A stretch of DNA of 47,942 nt from Acutalibacteraceae bacterium (GTDB lineage Bacteria; Bacillota; Clostridia; Oscillospirales; Acutalibacteraceae), in the NCBI GenBank assembly GCA_045587825.1, contig JAZNCY010000343.1:1-47942 (forward strand), given 5' to 3'. Positions 1 to 47,942 of the stretch are shown here, piece after piece. The number at the start of each line of letters is the position of its first letter. Positions within the stretch are counted from its first letter, which is position 1. Under the pieces are notes generated by a model. That model saw only the letters and a program-made list of their open reading frames with translations. It did not search any database and was not told where the DNA came from. Both the position numbers and the translations under genes were made by a program.

Positions 1-26
1 ATACAGATTGAACCAATCTGAAGATA

Positions 27-572
27 TCATTTACCACGCATTGTAGCAACTGCAACTGCAGCACGACCAAAGCGAAGAATTTTTTCTTGTACATCTTCAG
101 GAATATCTGTAGCAGTAGCTTCCTGAACGTCTTTACCATAAATGCCGAAAGCAGGAAGACCCTTTTGAGCGTGAGCTGCAAGAACAGAAGCCAAATAAAC
201 AGCACCAGGTCTTTCAGTACCATTGAAGCCCCAAACACCTTTGATTGTGTTTTTGTCCATATCCATTGTTTCTGAACCATAGCACCAAGAAGGTGTAACT
301 GAAAGAGTAATATCAACACCTGCTTTTTTAAATTCGTCAGCACACTGTGCAGCTTCTGCAACACGACCGATTGTTGTGCTTGAAATAATAACCTTTACAG
401 GCTCACCGTTAGAATATTTAAGATTTTCGGTAAGGAGCTTCTGAGCTGCTTTAGCCATATTCATTGTTTGTTCTTCGAGAGATTCTCTAACCTTAAGTGG
501 ACCACGTCTACCATCAATACAAGGACGGATACCAATTACAGGATAATCCCCGATAAATCTGTTTTCTGCCAT
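27..572 (-). CDS. fucI: L-fucose isomerase, N-terminal 181 codons. The frame is closed by TGA at 27-29, but FucI-like translation continues to the window edge (possible pseudogene or sequence error)
   Basis: Translation matches the N-terminus of enterobacterial FucI as I recall it ([54 protein letters not shown]). Full-length FucI is about 590 aa. AGGA-type RBS upstream of ATG 570-572. Confidence 0.85.
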
Positions 573-730
573 TTTTATATCATCCTTTCATTTGCATTGC
601 AAACATTAAAGTTCATTTTATAGTATAGCATATTTTATATTCTTTTCAATAATTCTGAAGGTAAATTTTTGGAGTTTATTTTTGTAGAAATTGCTATTTT
701 AGATGTTAGGTGTTGGGTGTTAGATTTTAG

Positions 731-777
731 GGAAAAGAAAATCCTACCATTTAAAGCAAAAGCTAAAATGATAGGAT
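731..777 (-). terminator. Rho-independent terminator downstream of mnmA
   Basis: Minus-strand hairpin, arms 766-777 and 741-752 (atcctatcattt / aaatggtaggat, one G-U), followed by a U-rich tract (complement of 731-740). Confidence 0.6.
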
Positions 778-870
778 GTTGTTATTTTTTCGATTATAAT
801 GCCAACGCAGTTCCGAACCTCTTCACTATTCACTCTTATCTCTTCACTTGAATAATTCTGCTTTTCAGAA

Positions 871-1902
871 TTATTCAATCGTTCCCCCGCCCAGCAAAAT
901 ATCGCCATCATAAAATACAGCGGTCTGCCCTGTGGCAGCGGCGCGTTGTGGCTCGGTGAATTTAATTTTGCAAATAGTATCATCTGTCATAGTTAAAACT
1001 GCTTCTGCTGGTCTTGCGGCACAGCGGATTTTAACTTCGCATTTAATGTCTTCTTCTGGTAAAACACCTGAAACAAAAGAAACGTCACTACAGATAATTT
1101 CGTCTTTAAAAAGCTCCGGATTATCGCCAACTGTAACAGTGTTGTTTTTATAATCGAGCTTTAAAACATACATCGGTTTACCGAATGCCCCGAGACCCTT
1201 TCGTTGACCTATTGTATATTTATAAATACCCTTGTGCTCACCTAAAACTTCTCCCTTAGAAGAAATGAAATCACCAAAATTCTCTTCTGGATTTTTCTCT
1301 TTTTCTATAAATGAAATGTAGTCATCGTCAGGAATAAAGCAGACTTCTTGACTATCTTTTTTCTCGGCAACGTTAAGCCCAGCCTGTGCGGCTAATTCAC
1401 GAACTTCTTCTTTAGTATATTTTGAAAGCGGGAAACGGACATTTTTTAAAATATCCTGATTTAATTTACATAAAAAGTAGCTCTGGTCTTTTCTGGAGTC
1501 TGCTTTTTTAATGTGAAAAATGCCATTCTCATCCTCTATAATATCTGCATAGTGACCCGTTGCCAAAAACTCGCCACCATTTTCTTTTGTGTATTTAATA
1601 AGCTCACCAAATTTTATATTCGGGTTACAAACAACACAAGGGTTTGGGGTTCTGCCACACAAATATTCATTACAAAAATAATCTGTAATTTTTTTGAATT
1701 CTTCACGCCTGTCTAACACGGTTAACGGTATATTAAGATGGTCAGCTACTTTTTGAGCATCTTCTATATCCTTATCAGCCAAATCACCTGGCTTAAGCCT
1801 TAAAATAACACCTTTAACATCGTAGCCCTGTTCTTTTAATACAAGTGCAGTTGCGGCTGAATCAACCCCACCACTTAATGCAACAAAACATACTTTTGAC
1901 AT
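871..1902 (-). CDS. mnmA: tRNA-specific 2-thiouridylase MnmA
   Basis: PP-loop motif ALSGGVDSA and overall MnmA similarity. ATG at 1900-1902 preceded by AAAGGTG; the ORF-track GTG at 1911 is probably upstream read-in. Confidence 0.93.
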   Translation of the reverse strand: MSKVCFVALSGGVDSAATALVLKEQGYDVKGVILRLKPGDLADKDIEDAQKVADHLNIPLTVLDRREEFKKITDYFCNEYLCGRTPNPCVVCNPNIKFGELIKYTKENGGEFLATGHYADIIEDENGIFHIKKADSRKDQSYFLCKLNQDILKNVRFPLSKYTKEEVRELAAQAGLNVAEKKDSQEVCFIPDDDYISFIEKEKNPEENFGDFISSKGEVLGEHKGIYKYTIGQRKGLGAFGKPMYVLKLDYKNNTVTVGDNPELFKDEIICSDVSFVSGVLPEEDIKCEVKIRCAARPAEAVLTMTDDTICKIKFTEPQRAAATGQTAVFYDGDILLGGGTIE

Positions 1903-1914
1903 ATTTAACACCTT

Positions 1915-2247
1915 TTATAAATTTTCAAGTTTTTTGCAGATATCTGGTATATCTTCTGTAATCGTCTGATAAACAATAGTAAACTCTACTTCGCCATAAT
2001 CGTGAACAATCCTATTTCTCATCCCTTTAATTGCTTGCCACGGAATATCATTATGAAGAATTTTAAAATCGGTTGTAAGTTTAGCAGAATTTTCAGAAAT
2101 CTGTATTAATCTAAAAAGAACTGAATCACATAAAACTTCATTTATTTCAAGTTCTTCAAGAGTAATTCCATTGGTTTTTTCTATAATGAAATTTATATCT
2201 TTAAGTAGTTTTTTGATGTAATAATCATCATTTTTTATGTTATCCAT
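1915..2247 (-). CDS. hepT: HepT-like (DUF86) HEPN RNase toxin
   Basis: 110 aa with the Rx4HxY motif (RNRIVHDY). Overlaps the upstream nucleotidyltransferase gene by 8 nt. Confidence 0.85.
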   Translation of the reverse strand: MDNIKNDDYYIKKLLKDINFIIEKTNGITLEELEINEVLCDSVLFRLIQISENSAKLTTDFKILHNDIPWQAIKGMRNRIVHDYGEVEFTIVYQTITEDIPDICKKLENL

Positions 2248-2710
2248 AAATCTTTATACCATCCTTCAAGATTTCGTTTGTTAGGTCAAAGTTATCCTTA
2301 ATCTGTTTTTGGTCAAGAACATCAACTTTCTTTTTTAAATTTTCACGAAGTTCCTCAACCAAACCGTAAAACTTCAAACCTGTAATTGTTGTGTAAATCA
2401 ATAAATCAACATCGCTTGTAGGAGTGGCTTTACCTTTAGCATATGAACCAAACAAATAACAGTACTCCACCGGATATTTTGAAAGTATACTCGAGCAGAC
2501 TTCTTTAATATCTTCTAATGTCAACACACCATTTTCTTCATCTATATATCCGTAAGAAAATAATTTTTCTAAAATATATTTATACTTTATAGTTGATTGT
2601 TTTTTTACATCATTCTCGTAATTTGAATATGTTCTTAACGGCATTCCAACAAAATCAGCCGCTTGTTTTTGTGTAATACCCTTATTTTTTCTAAGCTCAC
2701 GTAATGTCAT
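2240..2710 (-). CDS. mntA: MntA-like minimal nucleotidyltransferase antitoxin with an N-terminal XRE-type HTH domain
   Basis: N-terminal HTH (LRELRKNKGITQKQAADFVGMPLRTYSNYE) followed by the NTase motif GSYAKGKATPTSDVDLL. Confidence 0.85.
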   Translation of the reverse strand: MTLRELRKNKGITQKQAADFVGMPLRTYSNYENDVKKQSTIKYKYILEKLFSYGYIDEENGVLTLEDIKEVCSSILSKYPVEYCYLFGSYAKGKATPTSDVDLLIYTTITGLKFYGLVEELRENLKKKVDVLDQKQIKDNFDLTNEILKDGIKIYG

Positions 2711-2794
2711 AACATCACCTCAATGAAATAATATCATTATTCTTCCCACAAAGCAATAGTTTTATGCAAATTTTGCTTTATTTTATAAATTTTT

Positions 2795-2813
2795 ATATGC
2801 AATTTTTGCATAT
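2795..2813. promoter_or_regulatory. Perfect inverted repeat ATATGCAA-N3-TTGCATAT, candidate operator for the HTH-MntA protein
   Basis: 8-bp arms at 2795-2802 and 2806-2813. Related TGCAAA/TTGCATA half-sites at 2764-2775 and 2817-2828. Lies upstream of the mntA start (2710). Confidence 0.35.
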
Positions 2814-2902
2814 TTTTATTGCATATTACTTATTGTAAAATAATCAAAAAATCAAATTTTCAATATTTTTTTTATTTTTTAGAAAAAACACCCCGAAACC
2901 CC

Positions 2903-2931
2903 TTGCAATTTAAAGAAATTTGTTATAAAAT
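2903..2931 (+). promoter_or_regulatory. Candidate sigma-A promoter for the PHP gene
   Basis: TTGCAA (2903-2908), 17-nt spacer, TAAAAT (2926-2931). Confidence 0.35.
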
Positions 2932-3054
2932 ATATATATAGTCTAATATATTAGGGGGTTGTGCGCTTTTTCGTATTAAAACGCCAAAATCTCCGTTATT
3001 TTATTCATATTTTATAATTATTTTTGTATATTGTTTACGAAAGGAAGGATTAAT

Positions 3055-3954
3055 TTGTCAGCGGATTTACATTGCCATACAAGACTTTCAAATGGTTCTC
3101 TTGGTATTGAAGATTTAATTTCACTTGCTAAAAAACGCAATATTGGGACTATTGCCATTACTGACCTTGATTGCTTGGCTGGTACTGTTAGGGGAAAAAT
3201 TATAGGCGAGAGAATGGGAGTAAAGGTTATACCTGGTGTGGAGCTTTCTGCAACAGATAAAACCAACGGTCAAGAAATTCATTTAATTTGCTATTTACCT
3301 GATTTTCCGGACAGATTAGAGGGACTTTGCAGCAGAAACTCACAGTTAAGAAAGCGTTCTTCACACTTTATGACACTTAAAGTTGCTCAGCGCTACCCTG
3401 TTACACCAGAGTTTATTATTAAATGTGCTTCTGGTTCTACTAACGTTTACAAAGTCCACATTATGCAAGCTCTTATTGAAATGGGCTTTACAGATAAAAT
3501 TTACTCAGAACTTTATGATGAGCTCTTTAACCCAGAATCAGAAAAATCAATAAACCATTCACCTGAATATCAGGATGTTTTTGAAGTTCTTACAGCAATT
3601 CATGATGCTGGCGGTATTGCAGTTTTAACACACCCATTCCGCTCAAAAAATCCCGATTTGTTGGACAAGCTCGTTGAAGCAGGTCTTGATGGTATTGAGG
3701 TTTTCACACCAAATATGTCTGCTGACCAGAAAGCAGAGCTCATTAAGTATGCAAAAGCACACAAATTACTTACAACAGGTGGCACAAACTTCAAGGGTCT
3801 TTATAATAAACACATTCTTTCAGTTGGTGATTGCGATTTACCAGACGAATGTGTAAACGAGCTTTTAACATATAAATCACGTCAGAAAAAAGCTCAAAGA
3901 AAAGCAGCTCAAGCTAAGGCTAATGAGAAATTACAAGAGGCTTTAAAGAAGTAA
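3055..3954 (+). CDS. PHP-domain metal-dependent phosphoesterase (TrpH/YciV RNase AM-like) with a Lys-rich C-terminal tail
   Basis: DLHCHT..SNGS and ITDLD motifs typical of TrpH-type PHP proteins. TTG start at 3055 lies 6 nt after AAGGAAGG; the ORF-track start at 3031 has no RBS. Confidence 0.8.
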   Translation: MSADLHCHTRLSNGSLGIEDLISLAKKRNIGTIAITDLDCLAGTVRGKIIGERMGVKVIPGVELSATDKTNGQEIHLICYLPDFPDRLEGLCSRNSQLRKRSSHFMTLKVAQRYPVTPEFIIKCASGSTNVYKVHIMQALIEMGFTDKIYSELYDELFNPESEKSINHSPEYQDVFEVLTAIHDAGGIAVLTHPFRSKNPDLLDKLVEAGLDGIEVFTPNMSADQKAELIKYAKAHKLLTTGGTNFKGLYNKHILSVGDCDLPDECVNELLTYKSRQKKAQRKAAQAKANEKLQEALKK

Positions 3955-3962
3955 TATAAAAT

Positions 3963-3990
3963 AAAAAGCAGTCGAAAGACTGCTTTTTTA
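3963..3990. terminator. Bidirectional Rho-independent terminator between the PHP and fic genes
   Basis: aaaaagcagtc (3963-3973) / gactgcttttt (3978-3988) with a GAAA loop, A/T runs on both sides. Confidence 0.8.
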
Positions 3991-3992
3991 TT

Positions 3993-4598
3993 TTATAAAT
4001 CCTCAGTTTTAAATGTAGTATAGCCCTCGTAGTAATAACTGTGGTCAATGCCTTTCATATAAACTTCACGGTCATTAATTTTTTCTGTAAGTGCATTTTT
4101 TAAAACATGCTTAATTTCTATATCTTTAATCGGGCTACGCTCCATAGCAAGTAGATAATCTTCTTTATCTACCTGACTCCAGTCAACAACCTTACCTAAT
4201 TCTTTTTTTAAGATACAATCAAGCCAGATTCTTGTACTTCTGCCATTGCCCTCTCTGAATGGATGAGCAATATTCATTTCAACATACTTTTCAATTATTT
4301 CGTCAAAAGTAGTTTGTGGCATTTTGTCAATATTTTCGAGTGCCGCTTCAAGATACATTATCGGCGCAAATCTGAAATTGCCTTTTGAAATATTCACTGT
4401 ACGAAGTTCACCAGCAAAATCATAAATGTCATCAAAAAGTGTTTTGTGAATTGCTTTTAAAGAATAAAATTTACCAGCTTCAAGCTTGTTGAGTTCTCCA
4501 CTTTCAAATAATTCCAAAGCTTTTTTCTTGCTGATTTTCTCCTCAGCTTCACTTAACTCAGGGGCACTTGTAATACCTAATTTATTTTCGAGTACCAT
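3993..4598 (-). CDS. fic: Fic-family AMPylase, class III (C-terminal auto-inhibitory helix)
   Basis: Fic active-site motif HPFREGNGRSTR. C-terminal SYYYEG matches the inhibitory [ST]xxxE[GN] motif. About 200 aa, like NmFic-type proteins. Confidence 0.88.
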   Translation of the reverse strand: MVLENKLGITSAPELSEAEEKISKKKALELFESGELNKLEAGKFYSLKAIHKTLFDDIYDFAGELRTVNISKGNFRFAPIMYLEAALENIDKMPQTTFDEIIEKYVEMNIAHPFREGNGRSTRIWLDCILKKELGKVVDWSQVDKEDYLLAMERSPIKDIEIKHVLKNALTEKINDREVYMKGIDHSYYYEGYTTFKTEDL

Positions 4599-4686
4599 TG
4601 TTTACTCCTTGAAAAGAATTTATATGTATATTATACCACAAACTACTATATTTTTCAATCTGTATAGAAATATAAGGGCGAAAAAC

Positions 4687-5124
4687 TCATCTTCTCTTAT
4701 ATATCAGAATTTCGGGATTTGCGCCATTTTCGCCATATTCAGCAACTAATAAGAATGATGGGTTTGCTACTATTCCAAAGCATCTTTCTTCGCCAAATTC
4801 ACATTCAAGCTGATTACCGAGGTAAATATTGTTATCGTCTAAAAGCTTAACGTTTTCACCACTTGGCAACGGATAAGCAAGATTAACAAATTCACCCGAT
4901 AGTATATGCAACTGGTCGATTTTTGGCATTCCAGAAATATTCAGGGAATTGAATTCATCAATAAGTATTTTTTTAAACTCTTCGAATTCTTCTATTCCAC
5001 CTATATCTATATATTCTGAAATAAAGCACTTTTTACCGAAAGGACAAGCATTGGTTTCAGCACACCCTTTACATTTTTCTTTTCTAATACATTCAGTACA
5101 ATTTACACCACATTTTGTTTTCAT
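4687..5124 (-). CDS. Cysteine-rich protein of unknown function (DUF3795-like N-terminal metal-binding region)
   Basis: N-terminal CGVNCTEC...CKGC...CPFGKKC cysteine pattern. Clean 145-aa ORF ending in TGA. Confidence 0.5.
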   Translation of the reverse strand: MKTKCGVNCTECIRKEKCKGCAETNACPFGKKCFISEYIDIGGIEEFEEFKKILIDEFNSLNISGMPKIDQLHILSGEFVNLAYPLPSGENVKLLDDNNIYLGNQLECEFGEERCFGIVANPSFLLVAEYGENGANPEILIYKRR

Positions 5125-5244
5125 TTTATCATCCCTTCTTCTTAGAGCACACTCGCTCTAAATTTATTAGAAGCTTCTATATATTTAATACACCTTTTTG
5201 AAAAGAAAAACAAGACTTGAAATTTACCTTAAAATATGCTTGGT

Positions 5245-5283
5245 CACAAAAAACCACCCGAGTATTTTTTACCCCGAGTGGTT
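5245..5283 (-). terminator. Rho-independent terminator downstream of the GH2 gene
   Basis: Minus-strand 11-bp stem (5273-5283 with 5252-5262, two G-U pairs) followed by UUUUUGUG. Confidence 0.6.
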
Positions 5284-5300
5284 GTTTTTGTTATTCCTGA

Positions 5301-7025
5301 TTATTTTTCTATAGCCGCAACTTTTGTGTTAATTTTATAAAGTCTTTGGGCATCGAATTTTTCGGTTCTGTCGTAGTAATAAATACCGTTTAATTCCTGC
5401 TCAACATCGGTAAGCTGAGTGTAGCAGAAGCCGAGCATTTTTGGGTTATCAATAAGAGCTGTTGTAAGACCTTCATATCTCTCATAGAACTCTTCATAAG
5501 ATGTTGCAGGGTTACCATAGCCCCAGGCATTTTTGAGAGTATCGTAATCCTTATCAGATTTAAGTAAAATTCGGATTCCGCCGTATTCACTCATAAACAC
5601 AGGCTCGCCATTCCAATGCTGTTTATCAGGGAAGCGATCATAAAGCTCATTTTCTTTAAAGAGCTTATCATAATTCTCTTTAAAGATTTTGTAATCCTGC
5701 TCATAATCGTGAACGTCGAAAATATCTGTTTCAACGTGGTAGTTACCACTTGTGTCAATGCAAGGGCGAGTTTTGTCGAGTGCTTTAACTGTTCTGTAAA
5801 CGATTCTCAAAACGTCAGCATCCTGGAATGCTCTGTCAATTTCCCAAGTTTCATTATATGGGCACCAGCCTATAATAGATGGGTGGTTAAAGTCTCTTTC
5901 AATTTCTTCTTCAATTTCTAAAAGGAAGTAACGAAGAGATTCGAACTTAGTCCAGTTAAGACCCCAGTTGCCGTGCTCACCCCAAACAATGTAACCTAAT
6001 TCGTCGCAGTAATGTAAGAAAAGTGGCTCAAAGATTTTCTGGTGAAGTCTTGCACCATTAAATCCGACTTTCATTGAGAGAAGAATATCATTTTTAAGAG
6101 CTTCTTTTGTAGGAGCAGTGTAAATTCCATCCGGGTAGAAGCCCTGGTCTAAAATAAGTCTCTGGAAAACTGGTTTGCCATTGATTTTGCAAACGCCATC
6201 TGAAAGGTCTACTTCACGAAGTCCAAAGTAGCTTGTAACTTCATCGTCAGCGAAATTAAGTGTGAGCGAATAAAGACCACCCTTGCCAACTTCCCAAAGA
6301 TGCTTCTCAGTTAAGTTAAGTGTAACTGTAACTGTCTGACCTAAGACCTTGCTTTCTGCCACACCTACTTCTTTCCCATCCCAGAAAGCTGTTGCTTTAA
6401 AGTCGCCTTTACCTACTAAATCAGCAGTAATTGTGAGTGTAGCATTTTCAATATTTGGGTAAACCTTGAAATTTTTAATATAATCATTCTTAACGAATTC
6501 AAGGTAAACCGTCTGCCAGATACCCGTAGTTCTTGTGTAGTCACAGCCGTGAGAATAAAATTCCTCGCTCTGCTTACCACGTGCTTGCATAAATGAGCGT
6601 GTGTCATCTTCAACATAAAGTGTAAGAGTGTTTTCGCCCTCTTTTAAGTATTTTGTAAGTTCAATTCTAAAAGTTGTATAACCGCCGAAATGCTCGCCTG
6701 CTTCAACTTCGTTAACATATAATTTAGCGTGAAAATCTACTGCACCAAAAATAATGAAAACTCTGTTTTCTAATTGCTCTTTAGTAATATTAATTTTCTT
6801 TCTGTACCATACAGCAGGAATAAAGTCTTTATAACCAATACCAGAAAGTTCACTTTCTACACAGAAAGGAACTGTAATTTTCTTTGAGAATACAGAATCA
6901 TTTTTAAACATTTCACGGTTTACACCTGAATTACCAAAATCAAATTCAAATTCCCATTCACCGTTTAAAATTTCATAATTTTCTCTTTTAAAGTTCGGGT
7001 TTGGATGTTCGTTTCTTGGTATCAT
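5301..7025 (-). CDS. Glycoside hydrolase family 2 (beta-galactosidase/beta-glucuronidase-like)
   Basis: GH2 sugar-binding, Ig-like and TIM-barrel architecture. NHPSIIGWCPYNE acid/base region. Confidence 0.85.
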   Translation of the reverse strand: MIPRNEHPNPNFKRENYEILNGEWEFEFDFGNSGVNREMFKNDSVFSKKITVPFCVESELSGIGYKDFIPAVWYRKKINITKEQLENRVFIIFGAVDFHAKLYVNEVEAGEHFGGYTTFRIELTKYLKEGENTLTLYVEDDTRSFMQARGKQSEEFYSHGCDYTRTTGIWQTVYLEFVKNDYIKNFKVYPNIENATLTITADLVGKGDFKATAFWDGKEVGVAESKVLGQTVTVTLNLTEKHLWEVGKGGLYSLTLNFADDEVTSYFGLREVDLSDGVCKINGKPVFQRLILDQGFYPDGIYTAPTKEALKNDILLSMKVGFNGARLHQKIFEPLFLHYCDELGYIVWGEHGNWGLNWTKFESLRYFLLEIEEEIERDFNHPSIIGWCPYNETWEIDRAFQDADVLRIVYRTVKALDKTRPCIDTSGNYHVETDIFDVHDYEQDYKIFKENYDKLFKENELYDRFPDKQHWNGEPVFMSEYGGIRILLKSDKDYDTLKNAWGYGNPATSYEEFYERYEGLTTALIDNPKMLGFCYTQLTDVEQELNGIYYYDRTEKFDAQRLYKINTKVAAIEK

Positions 7026-7026
7026 T

Positions 7027-8895
7027 TTAATTACTCCTTAAGTGAATTAATAATACTGAAATATCAGCTGGTGAAACACCACTTATTCTTGAAGCCTGTC
7101 CTACGTTTTCAGGTCTGATTTTTTCTAATTTTTCAATTGCTTCAAGTCTTAAATTTGTAATAGCCTTGTAGTCGATATCTTCTGGGATTTTCTTAACTTC
7201 AAGGCGTTTTAATTCATCAACCTGAGCTTTTTGCCTTTTAATGTAGCCTTCATATTTAAAGTTAATTTCAACCTGTTCAAACACTTCTTTTGCAATTTCA
7301 GGTCTGGTTTTATCAAAAGGTTCAAGTAATTTATAGGTTACTTGTGGACGTTTTAAAAGCTCTGACATTTTACAACCAGTTTTAAGTGGAGCAGTACCAG
7401 CTTCTTCCAAGACTTTGTTAAGCTCTTCACTCGGAGCTATTGAAGCTGAATTAACCCTCTCGGTTTCTTGCTTTATTTCTCGGATTTTTCTAAGAAGTGC
7501 ATCGTGGGCTTCTTCAGTTACAAGACCTATTTTATAGCCCATTTCTGTAAGTCTTAAATCGGCATTATCTTCTCTTAAAATAAGACGATATTCACTTCTT
7601 GAAGTCATCATTCTGTATGGGTCTGAGCATCCTTTTGTTACAAGGTCATCTATAAGAGTTCCAATATAAGAAGTGCTTCTGTCTAAAATAAATGGCTCTT
7701 TACCCTGTACCTTTAATGCGGCATTTATACCAGCAACAAGTCCTTGTGCAGCAGCTTCTTCATAACCAGAAGAACCGTTGAACTGACCTGCACCAAAAAG
7801 ACCCTCTAAGTCATTGAATTCTAAAGTTGATTTTAATGAAAGCGGATTAACACAATCATACTCGATAGCGTAAGCAGTTCTCATTACTTTTACGTTCTCG
7901 AGTCCTTTTACGCTTTTTAAAATCTGCAATTGAACATCTTCAGGGAGTGAAGATGAAAGCCCCTGTAAATACAATTCCTCAGTATCTAAACCACAAGGCT
8001 CAATAAACACCTGGTGGCGTTCTTTCTCGAAGAATCGCATAATTTTATCTTCAATACTCGGGCAATATCTCGGACCTGTACCCTCTATCTTTTTAGAATA
8101 GAGAGGAGAACGGTCTATATTATCCAAAATAATCTTTTTAGTTTTTTCGTTTGTATATGTAATATGACAAACTTCTTTATTTTCTAACTTATCGCTTGGA
8201 GTCGAGAAAGAGAATGGTGTAATTTCACTATCACCAATCTGCTCCTCGAGTTCAGAAAAATTAACACTGTTTCTGTTGACTCTTGGTGGAGTACCAGTTT
8301 TAAAACGTCTTAAATCAACGTTCAATTTATTTAAGTCGTCAGAAAGTGCATTTGATGGGAACATTCCATCAGGGCCACTTTCATAAGAAACATCGCCAAC
8401 GTAAACTTTACCCTTTAAGAAAGTACCAGTAGCAATAATAACTGTTTTTGCTTTGTAAACAGCTTCTAACTGAGTACTCATTTCCCAAAGACCATCATCT
8501 GTTTTATTAAGTGAAACAATTTCTGCTTGCTTTAAATCAAGATTTTCTTGATTTTCAAGACAATGCTTCATATATTTGGTGTATTCACGTCTGTCAATCT
8601 GTGCTCTTAATGAGTGCACAGCAGGACCTTTACCAAGATTTAAAATTCTGCTCTGAATTAAAGTAGCATCGGCAGCTTTACCCATTTCGCCACCTAAAGC
8701 ATCAATTTCTCTTACTAAATGACCTTTAGACGTACCGCCGATAGATGGGTTACACGCCATATTGCCAATCCAGTCTAAGTTAATTGTAAAAACAATAGTT
8801 GAAGCGCCAAGTCGTGCTGAAGCCAACGCCGCTTCAATACCAGCATGACCAGCACCTATAACCGCAACGTCATATTCTCCTGCAAAGTATTTCAT
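7027..8895 (-). CDS. mnmG: tRNA uridine 5-carboxymethylaminomethyl modification enzyme MnmG (GidA)
   Basis: FAD motif VIGAGHAGIEAA and full-length similarity to MnmG. Confidence 0.96.
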   Translation of the reverse strand: MKYFAGEYDVAVIGAGHAGIEAALASARLGASTIVFTINLDWIGNMACNPSIGGTSKGHLVREIDALGGEMGKAADATLIQSRILNLGKGPAVHSLRAQIDRREYTKYMKHCLENQENLDLKQAEIVSLNKTDDGLWEMSTQLEAVYKAKTVIIATGTFLKGKVYVGDVSYESGPDGMFPSNALSDDLNKLNVDLRRFKTGTPPRVNRNSVNFSELEEQIGDSEITPFSFSTPSDKLENKEVCHITYTNEKTKKIILDNIDRSPLYSKKIEGTGPRYCPSIEDKIMRFFEKERHQVFIEPCGLDTEELYLQGLSSSLPEDVQLQILKSVKGLENVKVMRTAYAIEYDCVNPLSLKSTLEFNDLEGLFGAGQFNGSSGYEEAAAQGLVAGINAALKVQGKEPFILDRSTSYIGTLIDDLVTKGCSDPYRMMTSRSEYRLILREDNADLRLTEMGYKIGLVTEEAHDALLRKIREIKQETERVNSASIAPSEELNKVLEEAGTAPLKTGCKMSELLKRPQVTYKLLEPFDKTRPEIAKEVFEQVEINFKYEGYIKRQKAQVDELKRLEVKKIPEDIDYKAITNLRLEAIEKLEKIRPENVGQASRISGVSPADISVLLIHLRSN

Positions 8896-8904
8896 AATTT
8901 AAAA

Positions 8905-9447
8905 TCATCCCTCAATAATTTTAATGTGTCCGTCTTCTCGTTCCTTCATTGGTGGCTCTTCATTCGGGTAGCCTAAAGTCATACCGAGTAAAAAGCACCA
9001 GTCTTCGTCTACTTCAAGAATTTTCTTCCATTTTTTAGCTCCCTCTTCGTTATCAAAAAGAGCGCCTAATGAACCTACCATACAACTGCCAAGACCTAAA
9101 GACTTGGCGGCTAATGCAATATTTTCTGCCATTAACCCCGCCGCCATATCACTTTTATCTTTAGCAAAAATAAAAATAAATGTTGGTGCGTTGTGGTAAA
9201 CAGGTCTTTTATCCCAACCAGTATATGCCGGGGTATCCCAACCAACAATATTTTTAAAATCAGTATTCATTTCGTCTAACTTTTCTTTGCTTCTTAAAAC
9301 TCTTAAATGGCAAGGCTGTGTGTTTCTGCCACTTGGTGCTCTTATTGCAGCATCTAATACAATATTTAAGAGCTCCATTGGAACCTGGGTCTCTGTGTAT
9401 TCTCTTATAGTCTGACGAGTCATTATATTTTTAATTACTTCGTTCAT
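8905..9447 (-). CDS. Nitroreductase-family protein
   Basis: RQTIREY...APSGRNTQP signature of the NADH oxidase/nitroreductase fold. Confidence 0.85.
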   Translation of the reverse strand: MNEVIKNIMTRQTIREYTETQVPMELLNIVLDAAIRAPSGRNTQPCHLRVLRSKEKLDEMNTDFKNIVGWDTPAYTGWDKRPVYHNAPTFIFIFAKDKSDMAAGLMAENIALAAKSLGLGSCMVGSLGALFDNEEGAKKWKKILEVDEDWCFLLGMTLGYPNEEPPMKEREDGHIKIIEG

Positions 9448-9448
9448 A

Positions 9449-10453
9449 TTACCCCGCCTTTTCTTGCTTTACTAATAAATAGAGACTTTGTGTGTTCATA
9501 TCGTTGAGTGAACTCTCTACTGCTAAAGATTTATCTATTTTAACGTCAATTTTATCGCCAACAAGGGCTTTTAAAATTTCTTCTTTTTTTCCTTTGTAAT
9601 ATTCAGAATTAACACCTGCATCACCACGTAAAACTATAAAGATATATTCGTTTGTACCAATAACAGATGCAATTCTTGCTTTTGTAGATTGTACCTTATC
9701 AAAAAATCCTTCTGGGTAAGAAGTATCATCCTTGCCTAAAACCAATGTAACAACTGAGCTTGAATAACCCGAGGTTGCAAGGAAATCTGCAGCTTCTTCC
9801 ATTGTTTTTTCTTTGGAATTTATTAAAGAAGCCATATTCTGAAATTTTAATATAATTTCTTCAATTTCATTTGGAGTTCTTATAACCGTGTTACCATTAT
9901 CATCCAAATAAGTAAAATAACCATTTATCGCCTGAAAGACAATATAATTCATTTTGAAATAAGCGTACATTGTAGCAACGCCTATTTCCTCTTCACCACC
10001 CTCACCGTAGTAGTGAACTAAAAGCTGATTTCTATAAGCTTCCGAAGTAAAAATTTTAGTTAACGTTTCTTTTGTAACGCCAATAGAGGTGTAATAATCG
10101 CCATAAATTCCCCAATAAGCGTTAACCTTTTCAGAAACACTTGCTTTTTGTGCAGTAGAAAGGCTTACGCCACATTTAACAGCAAGGGAATTTGTTTTAT
10201 AATAAGTTGTTGTCAACTCGGTTGCTCTTGTAAGTACTGCATTTTCATCTGCATTTACACCGAGCTCTGTCATAGCCTTGTCAATAAAATATGTGAAAAC
10301 GTCATTTTTTATTTCTTTGCCATTCAAAGTGAGTGCAACAGGGTCTTCTCTTTCTATAGAGCAAGAAGACAAAATGCCCGAAGAAGCAAAAATAGCAATT
10401 ATAAGAATAAAAGAAACAAATCCTTTCGTCTTTTTAAAAACTGCTTTTTTCAT
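9449..10453 (-). CDS. Putative lipoprotein of unknown function
   Basis: Signal peptide with lipobox ILSSC. No domain I can name with confidence. Confidence 0.6.
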   Translation of the reverse strand: MKKAVFKKTKGFVSFILIIAIFASSGILSSCSIEREDPVALTLNGKEIKNDVFTYFIDKAMTELGVNADENAVLTRATELTTTYYKTNSLAVKCGVSLSTAQKASVSEKVNAYWGIYGDYYTSIGVTKETLTKIFTSEAYRNQLLVHYYGEGGEEEIGVATMYAYFKMNYIVFQAINGYFTYLDDNGNTVIRTPNEIEEIILKFQNMASLINSKEKTMEEAADFLATSGYSSSVVTLVLGKDDTSYPEGFFDKVQSTKARIASVIGTNEYIFIVLRGDAGVNSEYYKGKKEEILKALVGDKIDVKIDKSLAVESSLNDMNTQSLYLLVKQEKAG

Positions 10454-10480
10454 TACTTCTTCGGACCTTTCAGTTTAAAA

Positions 10481-12235
10481 TTATTCCTGAGTAGTAGTTT
10501 CAGTTGTCTCTACTGTTTCAGTTGCTTTATTATCTTCTTCTAAGTTAGCCTGACGTTTGATTTTTGCTGTTGTTGTTTTAACAAATTCAATGTCACGGAT
10601 GTCGAAATCACGGATGTTTTTGTATTTAGGAAGTTTTTTGTTAACTTCTTTAATAACGTCACCAATGATTGTCTGAAGTTCTTCTTTAGTTGGTGCTTGC
10701 TTATCTTTTAATTTTGCAGTGATTGCCTGAATATCAGGGAAGATTTTAGCAACAACCTGTGTGCCTTCTTCTGCTTCGTCACAATCAGCACCAAATACAA
10801 TACATTCTGAAACGAATGGATGGTTGTTAAGATGATATTCAACCTCTTCTGGGTAAATGTTTTTACCGTTTTTAGTAACGATAACGTTTTTACATCTACC
10901 AACAATTCTATAACAGCCTTGTTCATCAACTGTACCCATATCGCCAGTTTTGAACCAGCCATCTTCTGTGAAAACTGCTTTTGTAGCAGCTTCATCTTTA
11001 TAATAGCCTAACATAACCATTGGGCCTTTAACCCAGATTTCACCAACGCCGTTGTCATCAGGGTCGTGGATTTTTGCTTCAACACCAGGGAGAGCAATAC
11101 CAACTGAGTCTGGAAGTGAAATGTGGTCATTGTTACCAATAACAAGTGGTGAACATTCTGTAAGACCATAACCAATGTAAACAGGAATACCGAATGTTTT
11201 GAAGTCTTTTGCAACTTCTGGATTAAGTGCTGCAGCACCAACAATAATAAGTCTTAACTTACCACCGAAATTCTTTTTAACCTCAGCAAAGATTTTTTCC
11301 ATAACATTTGCAACGAAACCATCTTGCACGAGTTTACCAAGAGTAAGAGCAAATTTACCAACCTTTTTCTCATGAACCTTTTTGAGAATTTTTGCGTGCA
11401 TTTTTTCAAGCATTAAAGGAACAGTAACGAAAATTGTAGGCTGATAGTCCTGCATATCACGTGTGATATAACGAAGACCCTCACAGAAGCAGTAACAACC
11501 GCCTGTATACATTAACTGCACAAAGCAGAGTGAGTTTTCGTATGTATGGTGAAGTGGAAGAACAGAAAGAATTGTGTCATCAGGAGTAATTTTAACAAGC
11601 TTTTTAATTGCTCTGATATCTTCAATAATGTTCTTTTGTGAAAGCATTACACCTTTCGCCATACCGGTTGTGCCAGAAGTGAAAAGAAGCGAACTCATCG
11701 CATTACCATCAACTTCCGCATCTATGAAAGTTCTGTCCCCTTTCTCTAAAAGTTCTTCACCAAGCTTTATGAGTTCGTCAATATTTTTGAGTCCCTCGAT
11801 TTCATCAAGGCCTATGAAAGTAAAGTCTTGTGGAAGACGGTCTTTAATCTCTTGAAGCTTTTCGTATGATTTGTCATCAACAAACATAGCTTTTGCTTCT
11901 GATACAGTAAGAATGTTTAAAACATCCTCTGCCATAAGCTCCTTATCAATAGGAACTACAACGCCTGTACCGTTTGTGATACCAAAGTAAGATATACACC
12001 ATTTATGAGAGTTTTTACCCATAATAGCAATATGCTTAGCTTTGAGTCCTAAAGAACAAAGTGCTGTACCTAAAGCGTTAACAATGTTTAAAAGCTTTGG
12101 ATACTTCATCTCAGAAATGCTGCCGTCTTTTTCACGAATTTTGAAAGCAGGGCGAGCAGGGAAGAGACGAGCACTTGATTCAAGGAGTTCTTTGAAGTTA
12201 TTAACATGCCTTGTTTCATAGTGGATTATGCTCAT
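10481..12235 (-). CDS. AMP-dependent synthetase/ligase (long-chain acyl-CoA synthetase-like)
   Basis: AMP-binding motif LFTSGTTGMAKGV and GYGLTE. ATG at 12233-12235 preceded by GGAG; the upstream ORF-track extension to 12319 is unlikely. Confidence 0.88.
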   Translation of the reverse strand: MSIIHYETRHVNNFKELLESSARLFPARPAFKIREKDGSISEMKYPKLLNIVNALGTALCSLGLKAKHIAIMGKNSHKWCISYFGITNGTGVVVPIDKELMAEDVLNILTVSEAKAMFVDDKSYEKLQEIKDRLPQDFTFIGLDEIEGLKNIDELIKLGEELLEKGDRTFIDAEVDGNAMSSLLFTSGTTGMAKGVMLSQKNIIEDIRAIKKLVKITPDDTILSVLPLHHTYENSLCFVQLMYTGGCYCFCEGLRYITRDMQDYQPTIFVTVPLMLEKMHAKILKKVHEKKVGKFALTLGKLVQDGFVANVMEKIFAEVKKNFGGKLRLIIVGAAALNPEVAKDFKTFGIPVYIGYGLTECSPLVIGNNDHISLPDSVGIALPGVEAKIHDPDDNGVGEIWVKGPMVMLGYYKDEAATKAVFTEDGWFKTGDMGTVDEQGCYRIVGRCKNVIVTKNGKNIYPEEVEYHLNNHPFVSECIVFGADCDEAEEGTQVVAKIFPDIQAITAKLKDKQAPTKEELQTIIGDVIKEVNKKLPKYKNIRDFDIRDIEFVKTTTAKIKRQANLEEDNKATETVETTETTTQE

Positions 12236-12339
12236 ATTTTTCTCCAATCCGGTGGACTTATAAAATGAGTAAATACTCACTTGGAGCGTTGATTTAAAAG
12301 AGATTTTCAACAGTCTCACATAAAGTCACACACACGAAA

Positions 12340-12368
12340 ATTATAACAGAAAACCCCCTTTATTACAA
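12340..12368 (-). promoter_or_regulatory. Candidate sigma-A promoter for the acyl-CoA synthetase operon
   Basis: Minus strand TTGTAA (12363-12368), 17 nt, TATAAT (12340-12345), with TG extension. Confidence 0.45.
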
Positions 12369-12452
12369 GGGGAAATTGTTTCATAACTGTGAATTTATTA
12401 AACAAATTTTCAGATTTTTGGAGAGATATCGTTTTTGGTGTTGTATATGCAA

Positions 12453-12483
12453 CAAAGGCTCAGATTTTTATTCTGAGTCTTTG
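12453..12483 (-). terminator. Terminator-like hairpin downstream of the lipoprotein gene
   Basis: 12-bp stem 12453-12464 / 12472-12483. The single non-canonical position is G-U on the plus strand and C-A on the minus strand, so strand assignment is uncertain. Confidence 0.4.
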
Positions 12484-12493
12484 TTTAAAAAAT

Positions 12494-13033
12494 TTAAAAT
12501 TCTAATAAATTCAAATAATATTTAATTTGTTCATCACTTATTTGCTCCTTAACGATTATTTTAATTAAATCGCTGTTTTGTTCATATAAATAATATCTTG
12601 TTTTAAATTCACCATACCAGCTTTCATCGTAGTAATAAACTAATTTGCCGTCACCAATAGTACACTTTTCTAATGCTGAAAATACTATAACGCTACTTGC
12701 ATCACCTAAAGAAGCATTTCTGTCACCCTCAGCGTTTGTTCCCGCAATAAACGTTACGTTAAAAGATTTATTTGAGTATTCTTTATCTGTTTCATTGATT
12801 ATAAAAGTGGCTTCACTTGAATATGACTCTTTTATATTTACTTTTTCTGTGTCGTATGTAATATCAAGAGATTTATTGTTATTTCTTGAAGTTATAGTAA
12901 CTGTTTTTATATTCTCTGGTGTAGTTGTTTTTTCTGTTGGTGGTTCTTTGTAATCTCCCGTGTTATCAGAACAAGAAGCCAAAAGAGTTAATGCCATAAC
13001 AGAAACGAGTAATAGTGAAATTAAATTTTTCAT
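12494..13033 (-). CDS. Putative lipoprotein of unknown function
   Basis: Signal peptide with lipobox LLASC. Confidence 0.6.
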   Translation of the reverse strand: MKNLISLLLVSVMALTLLASCSDNTGDYKEPPTEKTTTPENIKTVTITSRNNNKSLDITYDTEKVNIKESYSSEATFIINETDKEYSNKSFNVTFIAGTNAEGDRNASLGDASSVIVFSALEKCTIGDGKLVYYYDESWYGEFKTRYYLYEQNSDLIKIIVKEQISDEQIKYYLNLLEF

Positions 13034-13152
13034 AAAATCATCTCCTGATAGGAATTATATCACATCAAGTAGGAATTGTGAATACATAATAATTGACTTA
13101 TTTTCAAAAAGTGGATATAATAATTATGATAAAACATAGAAGGAGTGATAAT

Positions 13153-13491
13153 ATGTGCAATAAAAATCAAGCAATAGATATTTTAGGCGAAGTATACAAT
13201 GCTTGTAACCCCCTTTTCAATAACACTGTTAAAGATGCTTTCCTTTATGGTTCATTTGCACGTGGTGATTATCATTCTGAATCTGATGTTGATATATTAC
13301 TTACTGTGGATATACCTGCCGAAGAAATACCTAAGTACAGAAACTCACTTGCTTTAATAACAAGTGATTTGAGCTTAAAGCACGATGTAACAGTTTCAGT
13401 TACAGTTAAATCATATGAGCAATTTTCGAAATTTTCAAATGTTCAACCATTTTATATGAATGTTTTAAAAGAAGGTGTTAGATATGCATGA
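13153..13491 (+). CDS. Minimal nucleotidyltransferase (MNT) domain protein, antitoxin-like
   Basis: GSFARGDYHSESDVDILL NTase motif. ATG 13153 lies 7 nt after AGGAG. Confidence 0.82.
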   Translation: MCNKNQAIDILGEVYNACNPLFNNTVKDAFLYGSFARGDYHSESDVDILLTVDIPAEEIPKYRNSLALITSDLSLKHDVTVSVTVKSYEQFSKFSNVQPFYMNVLKEGVRYA

Positions 13492-13879
13492 GAATGAAAA
13501 GAAAGCGCTTTCAAATGCAAGATTTGAACATGCAAAAGAATGCTTAGATGCTGCTCAAAATCTGCTTGATTCTTACAATTATAAAAGTGCTGCAAATCGC
13601 TCATACTATGCAATATTTCATGCAATGAGAGCCGTTCTTGCTTTTGATGGAATCGATATGAAGCATCATAGTGGTATAATATCAGAATTTCGTAGGTTAT
13701 ATATAAAAACTGGAATTTTTGATGCAAAACTTTCGCAAATAATTTCAATTCTTTTTGATATCCGTACCGAAAGTGATTACGATGATTTTTTTATAATATC
13801 AAAACAAGAAGTTGAAGAGCAAATTGAAAACGCAAAATATTTCTTAAAAGAAATAGAACGATTTTTATTAACAAAATAA
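13484..13879 (+). CDS. HEPN domain protein, toxin-like partner of the upstream MNT
   Basis: All-helical, about 130 aa, HEPN-like sequence with IRTESDY near the C-terminal helix. ATG 13484 follows GAAGGTG and overlaps the MNT stop (ATGCATGA). Confidence 0.75.
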   Translation: MHENEKKALSNARFEHAKECLDAAQNLLDSYNYKSAANRSYYAIFHAMRAVLAFDGIDMKHHSGIISEFRRLYIKTGIFDAKLSQIISILFDIRTESDYDDFFIISKQEVEEQIENAKYFLKEIERFLLTK

Positions 13880-13884
13880 ATTTA

Positions 13885-13920
13885 ACCGCTCAAGTAGCTA
13901 TTACTTGAGCGGTATTTTTA
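13885..13920. terminator. Rho-independent terminator between the convergent HEPN and HTH genes
   Basis: accgctcaagta (13885-13896) / tacttgagcggt (13902-13913) followed by ATTTTTA. Confidence 0.75.
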
Positions 13921-14322
13921 ATTCTTATTTTTCAATAAATATAAACTTATACAAAAAACTCCAATACCTAACATTGTAAACCCTGATTGAATAGAAAGCT
14001 CTTTAAGAATAGATGTAATCATTACAGCAACACCCATCGCCAAAGGTATTGATTTCAAAATTAAATCTATAAAAAAATCAACTTTTTTATGGTTATTTGT
14101 TTTTTGTGGCTTTGCAGCTATCAATTCTTCTATTGTGATATTAAGAATTTCTGCAAGTTTTGGAAGAGTATTTATATCTGGAAGTGCTATATCTCTTTCC
14201 CATTTTGAAACTGCTTTGTCAGTAACATTTAATTGTTCAGCTAATTCTTTTTGTGTAAAACCCTTTTCTCGTCTTATTGAAGAAATAATTTCACCCGTTG
14301 TTTTGTTTGACAAAATAATCAC
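13918..14322 (-). CDS. XRE-family HTH protein with two C-terminal transmembrane helices
   Basis: HTH IRREKGFTQKELAEQLNVTDKAVSKWE followed by hydrophobic segments. Confidence 0.75.
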   Translation of the reverse strand: MIILSNKTTGEIISSIRREKGFTQKELAEQLNVTDKAVSKWERDIALPDINTLPKLAEILNITIEELIAAKPQKTNNHKKVDFFIDLILKSIPLAMGVAVMITSILKELSIQSGFTMLGIGVFCISLYLLKNKN

Positions 14323-14394
14323 CTCTTAGAAAAGAATAGCAGAACATAAAAAGAAAGTAAATCGAATAATGGTAGAGTTTACTAATCTCGCGGT

Positions 14395-15093
14395 TTACTT
14401 ATTCAGAAATAGTGAAATAAGATAAATCACAACCAAATGTGCAGGGTAAAATATGTAAAACAACGGTTTTATGTTATATTTACCGCGTTTTTGGTTGTAG
14501 AGTGCTAAAAGTGGCACTGCAAGAAGCGAAAACCATTGAATTCCGCCACCTAAATCAAGCGTTAAAAGAATTAAAATACCCGCTGTGTAAATAAGCTTAC
14601 GTAATTTATCTGGTGCGTAAAATATTGCAACGGGTAAAAGCACACCAAAAATGCCATAATCTATTATGAACCCTTGGTCTATCAGAATTACTGGAAGCAT
14701 TACCGCTATTAAAAGAACTGTAATAACAGTAAAAAGCATAAGTATCCTGATTCGCTTTTCTTTAGTTTTTTTATAATTTTCTAAACTAAAAATAAAAATT
14801 ATTGATAGCGAAAAGGTTAATAAAATATTCATATAAAACGATTTTTCCCAGATTATATAAACAGCCTGACAACCTGCACCTAAAAGAAAAACCGACAAAA
14901 AATATCTTATTTTGTTTCTTGTGTAGTAGCACCCTTCTGCAATCATAAACGCAAAAATCGGGAATGCAAGTCTACCTATTATCTGCAATATCTGGTATTG
15001 TGGCAAAAGCACTTTTCCTACGTGGTCAAGAAGCATTGCTACCATTGCTATTATTTTTAATTGATTATTTGTTAAGCCAAATTTTTTAATCAT
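14395..15093 (-). CDS. TraX-family membrane protein
   Basis: Characteristic N-terminus LKIIAMVAMLLDHVG. Polytopic membrane protein. Confidence 0.75.
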   Translation of the reverse strand: MIKKFGLTNNQLKIIAMVAMLLDHVGKVLLPQYQILQIIGRLAFPIFAFMIAEGCYYTRNKIRYFLSVFLLGAGCQAVYIIWEKSFYMNILLTFSLSIIFIFSLENYKKTKEKRIRILMLFTVITVLLIAVMLPVILIDQGFIIDYGIFGVLLPVAIFYAPDKLRKLIYTAGILILLTLDLGGGIQWFSLLAVPLLALYNQKRGKYNIKPLFYIFYPAHLVVIYLISLFLNK

Positions 15094-15647
15094 TTAATTT
15101 TTTTACCATCTAAAAAAGCGTTGCCGACTTTTTCACCCAATTTAATATATGTGTTGTGAATAGGGTCAAATGTAATTGCCTCTACTTTTGATGGGTCAAT
15201 TTTACCATCTTCACCTAAAACACTTTCATCTGCTGAAACGTTTACAATTTCACCAATGCAAATACCATCCTCATTGAATTTTAAAAGATTACATTCAACT
15301 GACATTGGCAATTCATTGATAATCGGCGCGTTAACAAAATCTGATTTTGTAGTAGAAAAGCCTGCTTTTTTCATTTTATCTGGCTCTTTATTACCTGAAG
15401 CAATACCAACGTAGTCTGCTTCTATAACGTGACGAGCGTCTGCAATATTAACTGTAAAAGCCTTTGATTCTAATATGTTTTTTGTGGTTTTATGACCTTC
15501 CGAAATACATACCATAACCTGATTTGTATCGTAAATGCCACCCCAGGCAGCATTCATACAGTTAGCGTTTCCATCCTTATCGTAAGCCGCAACAATGAAC
15601 ACAGGCATTGGGTAAACTGCATTATCTTTTCCAAAATTCTTTCTCAT
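15090..15647 (-). CDS. Flavin reductase-like FMN-binding protein
   Basis: Split-barrel flavin reductase similarity (VYPMPVFIVAAYD...NAAWGG). ATG 15645-15647 preceded by AAGGTGG. Confidence 0.8.
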   Translation of the reverse strand: MRKNFGKDNAVYPMPVFIVAAYDKDGNANCMNAAWGGIYDTNQVMVCISEGHKTTKNILESKAFTVNIADARHVIEADYVGIASGNKEPDKMKKAGFSTTKSDFVNAPIINELPMSVECNLLKFNEDGICIGEIVNVSADESVLGEDGKIDPSKVEAITFDPIHNTYIKLGEKVGNAFLDGKKIK

Positions 15648-15666
15648 ATCAAAACCACCTTTTCTT

Positions 15667-15717
15667 AAAATAAATAATCCTACCATTTTAAAATATTTCA
15701 AATTAAAATGATAGGAT
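15667..15717 (-). terminator. Rho-independent terminator downstream of potD
   Basis: Minus-strand 13-bp stem (15705-15717 with 15677-15689, one G-U) followed by a U-rich tract. The stem sequence is nearly identical to the mnmA terminator. Confidence 0.6.
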
Positions 15718-15757
15718 AAATTAATTTATCTCGAAGCCCTAATTCCTAATTCCTGAA

Positions 15758-16957
15758 TTAATCATAATATTTTTCTCGTTTTTTCTTCTGCACGAACTTA
15801 AAAATTGCGAAAACAACAATTAAAACAAAAGTAACAGAAAGGCCAATATAAGCATCTATATTAGTATTGCCCTCAACCTTTAATTCACTCCAGAGCTGTG
15901 ACATATAATTCTGAATATCATAACTTAAATTTTCAAAGCTTTCAGTTTTTGGCATTTCAGCTTCTTCAGGGTAGAGCACCGGCTCCCCTTTTAAATCGTA
16001 ATCGTCAGATTCTAAAACGAGTGCATGTGGTGAAGCGTAGCAAATCCAGTTTGCATTTGCAACTGCAATATCTTCTTCCAACATAAAGTTAATATAAAGC
16101 TCAGCCGCTTCTTTGTTTTCTGCCGTTTTCGGAATACACATAGCATCAACAAAGTAGTTAACGCCTTCTTTAGGGTAAACGAAAGCTAAGTCAGGGTTAA
16201 CGTCTGCCATTGTTAAATAATCGCCTGCATAATATGGTGCAAACGCTGCCTCGCCACCCTCCATTTTGTTATAAACCTCGTCCATAACGTAAGAAGATAC
16301 GAGTGGTCTTTGTTCTTTTAAAAGCTCAATAGCCTTATCCCAATCCTTAGGGTCGTGAGTGTTAACACTCTGACCTAAAAGAAATTGTGCAATACCAAAG
16401 GCGTCACGTGGGTTATTGAACATTAAAATTTCGCCTTTATACTTTTCGTCCCACAAAATTGACCAGCTGTCAACCTCTTCGTCTACCATAGTGGTATTGT
16501 AGATAAGACCTACCATACCAACAGTATAAGGAACAGTGTATTTATTCTGGGGGTCATAAAAAAGATTTTTATATTTTGGAAGAATGTACTGGTAGTTCGG
16601 AATATTTGAATAATCAAGCTCTACCAACATTTCTTCTTCAATAAGCTTTGCTATCATATAGTCAGATGGAATAACTATATCGTAATTAGCACCACCACTC
16701 TGAAGCTTGTTATACATATTTTCGTTACTTTCAAACGTGGTGTAATTTACTTTTATTCCGTATCTTTTTGTAAACTCTTTGTTTACGTCAAGAGAACCCT
16801 CTGAACCATCAGAAATATATTCGCCCCAGTTGTAAACATTAATTGATGTTCCTCTCAAATGCGAATAATCTTTTTCAGTTTCAGTAGCAAAGCAAACAGG
16901 TGCGAGTGTGCTTAAAAGAATTGCTGTAACAAAAAGAATTGCTAAAAACTTTTTCAT
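15758..16957 (-). CDS. potD: Spermidine/putrescine ABC transporter substrate-binding protein with an extra C-terminal transmembrane helix
   Basis: PotD-family similarity and N-terminal signal peptide. ATG 16955-16957 after GGGGGTG. C-terminal IGLSVTFVLIVVFAIFKFV followed by KKKREK. Confidence 0.88.
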   Translation of the reverse strand: MKKFLAILFVTAILLSTLAPVCFATETEKDYSHLRGTSINVYNWGEYISDGSEGSLDVNKEFTKRYGIKVNYTTFESNENMYNKLQSGGANYDIVIPSDYMIAKLIEEEMLVELDYSNIPNYQYILPKYKNLFYDPQNKYTVPYTVGMVGLIYNTTMVDEEVDSWSILWDEKYKGEILMFNNPRDAFGIAQFLLGQSVNTHDPKDWDKAIELLKEQRPLVSSYVMDEVYNKMEGGEAAFAPYYAGDYLTMADVNPDLAFVYPKEGVNYFVDAMCIPKTAENKEAAELYINFMLEEDIAVANANWICYASPHALVLESDDYDLKGEPVLYPEEAEMPKTESFENLSYDIQNYMSQLWSELKVEGNTNIDAYIGLSVTFVLIVVFAIFKFVQKKKREKYYD

Positions 16958-16958
16958 T

Positions 16959-17786
16959 TTAAGCACCCCCTTTTTTGCTTTTTCGTTTCTTGTCTTCGCT
17001 TCTTGCAGTAATTATGTTAGATACCACAAGTAAAACAAGAATAGCAAGGAAAATAAGGGTTGAAAGCGCATACATATCAGGAGTAACACGCTTTTTAGTC
17101 ATTGAGAAAATTCTTATTGGCAGTGTCTGCGAGGTTGTACCACTCACAAAGTAGCTTATAATAAAATCATCAACAGAAAGTGTGAAAGCCATCATAAGAC
17201 CTGAAATTATACCAGGCATAATCTGTGGCAGCACTACTTTAAAAAATGACTGAATAGGTGTGCAACCTAAATCCTGTGCTGCTTCTGACAGGTGAATATC
17301 AGTCTGTCTGAGTTTTGGCAACACATTTAAAATTACGTAAGGAAGTTCAAATGTAACGTGAGCAATTGTAAGAGTTACAAAGCCCAAGGTACCAGTTTTG
17401 CCAAAAAGTGCGCTTATAAACACAAACAAAAGCATCATAGAAATACCCGTAACAATATCCGGGTTCATCATAGGAATGTTTGTTGTTGTGAGAACACTTT
17501 GCTTGAACCACTTTAATTTGTAATTGTTAATTGCAATAGCTGCAGCAGTACCCATAACGGTTGATACAAGTGCTGAAACAACCGCAACAATTACTGTGTT
17601 TTTAAACGCCTCAAGTGTTGCTGTGTCTCTGAAAACCTCTTCATACCAACGAAGTGAAAAACCTTCAAAAACTGCTGTACTTTTACCCGAATTGAAGCTA
17701 AAAAGAATAAGCACTGCAATCGGTGCATAAAGAAAACCGAAAACAAGAACAGGGTAGATTTTTGAAAAGAGAGATTTTTTCTTCAT
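16959..17786 (-). CDS. potC: Spermidine/putrescine ABC transporter permease PotC
   Basis: Six-TM permease with an EAA-type loop (SEAAQDLG). Confidence 0.9.
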   Translation of the reverse strand: MKKKSLFSKIYPVLVFGFLYAPIAVLILFSFNSGKSTAVFEGFSLRWYEEVFRDTATLEAFKNTVIVAVVSALVSTVMGTAAAIAINNYKLKWFKQSVLTTTNIPMMNPDIVTGISMMLLFVFISALFGKTGTLGFVTLTIAHVTFELPYVILNVLPKLRQTDIHLSEAAQDLGCTPIQSFFKVVLPQIMPGIISGLMMAFTLSVDDFIISYFVSGTTSQTLPIRIFSMTKKRVTPDMYALSTLIFLAILVLLVVSNIITARSEDKKRKSKKGGA

Positions 17787-18637
17787 ATAATAACCTCCCC
17801 ATCTTCATCTGAAAACTTATTCATAACTGCAAGGCAAATGAAAATTAAAATCATAAGCACAAATGAAAGAGATGCACCTAAGTGGAAATTGTTTGCAGTC
17901 TGGAATTGTGTTTCAATAATGTCACCTATAAGAGTTGTGCCAGTGCCACCTAATTTTTGTGAAATGTAAAATGTACTTACAGAGGGCACAAAAACCATAG
18001 TAAAACCAGAAACAACTCCTGGGAGACTTAACGGAACTGTTATATTTTTAAACACCTGGAATTTATTACAACCAAGGTCCTGTGAAGCCTCAATTAAAGA
18101 ACGGTCCATTTTTAAAATGACTGTGTAAATTGGCAAAATCATATATGGCAAGAAGTTATAAACCATACCTAAAACAACCGCACCACGAGTGTTGATAAGA
18201 TGAATTGGTTCAAATTCTTTGCCGATACCGTTACAGATTGCTTCTATAACCGAATTTAAAGTTGTAGTTAAGAAACCATTATCTTCTAAAATGGTCATCC
18301 AAGAATATGTTCTTAAAAGAAAGTTCATCCACATAGGAAGCATTATAAGCATCATCATAATTTTCTGACGATTTTCGCCTGAATTTGCAATTATGTATGC
18401 CAAAGGGTATGCGATAACAAGAGAAATAACTGTTGCTAAAAGTCCTAACCAGATTGAAAGGATAAATGTGTCAGTATATTTCCCGATTTCTAACATATTA
18501 CTTAATGTGAAAGCACCCGTTGTATCTGTAAATGCATAATAAGCAACCATACCAATTGGAACAATTATAAAAAGAACTGCCCAAAGGATATAAGGTGCGC
18601 CTATTATACGGGATAAAAGAGTAGATTTTTTACCCAT
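17783..18637 (-). CDS. potB: Spermidine/putrescine ABC transporter permease PotB
   Basis: Permease with EAA loop (IEASQDLG). ATG 18635-18637 lies 6 nt after GAGGTG. Confidence 0.9.
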   Translation of the reverse strand: MGKKSTLLSRIIGAPYILWAVLFIIVPIGMVAYYAFTDTTGAFTLSNMLEIGKYTDTFILSIWLGLLATVISLVIAYPLAYIIANSGENRQKIMMMLIMLPMWMNFLLRTYSWMTILEDNGFLTTTLNSVIEAICNGIGKEFEPIHLINTRGAVVLGMVYNFLPYMILPIYTVILKMDRSLIEASQDLGCNKFQVFKNITVPLSLPGVVSGFTMVFVPSVSTFYISQKLGGTGTTLIGDIIETQFQTANNFHLGASLSFVLMILIFICLAVMNKFSDEDGEVII

Positions 18638-18654
18638 AGTTCGCACCTCGCTTA

Positions 18655-19785
18655 TTATTCTTCGTCATCCTCGTAAACAGTAGCGTCTGAAAGCTCGTCG
18701 AATTCTTCACTGAATGAACTGTAGTCGCCATAAAGACCTGAATATTCAGATTTTTTCATAATGTGAATAGCATCTGGCTCAATAACAAGACCAATTGTAG
18801 AGCCAACCTCCTGATAATCAGTAGATTGAATCATCCACTTAAAGCCTTTGATTTCTACAATAATTTCGTAGTGAACACCTTTGAAAGTAATTGATGTTAC
18901 TTTACCAGAAATCATACCGTCTTCTGCTTTAACAATATCAACGTCTTCAGGACGTACTACAACGTCAACTTCTTCGTCAACGCCAAAGCCCTTATCAAGA
19001 CATTTGAATTTATTACCTGCCATTTCAACCCAGAAATCAGCTCTCATAACACCCTCAATAATGTTACTTTCACCAATGAAATCTGCAACGAAAGCGTTTT
19101 TAGGCTCGTTGTAAATATCAAGAGGTGTGCCGATTTGCTGAATTTTACCGCCATTCATAACAACAATAGTGTCAGACATAGAAAGAGCTTCTTCCTGGTC
19201 GTGAGTAACATAAATGAATGTTATGCCAAGGCGTTTCTGTATATTTTTAAGTTCAACCTGCATATCTTTACGAAGCTTTAAGTCAAGAGCACCAAGTGGC
19301 TCATCAAGAAGTAAAATTTTAGGCTTTACTGCAAGTGCACGTGCAATAGCAACACGCTGTTGCTGACCACCAGAAAGAGAAGAAATATTTCTTCTTTCAA
19401 AGCCTTTCAAGTTAACTAAAGAAAGCATTTCTGTAACAGTCTCTTTAATTTCCTTTTCAGGTGTTTTCTGGAGTCTTAAACCAAAAGCAATATTTTCATA
19501 AACGTTAAGGTGCGGAAAAAGAGCATAACGCTGAAAGATAGTGTTAAGCTGTCTTTTATGTGGCGGAACGTCATTTATAACTTTTCCGTCAAAAATAACC
19601 TCACCCGAATCAGGCTGTAAAAAGCCCGCAATAATTCTGAGTGTGGTTGTTTTACCGCAACCTGATGGTCCGAGAAATGTAATGAATTCTTTATCTCGGA
19701 TGTACAAGTTCATATTATCAATAATTTGTTCTTCGTCAAAGCTGATTGAAATATTTTTAAGCTTAATAATCTCGTTGTTTGCCAA
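18655..19785 (-). CDS. potA: Spermidine/putrescine ABC transporter ATPase PotA
   Basis: Walker [10 protein letters not shown], signature LSGGQQQR, Walker B LLLDEP, C-terminal TOBE-like domain. TTG start after GGAAGGGG. Confidence 0.92.
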
Positions 19786-19922
19786 TTATGCAACCCCTTC
19801 CCGCAGTCCAATATTTTAATAGAATGCATAATTAAATATATATATATTCAATTAAAAAGTCAATATAATTTGTCGAAAAAGTTGCTCTGAAAGTAATAAT
19901 ATGTTAAAATATTTTCAAATAC

Positions 19923-19938
19923 TTGAATAATTATTCAA
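19923..19938. promoter_or_regulatory. Perfect 16-bp palindrome TTGAATAATTATTCAA just upstream of the methyltransferase gene pair
   Basis: Self-complementary sequence 14 nt upstream of ATG 19952, overlapping the RBS region. Confidence 0.3.
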
Positions 19939-19951
19939 AAGGAACTATTTT

Positions 19952-21007
19952 ATGCTACAGTTTGACATTGAAAATAAAAGCGTCTGGGAAGCTTTGCAGG
20001 ACACAAAAAACCCTATAATTATGTACGGCACTGGTAATGGTGCTGACAAGGTTTTTGAGGTATTTAAAGAGCTTAATATTTCTGTTGCTGGCGTTACAGC
20101 AAGCAATGGTTTTGTAAGAGAAAGATATTTTCACGATTTTCGTGTTACGCCAATAAGTGATTTCTTTGAAAAATATGAGAATTTTACTATTGTTGTAACC
20201 TTTGGTTCTTCACGACCTGAAGTTATTGAAAATATTAAAGAGCTTGCAAAGAAGCAAACAGTTTTAGTTCCGTGTGTACCAGTTATTGGCAACGAGATTT
20301 TTGACAGAAAATTTTTAGAAGAAAACGAAGAAAAGCTTAATAAAGCCTATTCACTTTTAGCTGATGACAAATCAAAAGAAGTATTTAAAAATTACGTGAA
20401 TTTTGAATTCAGTGGAAAGCTTCAGTATCTTTTCAGTATGGAAAGTGATATTTCTGATGCATTCAATAATTATTTAAAATTAGGAGAAGAAGAAAATTTT
20501 ATTGATATTGGCGCTTATCGTGGCGATACAGTAGAGCAATTTTTAAATTTTACTGACGGAAAATATGACAATATTTTAGCCGTTGAGCCCGACTTAAAAA
20601 CCTACAAAAAATTAGTTGAAAACTGCAAAGCTTTAAAGAATTTTGAAGCTCTTAATGGTGCTGTTTCATCTGCCGACGGAACAGTAGAATTTTCAAATGT
20701 TGCCGGCAGACAATCTACCATAGGTAGTGGAGTGGAAATTCAGTCCTTCACTCTTGATAAATTAGCAGAAAAATTTGTGCCAACCTACATAAAAATTGAT
20801 GCAGAGGGCGCAGAAATTGATATTTTAAATGGTGGAAAAAGCTTAATAAGTGAGCATAAACCTAAAATAAAAATTGCCACTTACCATAAAAATCGTGATA
20901 TTTTTGAAATTCCGATTTTATTGAATAAGTTAAACGAAAATTACAAAATTTATATGTGTCATCACCCATATATTCCTGCATGGGATACAGACTTTTATTG
21001 TGTTTGA
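19952..21007 (+). CDS. FkbM-family methyltransferase
   Basis: C-terminal FkbM-type SAM methyltransferase region (IDIGAYRGD...IKIDAEGAE). Confidence 0.75.
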   Translation: MLQFDIENKSVWEALQDTKNPIIMYGTGNGADKVFEVFKELNISVAGVTASNGFVRERYFHDFRVTPISDFFEKYENFTIVVTFGSSRPEVIENIKELAKKQTVLVPCVPVIGNEIFDRKFLEENEEKLNKAYSLLADDKSKEVFKNYVNFEFSGKLQYLFSMESDISDAFNNYLKLGEEENFIDIGAYRGDTVEQFLNFTDGKYDNILAVEPDLKTYKKLVENCKALKNFEALNGAVSSADGTVEFSNVAGRQSTIGSGVEIQSFTLDKLAEKFVPTYIKIDAEGAEIDILNGGKSLISEHKPKIKIATYHKNRDIFEIPILLNKLNENYKIYMCHHPYIPAWDTDFYCV

Positions 21008-21015
21008 GGTGCAAA

Positions 21016-22158
21016 ATGGAAGAAGTAAAAAATCTTATTTTAAATGAGCGAGAAAGTATTATTAAAATTTCTATAAGCTCACCTTTTTCAAAAGATGAAG
21101 AATTTAATAAAATGACAATACGCCCTGTTATTATAAAAAAACAGAACTGTTTTCAGGCAGAGAGATTTAAAAATAATCAGGTGTTTCATCTTAATATGTC
21201 AGAAAATGAGTTTTCAGTATTTTTAGAAGAAATTTTTAAAAAATATGCTCAGATTGCTGTATTTAAAAGTGGCGAAACAATTACTTTTTCGGTAGGCAAA
21301 AACGGAAAAATCAAAAAAAGTAAAAGTAAAAATAACTTGCACCAAAAATCAAATAATGCTGAAAACAATCGCAAGAAGGAATATATTTTCAACGAGGGTG
21401 AAAATATTCCTGCTTTAGTTGATTTAGGCGTGTTCACTCCTGACTTTAAAATAGTGAACTCTAAGTATGACAAATTCAAGCAAATCAACAGATTTATTGA
21501 GATTGTAAACGATGCATTTTCAAATGATACAAATGAAAATATCACCATTTTAGACTTTGGTTGTGGTAAAAGTTATTTAACGTTTATTATTTACTATTAC
21601 TTTGCTGAAGTAAAAAAGAAAAACGTTAAAATTATCGGCTATGACCTTAAAAAAGACGTTGTTGAAAACTGTAATAAAATAGCAGAAAAATACGGCTATA
21701 AAAATTTAAAATTTGTAGTGAGTGATGTTACAAAGGACGTGCTTTACAGAGAGCCAATTGATATGGTAATTTCTTTACACGCTTGTGACACTGCAACAGA
21801 TTTTGCATTAAATTATGCTATTAGTAAAAACGTAAAACATGTTTTTTCAGTGCCTTGTTGCCAACACGAAGTTAATAAAACAATTAAAAAAGGGGGCGAT
21901 TTTGACATTCTTTTAAAACACGGACTTATTAAAGAAAGAATGTCTGCTCTTCTTACAGACTCAATAAGAGCGAGTATTTTAGAAGATATGGGCTACTCCG
22001 TTGACGTGCTCGAATTTGTTGATTTTTCACACTCACCCAAAAATATTATGATAAGAGCGAAAAAGACTAAAAATGTTAGTGACAAAAACAGAAAGCAAAT
22101 AAAAGAATTGCAAGAAAAATATGGTTTTGCTCAAACATTATATGATTTAACAAAATAA
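21016..22158 (+). CDS. Class I SAM-dependent methyltransferase with an N-terminal extension
   Basis: SAM motif ILDFGCGKSYLT. ATG 21016 follows GAGGTG; the ORF-track start at 20956 overlaps the upstream gene and is unlikely. Confidence 0.75.
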   Translation: MEEVKNLILNERESIIKISISSPFSKDEEFNKMTIRPVIIKKQNCFQAERFKNNQVFHLNMSENEFSVFLEEIFKKYAQIAVFKSGETITFSVGKNGKIKKSKSKNNLHQKSNNAENNRKKEYIFNEGENIPALVDLGVFTPDFKIVNSKYDKFKQINRFIEIVNDAFSNDTNENITILDFGCGKSYLTFIIYYYFAEVKKKNVKIIGYDLKKDVVENCNKIAEKYGYKNLKFVVSDVTKDVLYREPIDMVISLHACDTATDFALNYAISKNVKHVFSVPCCQHEVNKTIKKGGDFDILLKHGLIKERMSALLTDSIRASILEDMGYSVDVLEFVDFSHSPKNIMIRAKKTKNVSDKNRKQIKELQEKYGFAQTLYDLTK

Positions 22159-22160
22159 CA

Positions 22161-22200
22161 AAACCCCGTGATTTTTCATAAAATCACGGGGTTTATTTTT
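22161..22200. terminator. Bidirectional Rho-independent terminator between the methyltransferase gene and luxS
   Basis: 15-bp perfect stem 22161-22175 / 22180-22194, followed by TATTTTT. Confidence 0.8.
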
Positions 22201-22663
22201 AATAGTTATTTTCATAAATTAGCTTTTCAACTGTCCAGTTTTTAAGAACTTCACACTGGTCTTTACCTTCTTTTTTTGCACCCTCTAAATCGTGGTCACG
22301 ATAGTTACCACACTCAATAGCGCTGACACCTGGAATTTCACCCTCATAATCTGCAACAAATTTAAGAGCAGCTTTTGTAAGCGCCAAGGCATCTTCGTGA
22401 CTCATTTTTGTTGTTAAAAAGTAAAAGCCTGTTCTGCAACCCATAGGACCAAAATAAATAATATTATCTTTAAACTCACTGTTTCTTACAAATGTTGCAA
22501 AAAGATGCTCTAAAGTATGAATTGCACCATTTTCCATAACCTCTTCTACATTTGGCTTTCTTGTTCTTATATCATAAGTAACAACTTCACCATCAACACG
22601 AGAGATATACATACCTCTGTTTAATTTGTTGTGGTCAACTGTAAAGCTTGCAATTTTTTCCAT
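22199..22663 (-). CDS. luxS: S-ribosylhomocysteine lyase LuxS
   Basis: HTLEHL metal-binding motif, GCRTG, 154 aa. Confidence 0.95.
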   Translation of the reverse strand: MEKIASFTVDHNKLNRGMYISRVDGEVVTYDIRTRKPNVEEVMENGAIHTLEHLFATFVRNSEFKDNIIYFGPMGCRTGFYFLTTKMSHEDALALTKAALKFVADYEGEIPGVSAIECGNYRDHDLEGAKKEGKDQCEVLKNWTVEKLIYENNY

Positions 22664-22666
22664 AGC

Positions 22667-23128
22667 TTAAATTCCCGCCTTTTTCTCTCTTAAATTTTTA
22701 AAAAAACTTGTTAAAATTTCGCTACATTCGGTCTCTAAAATGCCACTCTCAAAATTAGGTTTGTGGTTAAATTCTAATTGAAACAAATTAACAACCGAAC
22801 CACAAGCGCCGTTTTTGTAGTCACTTGCACCGAAATATACGTTTTTGATTCTCGAATTTATAATAGCACCTGCACACATAGGGCACGGCTCTAATGTGAC
22901 ATATAAATCACACTTGAAAAGTCGCCAGCCACCTAAATTTTTACAGGCATTATTTATTGCCTCAATTTCAGCGTGGCAAAGTGCATTTTTTTCTGTTTCA
23001 CGTCTGTTTCTGCCTGTGCCAACGATTTTGCCATCACAAACAACAACTGCACCAACGGGAACTTCGCCTTCACTTGCTGATATTTCAGCAAGAAGAAGCG
23101 CCTCCTTCATAAAATCCTCGTGAGTCAT
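22667..23128 (-). CDS. tadA: tRNA-specific adenosine deaminase TadA
   Basis: CHAEIEAI and PCPMCAGA zinc-binding motifs. Confidence 0.94.
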   Translation of the reverse strand: MTHEDFMKEALLLAEISASEGEVPVGAVVVCDGKIVGTGRNRRETEKNALCHAEIEAINNACKNLGGWRLFKCDLYVTLEPCPMCAGAIINSRIKNVYFGASDYKNGACGSVVNLFQLEFNHKPNFESGILETECSEILTSFFKNLREKKAGI

Positions 23129-24252
23129 TACACTGCAACTCCCGAACCAAATGAAATCATTGAAATTGCCTGAATTAAAAATACTATAATTGCAATTATC
23201 ATTGCTGGTGCAAAAATGAATTTTGAAATTTTTTGCTTTAATGTGTATTCTTCCAAACCATTTTTAGAAATAATTCTATTGAATTCAGCTTTATATTTGC
23301 TTATATAAATAAGTAACGCTACAAAACCGAGACCTGCTAATGCAAGACAAACAAAGCTGTAAGCTGTATCTGCAGTTTCTTCATCTGTAAAATAAAGAAT
23401 TGTATAATAACAACAAGAAAGTCCATTTACAATAGCGTGAATTATAACGCCAGTCCAGATACTATCAGTTGCAATTACTGCATAGCCTAAAAACAATCCG
23501 CAGAGAATTGCAAAAGGAATTTGTGATGGAGTTCCGTGGAAAACACCAAAAACAATTGCTGAACAGATTATCGCAAACAAGTTGCCGTATTTTCTTAAAG
23601 GTTGCATTACAACGTTTCTCATTGCAAATTCTTCAACAAGAGGCGGTATAATAGCTGTACCGATAAACAATGCAATTATATCTATAACAGAATTTACCTG
23701 TGGTTCATCACCAGAAGAAAATGTGAAGCCAAAGCCCTCAAAGAATGTCTGAATAAAGCCTGTAACATACATTGAGGCAAGGCAACCTAAAACAGAAAGG
23801 AATATAATAGAAACTGTTTTTAAATTCGCTTTAGGTGCAGAATATGAGCAAACGGGCAAATCAGGTGTTTTATAAACTATTTTTTTTGCTATAAAGAACG
23901 GAATGCCTACGGTAAGTAATGAGTAAAAAATACCTACACTTGATGAAAAGGTTCCGTTTGAATAATACAAATCAATAAGTCCGAACGCTTCAAGTATTGC
24001 ACTAAAAAACATACTCGCAACTAAAAAGCCTAACATAGCAAGTGCAAATATTTTTGCAAAACGTCTTATTTCATTCTTCTGCTCACGAAGCTTTAAAAAT
24101 TTTTGCTGGCTTATATAGTACGCCTGCGGATTATTCTGGTAAACATACGGGTTGAATTGCCCCTGTGGTGCTTGATTGAAATTCGGATATTGATTAAAGC
24201 TCTGTTGCTGATTATGAAGCTCATATCTATTATTGTTCTGGTTATAATCCAT
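23128..24252 (-). CDS. CPBP-family intramembrane metalloprotease with a Q/N-rich N-terminal region
   Basis: EEFAMRN and FGVFHG motifs of the CAAX/Abi protease family. Polytopic. The first ~45 residues are dominated by Q, N, Y and P. Confidence 0.82.
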   Translation of the reverse strand: MDYNQNNNRYELHNQQQSFNQYPNFNQAPQGQFNPYVYQNNPQAYYISQQKFLKLREQKNEIRRFAKIFALAMLGFLVASMFFSAILEAFGLIDLYYSNGTFSSSVGIFYSLLTVGIPFFIAKKIVYKTPDLPVCSYSAPKANLKTVSIIFLSVLGCLASMYVTGFIQTFFEGFGFTFSSGDEPQVNSVIDIIALFIGTAIIPPLVEEFAMRNVVMQPLRKYGNLFAIICSAIVFGVFHGTPSQIPFAILCGLFLGYAVIATDSIWTGVIIHAIVNGLSCCYYTILYFTDEETADTAYSFVCLALAGLGFVALLIYISKYKAEFNRIISKNGLEEYTLKQKISKFIFAPAMIIAIIVFLIQAISMISFGSGVAV

Positions 24253-24292
24253 TTTTCATTCTCCAAAAAATTTTAATTATCTAAATTATAAC

Positions 24293-24490
24293 GATTATAG
24301 TTAGTCGAAACAGCGTAATTTTACGCTGTTTCGATACCAAATCATATATTTGGTATCGAATTTTCTTCGAAAATTCGACTATAATCCTTTCAATAACTGT
24401 AATGCAAAATTGTATTTATGAAAAACAATTTTGCTGAAAGCCGAAAAATCGGCTTTTGCGAAACGCAACTGCGTTTCGACTAATTACAGT
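24293..24490 (-). ncRNA. Unclassified, highly structured non-coding element: six perfect hairpins in two three-hairpin junction domains. Could be a leader RNA of the CPBP-tadA-luxS operon or a MITE-like DNA element; strand uncertain
   Basis: Closing helices 24293-24300/24379-24386 and 24396-24403/24483-24490. Hairpins H1-H6 are described in the findings. A minus-strand promoter lies immediately upstream. No match to any RNA family I recognise. Confidence 0.35.
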
Positions 24491-24491
24491 C

Positions 24492-24519
24492 ATTATAACA
24501 CATTACATAAAAATATCAA
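24492..24519 (-). promoter_or_regulatory. Candidate strong sigma-A promoter reading into the hairpin array and the CPBP-tadA-luxS operon
   Basis: Minus strand TTGATA (24514-24519), 16 nt, TATAAT (24492-24497), with an upstream TGT extension. Confidence 0.5.
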
Positions 24520-24562
24520 CAAATAAATTATTTCTTATTTTTTAATTTTAATATTTTTATTG

Positions 24563-24591
24563 TTGAATATATCGTTAAAACATTGTATAAT
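24563..24591 (+). promoter_or_regulatory. Candidate sigma-A promoter of zapA-dut
   Basis: TTGAAT (24563-24568), 17 nt, TG-extended TATAAT (24586-24591), about 40 nt upstream of the zapA ATG. Confidence 0.6.
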
Positions 24592-24631
24592 TATAGCAAT
24601 TCGTTGAACAGGTTTTAGAAAGGGTGTTTTT

Positions 24632-24982
24632 ATGGAAAAAACAAAGCATACAGTCAAGGTTGCAGGCTTCTCATTCAAGGTTGTTTCTGAGGATTCTTCT
24701 GAATATATGTCTGCTTTAGCAAGAGAGGTAGATTTAAAGATAGATGCGCTTTTAAAGAACAGCACACTTTCTACAACTCAGGCAGCAGTTGCAGTGGCAC
24801 TTGACTATGCAGATACAGTAAAAAAGAACGATTCTTCAACCGAAAGCTTAAAAACACAGCTCAAAGAAAGTCTTCAGGATGTTGCTGTTGCAAGAAAAGA
24901 AGCTGACTTTTACAAAAGAGAATTAGAAAGATTACAGGGTAGCAAAATAGAAGAAAACAAAGAAAACCCTGCACTTTGGTGA
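24632..24982 (+). CDS. zapA: Cell division protein ZapA
   Basis: ZapA-like N-terminal domain (VKVAGFSFKVVSEDSSEYMSALAREVD) followed by a coiled coil. RBS AAAGGGTG. Confidence 0.85.
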   Translation: MEKTKHTVKVAGFSFKVVSEDSSEYMSALAREVDLKIDALLKNSTLSTTQAAVAVALDYADTVKKNDSSTESLKTQLKESLQDVAVARKEADFYKRELERLQGSKIEENKENPALW

Positions 24983-24987
24983 TAGTT

Positions 24988-25431
24988 ATGAGTACATTAA
25001 AAATAAAAAAATTACACGAAAAGGCAGTTATACCACAAAGAGCTACCTCTGGTAGTGCAGGTATGGACCTTTATGCTGTTTTAGATGAACCAATAACATT
25101 AAAGCAAGGCGAAACTGCACTTATTCCTACTGGAATTGCTATCGCTCTTGAAAGTCCTTCTGAAGCGGCTTTTATTTTCCCAAGAAGCGGTCTTTCTATA
25201 AAACACGGTATAGGACTTTTAAATTCTGTTGGTGTTATAGATAGTGACTACCGTGGAGAAATTAAAGTAGGCGTTATAAATCAGATAGATAAAGAATACA
25301 CTATTGAGCCAAACGAAAGAATTGCTCAGATGGTAATTATGCCTGTAAGTCTTCCTGAGATTATCGAGGTCGATGAATTAGACGAAACAGAGCGTGGTGC
25401 AGGTGGATTTGGCTCAACAAACAGATTTTAA
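24988..25431 (+). CDS. dut: dUTP diphosphatase
   Basis: Motifs AGMDLYA, PRSG, GVIDSDYRGE and a C-terminal RGAGGFGST. Confidence 0.95.
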   Translation: MSTLKIKKLHEKAVIPQRATSGSAGMDLYAVLDEPITLKQGETALIPTGIAIALESPSEAAFIFPRSGLSIKHGIGLLNSVGVIDSDYRGEIKVGVINQIDKEYTIEPNERIAQMVIMPVSLPEIIEVDELDETERGAGGFGSTNRF

Positions 25432-25434
25432 TTT

Positions 25435-25710
25435 AGGGTGAAAGAAGTTATCCGAACCTGCCTAAAAGCGAGTATTTTTAAGTCTTTTCGGCGTTTCGGT
25501 CTTGCAAGGCGACAGCCTTCCTTCACCCTCAACACCAAAAATCCAATAAAAACCTTTCGCTTTGTAGGTCGAAGATTTTTTATAGAACGGATTTATGGTC
25601 AATCAAGGCAAAAACGGAGCGAATCCTTTACGGATTTGCGAGTATTTTAACGAAGAGTGAACGGAAATCCGTCTATAAAAAACACGGTTCGGATAATTCC
25701 TTTCACCCCC
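25435..25710 (+). ncRNA. Unclassified structured element between dut and mnmE, bounded by 23-bp imperfect terminal inverted repeats. Candidate mnmE leader RNA or MITE-like element
   Basis: 25436-25458 pairs with 25686-25708 (21 Watson-Crick pairs, 1 G-U, 1 mismatch). Alternative pairing 25435-25447 with 25517-25529. 18-bp helix 25576-25594/25665-25682. G-U pairs favour the plus strand. Confidence 0.35.
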
Positions 25711-25725
25711 ATTGGAGATGTAATT

Positions 25726-27090
25726 TTGTCAACAATATCAGCAATAGTAACACCACAAACCGCCGCAGGTATTGGCATTGTAAGACTTTCTGGTGAAGAT
25801 GCCATTAAAATTGCAGACAAGGTTTTTAAGGGTGTATCAGGCAAAAAAATAGAAGAAAAAAACGGCTACACAGCACTTTTTGGTCACGTGTATGATGGCG
25901 ATGACGTTATTGACGAAGCAGTTGCACTTCTTTTCAGAGCACCAAAAAGCTATACTGGTGAGGATGTTGTAGAATTCAGTTGCCACGGCGGTCTTTATAT
26001 ACTTTCACGTGTTTTAAGGGCTACATTTAACGCTGGTGCAGTTCCTGCAGAGCCAGGTGAATATACAAAAAGAGCGTTTTTAAATGGTAAAATGGATTTA
26101 TCTGAAGCAGAGGCAGTTATGTCACTTATTTCTGCTACTGGTGAAGATGCACGTGCAGCAACGCTCAACGCTTTAGATGGTAATTTAAGCAGAGAAATAA
26201 CAGAATGCCGTGATTCTCTTGCAAGAACAGCAGCATTTTTAGCAGCTTGGGTAGATTACCCTGACGAAGAAATTCCAGAAATCAGTAACGAAGAAATGAT
26301 TTCTTCATTTTCTGATGTTTTGAGAAGATTAGAAACACTTTTAGATGGCTTTGATGCAGGTCAGGCGATTTTAGAAGGTATTGACACAGCAATTGTCGGC
26401 AGACCAAACGTTGGTAAGAGCACGCTTTTAAATGCACTCACTGGCAGAAACAGAGCAATAGTTACTTCAGTTGCCGGTACTACCCGTGACGTTTTAGAAG
26501 AAACTGTAAGACTTGGCAACATCACTTTAAGACTTGCTGACACGGCTGGTATCCGTACTGAAACCGATGATGAAATTGAAAAAATCGGTGTAGAAAGAGC
26601 AAAAGAGCGTTTCGAAAGAGCTGGTCTTGTATTTATGGTGCTTGATGGTGGCGAAAAGATTTCAGAAGATGACAAAGAGCTTTTAAAGCTTTGCAAGGAT
26701 AAACGTAGCATTGTTATTGTTAATAAAAGTGACTTGAACAGAGCATTTTCTGTTGATGAAATAAAAGATTATGCTGAAAATATAGTAGAAATTTCAGCCA
26801 AAGAAAATGATGGTATTGATAAATTAAAGCAGATTGTAGAAAGTGTTGTTGGTACTGATAACTTTAACCCATCTGCTCCACTTTTGACTACTGAAAGACA
26901 AAGAGCTTGTGTCTCAAAAGCAGTTGAAAATTTAAGAGAAGCATTAAACGGCTTAGAAATCGGCATTACAACGGATGCTATAAACGTTTCAGTTGACTGT
27001 GCTATTGAAGAGCTTTCTGTTTTAACAGGTGAAAAAGCAACAGAAACAGTCGTAAACGAAGTATTTAAAAACTTCTGTGTAGGTAAATAA
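25726..27090 (+). CDS. mnmE: tRNA modification GTPase MnmE (TrmE)
   Basis: N-terminal TISAIVTP..GIGIVRLSG, G1 motif GRPNVGKSTLLN, C-terminal FCVGK. TTG start at 25726 lies 8 nt after GGAG; the ORF-track start at 25657 falls in the structured leader. Confidence 0.93.
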   Translation: MSTISAIVTPQTAAGIGIVRLSGEDAIKIADKVFKGVSGKKIEEKNGYTALFGHVYDGDDVIDEAVALLFRAPKSYTGEDVVEFSCHGGLYILSRVLRATFNAGAVPAEPGEYTKRAFLNGKMDLSEAEAVMSLISATGEDARAATLNALDGNLSREITECRDSLARTAAFLAAWVDYPDEEIPEISNEEMISSFSDVLRRLETLLDGFDAGQAILEGIDTAIVGRPNVGKSTLLNALTGRNRAIVTSVAGTTRDVLEETVRLGNITLRLADTAGIRTETDDEIEKIGVERAKERFERAGLVFMVLDGGEKISEDDKELLKLCKDKRSIVIVNKSDLNRAFSVDEIKDYAENIVEISAKENDGIDKLKQIVESVVGTDNFNPSAPLLTTERQRACVSKAVENLREALNGLEIGITTDAINVSVDCAIEELSVLTGEKATETVVNEVFKNFCVGK

Positions 27091-27096
27091 AACAGA

Positions 27097-27136
27097 ACGA
27101 CAAATCTCGTGATTTTGTGAGATTTGTCGTTTTTAT
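27097..27136 (+). terminator. Rho-independent terminator of mnmE
   Basis: 12-bp perfect stem 27097-27108 / 27119-27130 followed by TTTTTAT. Confidence 0.85.
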
Positions 27137-27149
27137 ATTATCAACAAAT

Positions 27150-27188
27150 TAAGAAATGCAAAGCACCACTCCCGAAAGAGTGGTGCTT
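27150..27188 (-). terminator. Rho-independent terminator on the minus strand downstream of the Noc-like gene
   Basis: 11-bp perfect stem 27161-27171 / 27178-27188. On the minus strand it is followed by UGCAUUUCUU. Confidence 0.55.
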
Positions 27189-27283
27189 CGCTGTGGATGT
27201 GGGGTGTGAAAGAGAAAGATATGGCTTGAGTGCAGTTGCACTCTATATAAACTCCTTTCGGAGAATATATCAAATTAAACGTA

Positions 27284-28132
27284 TCAATTCAATTCGATTG
27301 TTTCAAGTGTTTCCATTATAACAGGCTTTTCATTAGGTTTAGAAATTCTTACAACATACTCAAAATATTCGTCTGTTTCGCTTTTTGCTGTATCTGCTTC
27401 AATCCCTGCTCGTCTGATGCTATCAACAGCGTGGTTTAAAGTGTTTATAAAAATTCTCATATCCTTAAAAACCTTAATAGGTGGTTTAGATGGTTCTTTT
27501 CTTCGTCTTAAAATATCTTTTATAAGACGCTCAGATTCACTTACAGTAAGGTGTCTTTCTATTATAATATCAAGCGCTCTGTTTCTTGCTGAATTATCTG
27601 GCAATGTAAGAAGCGCTCTTGCGTGACGCTCGGTTAAAGAGGCAATTACAATTTTATCACGCATATCTTCTGGCAATCTTAAAAGACGTAATTTATTTGA
27701 AAGTGTAGATTGTGCCTTGCCTAATTTTCTGCCGATTTCTTCCTGAGAGAGATTATGCTCTGTCATAAGTCTTTCTATTGCAACGGCTTCTTCAAAAAAA
27801 TCTAAATTCTGGCGTTGCACGTTTTCAATTATTGCAAAGAGTGCCGATTGCTCGTCTGAAACGTCCATTACAATACAAGGTATTTTTGTAATTCCTGTAA
27901 TTCTTGCAGCCCTGAGTCTACGTTCACCAGAAATAAGCTCGTACTTTTCGTTATCTAACGGGCGAACGTTTATGGGTTGTAAAATTCCGTTTGCTCTTAT
28001 TGAAGAAGCAAGATTTTCAAGCTCTATGTAATCAAAACGAACTCTTGGTTGATGTGGATTAGGGTAAATATTTTCGTGTGGGATAAGCTGAATCTGACAA
28101 TTCGCCTTTCCTCTGGTAGATGATTTTAACAT
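27284..28132 (-). CDS. noc: ParB-family protein of the nucleoid occlusion (Noc/YyaA) type
   Basis: ParB box GERRLRAA, HTH region, and a C-terminal region resembling B. subtilis Noc (KVFKDMRIFINTLNHAVDSIRRAGIE...EYVVRISK). Located next to rsmG. Confidence 0.8.
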   Translation of the reverse strand: MLKSSTRGKANCQIQLIPHENIYPNPHQPRVRFDYIELENLASSIRANGILQPINVRPLDNEKYELISGERRLRAARITGITKIPCIVMDVSDEQSALFAIIENVQRQNLDFFEEAVAIERLMTEHNLSQEEIGRKLGKAQSTLSNKLRLLRLPEDMRDKIVIASLTERHARALLTLPDNSARNRALDIIIERHLTVSESERLIKDILRRRKEPSKPPIKVFKDMRIFINTLNHAVDSIRRAGIEADTAKSETDEYFEYVVRISKPNEKPVIMETLETIELN

Positions 28133-28202
28133 TTTTACGTTCCTTTGTTTTTATTTTTGTTCCACATCTTTTATCTCTCTGTTGTGACTACAATATACCA
28201 CG

Positions 28203-28257
28203 AAAAATCATAAAAATAAAGCATTTTCGGTCGGGGTAAATCGACAGAAAATGCTTT
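28203..28257 (-). terminator. Rho-independent terminator of rsmG
   Basis: 11-bp perfect stem 28218-28228 / 28247-28257, followed on the minus strand by AUUUUUAUGAUUUUU. Confidence 0.7.
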
Positions 28258-28269
28258 AATTTATTAAAT

Positions 28270-28983
28270 TTAAAGAGGTTTTTTCGCTATTTGTGCAGAA
28301 ACTCGTGGATATTTTGTCGGAATTTGCGAAATCTTTTTAATCTTTATTATATTTCTTTCGCCCTGTGAGCATAAATCGAAGCAGAATTTATCTTCAATTT
28401 TACCTGAAAGCACCTTGAGTGCATTCTCTGCATTCTCAATTTCAAGCTCTGCCAAAGCACCTTTCATAGAAACAAAGTAGCCACCCTGTTTTACAAATGG
28501 TAAGCAATATTCTGAAAGAACTCTTAATTCTGCAACTGCTCTTGCCGTAGCAAAATCGAATTGCTCTCTGTATTCCTTCTTTTGTCCTGCTTCTTCTGCT
28601 CTCATATTAAGAATTTCGTAATTCTTAAGCCCCATTTTTTCTGCAATATCTGCCACAACCTTTAATTTTTTACCAGTTGAATCAAGCAAAGTAACCTTTA
28701 CATCACTTCTTGCAGCAGCAATTACGAGTCCTGGGAAGCCTGCACCAGTGCCGACATCAATTATTTTTGAATTCTCAGGAATATCAACGTATTTTAAAAG
28801 CATTAAGCTATCTATAAAATGCTTTATTGCAATACCCTCATCATCTTTGATGGCGGTAAGGTTTATTTTTTCGTTCCATTCCTTTAATTCTTTTGCATAA
28901 ATTTCTAACTTTTCAATTAATTCTTGGGATATTTCTAATCCAACAATTTCTGCATTGTCTTTAATAATGCTTTTTATAGCCAT
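28270..28983 (-). CDS. rsmG: 16S rRNA (guanine527-N7)-methyltransferase RsmG (GidB)
   Basis: SAM motif DVGTGAGFPGL and full-length RsmG similarity. Confidence 0.93.
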   Translation of the reverse strand: MAIKSIIKDNAEIVGLEISQELIEKLEIYAKELKEWNEKINLTAIKDDEGIAIKHFIDSLMLLKYVDIPENSKIIDVGTGAGFPGLVIAAARSDVKVTLLDSTGKKLKVVADIAEKMGLKNYEILNMRAEEAGQKKEYREQFDFATARAVAELRVLSEYCLPFVKQGGYFVSMKGALAELEIENAENALKVLSGKIEDKFCFDLCSQGERNIIKIKKISQIPTKYPRVSAQIAKKPL

Positions 28984-28986
28984 AAA

Positions 28987-31392
28987 TTAACCTCTGTAAA
29001 GAGCAGTAATTTCCATTAACGCCTCTCTGTATTTTTTTGGAACTTTATTAAGGAATGTGTCATCCCTTAATACTTCATTAAATAATCTCTTGTTCTCATT
29101 ATTAATCTGGAATTTTGAAATTACGTCAATAAACTCTTCTTTCTTTTCTTTATTTGCAAGGAATGTGCAAACAGAAAGAGTCACTTTCCCTTCATCTGAA
29201 GTAGTAATATCAGAGAGAAGAATTTCAATATAACCATTTTTATTGCTTACAGTAAATTCTTTTTCTTCGCCGTTTACTGTAGCTTTGATATCACCATTTA
29301 CAATATCACGGAATTTAAGAAGATAATTTCTCTTTTCTGGAACAACAGAAGTGTCTCCCTCAGCCTGTTTAATTGTAAATGCAACAGTTGAATTGTCTTC
29401 ATTTATAACAAATGGTGTTTCACAATATGCGCCATCTTCAAAGCTCATTGTGTTACCATCATCTTCGTAAAGACGGAATTCGTTATTGCCTCTGAAAATG
29501 AGAAGCTCTAAATCCTTTGGATTTTCTACTGTATTATCCTTTTCATTCTTGCTCATAGGAATAATTGCGCCCTCTTTTGCAAGAACAGGAATAGTGCTTA
29601 TGTCTCTGAACATTTTAACGACTCTGTTACCTGAGTAAATTCTGCCGTTATAAATATCTGTATATCTTCCGTCTGGTAACCATACGTTGGCACTTGCCAT
29701 ACCAATTTCTGAATTTGTATGCTCAGTAATAGGTGCAACAATAAGCTCTGTACCAAAGAAATATTCATTTTTTGCTTTATAAGCATTTTCTTCTTTTGGA
29801 TATGTGTAGTACATAGGCTCACAAATTGCTCTGCCGTCTTTTTGAGTGCGACGATTCATTGTGTAAATGTAAGGAAGAAGCTTATGTCTGAAGCGTAAGT
29901 TTTCAGTTGCGATTTTTTCAATAGGAGCACTATATTTCCAAGGCTCTTTACCCATAAATTCATTTGCAGTTGAGTGAAGTCTCATAACAGGGCTATATAT
30001 ACCGAATTGTACCCATCTTATATAAAGCTCATCATCTTTTTTACCCCAACAGTGACCGCCGATATCGTGACTCCACCAAGGGTAGCCAACGTTAGCAGCA
30101 GTTGCAGTAAAGTAAACCTGAAAATCAAGACTTGACCATTTCTGAGTAGTATCACCACTGAAACCTAATGGATAGCGTTGGCTACCAGCACCAGCAAAAC
30201 GGGAAAGAATAAGCGGACGATTGTTATCCTTTGCATTATCTAAGAAATGGTAATGGTTAAGTGCCCAGAGCGGGTCTAAGCCTTTTATTTTTGTGCGGGT
30301 ACCTTGTTGCCAGTCAATCCACCAGAAATCAACGCCCATTTTTTCCATTGGGTGATGGAGTACTTTGAAATAATGCTCTACAAATTTTTCATCTGTTATA
30401 TCAAACTGAACAGGCTCTTTTGTGGATGGGTCCTGACCCATTTTTTCACACATTTCTTCGTAACAATCCTCATACCAACGAACACCTTGTGAAGGGTGAA
30501 GATTGAAGGTAACTTTATAATTATCATCCTGTAATTTTTTAAGGAAGCCTTCTGGGTCTGGGAATAAATCTGTGTTGAAGCTGTAACCAGTCCAGCCAAC
30601 TGACCATACGTCGTAAATATATTCCATAAAGTTTAAGTGTGTTGATGGTTTAACAACGTCTTTACCGAACTTACCACGGATATCTACCCAGTGCCAGTCC
30701 ATATCAACAGTAGCAACTGTAATCGGAATTTCTTCTGCTTTGAATCTATCCATAAGCTTTAAGTATTCTTCCTGAGTGTATGCTTTATATCTGCTCCACC
30801 AGTTAGAAAGCGCATAACGTGGAATGAGCGGAGTTTCTCCTGTTAATTTATATAAATCACGTGTAGCTCCAATATAATCGTAACCATAAGCAAAATAATA
30901 CTCGTCTTTGCCAGTTGATTTTCTTGGTAAAATTTTGCCATCATCTGTTAAAATAAGTGTTTTGCTATCATCAAGAATTGCAACACCATCTTTAGAGCAA
31001 ACGCCGTCACCTAAAGTTATGATACCAGCGGTAACGTCTAATGTACGGCAAGTACCCTTTAAGTTTCCGCTATGATAATCTGTAACAACTCTGCCATCAC
31101 GAAGCTTGATTCTTACCATTTTCTTTTCTGTGAAAGAGTAAAGGAAATTACACTTTGTAGTTTTGATTTCTACAAAGCCACTGCCATTTTTCACTTCAAA
31201 ACGTGGCTCATTAAAATCTCTGAACCACACTGCCTGTGTAGGCTCATCACAGAATTTGCCGTTTTTACTTTCTTCTACACGTACCATACAAGGAGTAAGA
31301 ACTGTAATTCTTGTGTTGCCATTCACAATGATGTGGCTCTCTTTAGCTTTCGGAGAGGTTTTAATTTTAAATTTGTCAAAATATCTTTCCAT
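28987..31392 (-). CDS. Glycoside hydrolase family 31 (alpha-glucosidase/alpha-xylosidase-like)
   Basis: GH31 hallmarks VDMDW, FWWIDW, GSQRYPLGFSGD and SHDIGGH. ATG 31390-31392 lies 6 nt after AAAGGTG. Confidence 0.85.
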   Translation of the reverse strand: MERYFDKFKIKTSPKAKESHIIVNGNTRITVLTPCMVRVEESKNGKFCDEPTQAVWFRDFNEPRFEVKNGSGFVEIKTTKCNFLYSFTEKKMVRIKLRDGRVVTDYHSGNLKGTCRTLDVTAGIITLGDGVCSKDGVAILDDSKTLILTDDGKILPRKSTGKDEYYFAYGYDYIGATRDLYKLTGETPLIPRYALSNWWSRYKAYTQEEYLKLMDRFKAEEIPITVATVDMDWHWVDIRGKFGKDVVKPSTHLNFMEYIYDVWSVGWTGYSFNTDLFPDPEGFLKKLQDDNYKVTFNLHPSQGVRWYEDCYEEMCEKMGQDPSTKEPVQFDITDEKFVEHYFKVLHHPMEKMGVDFWWIDWQQGTRTKIKGLDPLWALNHYHFLDNAKDNNRPLILSRFAGAGSQRYPLGFSGDTTQKWSSLDFQVYFTATAANVGYPWWSHDIGGHCWGKKDDELYIRWVQFGIYSPVMRLHSTANEFMGKEPWKYSAPIEKIATENLRFRHKLLPYIYTMNRRTQKDGRAICEPMYYTYPKEENAYKAKNEYFFGTELIVAPITEHTNSEIGMASANVWLPDGRYTDIYNGRIYSGNRVVKMFRDISTIPVLAKEGAIIPMSKNEKDNTVENPKDLELLIFRGNNEFRLYEDDGNTMSFEDGAYCETPFVINEDNSTVAFTIKQAEGDTSVVPEKRNYLLKFRDIVNGDIKATVNGEEKEFTVSNKNGYIEILLSDITTSDEGKVTLSVCTFLANKEKKEEFIDVISKFQINNENKRLFNEVLRDDTFLNKVPKKYREALMEITALYRG

Positions 31393-31393
31393 A

Positions 31394-32968
31394 TCATTCA
31401 CCTTTTTCTTCGTGATATTCTTTTTCAGTATTTACAGACCAGATTGATGTTTTATCTGGAGTATTTTTTATTATTGCGCTACTTGCTTCAATACCTGTAA
31501 GCATTGAATGGTCCATATTGTTATATCTGTGCTGACCATTTCTGCCGACACAATAAAGATTTTCAATTGAGTCAAGATATTCTCTTACCTTATAGAAATC
31601 CTTATACGTACCAAAATAAGCAGGGTAAGCTTTTTTAACCTTTGTTGTGAAGCTGTCTATAATATTCTCTTTTTTGATAATACCGATTTTCTCTAATTCA
31701 TCACTTGCAAATTCAATGAATTTTTCAGGTGGCATATTCCACATCTCATCATTTTCATTGCAGAAATATTCAAGACCTACCCATATATGATTTTTAAAAT
31801 CATCAACCATATAAGGTGACCAGTTATTAAAAATCTGAAGTCTGCCCAATTTAACATTTCTTTCCTGAATATAAATCCAGCAGTCAGGGACATTGTTGTT
31901 TATAGTTTTTATATCGGTTTTATTTTCGATTTCTAATTTATTCAAGAGAAGACCAACAGTTATAAAATCACGATATGGCAAATTAACTGCAATTTCTTTT
32001 TCTTTCTGTGGGAATTCTTCAATACAATTAGCTAAATCTTTAATCGGCATTGAAGATACTAAATAATCGCAGAAAATTTCTTCTGTCTTTTTATAATCAG
32101 GTGAAGCTTCATCTGTATTTTCAACTATTACTGATTTTACTCTGTTGCCATCAAGATTTATTTTTACTACTCTTTGATTTTTCCTGAGGTCTGCACCTTT
32201 TTCTATGCAGATTTCAGCCATCTTTTCCCACAACTGACCAGGACCTAATTTCGGGTAGTAAAATTCTTCAATAAGTGATGTTTCTACTTTGCTGTTATTC
32301 TTTTTGAATGGTTTCAAAAGTGCTGACAAAATCACCTTTGAAATTGAAAGCCCTTTTACTCTTTGTGCTCCCCAGTCTGCAGAAATATTTTTTGGATGAA
32401 CACCCCAGAGCTTTTCTGTGTAATCTTCAAAAAAGATTTCATAAAGTGTTTTGCCGAAACGATTTATATAAAAGTTTTCTAAATTATCTTCAGGCAATTT
32501 ATTTAAAGCACTTTTTAAATAATCAACACCTGCAAAAAATGTGTTTTTAAGACCAAGGTTTATAAAAGTCTGTGGTTTTAATGAAATAGGATAATCAAAA
32601 AACCGATTTCTATAATAAATTCTCGATATTCTGTTTCTTATAAGAAAAACATCATCTTGTGTTTCGGGGTCAGCGCTATTTGTTTTTGAAAAATTCTTTT
32701 CTCTGTTTAAAATAATATCATCTGCACTGGGTTTACTCTGTAACGGCAAAATTTCCTGCCATAAATCCATAACGTCTTTATTTTTAGAGAAAAAACGATG
32801 ACCACCGATATCTATTCTGTTTTCTTTAAATTGTTCTGTTCTTGAAATACCACCGATAAATTTACTTTCTTCAATTATTATCGGTTTAATTTTCTCTGCA
32901 CCTTTTAACAAGGAATAGGCACAAGTAAGTCCCGCAGGACCCGCACCTATAATTACTACATTCTTCAT
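31394..32968 (-). CDS. FAD/NAD(P)-binding oxidoreductase (amine oxidase / UDP-galactopyranose mutase-like fold)
   Basis: N-terminal dinucleotide-binding motif [15 protein letters not shown] and GGHRFF. Confidence 0.7.
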
Positions 32969-32982
32969 TTAATTTCCACCAT

Positions 32983-33810
32983 TTATAAATTTAGTGCCGC
33001 TTTGAGATTTTCTCCTAAAATGCCTTTTTTAGCATCTTCTGTTATAGGAAGCTTTTTAATCCTCTCTATTGCATTTTTTGTGTATTCAACATCTTTATAC
33101 GGAAAATCGAGTCCGAAAATACTGTTTTTTTCACCTATCTGATGAATTAAAGTGCACAAGTCATCATCTGTGAGTGACCAGGCACCTGGGCGAAGATTAC
33201 CAAGAGCATCCACTTCCATAGAAATGCTCGTAAGTCCTGCATAAATATTATTGCCTTTTCTTTCGTTATTGTTCATAACTAAAAGTGCTTCTCTGAAAAA
33301 GCTATAGCCACCTACGTGCTCCATACTGAATTTTAAAGCAGGAAAATTGTAGGCAACCTCATCAAATAAAAGCATACTGTAATCTTTGATTCTGTGCCAG
33401 TGAAGCCCCGTATGAAAAGAAACAAAAAGACCTTGCTTTTCGGCTTCTGCATATACTTCAAATAACTCTCTGCCATCAACTTTAACTTCTTGTGCAGCAG
33501 GGTGAATTTTTATACCTTTAAAGCCTAATTCTTTTATTTCTTTAACCTGTTCGTTTATAGAACCTATATCAAAATTAATCGTGCCGAAGCCGATTAAATT
33601 TTTTTCATTTTTAATTTCTTCATATAACCATTTATTTTGGTTTATGGTTATTCCTACACGCTCTGTCTGATGATTAAAGGGTGCAAAGCATACGGCACCT
33701 TCAATACCACATTCTTCCATTAAGACTTTCAAGTTTTCTAATTGTGCATTATCTTTAGAGCCTTTAGGAAATACGTGAGCGTGGTTTGCGAAAATTTTGT
33801 AATCTCCCAT
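32983..33810 (-). CDS. Amidohydrolase-2 family metal-dependent hydrolase
   Basis: N-terminal HAHVFP metal ligands, TIM-barrel-sized 275 aa, similarity to PF04909-type hydrolases/lactonases. Confidence 0.65.
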   Translation of the reverse strand: MGDYKIFANHAHVFPKGSKDNAQLENLKVLMEECGIEGAVCFAPFNHQTERVGITINQNKWLYEEIKNEKNLIGFGTINFDIGSINEQVKEIKELGFKGIKIHPAAQEVKVDGRELFEVYAEAEKQGLFVSFHTGLHWHRIKDYSMLLFDEVAYNFPALKFSMEHVGGYSFFREALLVMNNNERKGNNIYAGLTSISMEVDALGNLRPGAWSLTDDDLCTLIHQIGEKNSIFGLDFPYKDVEYTKNAIERIKKLPITEDAKKGILGENLKAALNL

Positions 33811-34553
33811 TATTCTTCATCTCCCATAAAGGAAAGAAAATCCATTAAATCGCTTAAATCGTCATTGTCATCAAGTGGTTCGTCCTCTGGAATATCACTG
33901 TAATAATCCCAGAGCATTTCTTCCTGATTTTCTGTTAACGGAGAAGCTGGAATATCATTAATAACTTCCATCTTTCTTGTTTTACTCCAGAGAGATGGTG
34001 TTATTCTTACTGTGTAGCCACAAGCAGATGGGCAAAGCCACTCTGTCATTGGTAATTCAGGAAGCCCGAATGCAGAAAGAATAGACATAATTACGCCACC
34101 GTGGGTAAAAATAGCGCAGCTTGTAGTTCCTGTTTTAATAAGACCTTCAACCGTTTTTATAAATGTATCACAAACTCTTGTTGAAAATTCCTGATTGCTC
34201 TCACCATTTAAAGGTCTTGCATCTGGCCCACCAGAAAGCCACTCTTTAAATTCTTCGTGTGGTGCTAACTCTTCTGCTGTAAGATTTTCAAACTCACCAA
34301 AGTCACACTCGTCAAAGCCACGCATTTCTATTGGATTTTTGTCGGGATAAATTATTTTTGCAGTTTCTATACAACGCTTTAACGTGCTTGAAAAAACAAC
34401 GTCTGCCTTTGGGTAATCGTAGTCTTTTAGCATTGTATTTAACTGGTCAATTCCTTCTTTACAGAGAGATTCATCAGTATGACCGATGTATCTTCCCTCT
34501 AAATTTCCTTTGGTGTAAGCGTGTCTAATTAAATGAATTGTGTAACTTTTCAT
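33810..34553 (-). CDS. Histidine phosphatase (phosphoglycerate mutase-like) family protein with an acidic C-terminal tail
   Basis: IHLIRHAYTKGN catalytic-His region and a downstream THGGV. The last ~40 residues are rich in D and E. Confidence 0.75.
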   Translation of the reverse strand: MKSYTIHLIRHAYTKGNLEGRYIGHTDESLCKEGIDQLNTMLKDYDYPKADVVFSSTLKRCIETAKIIYPDKNPIEMRGFDECDFGEFENLTAEELAPHEEFKEWLSGGPDARPLNGESNQEFSTRVCDTFIKTVEGLIKTGTTSCAIFTHGGVIMSILSAFGLPELPMTEWLCPSACGYTVRITPSLWSKTRKMEVINDIPASPLTENQEEMLWDYYSDIPEDEPLDDNDDLSDLMDFLSFMGDEE

Positions 34554-34577
34554 TGCAATCTCCGTTTCAATGGTGTA

Positions 34578-34594
34578 TTATACTGATAGTATAA
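34578..34594. promoter_or_regulatory. Inverted repeat TTATACT-N3-AGTATAA, candidate operator in the divergent promoter region
   Basis: Perfect 7-bp arms 34578-34584 / 34588-34594, between the phosphatase operon start and the XRE regulator gene. Confidence 0.35.
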
Positions 34595-34617
34595 ATTATA
34601 AGTAGGTGTTTTTACAA

Positions 34618-35226
34618 ATGGTAAATTATGCAGAACGACTTTATGAGCTTCGCACAGAAAAAGGCTTAAGCCAGAAAGAAGCTGCAAATGATTTAGGTGT
34701 CTCTCAGGCACTTCTTTCACACTATGAAAAAGGCATAAGAGAATTTGGACTTGATTTTTTAAACCGTGCTGCTGATTATTATAAAGTTACTACCGACTAT
34801 ATATTAGGTAGAACAGACAGTAGAACGGGTCTTGAATCATCCTTCTTTCAGGATAGAGAAGAAGACGGCATATATAATACCACAACTATATACCGTTCTG
34901 CAATATTTATTCACGAAAGAATGAACACCGGCTCTGCTATGGCGGGTGACAGTGCCGACCTTCTTTATTCAATAGCACTTTACAGAATACTTTTTACTGC
35001 ATCTCAAAAAGGCTACATTCCTAAAAGATGGTTTTCATTACCACCAAAAATTGCAGAAAGCTTACCAATGGCAGTAACAGAGGGTATTTTAATGAACTTC
35101 CCAGATAAATCACCTAATGCCAAAAGATATGGTAACCCCGAGCCAAAGTCAATAGAAACTGTTATAAAAACAGTTGAAAATTACATAAAAAAAGCAGCAA
35201 CAGATATAGTTAAATCTGTTGATTAA
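34618..35226 (+). CDS. XRE-family transcriptional regulator
   Basis: HTH LRTEKGLSQKEAANDLGVSQALLSHYEKG. ATG 34618 after AGGTG. Confidence 0.8.
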   Translation: MVNYAERLYELRTEKGLSQKEAANDLGVSQALLSHYEKGIREFGLDFLNRAADYYKVTTDYILGRTDSRTGLESSFFQDREEDGIYNTTTIYRSAIFIHERMNTGSAMAGDSADLLYSIALYRILFTASQKGYIPKRWFSLPPKIAESLPMAVTEGILMNFPDKSPNAKRYGNPEPKSIETVIKTVENYIKKAATDIVKSVD

Positions 35227-35237
35227 AAACTGTTTTT

Positions 35238-35270
35238 GGGTTGTAGCAAAAATGCTACAACCCATTTTTT
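35238..35270. terminator. Bidirectional Rho-independent terminator between the XRE gene and glgA
   Basis: gggttgtagc (35238-35247) / gctacaaccc (35254-35263) followed by ATTTTTT. Confidence 0.8.
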
Positions 35271-35275
35271 ATTAA

Positions 35276-36700
35276 TCAGCCTTTAAGAATTTCTTTATAC
35301 ATTTTAATGTATTCGTTTGCAGATTTGCCCCAGCTGTTATCACTTTCCATAGCACGTTTAACAAGGATTTTCCAACCCTTTTTGTCGCTATAGCCCTCGC
35401 ACGCTCTTCTTATAGCGTGAAGCATTTCGTGGGCATTATAATTTGCAAATGTAAAGCCGTTACCTTCATTGTCACCACTATCTTTAACAGAGTCACGAAG
35501 ACCACCTGTTTCACGAACAATCGGAATTGAACCGTAACGAAGAGCAACCATCTGTGAAAGACCACAAGGCTCACTCTTTGAAGGCATTAAGAAAAGGTCA
35601 GAACCAGCATAGATTTTTCTTGCCAAATCCGGAATAAAGCCTAAGCAAAGACCAACTTGTTCCGGGAAACGAGCTGCAAGACCTCTGAAGAAATCTTCAT
35701 ACTCTGTGTCACCCGAGCCTAAAATTACAAGCTGAATATCTGTTGTAGCCAAAAGCTCATCTAAAACTGCTTTACATAAATCAAGACCTTTATGTGAAAC
35801 AAGACGTGTAACCATACCCATAACAGGTGTATCTTTCTTTTCAGGAAGACCAAAGAATTTTTGTAATTCTCTCTTATTTGTTGCTTTACCAGTCATTTTT
35901 TCAGCTGAATAATTCTTGAAAATATCCTTATCGGTTTCAGGGTTGTAGTTTTCAACATCAATACCATTAAGGATACCACGTAATTTAAAGCTACGCTCTT
36001 TAAGAATTGTATCAAGACCGTGAGAATACCAAGGGTCAAGAATTTCTTTAGCGTAAGAAGGGCTAACAGTTGAAACTGCATTAGCGCATTCAATAGCAGC
36101 CTTTGAGAAGTTTACTGTATCATCATATTCAATGAGATTCTTCTGACTATAATCAAGACCTACAACATTATCAATAAGCTCTTTGCCGTAAACACCCTGA
36201 TATTGAATATTATGAATTGTGAAAACAGTTTTAATGTTTTCATAACCTGGCTGGGTAGCATAAATTGTGCTGTAATAAAGTGGAGTCAACGCTGTCTGCC
36301 AGTCATTACAATGAATGATATCCGGCTTAAAGTCAATGTGTGGAATAATCTCTAAAATAGCACGTGAGAAGAATGCAAAACGCTCTGCATCATCATAATG
36401 ACCATAAAGACTACCACGCTTGAAGTAGTATTCATTATCTAAAAGATAATATGTAACTCCGCCATATTTTGCCTCAAAAATACCACAGTATTGTCTTCTC
36501 CAGGCAACTGGTACAGAAATATTTGTAATGAACTTCATTGTATCTCTGAGCTCTTGTTTAATTGTATCGTAAAGTGGCATTACTACTCTGCAACCTATAA
36601 GGCGTTTTCTTAATGCTTGTGGCAAAGACCCTGCAACATCTGCAAGACCGCCACTCGCAGCAAATGGTAATGCTTCACTCGCAGCATATAAAACTTTCAT
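35276..36700 (-). CDS. glgA: Glycogen synthase GlgA
   Basis: N-terminal KVLYAASEALPFAASGGLADV and GT5 similarity. Confidence 0.95.
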   Translation of the reverse strand: MKVLYAASEALPFAASGGLADVAGSLPQALRKRLIGCRVVMPLYDTIKQELRDTMKFITNISVPVAWRRQYCGIFEAKYGGVTYYLLDNEYYFKRGSLYGHYDDAERFAFFSRAILEIIPHIDFKPDIIHCNDWQTALTPLYYSTIYATQPGYENIKTVFTIHNIQYQGVYGKELIDNVVGLDYSQKNLIEYDDTVNFSKAAIECANAVSTVSPSYAKEILDPWYSHGLDTILKERSFKLRGILNGIDVENYNPETDKDIFKNYSAEKMTGKATNKRELQKFFGLPEKKDTPVMGMVTRLVSHKGLDLCKAVLDELLATTDIQLVILGSGDTEYEDFFRGLAARFPEQVGLCLGFIPDLARKIYAGSDLFLMPSKSEPCGLSQMVALRYGSIPIVRETGGLRDSVKDSGDNEGNGFTFANYNAHEMLHAIRRACEGYSDKKGWKILVKRAMESDNSWGKSANEYIKMYKEILKG

Positions 36701-36726
36701 CGTAATCTCTCCTTATAATGATATTT

Positions 36727-37269
36727 TTATAAAATGGACAGAAGCTGTGAAAGTGATTCGTAAAGCCCTGATGCAAAAAATATAATTGCAAGTACGATTA
36801 CTAAAACAACAGGAAGTCCTAACTCAATAACCATTTTTATGAGCTGACTCTTCTTGTATTTTGAAAAATCACCTTCAAGCTTTTCTAATCGCTTTAAAAG
36901 ATTGTTATACTGGTCAACCGAAATGCCCGGTGTACCACTTGAAAGGTTTGCTGGTACGTTAACATCACGTTTGATACTGTTAAACTGAGACTCTATTGCC
37001 CCAGTGCTTACAGCTTCATTTGTTTCTGGTGCAAACTTGCTTTTCATAGCATTTAATGCAACCGAAATATTCTGTGGTCTTGATGGTACTTCCTTTTCCA
37101 ATACAGAAGAAAGCCATCTTACCTGTGCTGTAGAAGGAGTTTCGTCACTATAAAGCTTTTTAATCTGCTTTTCACAGAATGAACAAACCATTTCTTCATT
37201 TTTTTCTATTGTGCATAACACAAAATCGAGTTCGTCGGTTTTGCATCCACAAACAGGACAAACGCTCAT
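36727..37269 (-). CDS. Zinc-ribbon protein with a C-terminal transmembrane helix, unknown function, embedded in the glg operon
   Basis: CPVCGC...CSFC cysteine pairs at the N-terminus. Hydrophobic LGLPVVLVIVLAIIFFASGL near the C-terminus. Confidence 0.6.
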   Translation of the reverse strand: MSVCPVCGCKTDELDFVLCTIEKNEEMVCSFCEKQIKKLYSDETPSTAQVRWLSSVLEKEVPSRPQNISVALNAMKSKFAPETNEAVSTGAIESQFNSIKRDVNVPANLSSGTPGISVDQYNNLLKRLEKLEGDFSKYKKSQLIKMVIELGLPVVLVIVLAIIFFASGLYESLSQLLSIL

Positions 37270-37310
37270 AACTTTATATCCCTTTCGAATTATAACAATT
37301 CAGATTGATG

Positions 37311-38429
37311 TTAAATAACAATATTTTTACCAACAATAAACGGATAGCTCTTATCACCTGAAAGATTTTTATTAGGTGTAATAACTGAATCCTTATCCAT
37401 AATAACACAGTTAAGCTTAACGTTTTCACTTATTACAGAATCCTGCATAATAATTGAATTTTCAACAACTGCGCCACGTGCTATATTAACACCTCTGAAA
37501 ACAACACAGTTTTTAACAGTACCTTCAATAATGCAACCGTCAGCAACAAGAGAATTTTCTACTTTACTGTTAACGCCATAACGAACAGGCATATCGTTAC
37601 GTACTTTTGTGTAAATAGGTCTGTCTTTATTAAATAAATCTTTTCTTGTGTCTTTCTCTAAAAGAGCCATATTAGCTTCAAAATATTTGTTTACGCTATC
37701 AATTTCACAGCCCCAGCCTGTAAATTCATAACCATAAATATTAAGATGATCAACGTTCTTCTGAAGAATATCTTTTTCGAAGTTTTTAGCTCCAGCACTT
37801 AAAGCATCTGCAACTAAAGACTCTAACAATGCTTTTCTTATAAGCACCATACCTGTATTGAAGTTAACGTTTTCTTTGTTTTGTGGATTTACTGCAATAG
37901 CTGTTACCTTGCCGTTGCCATCAACTGTTAATGACGTCATATTTTCAAGTTCAGGAAGATTGCCCTTTTTATAAACAATAGTTATATCTGCGTCTTTTTC
38001 TGAATGGAAATCGAAAACTTCACTTAAATCAATATTGCAAATGAAGTTTGTATCAGAAAGAATAACGTATTGCTCATTACAGGATTTAATAAAACTGCTT
38101 ATTCTACCAAGCACCTCTACTGTATTTGAAGAGTCTTGCTCAGTGTGAGTTGGATTGAATGGTGGTAAAAGATAAAGACCATCAACCTTTCTTGCTAAAT
38201 CCCAAGGTCTGCCGTTACCAACGTGGTCCATAAGTGAACGGAAGTGACTGTTTGTAATAACGCCAACTTTTGTTATACCGCTGTTTACGAAATTAGAAAG
38301 AACAAAGTCTATAAGACGGTATCTGCCACCATAAAGCATTGAACCCATTGTTCTTCTTTGTGTAAAATCTTTAAGACAAGAATCGTATGAGTTTGAATAA
38401 ACTATACCGAGAACATTTTTTGGCATCAT
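37311..38429 (-). CDS. glgD: Glucose-1-phosphate adenylyltransferase subunit GlgD
   Basis: GlgC paralogue lacking the LAGGxGxRL motif. Left-handed beta-helix C-terminus. Overlaps the glgC stop by 4 nt. Confidence 0.88.
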
Positions 38430-39649
38430 ACTGTCTGACCCCCTTTCACATCTTGAGCAATTGTTGTTTTTGCTTTTATTTTTGCATCTTTACCAATAGT
38501 AACGTCCGCACCAATTACGCTAACGCCCCACTCGTCAAGATTTTCTGACTTTTCTGGATTTTCGCCTACAACTGCACCCTCTTCAATAACTGCATTTTCT
38601 GCAACTATTGAGTACTGAACAACTGCACCCTTTTTAATAACTGCGCCTGGCATTACGATTGAGTAATGAACAGAGGCACCCTCTTCAACAGTAACATCTG
38701 AGAAGAGTACTGAATAATCAACGTCACCCTCAATTTCACAGCCTTCGGCAACTATTGAATTCTCAACCTTTGCTTTGTCCGAAATATATTGTGGTGCAGA
38801 AGAATCGCTTCTTCCGTAAATCTTCCAGGAATCATCTGCTAAATCGATATTTGCTTTTGGATTAAGAAGGTCTAAGTTTGCTTCCCAGAGAGAGTCAATA
38901 GTACCAACGTCTTTCCAGTAGCCATCAAATGCATAAGCGAAAAGTCTTTCACCAGCCTCGTGCATTGCAGGAATAACGTTTTTACCAAAGTCGTTTGATG
39001 AATCAGGATTGTTTTCGTCATCTATGAGATATTGACGAAGCTTTTCCCAGGTGAACATATAAACACCCATTGAAGCTTTATTGCTCTTTGGCTCTTTTGG
39101 TTTTTCTTCAAATGCTGTGATTCTGCCATCCTCATCTGTAAACATAAGACCAAAACGAGAAGCTTCCTCCCACGGCACCTCAAGCATTGCTATTGTACAA
39201 GCAGCATCCTTTTCTTTATGGTATTTAAGCATTTCTGAATAATCCATTTTATAAATATGGTCACCAGAAAGAATTGCAACATATTCTGGGTTATATCTGT
39301 CAATAAAATGAATATTCTGATAAATTGCGTTTGCTGTACCTTTATACCATTCCTGACCATTAAGAGCCTGATATGGTGAAAGCACGTGAACACCGCCACC
39401 GATTTCACGGTCTAAATCCCAAGTGCTACCACTACCTATGTAATCGTTGAGCACAAGTGGTTGATATTGAGTCAAAACACCAACTGTTGAAATACCTGAG
39501 TTAGTGCAGTTAGATAACGGGAAGTCAATAATTCTGTATTTACCCCCGTAAGGAACTGCAGGTTTTGCAATATTTTTTGTAAGAACGCCAAGACGAGAGC
39601 CCTGACCACCAGCTAAAAGCATAGCTATACATTCAGTTCTTTTTGCCAT
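38426..39649 (-). CDS. glgC: Glucose-1-phosphate adenylyltransferase GlgC
   Basis: [10 protein letters not shown] motif. ATG 39647-39649 chosen over the ORF-track start at 39676. Confidence 0.93.
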
Positions 39650-41576
39650 TGTTTTTACATTCCTTTCCATCTTCATTTTTAGTTTTATTTTGTTTAAGTT
39701 TTAAATATATTGTTGTTAATGGTGGTAATTTTAACTCTATTGACTGCTGATATTCACCATAAGGCTCATTGAGAGTTTTATAAGTCTTTTTGATTTTTTC
39801 GCCTGTACCACCGAATTTCTCCGAATCAGAGTTAAAGATTATCTCGTAAGTACCTTTTTCTGGAACACCTATTTTATAAACAGGACGACCAACTGTTGTG
39901 AAGTTACAGACCGCTATAACCTTATCTTTATTTTCATCAGTTCTGACAAACGCTATAACTGAATTGTTATTATCATCACTGACTAACCAGTTAAAGCCCT
40001 CCCAGCTATAATCCACCTGCCAGAATGGCGCCGTTTTTTTATAGAAGAGATTAAGCTCTTTTATATAAGTCTGAAGATTCCTGTGTGCTTCGTAATCAAG
40101 AAGAAGCCAGTCAAGACCTTTTTTGTAATCCCATTCTATAAACTGACCAAATTCAGTACCCATGAATAAAAGCTTTTTACCAGGGTGAGCATACATATAA
40201 CCTAAAAATGCTCTTACGCCTGCAAATTTTTCTTCGTAACTGCCTGGCATTTTATTTATAAGTGAACATTTGCCGTGAACTACCTCGTCGTGCGAAATAG
40301 GAAGCACAAAGTTCTCTGAAAATGCATAGAAGAATGAAAACGTAATTAAATCGTGGTTGAATTTCTTGTGGATACCCTCCATTGAAAAATATCTTAAAAT
40401 ATCATTCATCCAACCCATATTCCATTTAAAGTTGAAGCCTAAGCCCCCTGCATAAACAGGCTTTGAAACGAGCGGCCACGCTGTGCTTTCTTCTGCAATC
40501 ATACATACGTCAGGAAAATCCTTGAACACTGCTTCATTAAGCTCTTGTAAAAACTCAACTGCCTCGTAGTTTTTGTTTCCGCCATCTTTATTTGCTATCC
40601 AGTGGCCATCGTCTCTGCCATAGTCAAGATAAAGCATTGAAGCAACCGCATCTACACGAAGACCATCTATGTGATATTCCTGAAGCCAGAAGCAAGCGTT
40701 TGAGATAAGAAAGCTTTTTACCTCGTTTCTGCCAAAGTCAAACACCTTCGTTCCCCACCCTAGATGCTCGCCTTTTCTTATATCGTCATATTCGTAACAC
40801 GCCTCGCCATCAAAGTTAGAGAGTCCGTGCGCATCCTTAGGAAAATGTGCCGGTACCCAGTCAAGAATAACACCGATACCTGCTTTATGACACTCATCTA
40901 TAAGATATTTTAAATCATCTGGTGTGCCATAGCGTGACGTTGCTGAAAAATAACCTGTTACCTGATATCCCCACGAGCCGTCAAACGGATATTCAGAAAG
41001 AGGCATCATTTCAATATGAGTGTAGCCCATCTTTTTAACGTAAGGCACTAACTCTTTTGCTAAATCACGATAGCTTAAAAAGTTGCCGTCATCATATTGC
41101 TTCCACGAGCCCAAGTGCATTTCATAAATATTGACCGGTGACTTGTAGATTGAAGTTTTCTTTCTTTCTTCTAACCATTTGCTGTCACGCCATTTATAAT
41201 TGCTTCTGAATATTTTTGAAGCTGTTCCAGGTCTTGTTTCTGAATGAACTGCATAAGGGTCTGCTTTAAAATGCCTTTCACCTTTTGAATCAATTATCAA
41301 AAACTTATAAGCATTAAATTCTTTAACATTCTTAACGTAAGCCTCCCAGCAGCCTGCTTCGTTAAGCTTTGTCATTATAGAAGCATTTTCATCCCAACCG
41401 TTAAAGTCACCCACAACTCTTACAGAAGAGGCGTGTGGTGCCCACACTCTGAAAACGAACTCTTCTTTTCCTACTTCGTGTGCTCCAAAAAATTCCTGAG
41501 CACGATAGTTCTTGCCTAAATGGAAAATGTAAATAGGAAAATCGTTAGGATTAACTTCCGTTTCTTTTATTTTCAA
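39633..41576 (-). CDS. glgB: 1,4-alpha-glucan branching enzyme GlgB
   Basis: CBM48 plus GH13 catalytic regions ([26 protein letters not shown]). TTG start after GGGGTGA. Confidence 0.93.
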
Positions 41577-41891
41577 CTCTTTTCACCCCATTTTGATATA
41601 TCTTCATACAATTTCACGTTTCAATTATATATAGACATATTCTCGTGCTTTAATCATAACAAAACACTGTGTTGAATTCAAGTGTTTTTTAATATATTTT
41701 GTTCAAACGCCCATTAAAGTTTTCTGGTAGAATTTGGCAATTTTGCACAAAGAAAACAATTTTTAAGTCGAAAAAAGAAAAATAAAAACGATTTTAAAAA
41801 TGTTAATTTTTTGTAAAAATACAATTTTTTGTGGTTCTTTTTTCTAAACAAGAATAATAATTCTATATTTTGTGTTATCATATACAGCAAT

Positions 41892-41922
41892 AGTTAAACG
41901 TTTAATTAATAAACGTTTAACT
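41892..41922. promoter_or_regulatory. Perfect 13-bp inverted repeat AGTTAAACGTTTA-N5-TAAACGTTTAACT, candidate MarR operator
   Basis: Arms 41892-41904 / 41910-41922, about 20 nt upstream of the marR start. Confidence 0.55.
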
Positions 41923-41943
41923 TTTTTCTGGAAAGGAGTTTTT

Positions 41944-42414
41944 ATGGATAATCGTTCTTTAGTACACGAAATTATCACCCTGAATGTCACACACAGATAC
42001 AGGGTTTCAAAAGCCGCTTCTTCGTTAGGGCTTTATTTTGGTCAGCCAGCTATTATAGAATTTATTTCGTATAATAATGGGTGCACACAAAAAGAACTCG
42101 CTCAACATCTTCACGTGTCGCCTGCTTCTGTTGCAACAACTCTTAAAAGAATGGAAAAATCAGGCTTTATTGCACGTATTGACGATAAAGAGGACTCAAG
42201 AAAAAAACATCTTACTGTAACTGAAAAAGGTGCTAACGCCTTAAGAGATTTCAGAAAAGTCTGCGACGAAACAGATGAACAGGTATTTTCTGGGTTTACA
42301 GATGAAGAAAAAGAAACGCTTATGTCTTTTCTCAAAAGGCTGAATATGAATATTGCTGACAACGAAATGACTAAGGAAGATTTCAAAAAAATATTAAATG
42401 GTGGTGACAGATAA
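41944..42414 (+). CDS. MarR-family transcriptional regulator
   Basis: Winged-helix region QKELAQHLHVSPASVATTLKRMEKSGFIARIDD..DSRKKHLTVTEKG. ATG 41944 after GGAAAGGAG. Confidence 0.88.
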   Translation: MDNRSLVHEIITLNVTHRYRVSKAASSLGLYFGQPAIIEFISYNNGCTQKELAQHLHVSPASVATTLKRMEKSGFIARIDDKEDSRKKHLTVTEKGANALRDFRKVCDETDEQVFSGFTDEEKETLMSFLKRLNMNIADNEMTKEDFKKILNGGDR

Positions 42415-44214
42415 ATGATTAAAAAATTATTAAGCTATGCCAAGGGTTACAGAATTTATGCTTTTTTATCACCTCTGGCAATTGTATTTGAAGTTTTAAT
42501 CGAGGTTGCAATTCCGTTCTTAATGTCTGTTATAGTCGACTCTGGTATTAACGGAATCCCACTTTCAGAAAAAGACGGCTTTGTAGTAAGCATTCTTTTA
42601 AAATTAGGCTTCGGTGAAAAACAAGGACTCGAGCTTGTTACTTCAACAGGTATTTTAATGGTTGTAATGGCGTGTTTTTCACTTATCTGTGGTGCTTCTG
42701 CTGCTTATTTTGCAGCAAAGGCAGGTATGGGCTTCGGTAAAAATTTAAGAGGTGCTATGTTCGGTAAAATTCAGGACTACTCATTCTCTAATGTTGATAA
42801 ATTTTCAACTGGCTCACTTATTACCAGAATGACAACTGACGTAAATATGATTCAGAATGCTTTTATGATGGCAATAAGAATGTTAGTACGCTCTCCGCTT
42901 ATGTTCATAATGGCAATCGCTATGGCGGTAGATATTAACAAAAAACTTTCTCTTGTGTTTATCATTGTAGGTCCTGCACTTTTAGGTGCACTTGTGTTTA
43001 TAGGCTCAAAGGCTCACCCAAGATTTGAGCGTATGTTTAAAAAGTATGATAAATTCAACACATCTATTCAGGAAAATTTGATTTCTATAAGAGTTGTTAA
43101 GGCTTTCGTACGTTCAAAACACGAAAAAGAAAAATTCAGAATTTCAAATGATGAATTAAAAGCAGCATCAATATTTGCTGAAAAGCTTATAATTTTAAAC
43201 AGCCCTATTATGATGGTTGCAGTTTACACCTGCATAATTTCAATCCTCTGGTTTGGCTCAAAGCTTATTTTTGTAGGAAGTATGCAGTTAGGCGACCTTA
43301 TGAGCTTTATTACTTACGTTCAGCAGATTCTTATGTCACTTATGATGATTTCAATGATTTTCGTTATGTCTGTTATGGCAAGAGCTTCTATGAAGCGTGT
43401 TTGCGAGGTGCTCGACGAAGAGCCTACTATTAAAGACGATACCGCCGACGAAAATTTAAAAGTAGAAAATGGTGATATTGAATTTAAAAACGTTGTTTTC
43501 AGATACAACGAAACTGCAGAGGAGCCCGTGCTTTCCAATATCAACCTTTCAATAAAATCTGGTGAAACCATTGGTATTCTTGGTGGTACTGGTAGTGCAA
43601 AATCTTCACTTGTTCAATTAATTCCTCGTCTTTACGATGTAAGCGAGGGTGAAGTTTTAGTCGGTGGCAGAAACGTTAAAGATTATAAGCTTCACTCACT
43701 TCGTGACAGCGTTTCTATGGTGCTTCAGTCCAACGTTCTTTTTTCAGGTACAATAGAAGAAAATCTTCGCTGGGGTAATGAAAACGCTACTATGGAAGAA
43801 ATAAGAGAGGCAGCAAAAATTGCCTGCGCTGATGATTTTGTTATGAGCTTCCCTGAGCAATATAACACTGATATGAGTCAGGGTGGTGTCAATGTTTCTG
43901 GTGGACAAAAGCAACGTCTTTGTATTGCACGTGCTTTACTTAAAAACCCGAAAATCTTAATTCTTGATGACTCAACAAGTGCAGTTGATACTGCAACAGA
44001 CGGCAAAATCAGAGAGGGAATGAAAAATTCTCTTCCAGATACAACAAAAATTATAATCGCACAGAGAATCAACTCAATTCAGCACGCTGACAAAATCATT
44101 GTTATTGATGATGGTAAAATAGATGATGTCGGCACACACGAGGAATTGCTTTCACGTAATGAGATTTATAAAGACGTTTATATTTCTCAACAAGAAGGCA
44201 AAATGGAGCAATAA
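42415..44214 (+). CDS. ABC exporter half-transporter (TMD-NBD), degenerate Walker B/catalytic residue
   Basis: Walker A GGTGSAKSS, signature VSGGQKQR, Walker B ILILDDS (Asp in place of the catalytic Glu). Confidence 0.9.
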   Translation: MIKKLLSYAKGYRIYAFLSPLAIVFEVLIEVAIPFLMSVIVDSGINGIPLSEKDGFVVSILLKLGFGEKQGLELVTSTGILMVVMACFSLICGASAAYFAAKAGMGFGKNLRGAMFGKIQDYSFSNVDKFSTGSLITRMTTDVNMIQNAFMMAIRMLVRSPLMFIMAIAMAVDINKKLSLVFIIVGPALLGALVFIGSKAHPRFERMFKKYDKFNTSIQENLISIRVVKAFVRSKHEKEKFRISNDELKAASIFAEKLIILNSPIMMVAVYTCIISILWFGSKLIFVGSMQLGDLMSFITYVQQILMSLMMISMIFVMSVMARASMKRVCEVLDEEPTIKDDTADENLKVENGDIEFKNVVFRYNETAEEPVLSNINLSIKSGETIGILGGTGSAKSSLVQLIPRLYDVSEGEVLVGGRNVKDYKLHSLRDSVSMVLQSNVLFSGTIEENLRWGNENATMEEIREAAKIACADDFVMSFPEQYNTDMSQGGVNVSGGQKQRLCIARALLKNPKILILDDSTSAVDTATDGKIREGMKNSLPDTTKIIIAQRINSIQHADKIIVIDDGKIDDVGTHEELLSRNEIYKDVYISQQEGKMEQ

Positions 44215-44231
44215 AGAAGGGAGTGTAAGAA

Positions 44232-46211
44232 ATGTCAGAAAAACCAATTAAGAAAAACGGACCACCACCTCCTGGCGGACCAGGTGGAAAAATGAGATTT
44301 GAAAAACCTCAGAATCCAGCAAAGACACTTTTACGCCTTTTAGGTTACGTTGTTAAAAATAAAGCTGTTTTAGTACTTGTTGCAGTTTTAGTAATTATAA
44401 GCTCTGGTGCAGGTGTTGCCGGAACATACCTTTTAACACCAATCATAAATGAAATAGGTCTCGTTGTAGAGAATGGCACGTTTGATATAACAAACATTGT
44501 AAAATATCTTATTATAATCGGCATTATTTACGTTTGTGGTGCAGCGGCACAATATGCTTACCAAAGACTTATGCTCAACATTTCACAGGGCACTCTCAAT
44601 CTTTTGAGAAAAGACCTTTTTGACCATCTTCAAAGTCTTCCTATTAAGTTTTTTGATGCTCATACTCACGGCGAATTAATGAGCCGTTTCACAAATGATA
44701 CTGACACAATCCGTGAAGCTATAAGTCAGGGCTTAGTGCAGACAATATCATCTCTCGTCACAGTTATTGGTATTTTCTCTATGATGCTCTATATAAGCCC
44801 CGCATTAACTGGTCTTATTATTGTTATGCTTTTTGTTATGCTTAACATAATAAAATTTGTAGGTGGAAAAAGTGCTAACTTCTTCAGAAAACAGCAGCAG
44901 AATATAGGTGCTGTAAATGGTTATATTGAAGAATTTATTGAAGGTCAGAGAGTTGTTAAGGTTTTCTGCCGTGAGGAAAAGAGTAAAGCTGCTTTCTCAG
45001 TACACAACGAAAACTTCAGAAAATCTGCAACAAATGCACACACCTGTGCAAGTATTATAATGCCTATTATGGGTAACCTTTCATACTTCAACTTTGCTGC
45101 AACTGCAACTCTCGGTGCATTCATCATTATAAAATTCGGCACGAGCGAGCTTTCAGGAATTTCAGGATTTCTTTTAGGTGGTATTGAAGGTGCTCTCACA
45201 CTCGGCTCTCTTGCAGCCTTCTTACAATACACAAGACAATTCTCAAACCCTATAAGTCAGGTTTCTCAACAGCTTAATAATATTCTTGCTGCTCTTGCCG
45301 GTGCTGAAAGAATTTTTGCAATTATTGATGCAACACCTGAAGAAGACGATGGTTATGTTACACTTGTTAATGCAAAAGTTGATGAAAATGGCAATATTCA
45401 GGAAAGCGAAGAGCGTACAGGCACGTGGGCGTGGAGACACCCACATTCAGCAGATGGCTCTGTAACCTACACGCTTTTAAAGGGCGACGTTCGTTTTCAC
45501 GATGTTACTTTCTCTTATGACGGTAAAAAGACTGTTCTTAAAAACGTTTCGCTTTATGCAAAGCCTGGTCAGAAAATTGCCTTTGTTGGTTCAACCGGTG
45601 CAGGTAAAACAACAATTACAAATCTTATAAATCGTTTTTATGATATTGATGAAGGTAAAATCACTTATGATGGCATTAACATCAAAAAGATTAAAAAAGA
45701 CGATTTAAGACGCTCTCTTGCAATGGTTCTTCAGGATACTCACCTTTTTACAGGTACAGTTGAAGATAACATCCGTTATGGTAAATTAGATGCAACCCAC
45801 GAAGAAATTGTTGAAGCAGCAAAGCTTTCTAATGCTCACAGCTTTATTAAGAGATTGCCTGACGGCTACAACACAATGCTCACTGGTGATGGTGGCAATT
45901 TATCACAAGGTCAGCGTCAGTTGCTTGCAATAGCACGTGCCGCCGTTGCAAACCCACCAGTTCTTATCTTGGATGAAGCAACAAGCTCTATTGACACAAG
46001 AACAGAAAAGCTTATTGAAAAGGGTATGGATAAGCTTATGGAAAACAAAACTGTTTTTGTTATAGCCCACCGACTTTCTACTGTAAGAAACTCAAATGCA
46101 ATTATGGTGCTTGAGGATGGTCAGATTATAGAAAAAAGCGACCACGACACACTTATAGAAGAAAAAGGTAAATATTACAAGCTTTACACAGGACAATTTG
46201 AATTGTCATAA
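44232..46211 (+). CDS. ABC exporter half-transporter (TMD-NBD), canonical Walker B with degenerate signature
   Basis: Walker A GSTGAGKTT, signature LSQGQRQ, Walker B LILDEATS. Pro/Gly-rich N-terminus. Confidence 0.9.
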   Translation: MSEKPIKKNGPPPPGGPGGKMRFEKPQNPAKTLLRLLGYVVKNKAVLVLVAVLVIISSGAGVAGTYLLTPIINEIGLVVENGTFDITNIVKYLIIIGIIYVCGAAAQYAYQRLMLNISQGTLNLLRKDLFDHLQSLPIKFFDAHTHGELMSRFTNDTDTIREAISQGLVQTISSLVTVIGIFSMMLYISPALTGLIIVMLFVMLNIIKFVGGKSANFFRKQQQNIGAVNGYIEEFIEGQRVVKVFCREEKSKAAFSVHNENFRKSATNAHTCASIIMPIMGNLSYFNFAATATLGAFIIIKFGTSELSGISGFLLGGIEGALTLGSLAAFLQYTRQFSNPISQVSQQLNNILAALAGAERIFAIIDATPEEDDGYVTLVNAKVDENGNIQESEERTGTWAWRHPHSADGSVTYTLLKGDVRFHDVTFSYDGKKTVLKNVSLYAKPGQKIAFVGSTGAGKTTITNLINRFYDIDEGKITYDGINIKKIKKDDLRRSLAMVLQDTHLFTGTVEDNIRYGKLDATHEEIVEAAKLSNAHSFIKRLPDGYNTMLTGDGGNLSQGQRQLLAIARAAVANPPVLILDEATSSIDTRTEKLIEKGMDKLMENKTVFVIAHRLSTVRNSNAIMVLEDGQIIEKSDHDTLIEEKGKYYKLYTGQFELS

Positions 46212-46215
46212 AAGC

Positions 46216-46258
46216 AAAGCAGGTCAATACCTCAAATGGTATCGACCTGCTTTTTAAT
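46216..46258 (+). terminator. Rho-independent terminator of the ABC exporter operon
   Basis: 16-bp stem with one mismatch, 46216-46231 / 46238-46253, followed by TTTTT. Confidence 0.8.
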
Positions 46259-46365
46259 TCTTGCAAATATTAAGATTTTGTAATAAATATTGAGAATTTC
46301 TAAAAAATCTGTATAATAGAATAAAGTATAATAATTTTAACATTACAATTTGCGGGTATTTTATT

Positions 46366-47844
46366 ATGAAAAATATATTAACTTCTGAAAAGTCGGTAAA
46401 GACTTTAGCAGAAATACGCAAATTTCTGTTAAGTGACAGATGGATGGTGGCGCTTGCTATTTTCTCATTGATAATAGCTTGTCTTCACGCACATTTTCCA
46501 GAACAGGATTTTCACATCTGGGGTTCTGTTGTTTTAGGTTACATAACAGGCGTTTGCTTTTTGCTTACGGGTGACATTATGGCAATGCTCATCCCCACGC
46601 TCTTTACCTACATTATTGCAATGCGATGTTACAACTCGCTCGAAGCCTTCAGTGAAATCTGGTATTTAGCAATACCTCTTGCTTTTATGCTGTTATTCAA
46701 TCTTATTTATTACGGCAAAAAGCCAAGCATTAAAGGCTCACAGTTTTTCCCTATGCTTTTTGTTTCTATTGCAGTAACCATTGGTGGCGTCGGCGTAATT
46801 TCACTAAAGGATTACTTTGGTGGAACTTCAATTTATAATATGCTTGGTATCGGCTTTGGTATGCTCTTTGTTTACTGCATATTCTTCCCGAGAATCAACG
46901 CCACAAGTGATTATTCTCTTATTGATAAGCTTTCTAAAATAATGGTTATGGTAGGACTCACTGCCTCTCTTGCAATATTTGCTCAATATATTATCAATAT
47001 AAATGATGTTATTGATAACCCAGGCATTATTTATATGAGATGGCGTAACAACACCTCTACCATTCTTATGATGGCTCTGCCTTTTGCTTTCTTCAGAGCA
47101 AACAAGTCATCATACTCAATAATTATCGGCTTTATTTTTTATATGGCTATGCTTCTTACAGGCTCACGTGGTGGTATGGTGTTTGGTACTATTGAGCTTG
47201 TTATGTGTATTGTTATGTTTGTTCTTTATGACAAACGCCGTCGACTTGCTTACGCTATAATCTGCGGTTGCTTTGTTATTGCCGCTCTTATTTATCTTCC
47301 TGAAATAACTGAATTTTTAAATTATACGCTGAAGCGCCTTTTCAAGGTAATTAACCAATTCCTTATGGGTGGCGAAGATACAGAAACAAGAGTCAGACAC
47401 TATGCCCGTGGTGTACAGGATTATTTAAACAACCCTGTTTTCGGCACAGGTCTTGGTAATATGACCAATCGTGATATTTTCAAAAACAAGCCTGGTGCTC
47501 TTTGCTGGTACCATTGTGAGCCGATTCAGATTGCAGGTAGCTTTGGTACAGTGGGAATTATTGCTTTTATTTACCAATTCGTAAAGCGAAACTTGTTAAT
47601 CTGGAAAAAAGCAACGCTTTTCAATATGACAATTTTCTTGTCTTATATAAGCCTTGAATTAATGTCACTCGTAAACCCTGGTATTCTCTGTCCGGTGCCA
47701 TATCTCTTACTCATTACAATATTTATGATTGTTGTTGAGAAATGTGATGATGGCGAAGAGCAAGTAAAAATACCGATTTTAAAAAAATTCAGAGATAAAA
47801 GAAAAGCTAAAAAAACTACTAAAAAAGAATTAGTAACAAAATAA
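46366..47844 (+). CDS. O-antigen ligase/polymerase-like (Wzy_C) polytopic membrane protein
   Basis: About 10-12 hydrophobic segments, LTGSRGG motif typical of Wzy_C/O-antigen ligase proteins, Lys-rich C-terminal tail. Confidence 0.6.
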   Translation: MKNILTSEKSVKTLAEIRKFLLSDRWMVALAIFSLIIACLHAHFPEQDFHIWGSVVLGYITGVCFLLTGDIMAMLIPTLFTYIIAMRCYNSLEAFSEIWYLAIPLAFMLLFNLIYYGKKPSIKGSQFFPMLFVSIAVTIGGVGVISLKDYFGGTSIYNMLGIGFGMLFVYCIFFPRINATSDYSLIDKLSKIMVMVGLTASLAIFAQYIININDVIDNPGIIYMRWRNNTSTILMMALPFAFFRANKSSYSIIIGFIFYMAMLLTGSRGGMVFGTIELVMCIVMFVLYDKRRRLAYAIICGCFVIAALIYLPEITEFLNYTLKRLFKVINQFLMGGEDTETRVRHYARGVQDYLNNPVFGTGLGNMTNRDIFKNKPGALCWYHCEPIQIAGSFGTVGIIAFIYQFVKRNLLIWKKATLFNMTIFLSYISLELMSLVNPGILCPVPYLLLITIFMIVVEKCDDGEEQVKIPILKKFRDKRKAKKTTKKELVTK

Positions 47845-47849
47845 AAAGA

Positions 47850-47887
47850 CAACTGTTTACCCTTACTGGATAAACAGTTGTTTTTTA
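47850..47887 (+). terminator. Rho-independent terminator
   Basis: caactgttta (47850-47859) / taaacagttg (47871-47880) followed by TTTTTT. Confidence 0.8.
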
Positions 47888-47942
47888 TTCTGATAATTCA
47901 TTAATTGTTTGTGGACTATAATAAAGCGAGCCAACTAAATCA

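Follow-up and report, generated by a model that had tools for sequence, protein, structure and literature searches.

The spacer between zapA and the CPBP-tadA-luxS operon of an Acutalibacteraceae bacterium contains a segment of 198 nucleotides that can be folded into six consecutive perfect hairpins. Does this segment encode a regulatory RNA that belongs to the operon, or is it a piece of DNA that arrived there independently? It is located near the middle of contig JAZNCY010000343.1, whose 47,942 nucleotides were analyzed as a whole and are referred to here as the window. The initial annotation, which was made from the sequence of the window, had proposed a novel leader or switch RNA and had kept a DNA-level, MITE-like element as a fallback. 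The genes of the operon follow the segment on the minus strand:

23128 to 24252, minus strand: gene of a CPBP-family intramembrane protease, immediately downstream of the element
22667 to 23128, minus strand: tadA, next after the CPBP gene
22199 to 22663, minus strand: luxS, after tadA

The segment is very probably one copy of a non-autonomous, MITE-like transposable element of ~205 bp, which is non-coding and widespread in uncultured Acutalibacteraceae and related Clostridia of the ruminant gut. This interpretation draws on the dispersed multicopy distribution of the family, the presence or absence of the element at one and the same locus, its inverted termini, the consensus of its insertion sites, its dimeric anatomy and the conservation of its fold. 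A description of this repeat family was not found in the searchable literature, which returned only unrelated short-sequence matches.

Anatomy of the element

Re-examination of the nine helices described initially confirmed perfect Watson-Crick pairing throughout. They comprise two closing helices of 8 bp each, the hairpins H1 (14 bp), H2 (12 bp), H3 (10 bp), H4 (10 bp), H5 (8 bp) and H6 (9 bp), and an 11-bp pairing of 24301-24311 with 24473-24483 that competes with H1 and H6. Neither G-U pairs nor mismatches occur in the helices of the window copy (0/75 non-Watson-Crick pairs), as had been annotated, while the statement that almost every base is paired mildly overstates a structure that is otherwise correct, with 150 of 198 bases (76%) in helices. 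The hairpins have a GC content of 30-55%, and the element accounts for 4 of the 16 perfect hairpins with a stem of at least 9 bp in the 48-kb window. The minimum free energy was -83 kcal/mol for RNA of the plus strand (z -12.9) and -88.9 kcal/mol for RNA of the minus strand (z -12.3), values that none of 200 shuffled sequences reached in either case, and the corresponding structures of both strands exhibit the two-domain architecture. Folding of the element as DNA yielded a z-score of -14.2.

The following features were assigned, with element boundaries according to a model with a 2-bp AT duplication; a model without duplication shifts them by 2 nt on each side:

24290 to 24494, no strand: putative mobile element of 205 bp without ORF, a MITE-like dimer assigned to subfamily A
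24285 to 24292, no strand: left copy of the direct repeat ATTATAAC, 8 bp, which holds the left half of the site TT/AT/AA
24492 to 24499, no strand: right copy of the direct repeat ATTATAAC, 8 bp
24290 to 24311, plus strand: left terminal inverted repeat AAC-GATTATAG-TTAGTCGAAAC, the invariant columns G21-G41 of alignment A1
24473 to 24494, minus strand: right terminal inverted repeat, with the reverse complement AAT-GACTGTAAT-TAGTCGAAAC
24290 to 24389, no strand: monomer 1, ~100 bp, enclosing H1 to H3
24390 to 24391, no strand: 2-bp spacer TC at which the inner ends of the monomers meet, found in the sequence and in the A1 consensus
24392 to 24494, no strand: monomer 2, ~100 bp, enclosing H4 to H6

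An ORF of at least 40 aa is not present within 24290-24494. The left half of the site consists of the flanking TT (24286-87), a possible 2-bp duplication AT (24288-89) and the first element bases AAC (24290-92), and the right half of the element bases ATT (24492-94), the possible duplication AT (24495-96) and the flanking AA (24497-98). The 8-bp repeat ATTATAAC that brackets the element had been overlooked by the initial annotation.

The arms of the outer, imperfect inverted repeat comprise 26 nt in the window (24286-24311 and 24473-24498) and are 85% complementary, as described before. Their core, AAY-GATTRTAG-TTAGTCGAAAC, is kept at both ends in 44 copies of the family. Monomer 1 carries the outer end GATTATAG (24293-24300) and the inner end CTATAATC-CTT (24379-24389), which pair to form closing helix L around H1 (24305-24334), H2 (24331-24359) and H3 (24356-24378). 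In monomer 2, the inner end AAT-AACTGTAAT (24392-24403) and the outer end ATTACAGTC-ATT (24483-24494) form closing helix R around H4 (24404-24434), H5 (24437-24456) and H6 (24459-24478). The anatomy had thus been described accurately, and it is the proposed meaning of the helices as a switch that does not hold: each of the two fused monomers contributes one closing helix by way of its terminal inverted repeats, the competing long-range helix corresponds to the outer repeat common to all copies, with no switch involved, and the two three-hairpin domains are two monomers of ~100 bp whose inner ends abut.

The element is a fused dimer of two related ~100-bp monomers, each with short inverted termini (core AAY-GATTRTAG) around three hairpins. 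Once the single strand is folded, the termini of each monomer would pair to give the closing helices and thereby the two domains, and pairing of the outer termini over 22-26 nt would give the long-range helix. Both monomers also occur alone, monomer 1 as an independent insertion in locus L017 and monomer 2 in L124. Two further loci (L015 and L056) contain independent abutted copies with one common ATTATAAT junction, and the monomer junction within the element, ATC-CTT-TC-AAT-(A/G)AC, resembles a junction of the type end-2bp-end, ATC-ATT-AT-AAT-GAT.

Copies and their genomic context

A search with the terminal-repeat pattern identified at least 119 stretches in contigs that represent one genome per species. 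Among the matches listed, 66 species-level assemblies carried the pattern after five chance matches had been left out, and nearly all hosts were Acutalibacteraceae or other Clostridia from the ruminant gut. The five excluded matches (Flavobacteriales, Nitrospirota, Chamaesiphon, Prolixibacteraceae and a roe-deer rumen bin) contain only the 18-mer and no element. The pattern was found on at least nine contigs of JAZNUL01, which belongs to the species of the window, and on at least eight of JAXJYT01; these copy numbers are lower bounds, as the MAGs are fragmented. Metagenomes add ~107 further real loci. Plasmid and phage collections yielded no match (blastn, distant mode), and the single pattern match in IMG/VR (L130) lies in a coding sequence and is a chance occurrence. 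The 48-kb window itself contains no further copies.

Forty-four near-full-length copies, which are located at other loci and have unrelated flanks, show 82-96% identity. Column diversity in their alignment is 0.09-0.30 inside the element and rises to 0.70 in the flanks. All 55 evaluable copies are intergenic. Copies adjoin unrelated genes, for example those coding for an ABC-F ATPase, a two-component system, a glycosidase or a MATE transporter. In tandem gene contexts, nine copies had the same and 13 the opposite orientation as the neighboring genes, so that no bias is apparent. Many of the pattern matches sit at contig ends.

This distribution also bears on a role of the hairpins as a protein-binding array or as cruciform-forming DNA that serves the chromosome in nucleoid organization or replication. 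Perfect palindromes are typical binding sites of dimeric proteins, and the neighborhood appears to be close to the origin, with mnmG, mnmE, rsmG and a Noc/ParB-like gene. However, the six palindromes all differ from each other and differ again between subfamilies, which leaves no common binding motif, and the copies occur in many unrelated genomic contexts. Since the element is, in addition, dispensable in conspecific strains, we give this interpretation practically no credence.

Alleles of the CPBP-zapA spacer and the operon promoter

Alleles of the locus were gathered by a look-up of ZapA, as the exact CPBP protein of the window is not on record. Three metagenome contigs (L008, L003 and L005) exhibit an empty site with the same flanks and an identical ZapA. 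The full copy is present in the spacer of the window, in L006 and in L057, which stems from the reference MAG, and an internally deleted copy was found in L001 and L002. In L010, the spacer retains only an 18-nt remnant of the right end, which is joined via a TAATTA microhomology.

If the segment were a dedicated cis-regulatory RNA for CPBP-tadA-luxS, either a riboswitch-like two-state leader in which formation of the 11-bp helix would displace H1 and H6 or an sRNA, its very stable fold on the transcribed minus strand, the strong promoter that reads into it, its two mutually exclusive pairings and the compensatory changes among copies would all be accounted for. The spacer nevertheless lacks the element in strains with identical ZapA, and the family occupies well over 100 unrelated intergenic sites with unrelated gene neighbors and without a preferred orientation. 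The supposed competing helix is, moreover, present in all copies as their terminal inverted repeat. Empty sites and dispersed copies together refute a locus-specific RNA, and a dedicated regulatory RNA in the wider sense is highly improbable. The initial annotation had itself named a finding that would speak against a new RNA, namely many copies scattered in the genome; similar copies are indeed numerous in the source species and in dozens of related ones, and they share inverted termini as well as a conserved site of insertion. Its fallback, the MITE-like element, is the reading that gains support.

Comparison with Rfam leads in the same direction. The annotated lack of resemblance to known RNA families was borne out, as no match reached the gathering score anywhere in the window, which is a further point against a regulatory RNA. 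Weak matches at E values of up to 10 within 24150-24700 are noise, for example EF3314_EF3315, an Enterococcus sRNA (21.6 bits compared to a required 100), and the same applies to the best sub-threshold match, Plastid-psbM (27.4 bits compared to a cut-off of 52.7).

A consensus scan recovered the near-consensus promoter that faces the element on the minus strand as well as the promoter-like site of zapA at 24563-24591. For the minus strand, two elements are relevant:

24492 to 24519, minus strand: sigma-70-type promoter of CPBP-tadA-luxS, 11 of 12 consensus matches and an upstream TG
24285 to 24290, minus strand: a second TATAAT, a gene-proximal -10-like hexamer at the left end of the element (minus-strand CTATAATCGTTATAATTTAG)

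The promoter consists of the -35 element TTGATA (24519-24514), a 16-nt spacer, the TG and the -10 element TATAAT (24497-24492), and it is intact in the empty-site allele of L008. Judging from this comparison, it would be the pre-existing promoter of the operon, with an insertion point within the -10 hexamer that the terminal ATT of the element restored. Upstream of the second -10-like hexamer, a -35 element is not recognizable, and the scan lists no promoter there. Likewise, no internal promoter was detected in the element by the same scan, and its terminator-like H2 is found on the plus strand only, which has no bearing on an operon transcribed from the minus strand. Transcription of the operon thus most likely still starts at its own promoter, with ~205 extra, strongly structured nucleotides in the predicted 5' leader. 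The presumed transcription start and read-through of the whole element would result in a leader of ~230 nt, and the element may have an effect on expression of the operon.

Insertion site and target duplication

The insertion site was derived from a sequence logo of 131 distinct outer flanks. Positions -5 to -2 read ATAA in ~99% of cases, position -1 is a pyrimidine (Y), T is found at positions -7 and -6 in ~80%, and the sequence returns to background beyond. The copies sit in a TT/AT/AA site, where any duplication would amount to 0 or 2 bp. Both empty-site haplotypes fit only a duplication of at most 4 bp, and the variation of the flanks favors 0-2 bp. Several alternative duplications were considered: a TA duplication fails the empty-site test, the 6-bp TTATAA and the 8-bp ATTATAAC are contradicted by haplotype B, by the flank variation or by both, and a 4-bp TATA is disfavored, as an A is found at position -6 in ~17% of the ends. 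Because the target is palindromic, the duplication cannot be separated from the inverted termini.

These observations suggest a model in which the element inserts at the center of the AT-rich palindrome. Since the ends of the element carry halves of this palindrome, every insertion would regenerate TTATAA on both sides. The regenerated TTATAA could then serve as the target of the next insertion, which would yield abutted copies and might explain the origin of the dimer. An insertion of this type would also rebuild any TATAAT-like -10 box that it strikes. At the locus of the window, the element would have landed in the -10 hexamer of the CPBP-tadA-luxS promoter, which was subsequently restored.

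Conservation of the fold

Subfamilies A, B and C all retain the six-hairpin architecture, while the sequences of their stems differ. Compensatory change was identified for 23 of 75 pairs compared to 6.7 +/- 1.8 in shuffles, and variation in the stems is three times lower than in the loops. Covariation extends to the closing helices, as in pair 131/220 of closing helix R, which is AU in 31 copies and GC in eight. Relative to the family consensus, the window copy carries 11 differences, three of them in stems, and all three preserve or improve the pairing. Its lack of non-Watson-Crick pairs contrasts with an average of 5.2 among 75 in the other copies. Mismatches in the stems of the copies comprise 49 G:T and 45 A:C combinations; the absence of a preference for the G:U-type mismatch is another argument against an RNA dedicated to the operon.

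Such a conserved multi-hairpin fold is unusual for a MITE. Because simple decay of selfish DNA does not predict it, a structure-level constraint or a hairpin-templated repair may be at work. Quasi-palindrome correction is an established mutational mechanism. It has to be considered whether the segment is a decaying MITE whose perfect stems are by-products of such template switching, in which case the compensatory changes would be functionally meaningless. Stems with Watson-Crick pairs only and without a preference for G:T would be expected of a DNA-templated process, and the perfect pairing of the window copy despite its 11 consensus differences fits as well. On the other hand, template switching explains neither the conserved number, order and spacing of the hairpins across three subfamilies nor the covariation of the closing helices over ~90 nt, and the mismatches gathered by other copies indicate that correction is inefficient. 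We therefore regard an origin of the stems by correction as possible but rather unlikely.

Alternatively, the double four-way junction formed by the six hairpins might itself be under selection, as the compensatory substitutions across subfamilies that are less than ~70% identical could indicate, and the family would then be a structure-dependent mobile element. This idea is speculative, and we consider it rather improbable. Within it, two forms are conceivable: the element might be a folded single-stranded DNA that is moved by an enzyme so far not linked to MITEs, or a mobile structured-RNA module that is retained by the host for reshaping 5' leaders and intercistronic regions.

Search for a mobilizing enzyme

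As a non-autonomous MITE-like element, the segment would be mobilized in trans by a transposase that recognizes its termini. An autonomous element with matching termini was not found in 232 loci or in the window. The 232 loci were searched for fuzzy terminal-repeat pairs at a distance of 300-5000 bp, and the four candidates obtained (L026, L127, L164 and L226) enclose housekeeping genes or nothing and represent chance matches. Clustering of 621 ORFs from the loci revealed no recurrent neighbor apart from ordinary paralogous families (ABC-F, response regulator/kinase, oxidoreductase, glycosidase and MATE). A transposase is not among the window ORFs of at least 110 aa (Pfam/NCBIfam), and a scan of metagenomes found no sequence in which a terminus continues into a non-MITE base. 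Many accepted MITEs are likewise without a known partner.

The conserved fold raises the question of whether the element moves as folded single-stranded DNA, similar to REP/BIME sequences or to "TIRtrons," with the hairpins acting as recognition structures for an HUH tyrosine transposase (RAYT/TIRYT, IS200/IS605 superfamily). The retention of six hairpins in subfamilies A, B and C despite their differing stems, the enriched compensatory changes and the low variability of stems relative to loops are in agreement with this mode, and the symmetry of G:T and A:C mismatches suits DNA better than RNA. A GTAG/ATAG tetranucleotide is located 4 nt before the first hairpin, within GATTGTAG-TTAG-TCGAAAC. 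The ends of IS200/IS605 and REP elements are asymmetric, and their insertion is strand-specific, 3' of a tetranucleotide. The present family, in contrast, exhibits duplex-type inverted repeats and a symmetric palindromic target, and its stems are AT-rich and long, unlike the GC-rich REPs of 20-40 bp. RAYT-like genes are known that are flanked by inverted repeats of a long or double-palindromic type, themselves dispersed (PMC3733652), but the fetched loci contain neither a Y1-transposase-like gene flanked by repeats nor any gene bracketed by two ends. We consider movement as single-stranded DNA distinctly unlikely.

Comparison with known repeat families

Prokaryotic MITEs are defined as short, AT-rich, intergenic sequences with terminal inverted and direct repeats and stable folds that do not encode a transposase (PMC10969869; PMC3184786). 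MITEs measure about 50-500 bp, and the element, with its ~205 bp, shares with families such as Correia/NEMIS, RUP, Nezha and QMITE its small size, AT-richness, intergenic location, lack of an ORF and termini of 22-26 nt. Further common traits are dispersed copies, subfamilies, derivatives with internal deletions, filled and empty sites in relatives, a very stable predicted fold and the frequent location of copies in promoter regions (PMC10969869; PMC3184786). The duplication is a point of difference, as these MITEs possess a clear direct repeat of 2-9 bp, whereas that of the element comprises at most 2 bp within the palindromic TTATAA. In a typical MITE, the termini pair to form one long hairpin, whereas the element is a fixed dimer that folds as two four-way junctions from six local hairpins.

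Among repeats of Firmicutes, bcr1 of the Bacillus cereus group (Group A repeats) is an interspersed repeat of ~155 bp with a strain-variable distribution and short direct repeats (PMC3184786). Compensatory changes keep its "cruciform-like" fold with independent stem-loops, and it has been regarded as a special mobile class without an identified transposase (PMC3184786). Judging from these descriptions, both are interspersed repeats of strain-variable distribution whose fold is kept by compensatory changes. They differ in that bcr1, which is known to be transcribed, carries a direct repeat of 5 bp and folds into two stem-loops, whereas the element combines six hairpins and a dimeric structure with a duplication of 0-2 bp.

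With respect to the insertion site, IS30 offers a parallel: it generates 2-bp target duplications, prefers near-palindromic hot-spots and inserts beside its own inverted repeats, which leads to abutted IR-IR junctions (PMC9333248). The element resembles it by functional analogy only, in its duplication of at most 2 bp, its TTATAA palindrome and its abutted ends (at the center of the element and in L015 and L056). An IS30-family transposase was found neither beside any fetched copy nor with the termini of the element. By this analogy, an IS30-family-like enzyme may tentatively be named as a candidate mobilizer, albeit with low confidence, and the same footprint could be left by other enzymes, for example serine recombinases with crossover at a dinucleotide.

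Similarities to the REP/BIME/REPIN class include dispersed intergenic palindromes, mosaics of hairpins in alternating orientation and a GTAG-like tag near the first hairpin; for this class, mobilization as folded single-stranded DNA has been proposed (PMC3733652; PMC2817692). REPs are GC-rich, measure 20-40 bp and lack both a defined target and duplex-type inverted termini, whereas the unit of the element is 100-205 bp long, AT-rich, symmetric at its ends and specific for TTATAA. The element does not exhibit the GC-rich imperfect palindromes of 20-40 bp with a terminal GTAG/CGTC tag by which REPs and REPINs are recognized. A RAYT-like gene was not seen near the copies in the fetched loci.

Implications

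With this analysis, a "new riboswitch-like RNA" ahead of luxS can be dismissed as a tempting false positive, and the family can be expected to keep yielding spurious structured-RNA candidates in genomes of ruminant-gut Acutalibacteraceae. It is abundant in uncultured Acutalibacteraceae of the ruminant gut, and the many copies at contig ends indicate that it breaks MAG assemblies. Three properties go beyond the textbook MITE: insertion into TTATAA rebuilds the site and any -10 box that is hit, a fixed dimer arose from insertion beside the end of another copy, and a multi-hairpin fold is conserved across subfamilies. At the locus studied here, empty, full, half-deleted and remnant alleles provide a natural series of CPBP-tadA-luxS leaders. 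If the fold were indeed selected, the rebuilding of TTATAA and of -10 boxes would allow the family to spread through promoters without killing them. Should mobility or an influence on mRNA prove to depend on the fold, the family would offer a useful model for the rewiring of promoters and leaders by small mobile elements.

Structure and Genomic Context

The hairpin-rich element upstream of the CPBP-tadA-luxS operon is located in a 379-bp spacer that separates two divergent gene groups:

Minus-strand side of the spacer: CPBP-family protease gene, tadA and luxS
Plus-strand side of the spacer: zapA, dut and mnmE and, further on, a noc/parB-like gene and rsmG

The initial annotation had described two tandem domains of perfect helices, and this description was confirmed. 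The two 8-bp closing helices, hairpins H1-H3 of the left and H4-H6 of the right domain, and an 11-bp alternative pairing are all strictly Watson-Crick; helices hold 150 of the 198 bases at 24293-24490, and the outer 26-nt imperfect inverted repeat is present. Minimum-free-energy folding of both strands recovered the two domains, each with a closing helix and three hairpins, at z-scores of -12.9 and -12.3 for the two RNA strands and -14.2 for DNA (0 shuffles as good). An 8-bp direct repeat, ATTATAAC, which had been missed, flanks the structure at 24285-24292 and 24492-24499.

The window has a G+C content of 35%, and no transposase family was matched by its ORFs of at least 110 aa. The genes mnmG, mnmE, noc/parB-like and rsmG (7027-8895, 25657-27090, 27284-28132 and 28270-28983), normally contiguous and origin-proximal, are split here: mnmG lies about 17 kb away from mnmE on the opposite strand, with sugar-utilisation, transporter and toxin-antitoxin genes in between. 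The mechanically called mnmE ORF begins at GTG 25657 (477 aa; window 25438-25657), but the gene is called as 454 aa on related contigs, which probably places the true start about 23 codons farther in. The longest perfect hairpin of the window (22161-22194; 15-bp stem, AAACCCCGTGATTTT...AAAATCACGGGGTTT) lies between luxS and a methyltransferase gene convergent with it, and has the appearance of an ordinary intrinsic terminator acting in both directions. Two separate nucleotidyltransferase/HEPN pairs of the MNT-HEPN toxin-antitoxin type (an HTH-fused Pol-beta nucleotidyltransferase with a HepT-like protein at 1915-2710; NTP_transf_2 with HEPN at 13093-13879), a Fic/DOC gene (3993-4598) and, on the minus strand at 35276-41576, a complete glycogen synthesis cluster were also found. 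The latter comprises a branching enzyme, two ADP-glucose pyrophosphorylase-like subunits and starch synthase, and includes an unannotated 180-aa ORF (36727-37269).

Alleles of the CPBP-zapA Spacer

A look-up of the exact ZapA protein of the window yielded ten metagenome contigs that encode it and share the flanking DNA; alignment of their spacers revealed differing lengths. The full element is found in L006 and at the orthologous locus (L057) of JAZNUL01, the MAG representing the species. L008 is without it, the site reading AAATTATAAC|ACATTAC, and L003 and L005, which carry a second flank haplotype, are also empty. In L001 and L002, H1-H4 and half of H5 are deleted between two CGAAA repeats, while L010 retains no more than the final 18 nt of the right terminus, fused to the left flank via TAATTA microhomology. 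The structure is therefore an inserted sequence whose presence varies within a single species or between very close relatives, rather than a conserved component of the leader.

In another strain, the same spacer (L004:534-690) contains a different small insert, GGTGACGGGAGCCGAACACC, where the element would be. It has a short hairpin (TTAAGGTG...CACCTTAA) with TTAA on either side and may be a footprint or mini-copy of another mobile element using the same AT-rich spot. Immediately to the left of the insertion site, some alleles, empty as well as filled (L003:1829-1970, L005:79-220, L057:1640-1975), contain a tandem duplication of 12 bp, TTAGTTATCTAA, that is absent from the window (24272-24284) and L008. 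Together with the deletion variants, this duplication identifies the spacer as a hot spot for small rearrangements.

Distribution of Copies

Scanning one genome per species with the degenerate terminus GAYTRTARTTAGTCGAAA returned at least 119 stretches; after removal of five chance matches in unrelated phyla, at least 66 assemblies remained. Nearly all of those listed are Acutalibacteraceae, Clostridia or Oscillospiraceae MAGs from gut samples of sheep, goat, cattle, buffalo and similar sources. At least nine terminus-bearing contigs belong to JAZNUL01 and at least eight to a further assembly, JAXJYT01. Many matches are at contig ends, as expected because repeats break assemblies. The same terminus pattern was present in 113 more metagenome stretches, 107 of them with the extended terminus. 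With the window copy as BLAST query, 44 near-full-length copies of 82-96% identity were identified, whose flanks are unrelated save for a few orthologous insertions common to sister species (L091/L026, L034/L048). Each of the 55 copies that have an ORF on either side is intergenic, in a divergent (17), tandem (31) or convergent (7) context. Searches of plasmid and phage collections revealed no similar sequence, a single viral-contig match being due to chance, and the terminal sequence was not found in the searchable literature.

Insertion Site and Dimeric Organization

The insertion site was characterized by a logo of 131 distinct outer flanks, with positions counted relative to the G of GATT. 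Positions -5 to -2 read ATAA at about 99%, -1 is C or T, T occupies -7 and -6 in about 80% of ends, and farther out the composition is that of the background; TTATAA is the commonest flank hexamer (80/131). When filled alleles were compared with empty ones, symmetric duplications of 0, 2 or 4 bp fitted both flank haplotypes. Haplotype B does not fit duplications of 6 and 8 bp, and neither haplotype fits the symmetric TA model that is typical of IS630/Tc1 elements. A 4-bp duplication is disfavored because about 17% of ends have A at -6, whereas its partner position shows no variation. The best reading is thus insertion at the centre of TT|AT|AA with a duplication of 0 or 2 bp (AT), which would place the element at 24290-24494. 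Its ends, AAY... and ...RTT, imitate the two target halves.

At its centre, the element has the sequence CTATAATC-CTT-TC-AAT-AACTGTAAT (AAT-GACTGTAAT at the end in the family consensus), in which a right end is followed, after a 2-bp spacer, by a left end, i.e., two termini are abutted. The 205-bp unit is thus dimeric: it joins two monomers of about 100 bp, and in each of them three hairpins are bracketed by the monomer's own short inverted termini. The helices correspond to the following sequences:

Left closing helix: termini of monomer 1, GATTATAG and CTATAATC
Right closing helix: termini of monomer 2, ACTGTAAT and ATTACAGT
"Competing" helix: outer termini of the dimer

Monomers were also found singly as independent insertions with TTATAA on both sides (left in L017, right in L124), and shorter derivatives consist of the ends and one hairpin (L109, L113, L051, L031). 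In L015 and L056, two full copies are abutted with one ATTATAAT junction in common, which demonstrates that the TTATAA regenerated at an element end itself serves as a target. The dimer could have originated by such an insertion at the end of another copy.

Promoter Context and Conservation of the Fold

The near-consensus minus-strand promoter proposed at 24519 to 24492 is present (11/12 in the scan). This promoter of the operon reads TTGATA-16 nt-TG-n-TATAAT, and the empty allele carries it unbroken. Its -10 hexamer contains the insertion point, and the terminal ATT of the element rebuilds TATAAT (24497 to 24492). Transcription would start inside the right terminus and run through the element from end to end, and the resulting leader would measure about 230 nt. 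No terminator-like site was predicted on the minus strand. The insertion also created a second TATAAT at the gene-proximal end (24290 to 24285), upstream of which no -35 element was found.

The initial annotation had favored an RNA switch within this leader. Four findings speak against a functional RNA made from one particular strand: Rfam yielded no matching family; copies in tandem contexts show no preferred orientation relative to flanking genes (9 same, 13 opposite); the element is dispensable at the CPBP-zapA locus; and single-transition stem mismatches are nearly equally G:T (49) and A:C (45), whereas in an RNA only the G:U type, not A:C, would be tolerated. Given also the dispersed copies, the switch interpretation was rejected. 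The window copy is the sole one with 0/75 non-Watson-Crick pairs, the others having 1-20 (mean 5.2), a count biased by the definition of the structure on the window copy.

The hairpins are nevertheless more than frozen sequence. In an alignment of 41 sequences, 95% of cells pair, and 23/75 pairs changed on both sides, compared to 6.7 +/- 1.8 in column shuffles and 6-11 in slid registers; columns are threefold more variable in loops than in stems (0.30 vs 0.09, p = 5e-7). At least two further subfamilies, B (e.g., L043:5452-5666) and C (L056:172-392), have largely different stem sequences and the same two domains of a closing helix and three hairpins (z-scores of -12.7 and -10.4). The left monomer of subfamily B is the inverted counterpart of the subfamily A right monomer. 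Selection on a folded single strand during mobilization, a benefit at the RNA level from either strand, or repair templated by the hairpins may account for the conserved fold.

Relation to Known Mobile Elements

The alternative of a MITE-like DNA element, also raised initially, is supported by the dispersed copies, inverted termini and filled and empty sites, which, together with its size and lack of an ORF, agree with the definition of prokaryotic MITEs (PMC10969869; PMC3184786). Among the 232 fetched loci, no terminus pairs 300-5000 bp apart enclose a transposase-like gene; four candidates for an autonomous partner were rejected as they enclose housekeeping genes or nothing, and clustering of 621 neighboring ORFs returned ordinary paralogous families only. 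The footprint, with a duplication of at most 2 bp, a near-palindromic target and insertion beside an existing end that yields abutted termini, parallels the published transposition behavior of IS30 (PMC9333248), and IS30-like mobilization is considered a tentative lead based on this behavior. The element differs from REP/BIME sequences in composition, size, symmetric ends and site specificity (PMC3733652). The nearest described Firmicutes analogue is bcr1 of the Bacillus cereus group. This sequence of about 155 bp varies between strains, has short direct repeats at its flanks, and keeps a cruciform-like fold through compensatory changes (PMC3184786). Worth recording for the present family are its dimeric build, an insertion that regenerates both the target and the -10 box, and a fold conserved across subfamilies.

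Follow-up and report, generated by a model that had tools for sequence, protein, structure and literature searches.

Whether the spacer between dut and mnmE carries a regulatory RNA or a piece of mobile DNA is the question raised by the 47,942-nt stretch of Acutalibacteraceae DNA analyzed here (the window). The original prediction favored the former, describing a leader for mnmE in which one 5′ strand would choose between a distal and a proximal partner, and offered a MITE-like insertion as the alternative. The genes beside the element were assigned by Pfam to ZapA, dUTPase, and MnmE, and all features below are given on the plus strand, the strand of dut and mnmE. The stop codon of dut (TAA) occupies 25429–25431, and the Shine-Dalgarno sequence and start codon of mnmE lie within 25714–25728, with TTG at 25726 as the most likely start, 8 nt past the GGAG at 25714–25717. 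A TTG rather than an ATG start, with the same ribosome binding site, is also present in three related loci (L001, L013, and L106).

Between the two genes lies an element of 273 bp (25436–25708), which runs from GGGTGAAAG to CTTTCACCC and is oriented like dut and mnmE. It has 51 full-length homologues, and the homology among the copies ends precisely with GGGTGAAA on the left and with TTTCACCC on the right. Each end is a terminal inverted repeat of 23 nt, the left one (25436–25458) differing at two positions from the family consensus GGGTGAAATGAGTTATCCGAACC, and the right one (25686–25708) having GGGTGAAAGGAATTATCCGAACC as its reverse complement. As predicted, the two arms are 91% complementary, forming 21 Watson-Crick pairs, one G-T pair, and one A-C pair, and in no shuffle of the window did the 23-mer match twice. 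Only 5 nt separate the right arm from the GGAG, and the insertion leaves both the Shine-Dalgarno sequence and the start codon untouched and, in the predicted fold, unpaired.

The internal structure that had been described was recovered as well, at the coordinates given. A hairpin is present at about 25460–25492 (helix columns 24–34/47–58), the direct repeat GCGAGTATTTT occurs at 25468 and 25638, and the long helix was found as 25576–25604/25655–25682 within a 3′ hairpin domain (25576–25682) that holds compensatory substitutions separating two subfamilies. The 8-bp hairpin with its 5-nt loop (25619–25639), followed by GAGTATTTTA, is conserved in the family, where its pair 188/204 occurs as UG, GU, and CG, and it looks like a weak terminator. 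The 5′ strand (25432–25447) does have an alternative partner at 25517–25532, to which 14 of 16 positions pair; this proximal partner repeats, inside the element, the motif of the right end (CTTCCTTCACCCTCAA), whose core TTC(A/G)CCCTC is conserved across the family. The density of structure is equally real, the plus strand folding with z = −7.5 relative to shuffles. The statement that the spacer has no credible ORF needs amending, as a 70-aa ORF with a GTG start occupies 25438–25650; the frame of the longest ORF differs between copies, hence no ORF is conserved.

The strong predicted structure, the two possible partners for 25436–25447, and the position directly upstream of the mnmE ribosome binding site would all suit a dedicated cis-regulatory mnmE leader, that is, a riboswitch or attenuator switching its 5′ strand between the distal and the proximal partner. 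Against such a leader, no Rfam family (raiA, HEARO, OLE, or any other) matched at the gathering score over the whole window, and permissive thresholds gave only chance-level matches (E above 0.9) in 25300–25850. Together with the dispersal, the allelic states, and the strand symmetry described in the following sections, this makes the leader very improbable. Literature searches returned nothing relevant on an mnmE leader or on the element family.

Copies, target site, and alleles

A 22-nt right-end pattern was scanned against one genome per species, with an exact match to the 22-mer required, and this returned 104 loci in 39 species-representative MAGs of Acutalibacteraceae, Oscillospiraceae, and Clostridia. 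The named hosts of these MAGs are yak, sheep, goat, cattle, and water deer. Individual MAGs contain one to nine loci, which is a lower bound given the exact 22-mer and the fragmentation of the MAGs. Copies were typed by BLAST of the 282-bp insert against the fetched loci, which identified 51 full-length copies of 271–273 bp, 85–97% identical, lying in both orientations beside unrelated genes. Deletion derivatives of 42, 103, 153, and 203 bp were found alongside them, as were two copies of 478 bp that contain a nested insertion. An alignment of 52 copies has a mean column identity of 93%, with conserved ends and two subfamilies. The same sequence, with the same ends, thus recurs in either orientation at unrelated loci, dozens of them in all, which is hard to reconcile with a leader dedicated to mnmE.

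The genome nearest to the window in this set (JAZSIE, 92% identity over mnmE) carries six element loci; away from dut-mnmE it has five full-length copies, 95–97% identical to the window copy, and a half copy in another MAG (L014) is 100% identical and adjoins unrelated DNA. The window itself (48 kb) holds a single copy, and we infer the copy number in the source genome from these relatives. The element breaks short-read assemblies: many MAG contigs end about 137–140 nt inside it (L006, L009, L014, L016, L048, L051, L077, L078, and others), as expected where an assembly graph with k = 141 breaks at a repeat, and copy numbers in MAGs are therefore underestimated. No match to the element was found in plasmid, phage, and viral-contig collections.

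TA dinucleotides adjoin the copies. Of 48 copies, 42 have a TA just outside the left end, 44 have one just outside the right end, and 40 have both; T is preferred ahead of the TA and A behind it (a T-TA-A context), and an end with its flanking TA reads TA-GGGTGAAA(T/G)GA(G/A)TTATCCGAACC. One orthologous pair of alleles captures the insertion itself. The filled allele L099 reads ...gaaattacaTA[element]TAatataacag..., and the orthologous empty allele L030 reads ...gaaattacaTAatataacag... (in short form ...attacaTAatataac...), so that a single TA in the empty allele corresponds to two in the filled one. The element therefore inserts at TA and duplicates it. Further comparisons of filled and empty alleles are provided by L086 and L082 against L072. 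Such insertion polymorphisms at the strain level could serve as markers.

At another orthologous site, a full 271-bp element in L033 (850–1120) corresponds to a 42-nt stub in L057 (6855–6900). The stub retains both tips, reading TA GGGTGAAATGAATTATCCGAACCTGCCTAATTCTTTCACC A, and a stub of the same size is present in L054. These 42-nt stubs may be products of internal deletion or abortive excision.

A sequence that is multicopy and dispersed, flanked by TA, represented by filled and empty alleles, and devoid of conserved coding capacity establishes a mobile non-coding element. The segment at 25436–25708 is one copy of this repeat, a MITE, and not a dedicated mnmE regulatory RNA; the element has all the defining features of a bacterial MITE that could be tested, and the alternative offered at the outset, a MITE-like insertion bounded by 23-bp inverted repeats, is strongly supported. 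We are highly confident that the family is a non-autonomous, TA-targeting transposon of 271–273 bp with 23-bp inverted repeats that uses a T-TA-A context and duplicates the TA. The mean column identity and the very stable folds would also suit a family of small structured RNA genes, each transcribed on its own and repeated by chance. That reading is scarcely credible, as the TA duplications and the filled and empty alleles denote transposition, promoter-like sites in the copies are not in excess (5 found against 4.1 expected), orientation relative to the neighboring genes is mixed, and Rfam offers no match. Among uncultured Acutalibacteraceae and Oscillospiraceae of the gut, the element represents a widespread MITE family that, as far as searched, has not been described.

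Allelic history of the dut-mnmE junction

The relatives of the window differ at this junction. In the outgroup L106 (about 85% identical), the spacer reads ...cagattttaaattataattTAttggagatg; it is empty and the TA target is present. The flanks of the window copy reconstruct to ...ttttaattTA joined to ttggag. The left copy of the target duplication (25434–25435) is intact and can be read directly. On the right (25709–25711), where TA followed by TTGGAG would be expected, the window has CCA and L013 has CA, and the window, L013, and the empty L106 site (...aattTAttggag), set side by side, suggest a TA that has decayed. The missing clean right TA in the window copy is one point that speaks against the MITE reading.

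L013 (92% identical) has the decayed right junction CA in common with the window and retains only 65 nt at the right end of the element; the first 212 nt were deleted between two ATTTTAA repeats, one at the end of dut and the other at 25644 (L013 1–80 compared with window 25425–25650). L001 (93–97% identical) has no element, and 7 nt of spacer are missing as well, so that it cannot serve as an exact empty site, and the target is modeled better by L106. In L001 (1060–1090), the stop codon of dut runs into the Shine-Dalgarno sequence of mnmE (TAGGAG) and the genes are only 12 nt apart, an arrangement that suggests translational coupling, which the insertion would have abolished in the window. 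The GGAG and TTG region of mnmE is identical in L001, L013, and L106.

Comparison of mnmE upstream regions thus found the element absent in L001 and L106 and reduced to a 65-nt remnant in L013. Since the insertion is common to two lineages that are about 8% diverged (the window and L013) and is lost or eroded elsewhere, it must be old. The absence of most or all of the element in close relatives, 85–93% identical, argues against an indispensable regulator of mnmE, and, to judge from these alleles, the element is dispensable at dut-mnmE. Many copies with the same inverted repeats, combined with empty sites in relatives, were what the original prediction regarded as the mark of a mobile element; both were found, and by this standard the regulatory reading is refuted.

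The following history is consistent with these alleles. The dut-mnmE spacer of an ancestor of the window lineage would have been short (...TAATT-TA-TTGGAG), and the element would have entered it at the TA. A DDE transposase of the IS630/Tc1-mariner type, acting in trans and binding to the inverted repeats, would have moved it there, and the tight spacing of the two genes seen in L001 would have been lost through this insertion. The window copy would since have aged and decayed, its right TA mutating and two substitutions arising at its left end. No strong terminator was found between dut and mnmE, so the element is probably transcribed inside the operon; a site resembling a promoter precedes zapA at 24563–24591. 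Co-transcription with zapA-dut-mnmE would then produce a long stem-loop that separates dut from mnmE and leaves the mnmE ribosome binding site free. The dense secondary structure would stem from the palindromic build of the transposon, with no regulatory role specific to mnmE.

RNA-level and DNA-level structure

It had been claimed that G-U pairs are tolerated only on the plus strand. The folding energies contradict this, as in the window copy it is the minus strand that yields the more stable fold (−111 kcal/mol vs. −98 kcal/mol for the plus strand), and across the 52 copies the mean energies are −102.4 kcal/mol for the plus strand and −103.7 kcal/mol for the minus strand, with consensus fold energies of −63.8 and −65.3, respectively. 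The predictions for the two strands share 44 pairs, and among these the variants divide evenly, 12 being G-T and 12 A-C. A plus-strand excess of G-T was discarded as an artefact of the strand folded, since it was reversed with the minus-strand structure and was gone in the shared pairs. The structure therefore has no strand preference, contrary to what a leader for mnmE would call for.

The predicted switch is not supported. Two competing partners do exist in the window, but the proximal one is the family-wide internal motif, a copy of the GGGTGAA complement found at the ends, and in most copies the pairing extends over about 7–10 bp. In the family consensus, TTC(A/G)CCCTC and the left tip form 7 contiguous bp plus two more, a pairing that is unused in the consensus fold. 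The 12 of 13 matches of the window copy arise from two substitutions private to its left end (AAATGAG to AAAGAAG). With this, a false lead is removed, there being no evidence for a new mnmE riboswitch; the element can pass for a structured RNA in motif screens.

A few compensatory changes keep the 3′ hairpin paired. Both sides have changed while remaining paired in five to seven pairs, nearly all in this hairpin, for example columns 149/243 (CG in 31 copies, UA in 18) and 153/240 (GC in 29, AU in 19). The alignment contains 75 cells changed on both sides, a number reached in none of 500 shuffles; the underlying events are few and mostly divide the two subfamilies. The compensatory changes imply that something maintains the 3′ hairpin. 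Templated correction of quasi-palindromes can yield paired changes without any RNA function, and the cause of the maintenance could be either such correction or a function at the RNA level.

A MITE copy that has acquired a local RNA role, as an RNase III site, a stabilizer of the mRNA, or a partial terminator that changes the dut:mnmE ratio, is worth weighing, though we consider it unlikely. The insertion has been tolerated for long, being present in two lineages about 8% diverged, the element contains a conserved small hairpin with a U-rich tract, and compensatory changes keep the 3′ hairpin paired. With orthologous insertions counted, a Shine-Dalgarno sequence and start codon occur no more than 60 nt from the right end in 16 of 44 copies, compared with 6 of 49 for the left end. 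The flanking genes are co-oriented with the element by 51 to 28. In about a third of the full-length copies (L008, L012, L032, L073, L095, L101, L104, and others), the right end is 10–45 nt upstream of a Shine-Dalgarno sequence and start on the same strand. However, when orthologous duplicates are removed by eye, the trend shrinks to about 14 to 6 (p about 0.1 by our own estimate) and is not significant, so that no claim is based on these orientation counts. Moreover, three quarters of the element has been lost in L013 and all of it in L001, and the structure lacks strand asymmetry. RNase III processing has been proposed for transcribed NEMIS hairpins (PMC2229807), which provides a precedent for the first of these roles.

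A broader version of this idea would treat the whole family as a mobile RNA-structure module, in which pairing is kept by selection and the right end is retained preferentially just upstream of ribosome binding sites, tuning downstream processing, stability, or translational coupling, and here uncoupling mnmE from dut. We regard it as a rather improbable extension. For the MITE itself, TA targeting close to ribosome binding sites may sometimes alter the expression of operons.

Mobilization and relation to known repeats

Judged from the TA duplication and the inverted repeats, the two features that bear on it, the mobilizer of this MITE is probably a transposase of the IS630/Tc1-mariner type. 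The 105 loci fetched, about 0.75 Mb of flanking DNA, yielded no transposase gene whose ends match. Pairs of TA-GGGTGAAA...TTTCACCC-TA spaced 0.7–3 kb apart within the loci were chance pairs only, and clustering of the ORFs of at least 220 aa from the loci revealed no multicopy proteins. ORFs beside solo or truncated ends (L045, L058, L057, L049, and L060) were considered as candidates and rejected, since they encode transporters, a phosphorylase, and other housekeeping-type proteins and no transposases.

Stowaway-type MITEs, which are related to Tc1/mariner elements, duplicate a TA, have terminal inverted repeats and a length of 100–300 bp, and are mobilized in trans; they are eukaryotic, and any relation to the present element would be one of mechanism only. 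Among bacterial systems, members of the IS630 family target TA, and in ISY100 and its relatives the transposase binds the terminal inverted repeats (PMC2170065). These elements are autonomous and encode their transposase, whereas the present element encodes nothing conserved.

The closest parallels in design are RUP and Correia/NEMIS, both of them shorter than the element and without sequence relationship to it. RUP is likewise a non-coding repeat of a Gram-positive host, with terminal inverted repeats, insertion at TA, many intergenic copies, and stop codons in all frames, and it has been linked to IS630-Spn1 through the TA duplication and similar inverted repeats (PMC2229807). It differs in being 107 bp long, with short inverted repeats and ends that match a known IS630-family element, whereas the present element has 273 bp, inverted repeats of 23 bp, no detectable sequence shared with the known collections searched, and no partner transposase found. 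The Correia (NEMIS) elements of Neisseria are comparable in having inverted repeats of about 24 bp, a TA next to each end, and long and short variants; their transcripts fold into long stem-loops, and they often lie beside genes (PMC2229807). In contrast, they are 107–155 bp long, proteobacterial, and equipped with an IHF site, and their RNase III processing was proposed from experiments.

The window contains a further repeat of 211 bp (24288–24498), located between a minus-strand ORF (23128–24252) and zapA. It is 87% identical to an insertion of about 205 bp that is nested in the element copies of L002 (1971–2185) and L017 (3759–3972), and it is flanked on both sides by ATAA in the window and in L002. 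This second repeat contains many hairpins, one of which, at 24330–24360, resembles a terminator, and it probably represents another MITE family.
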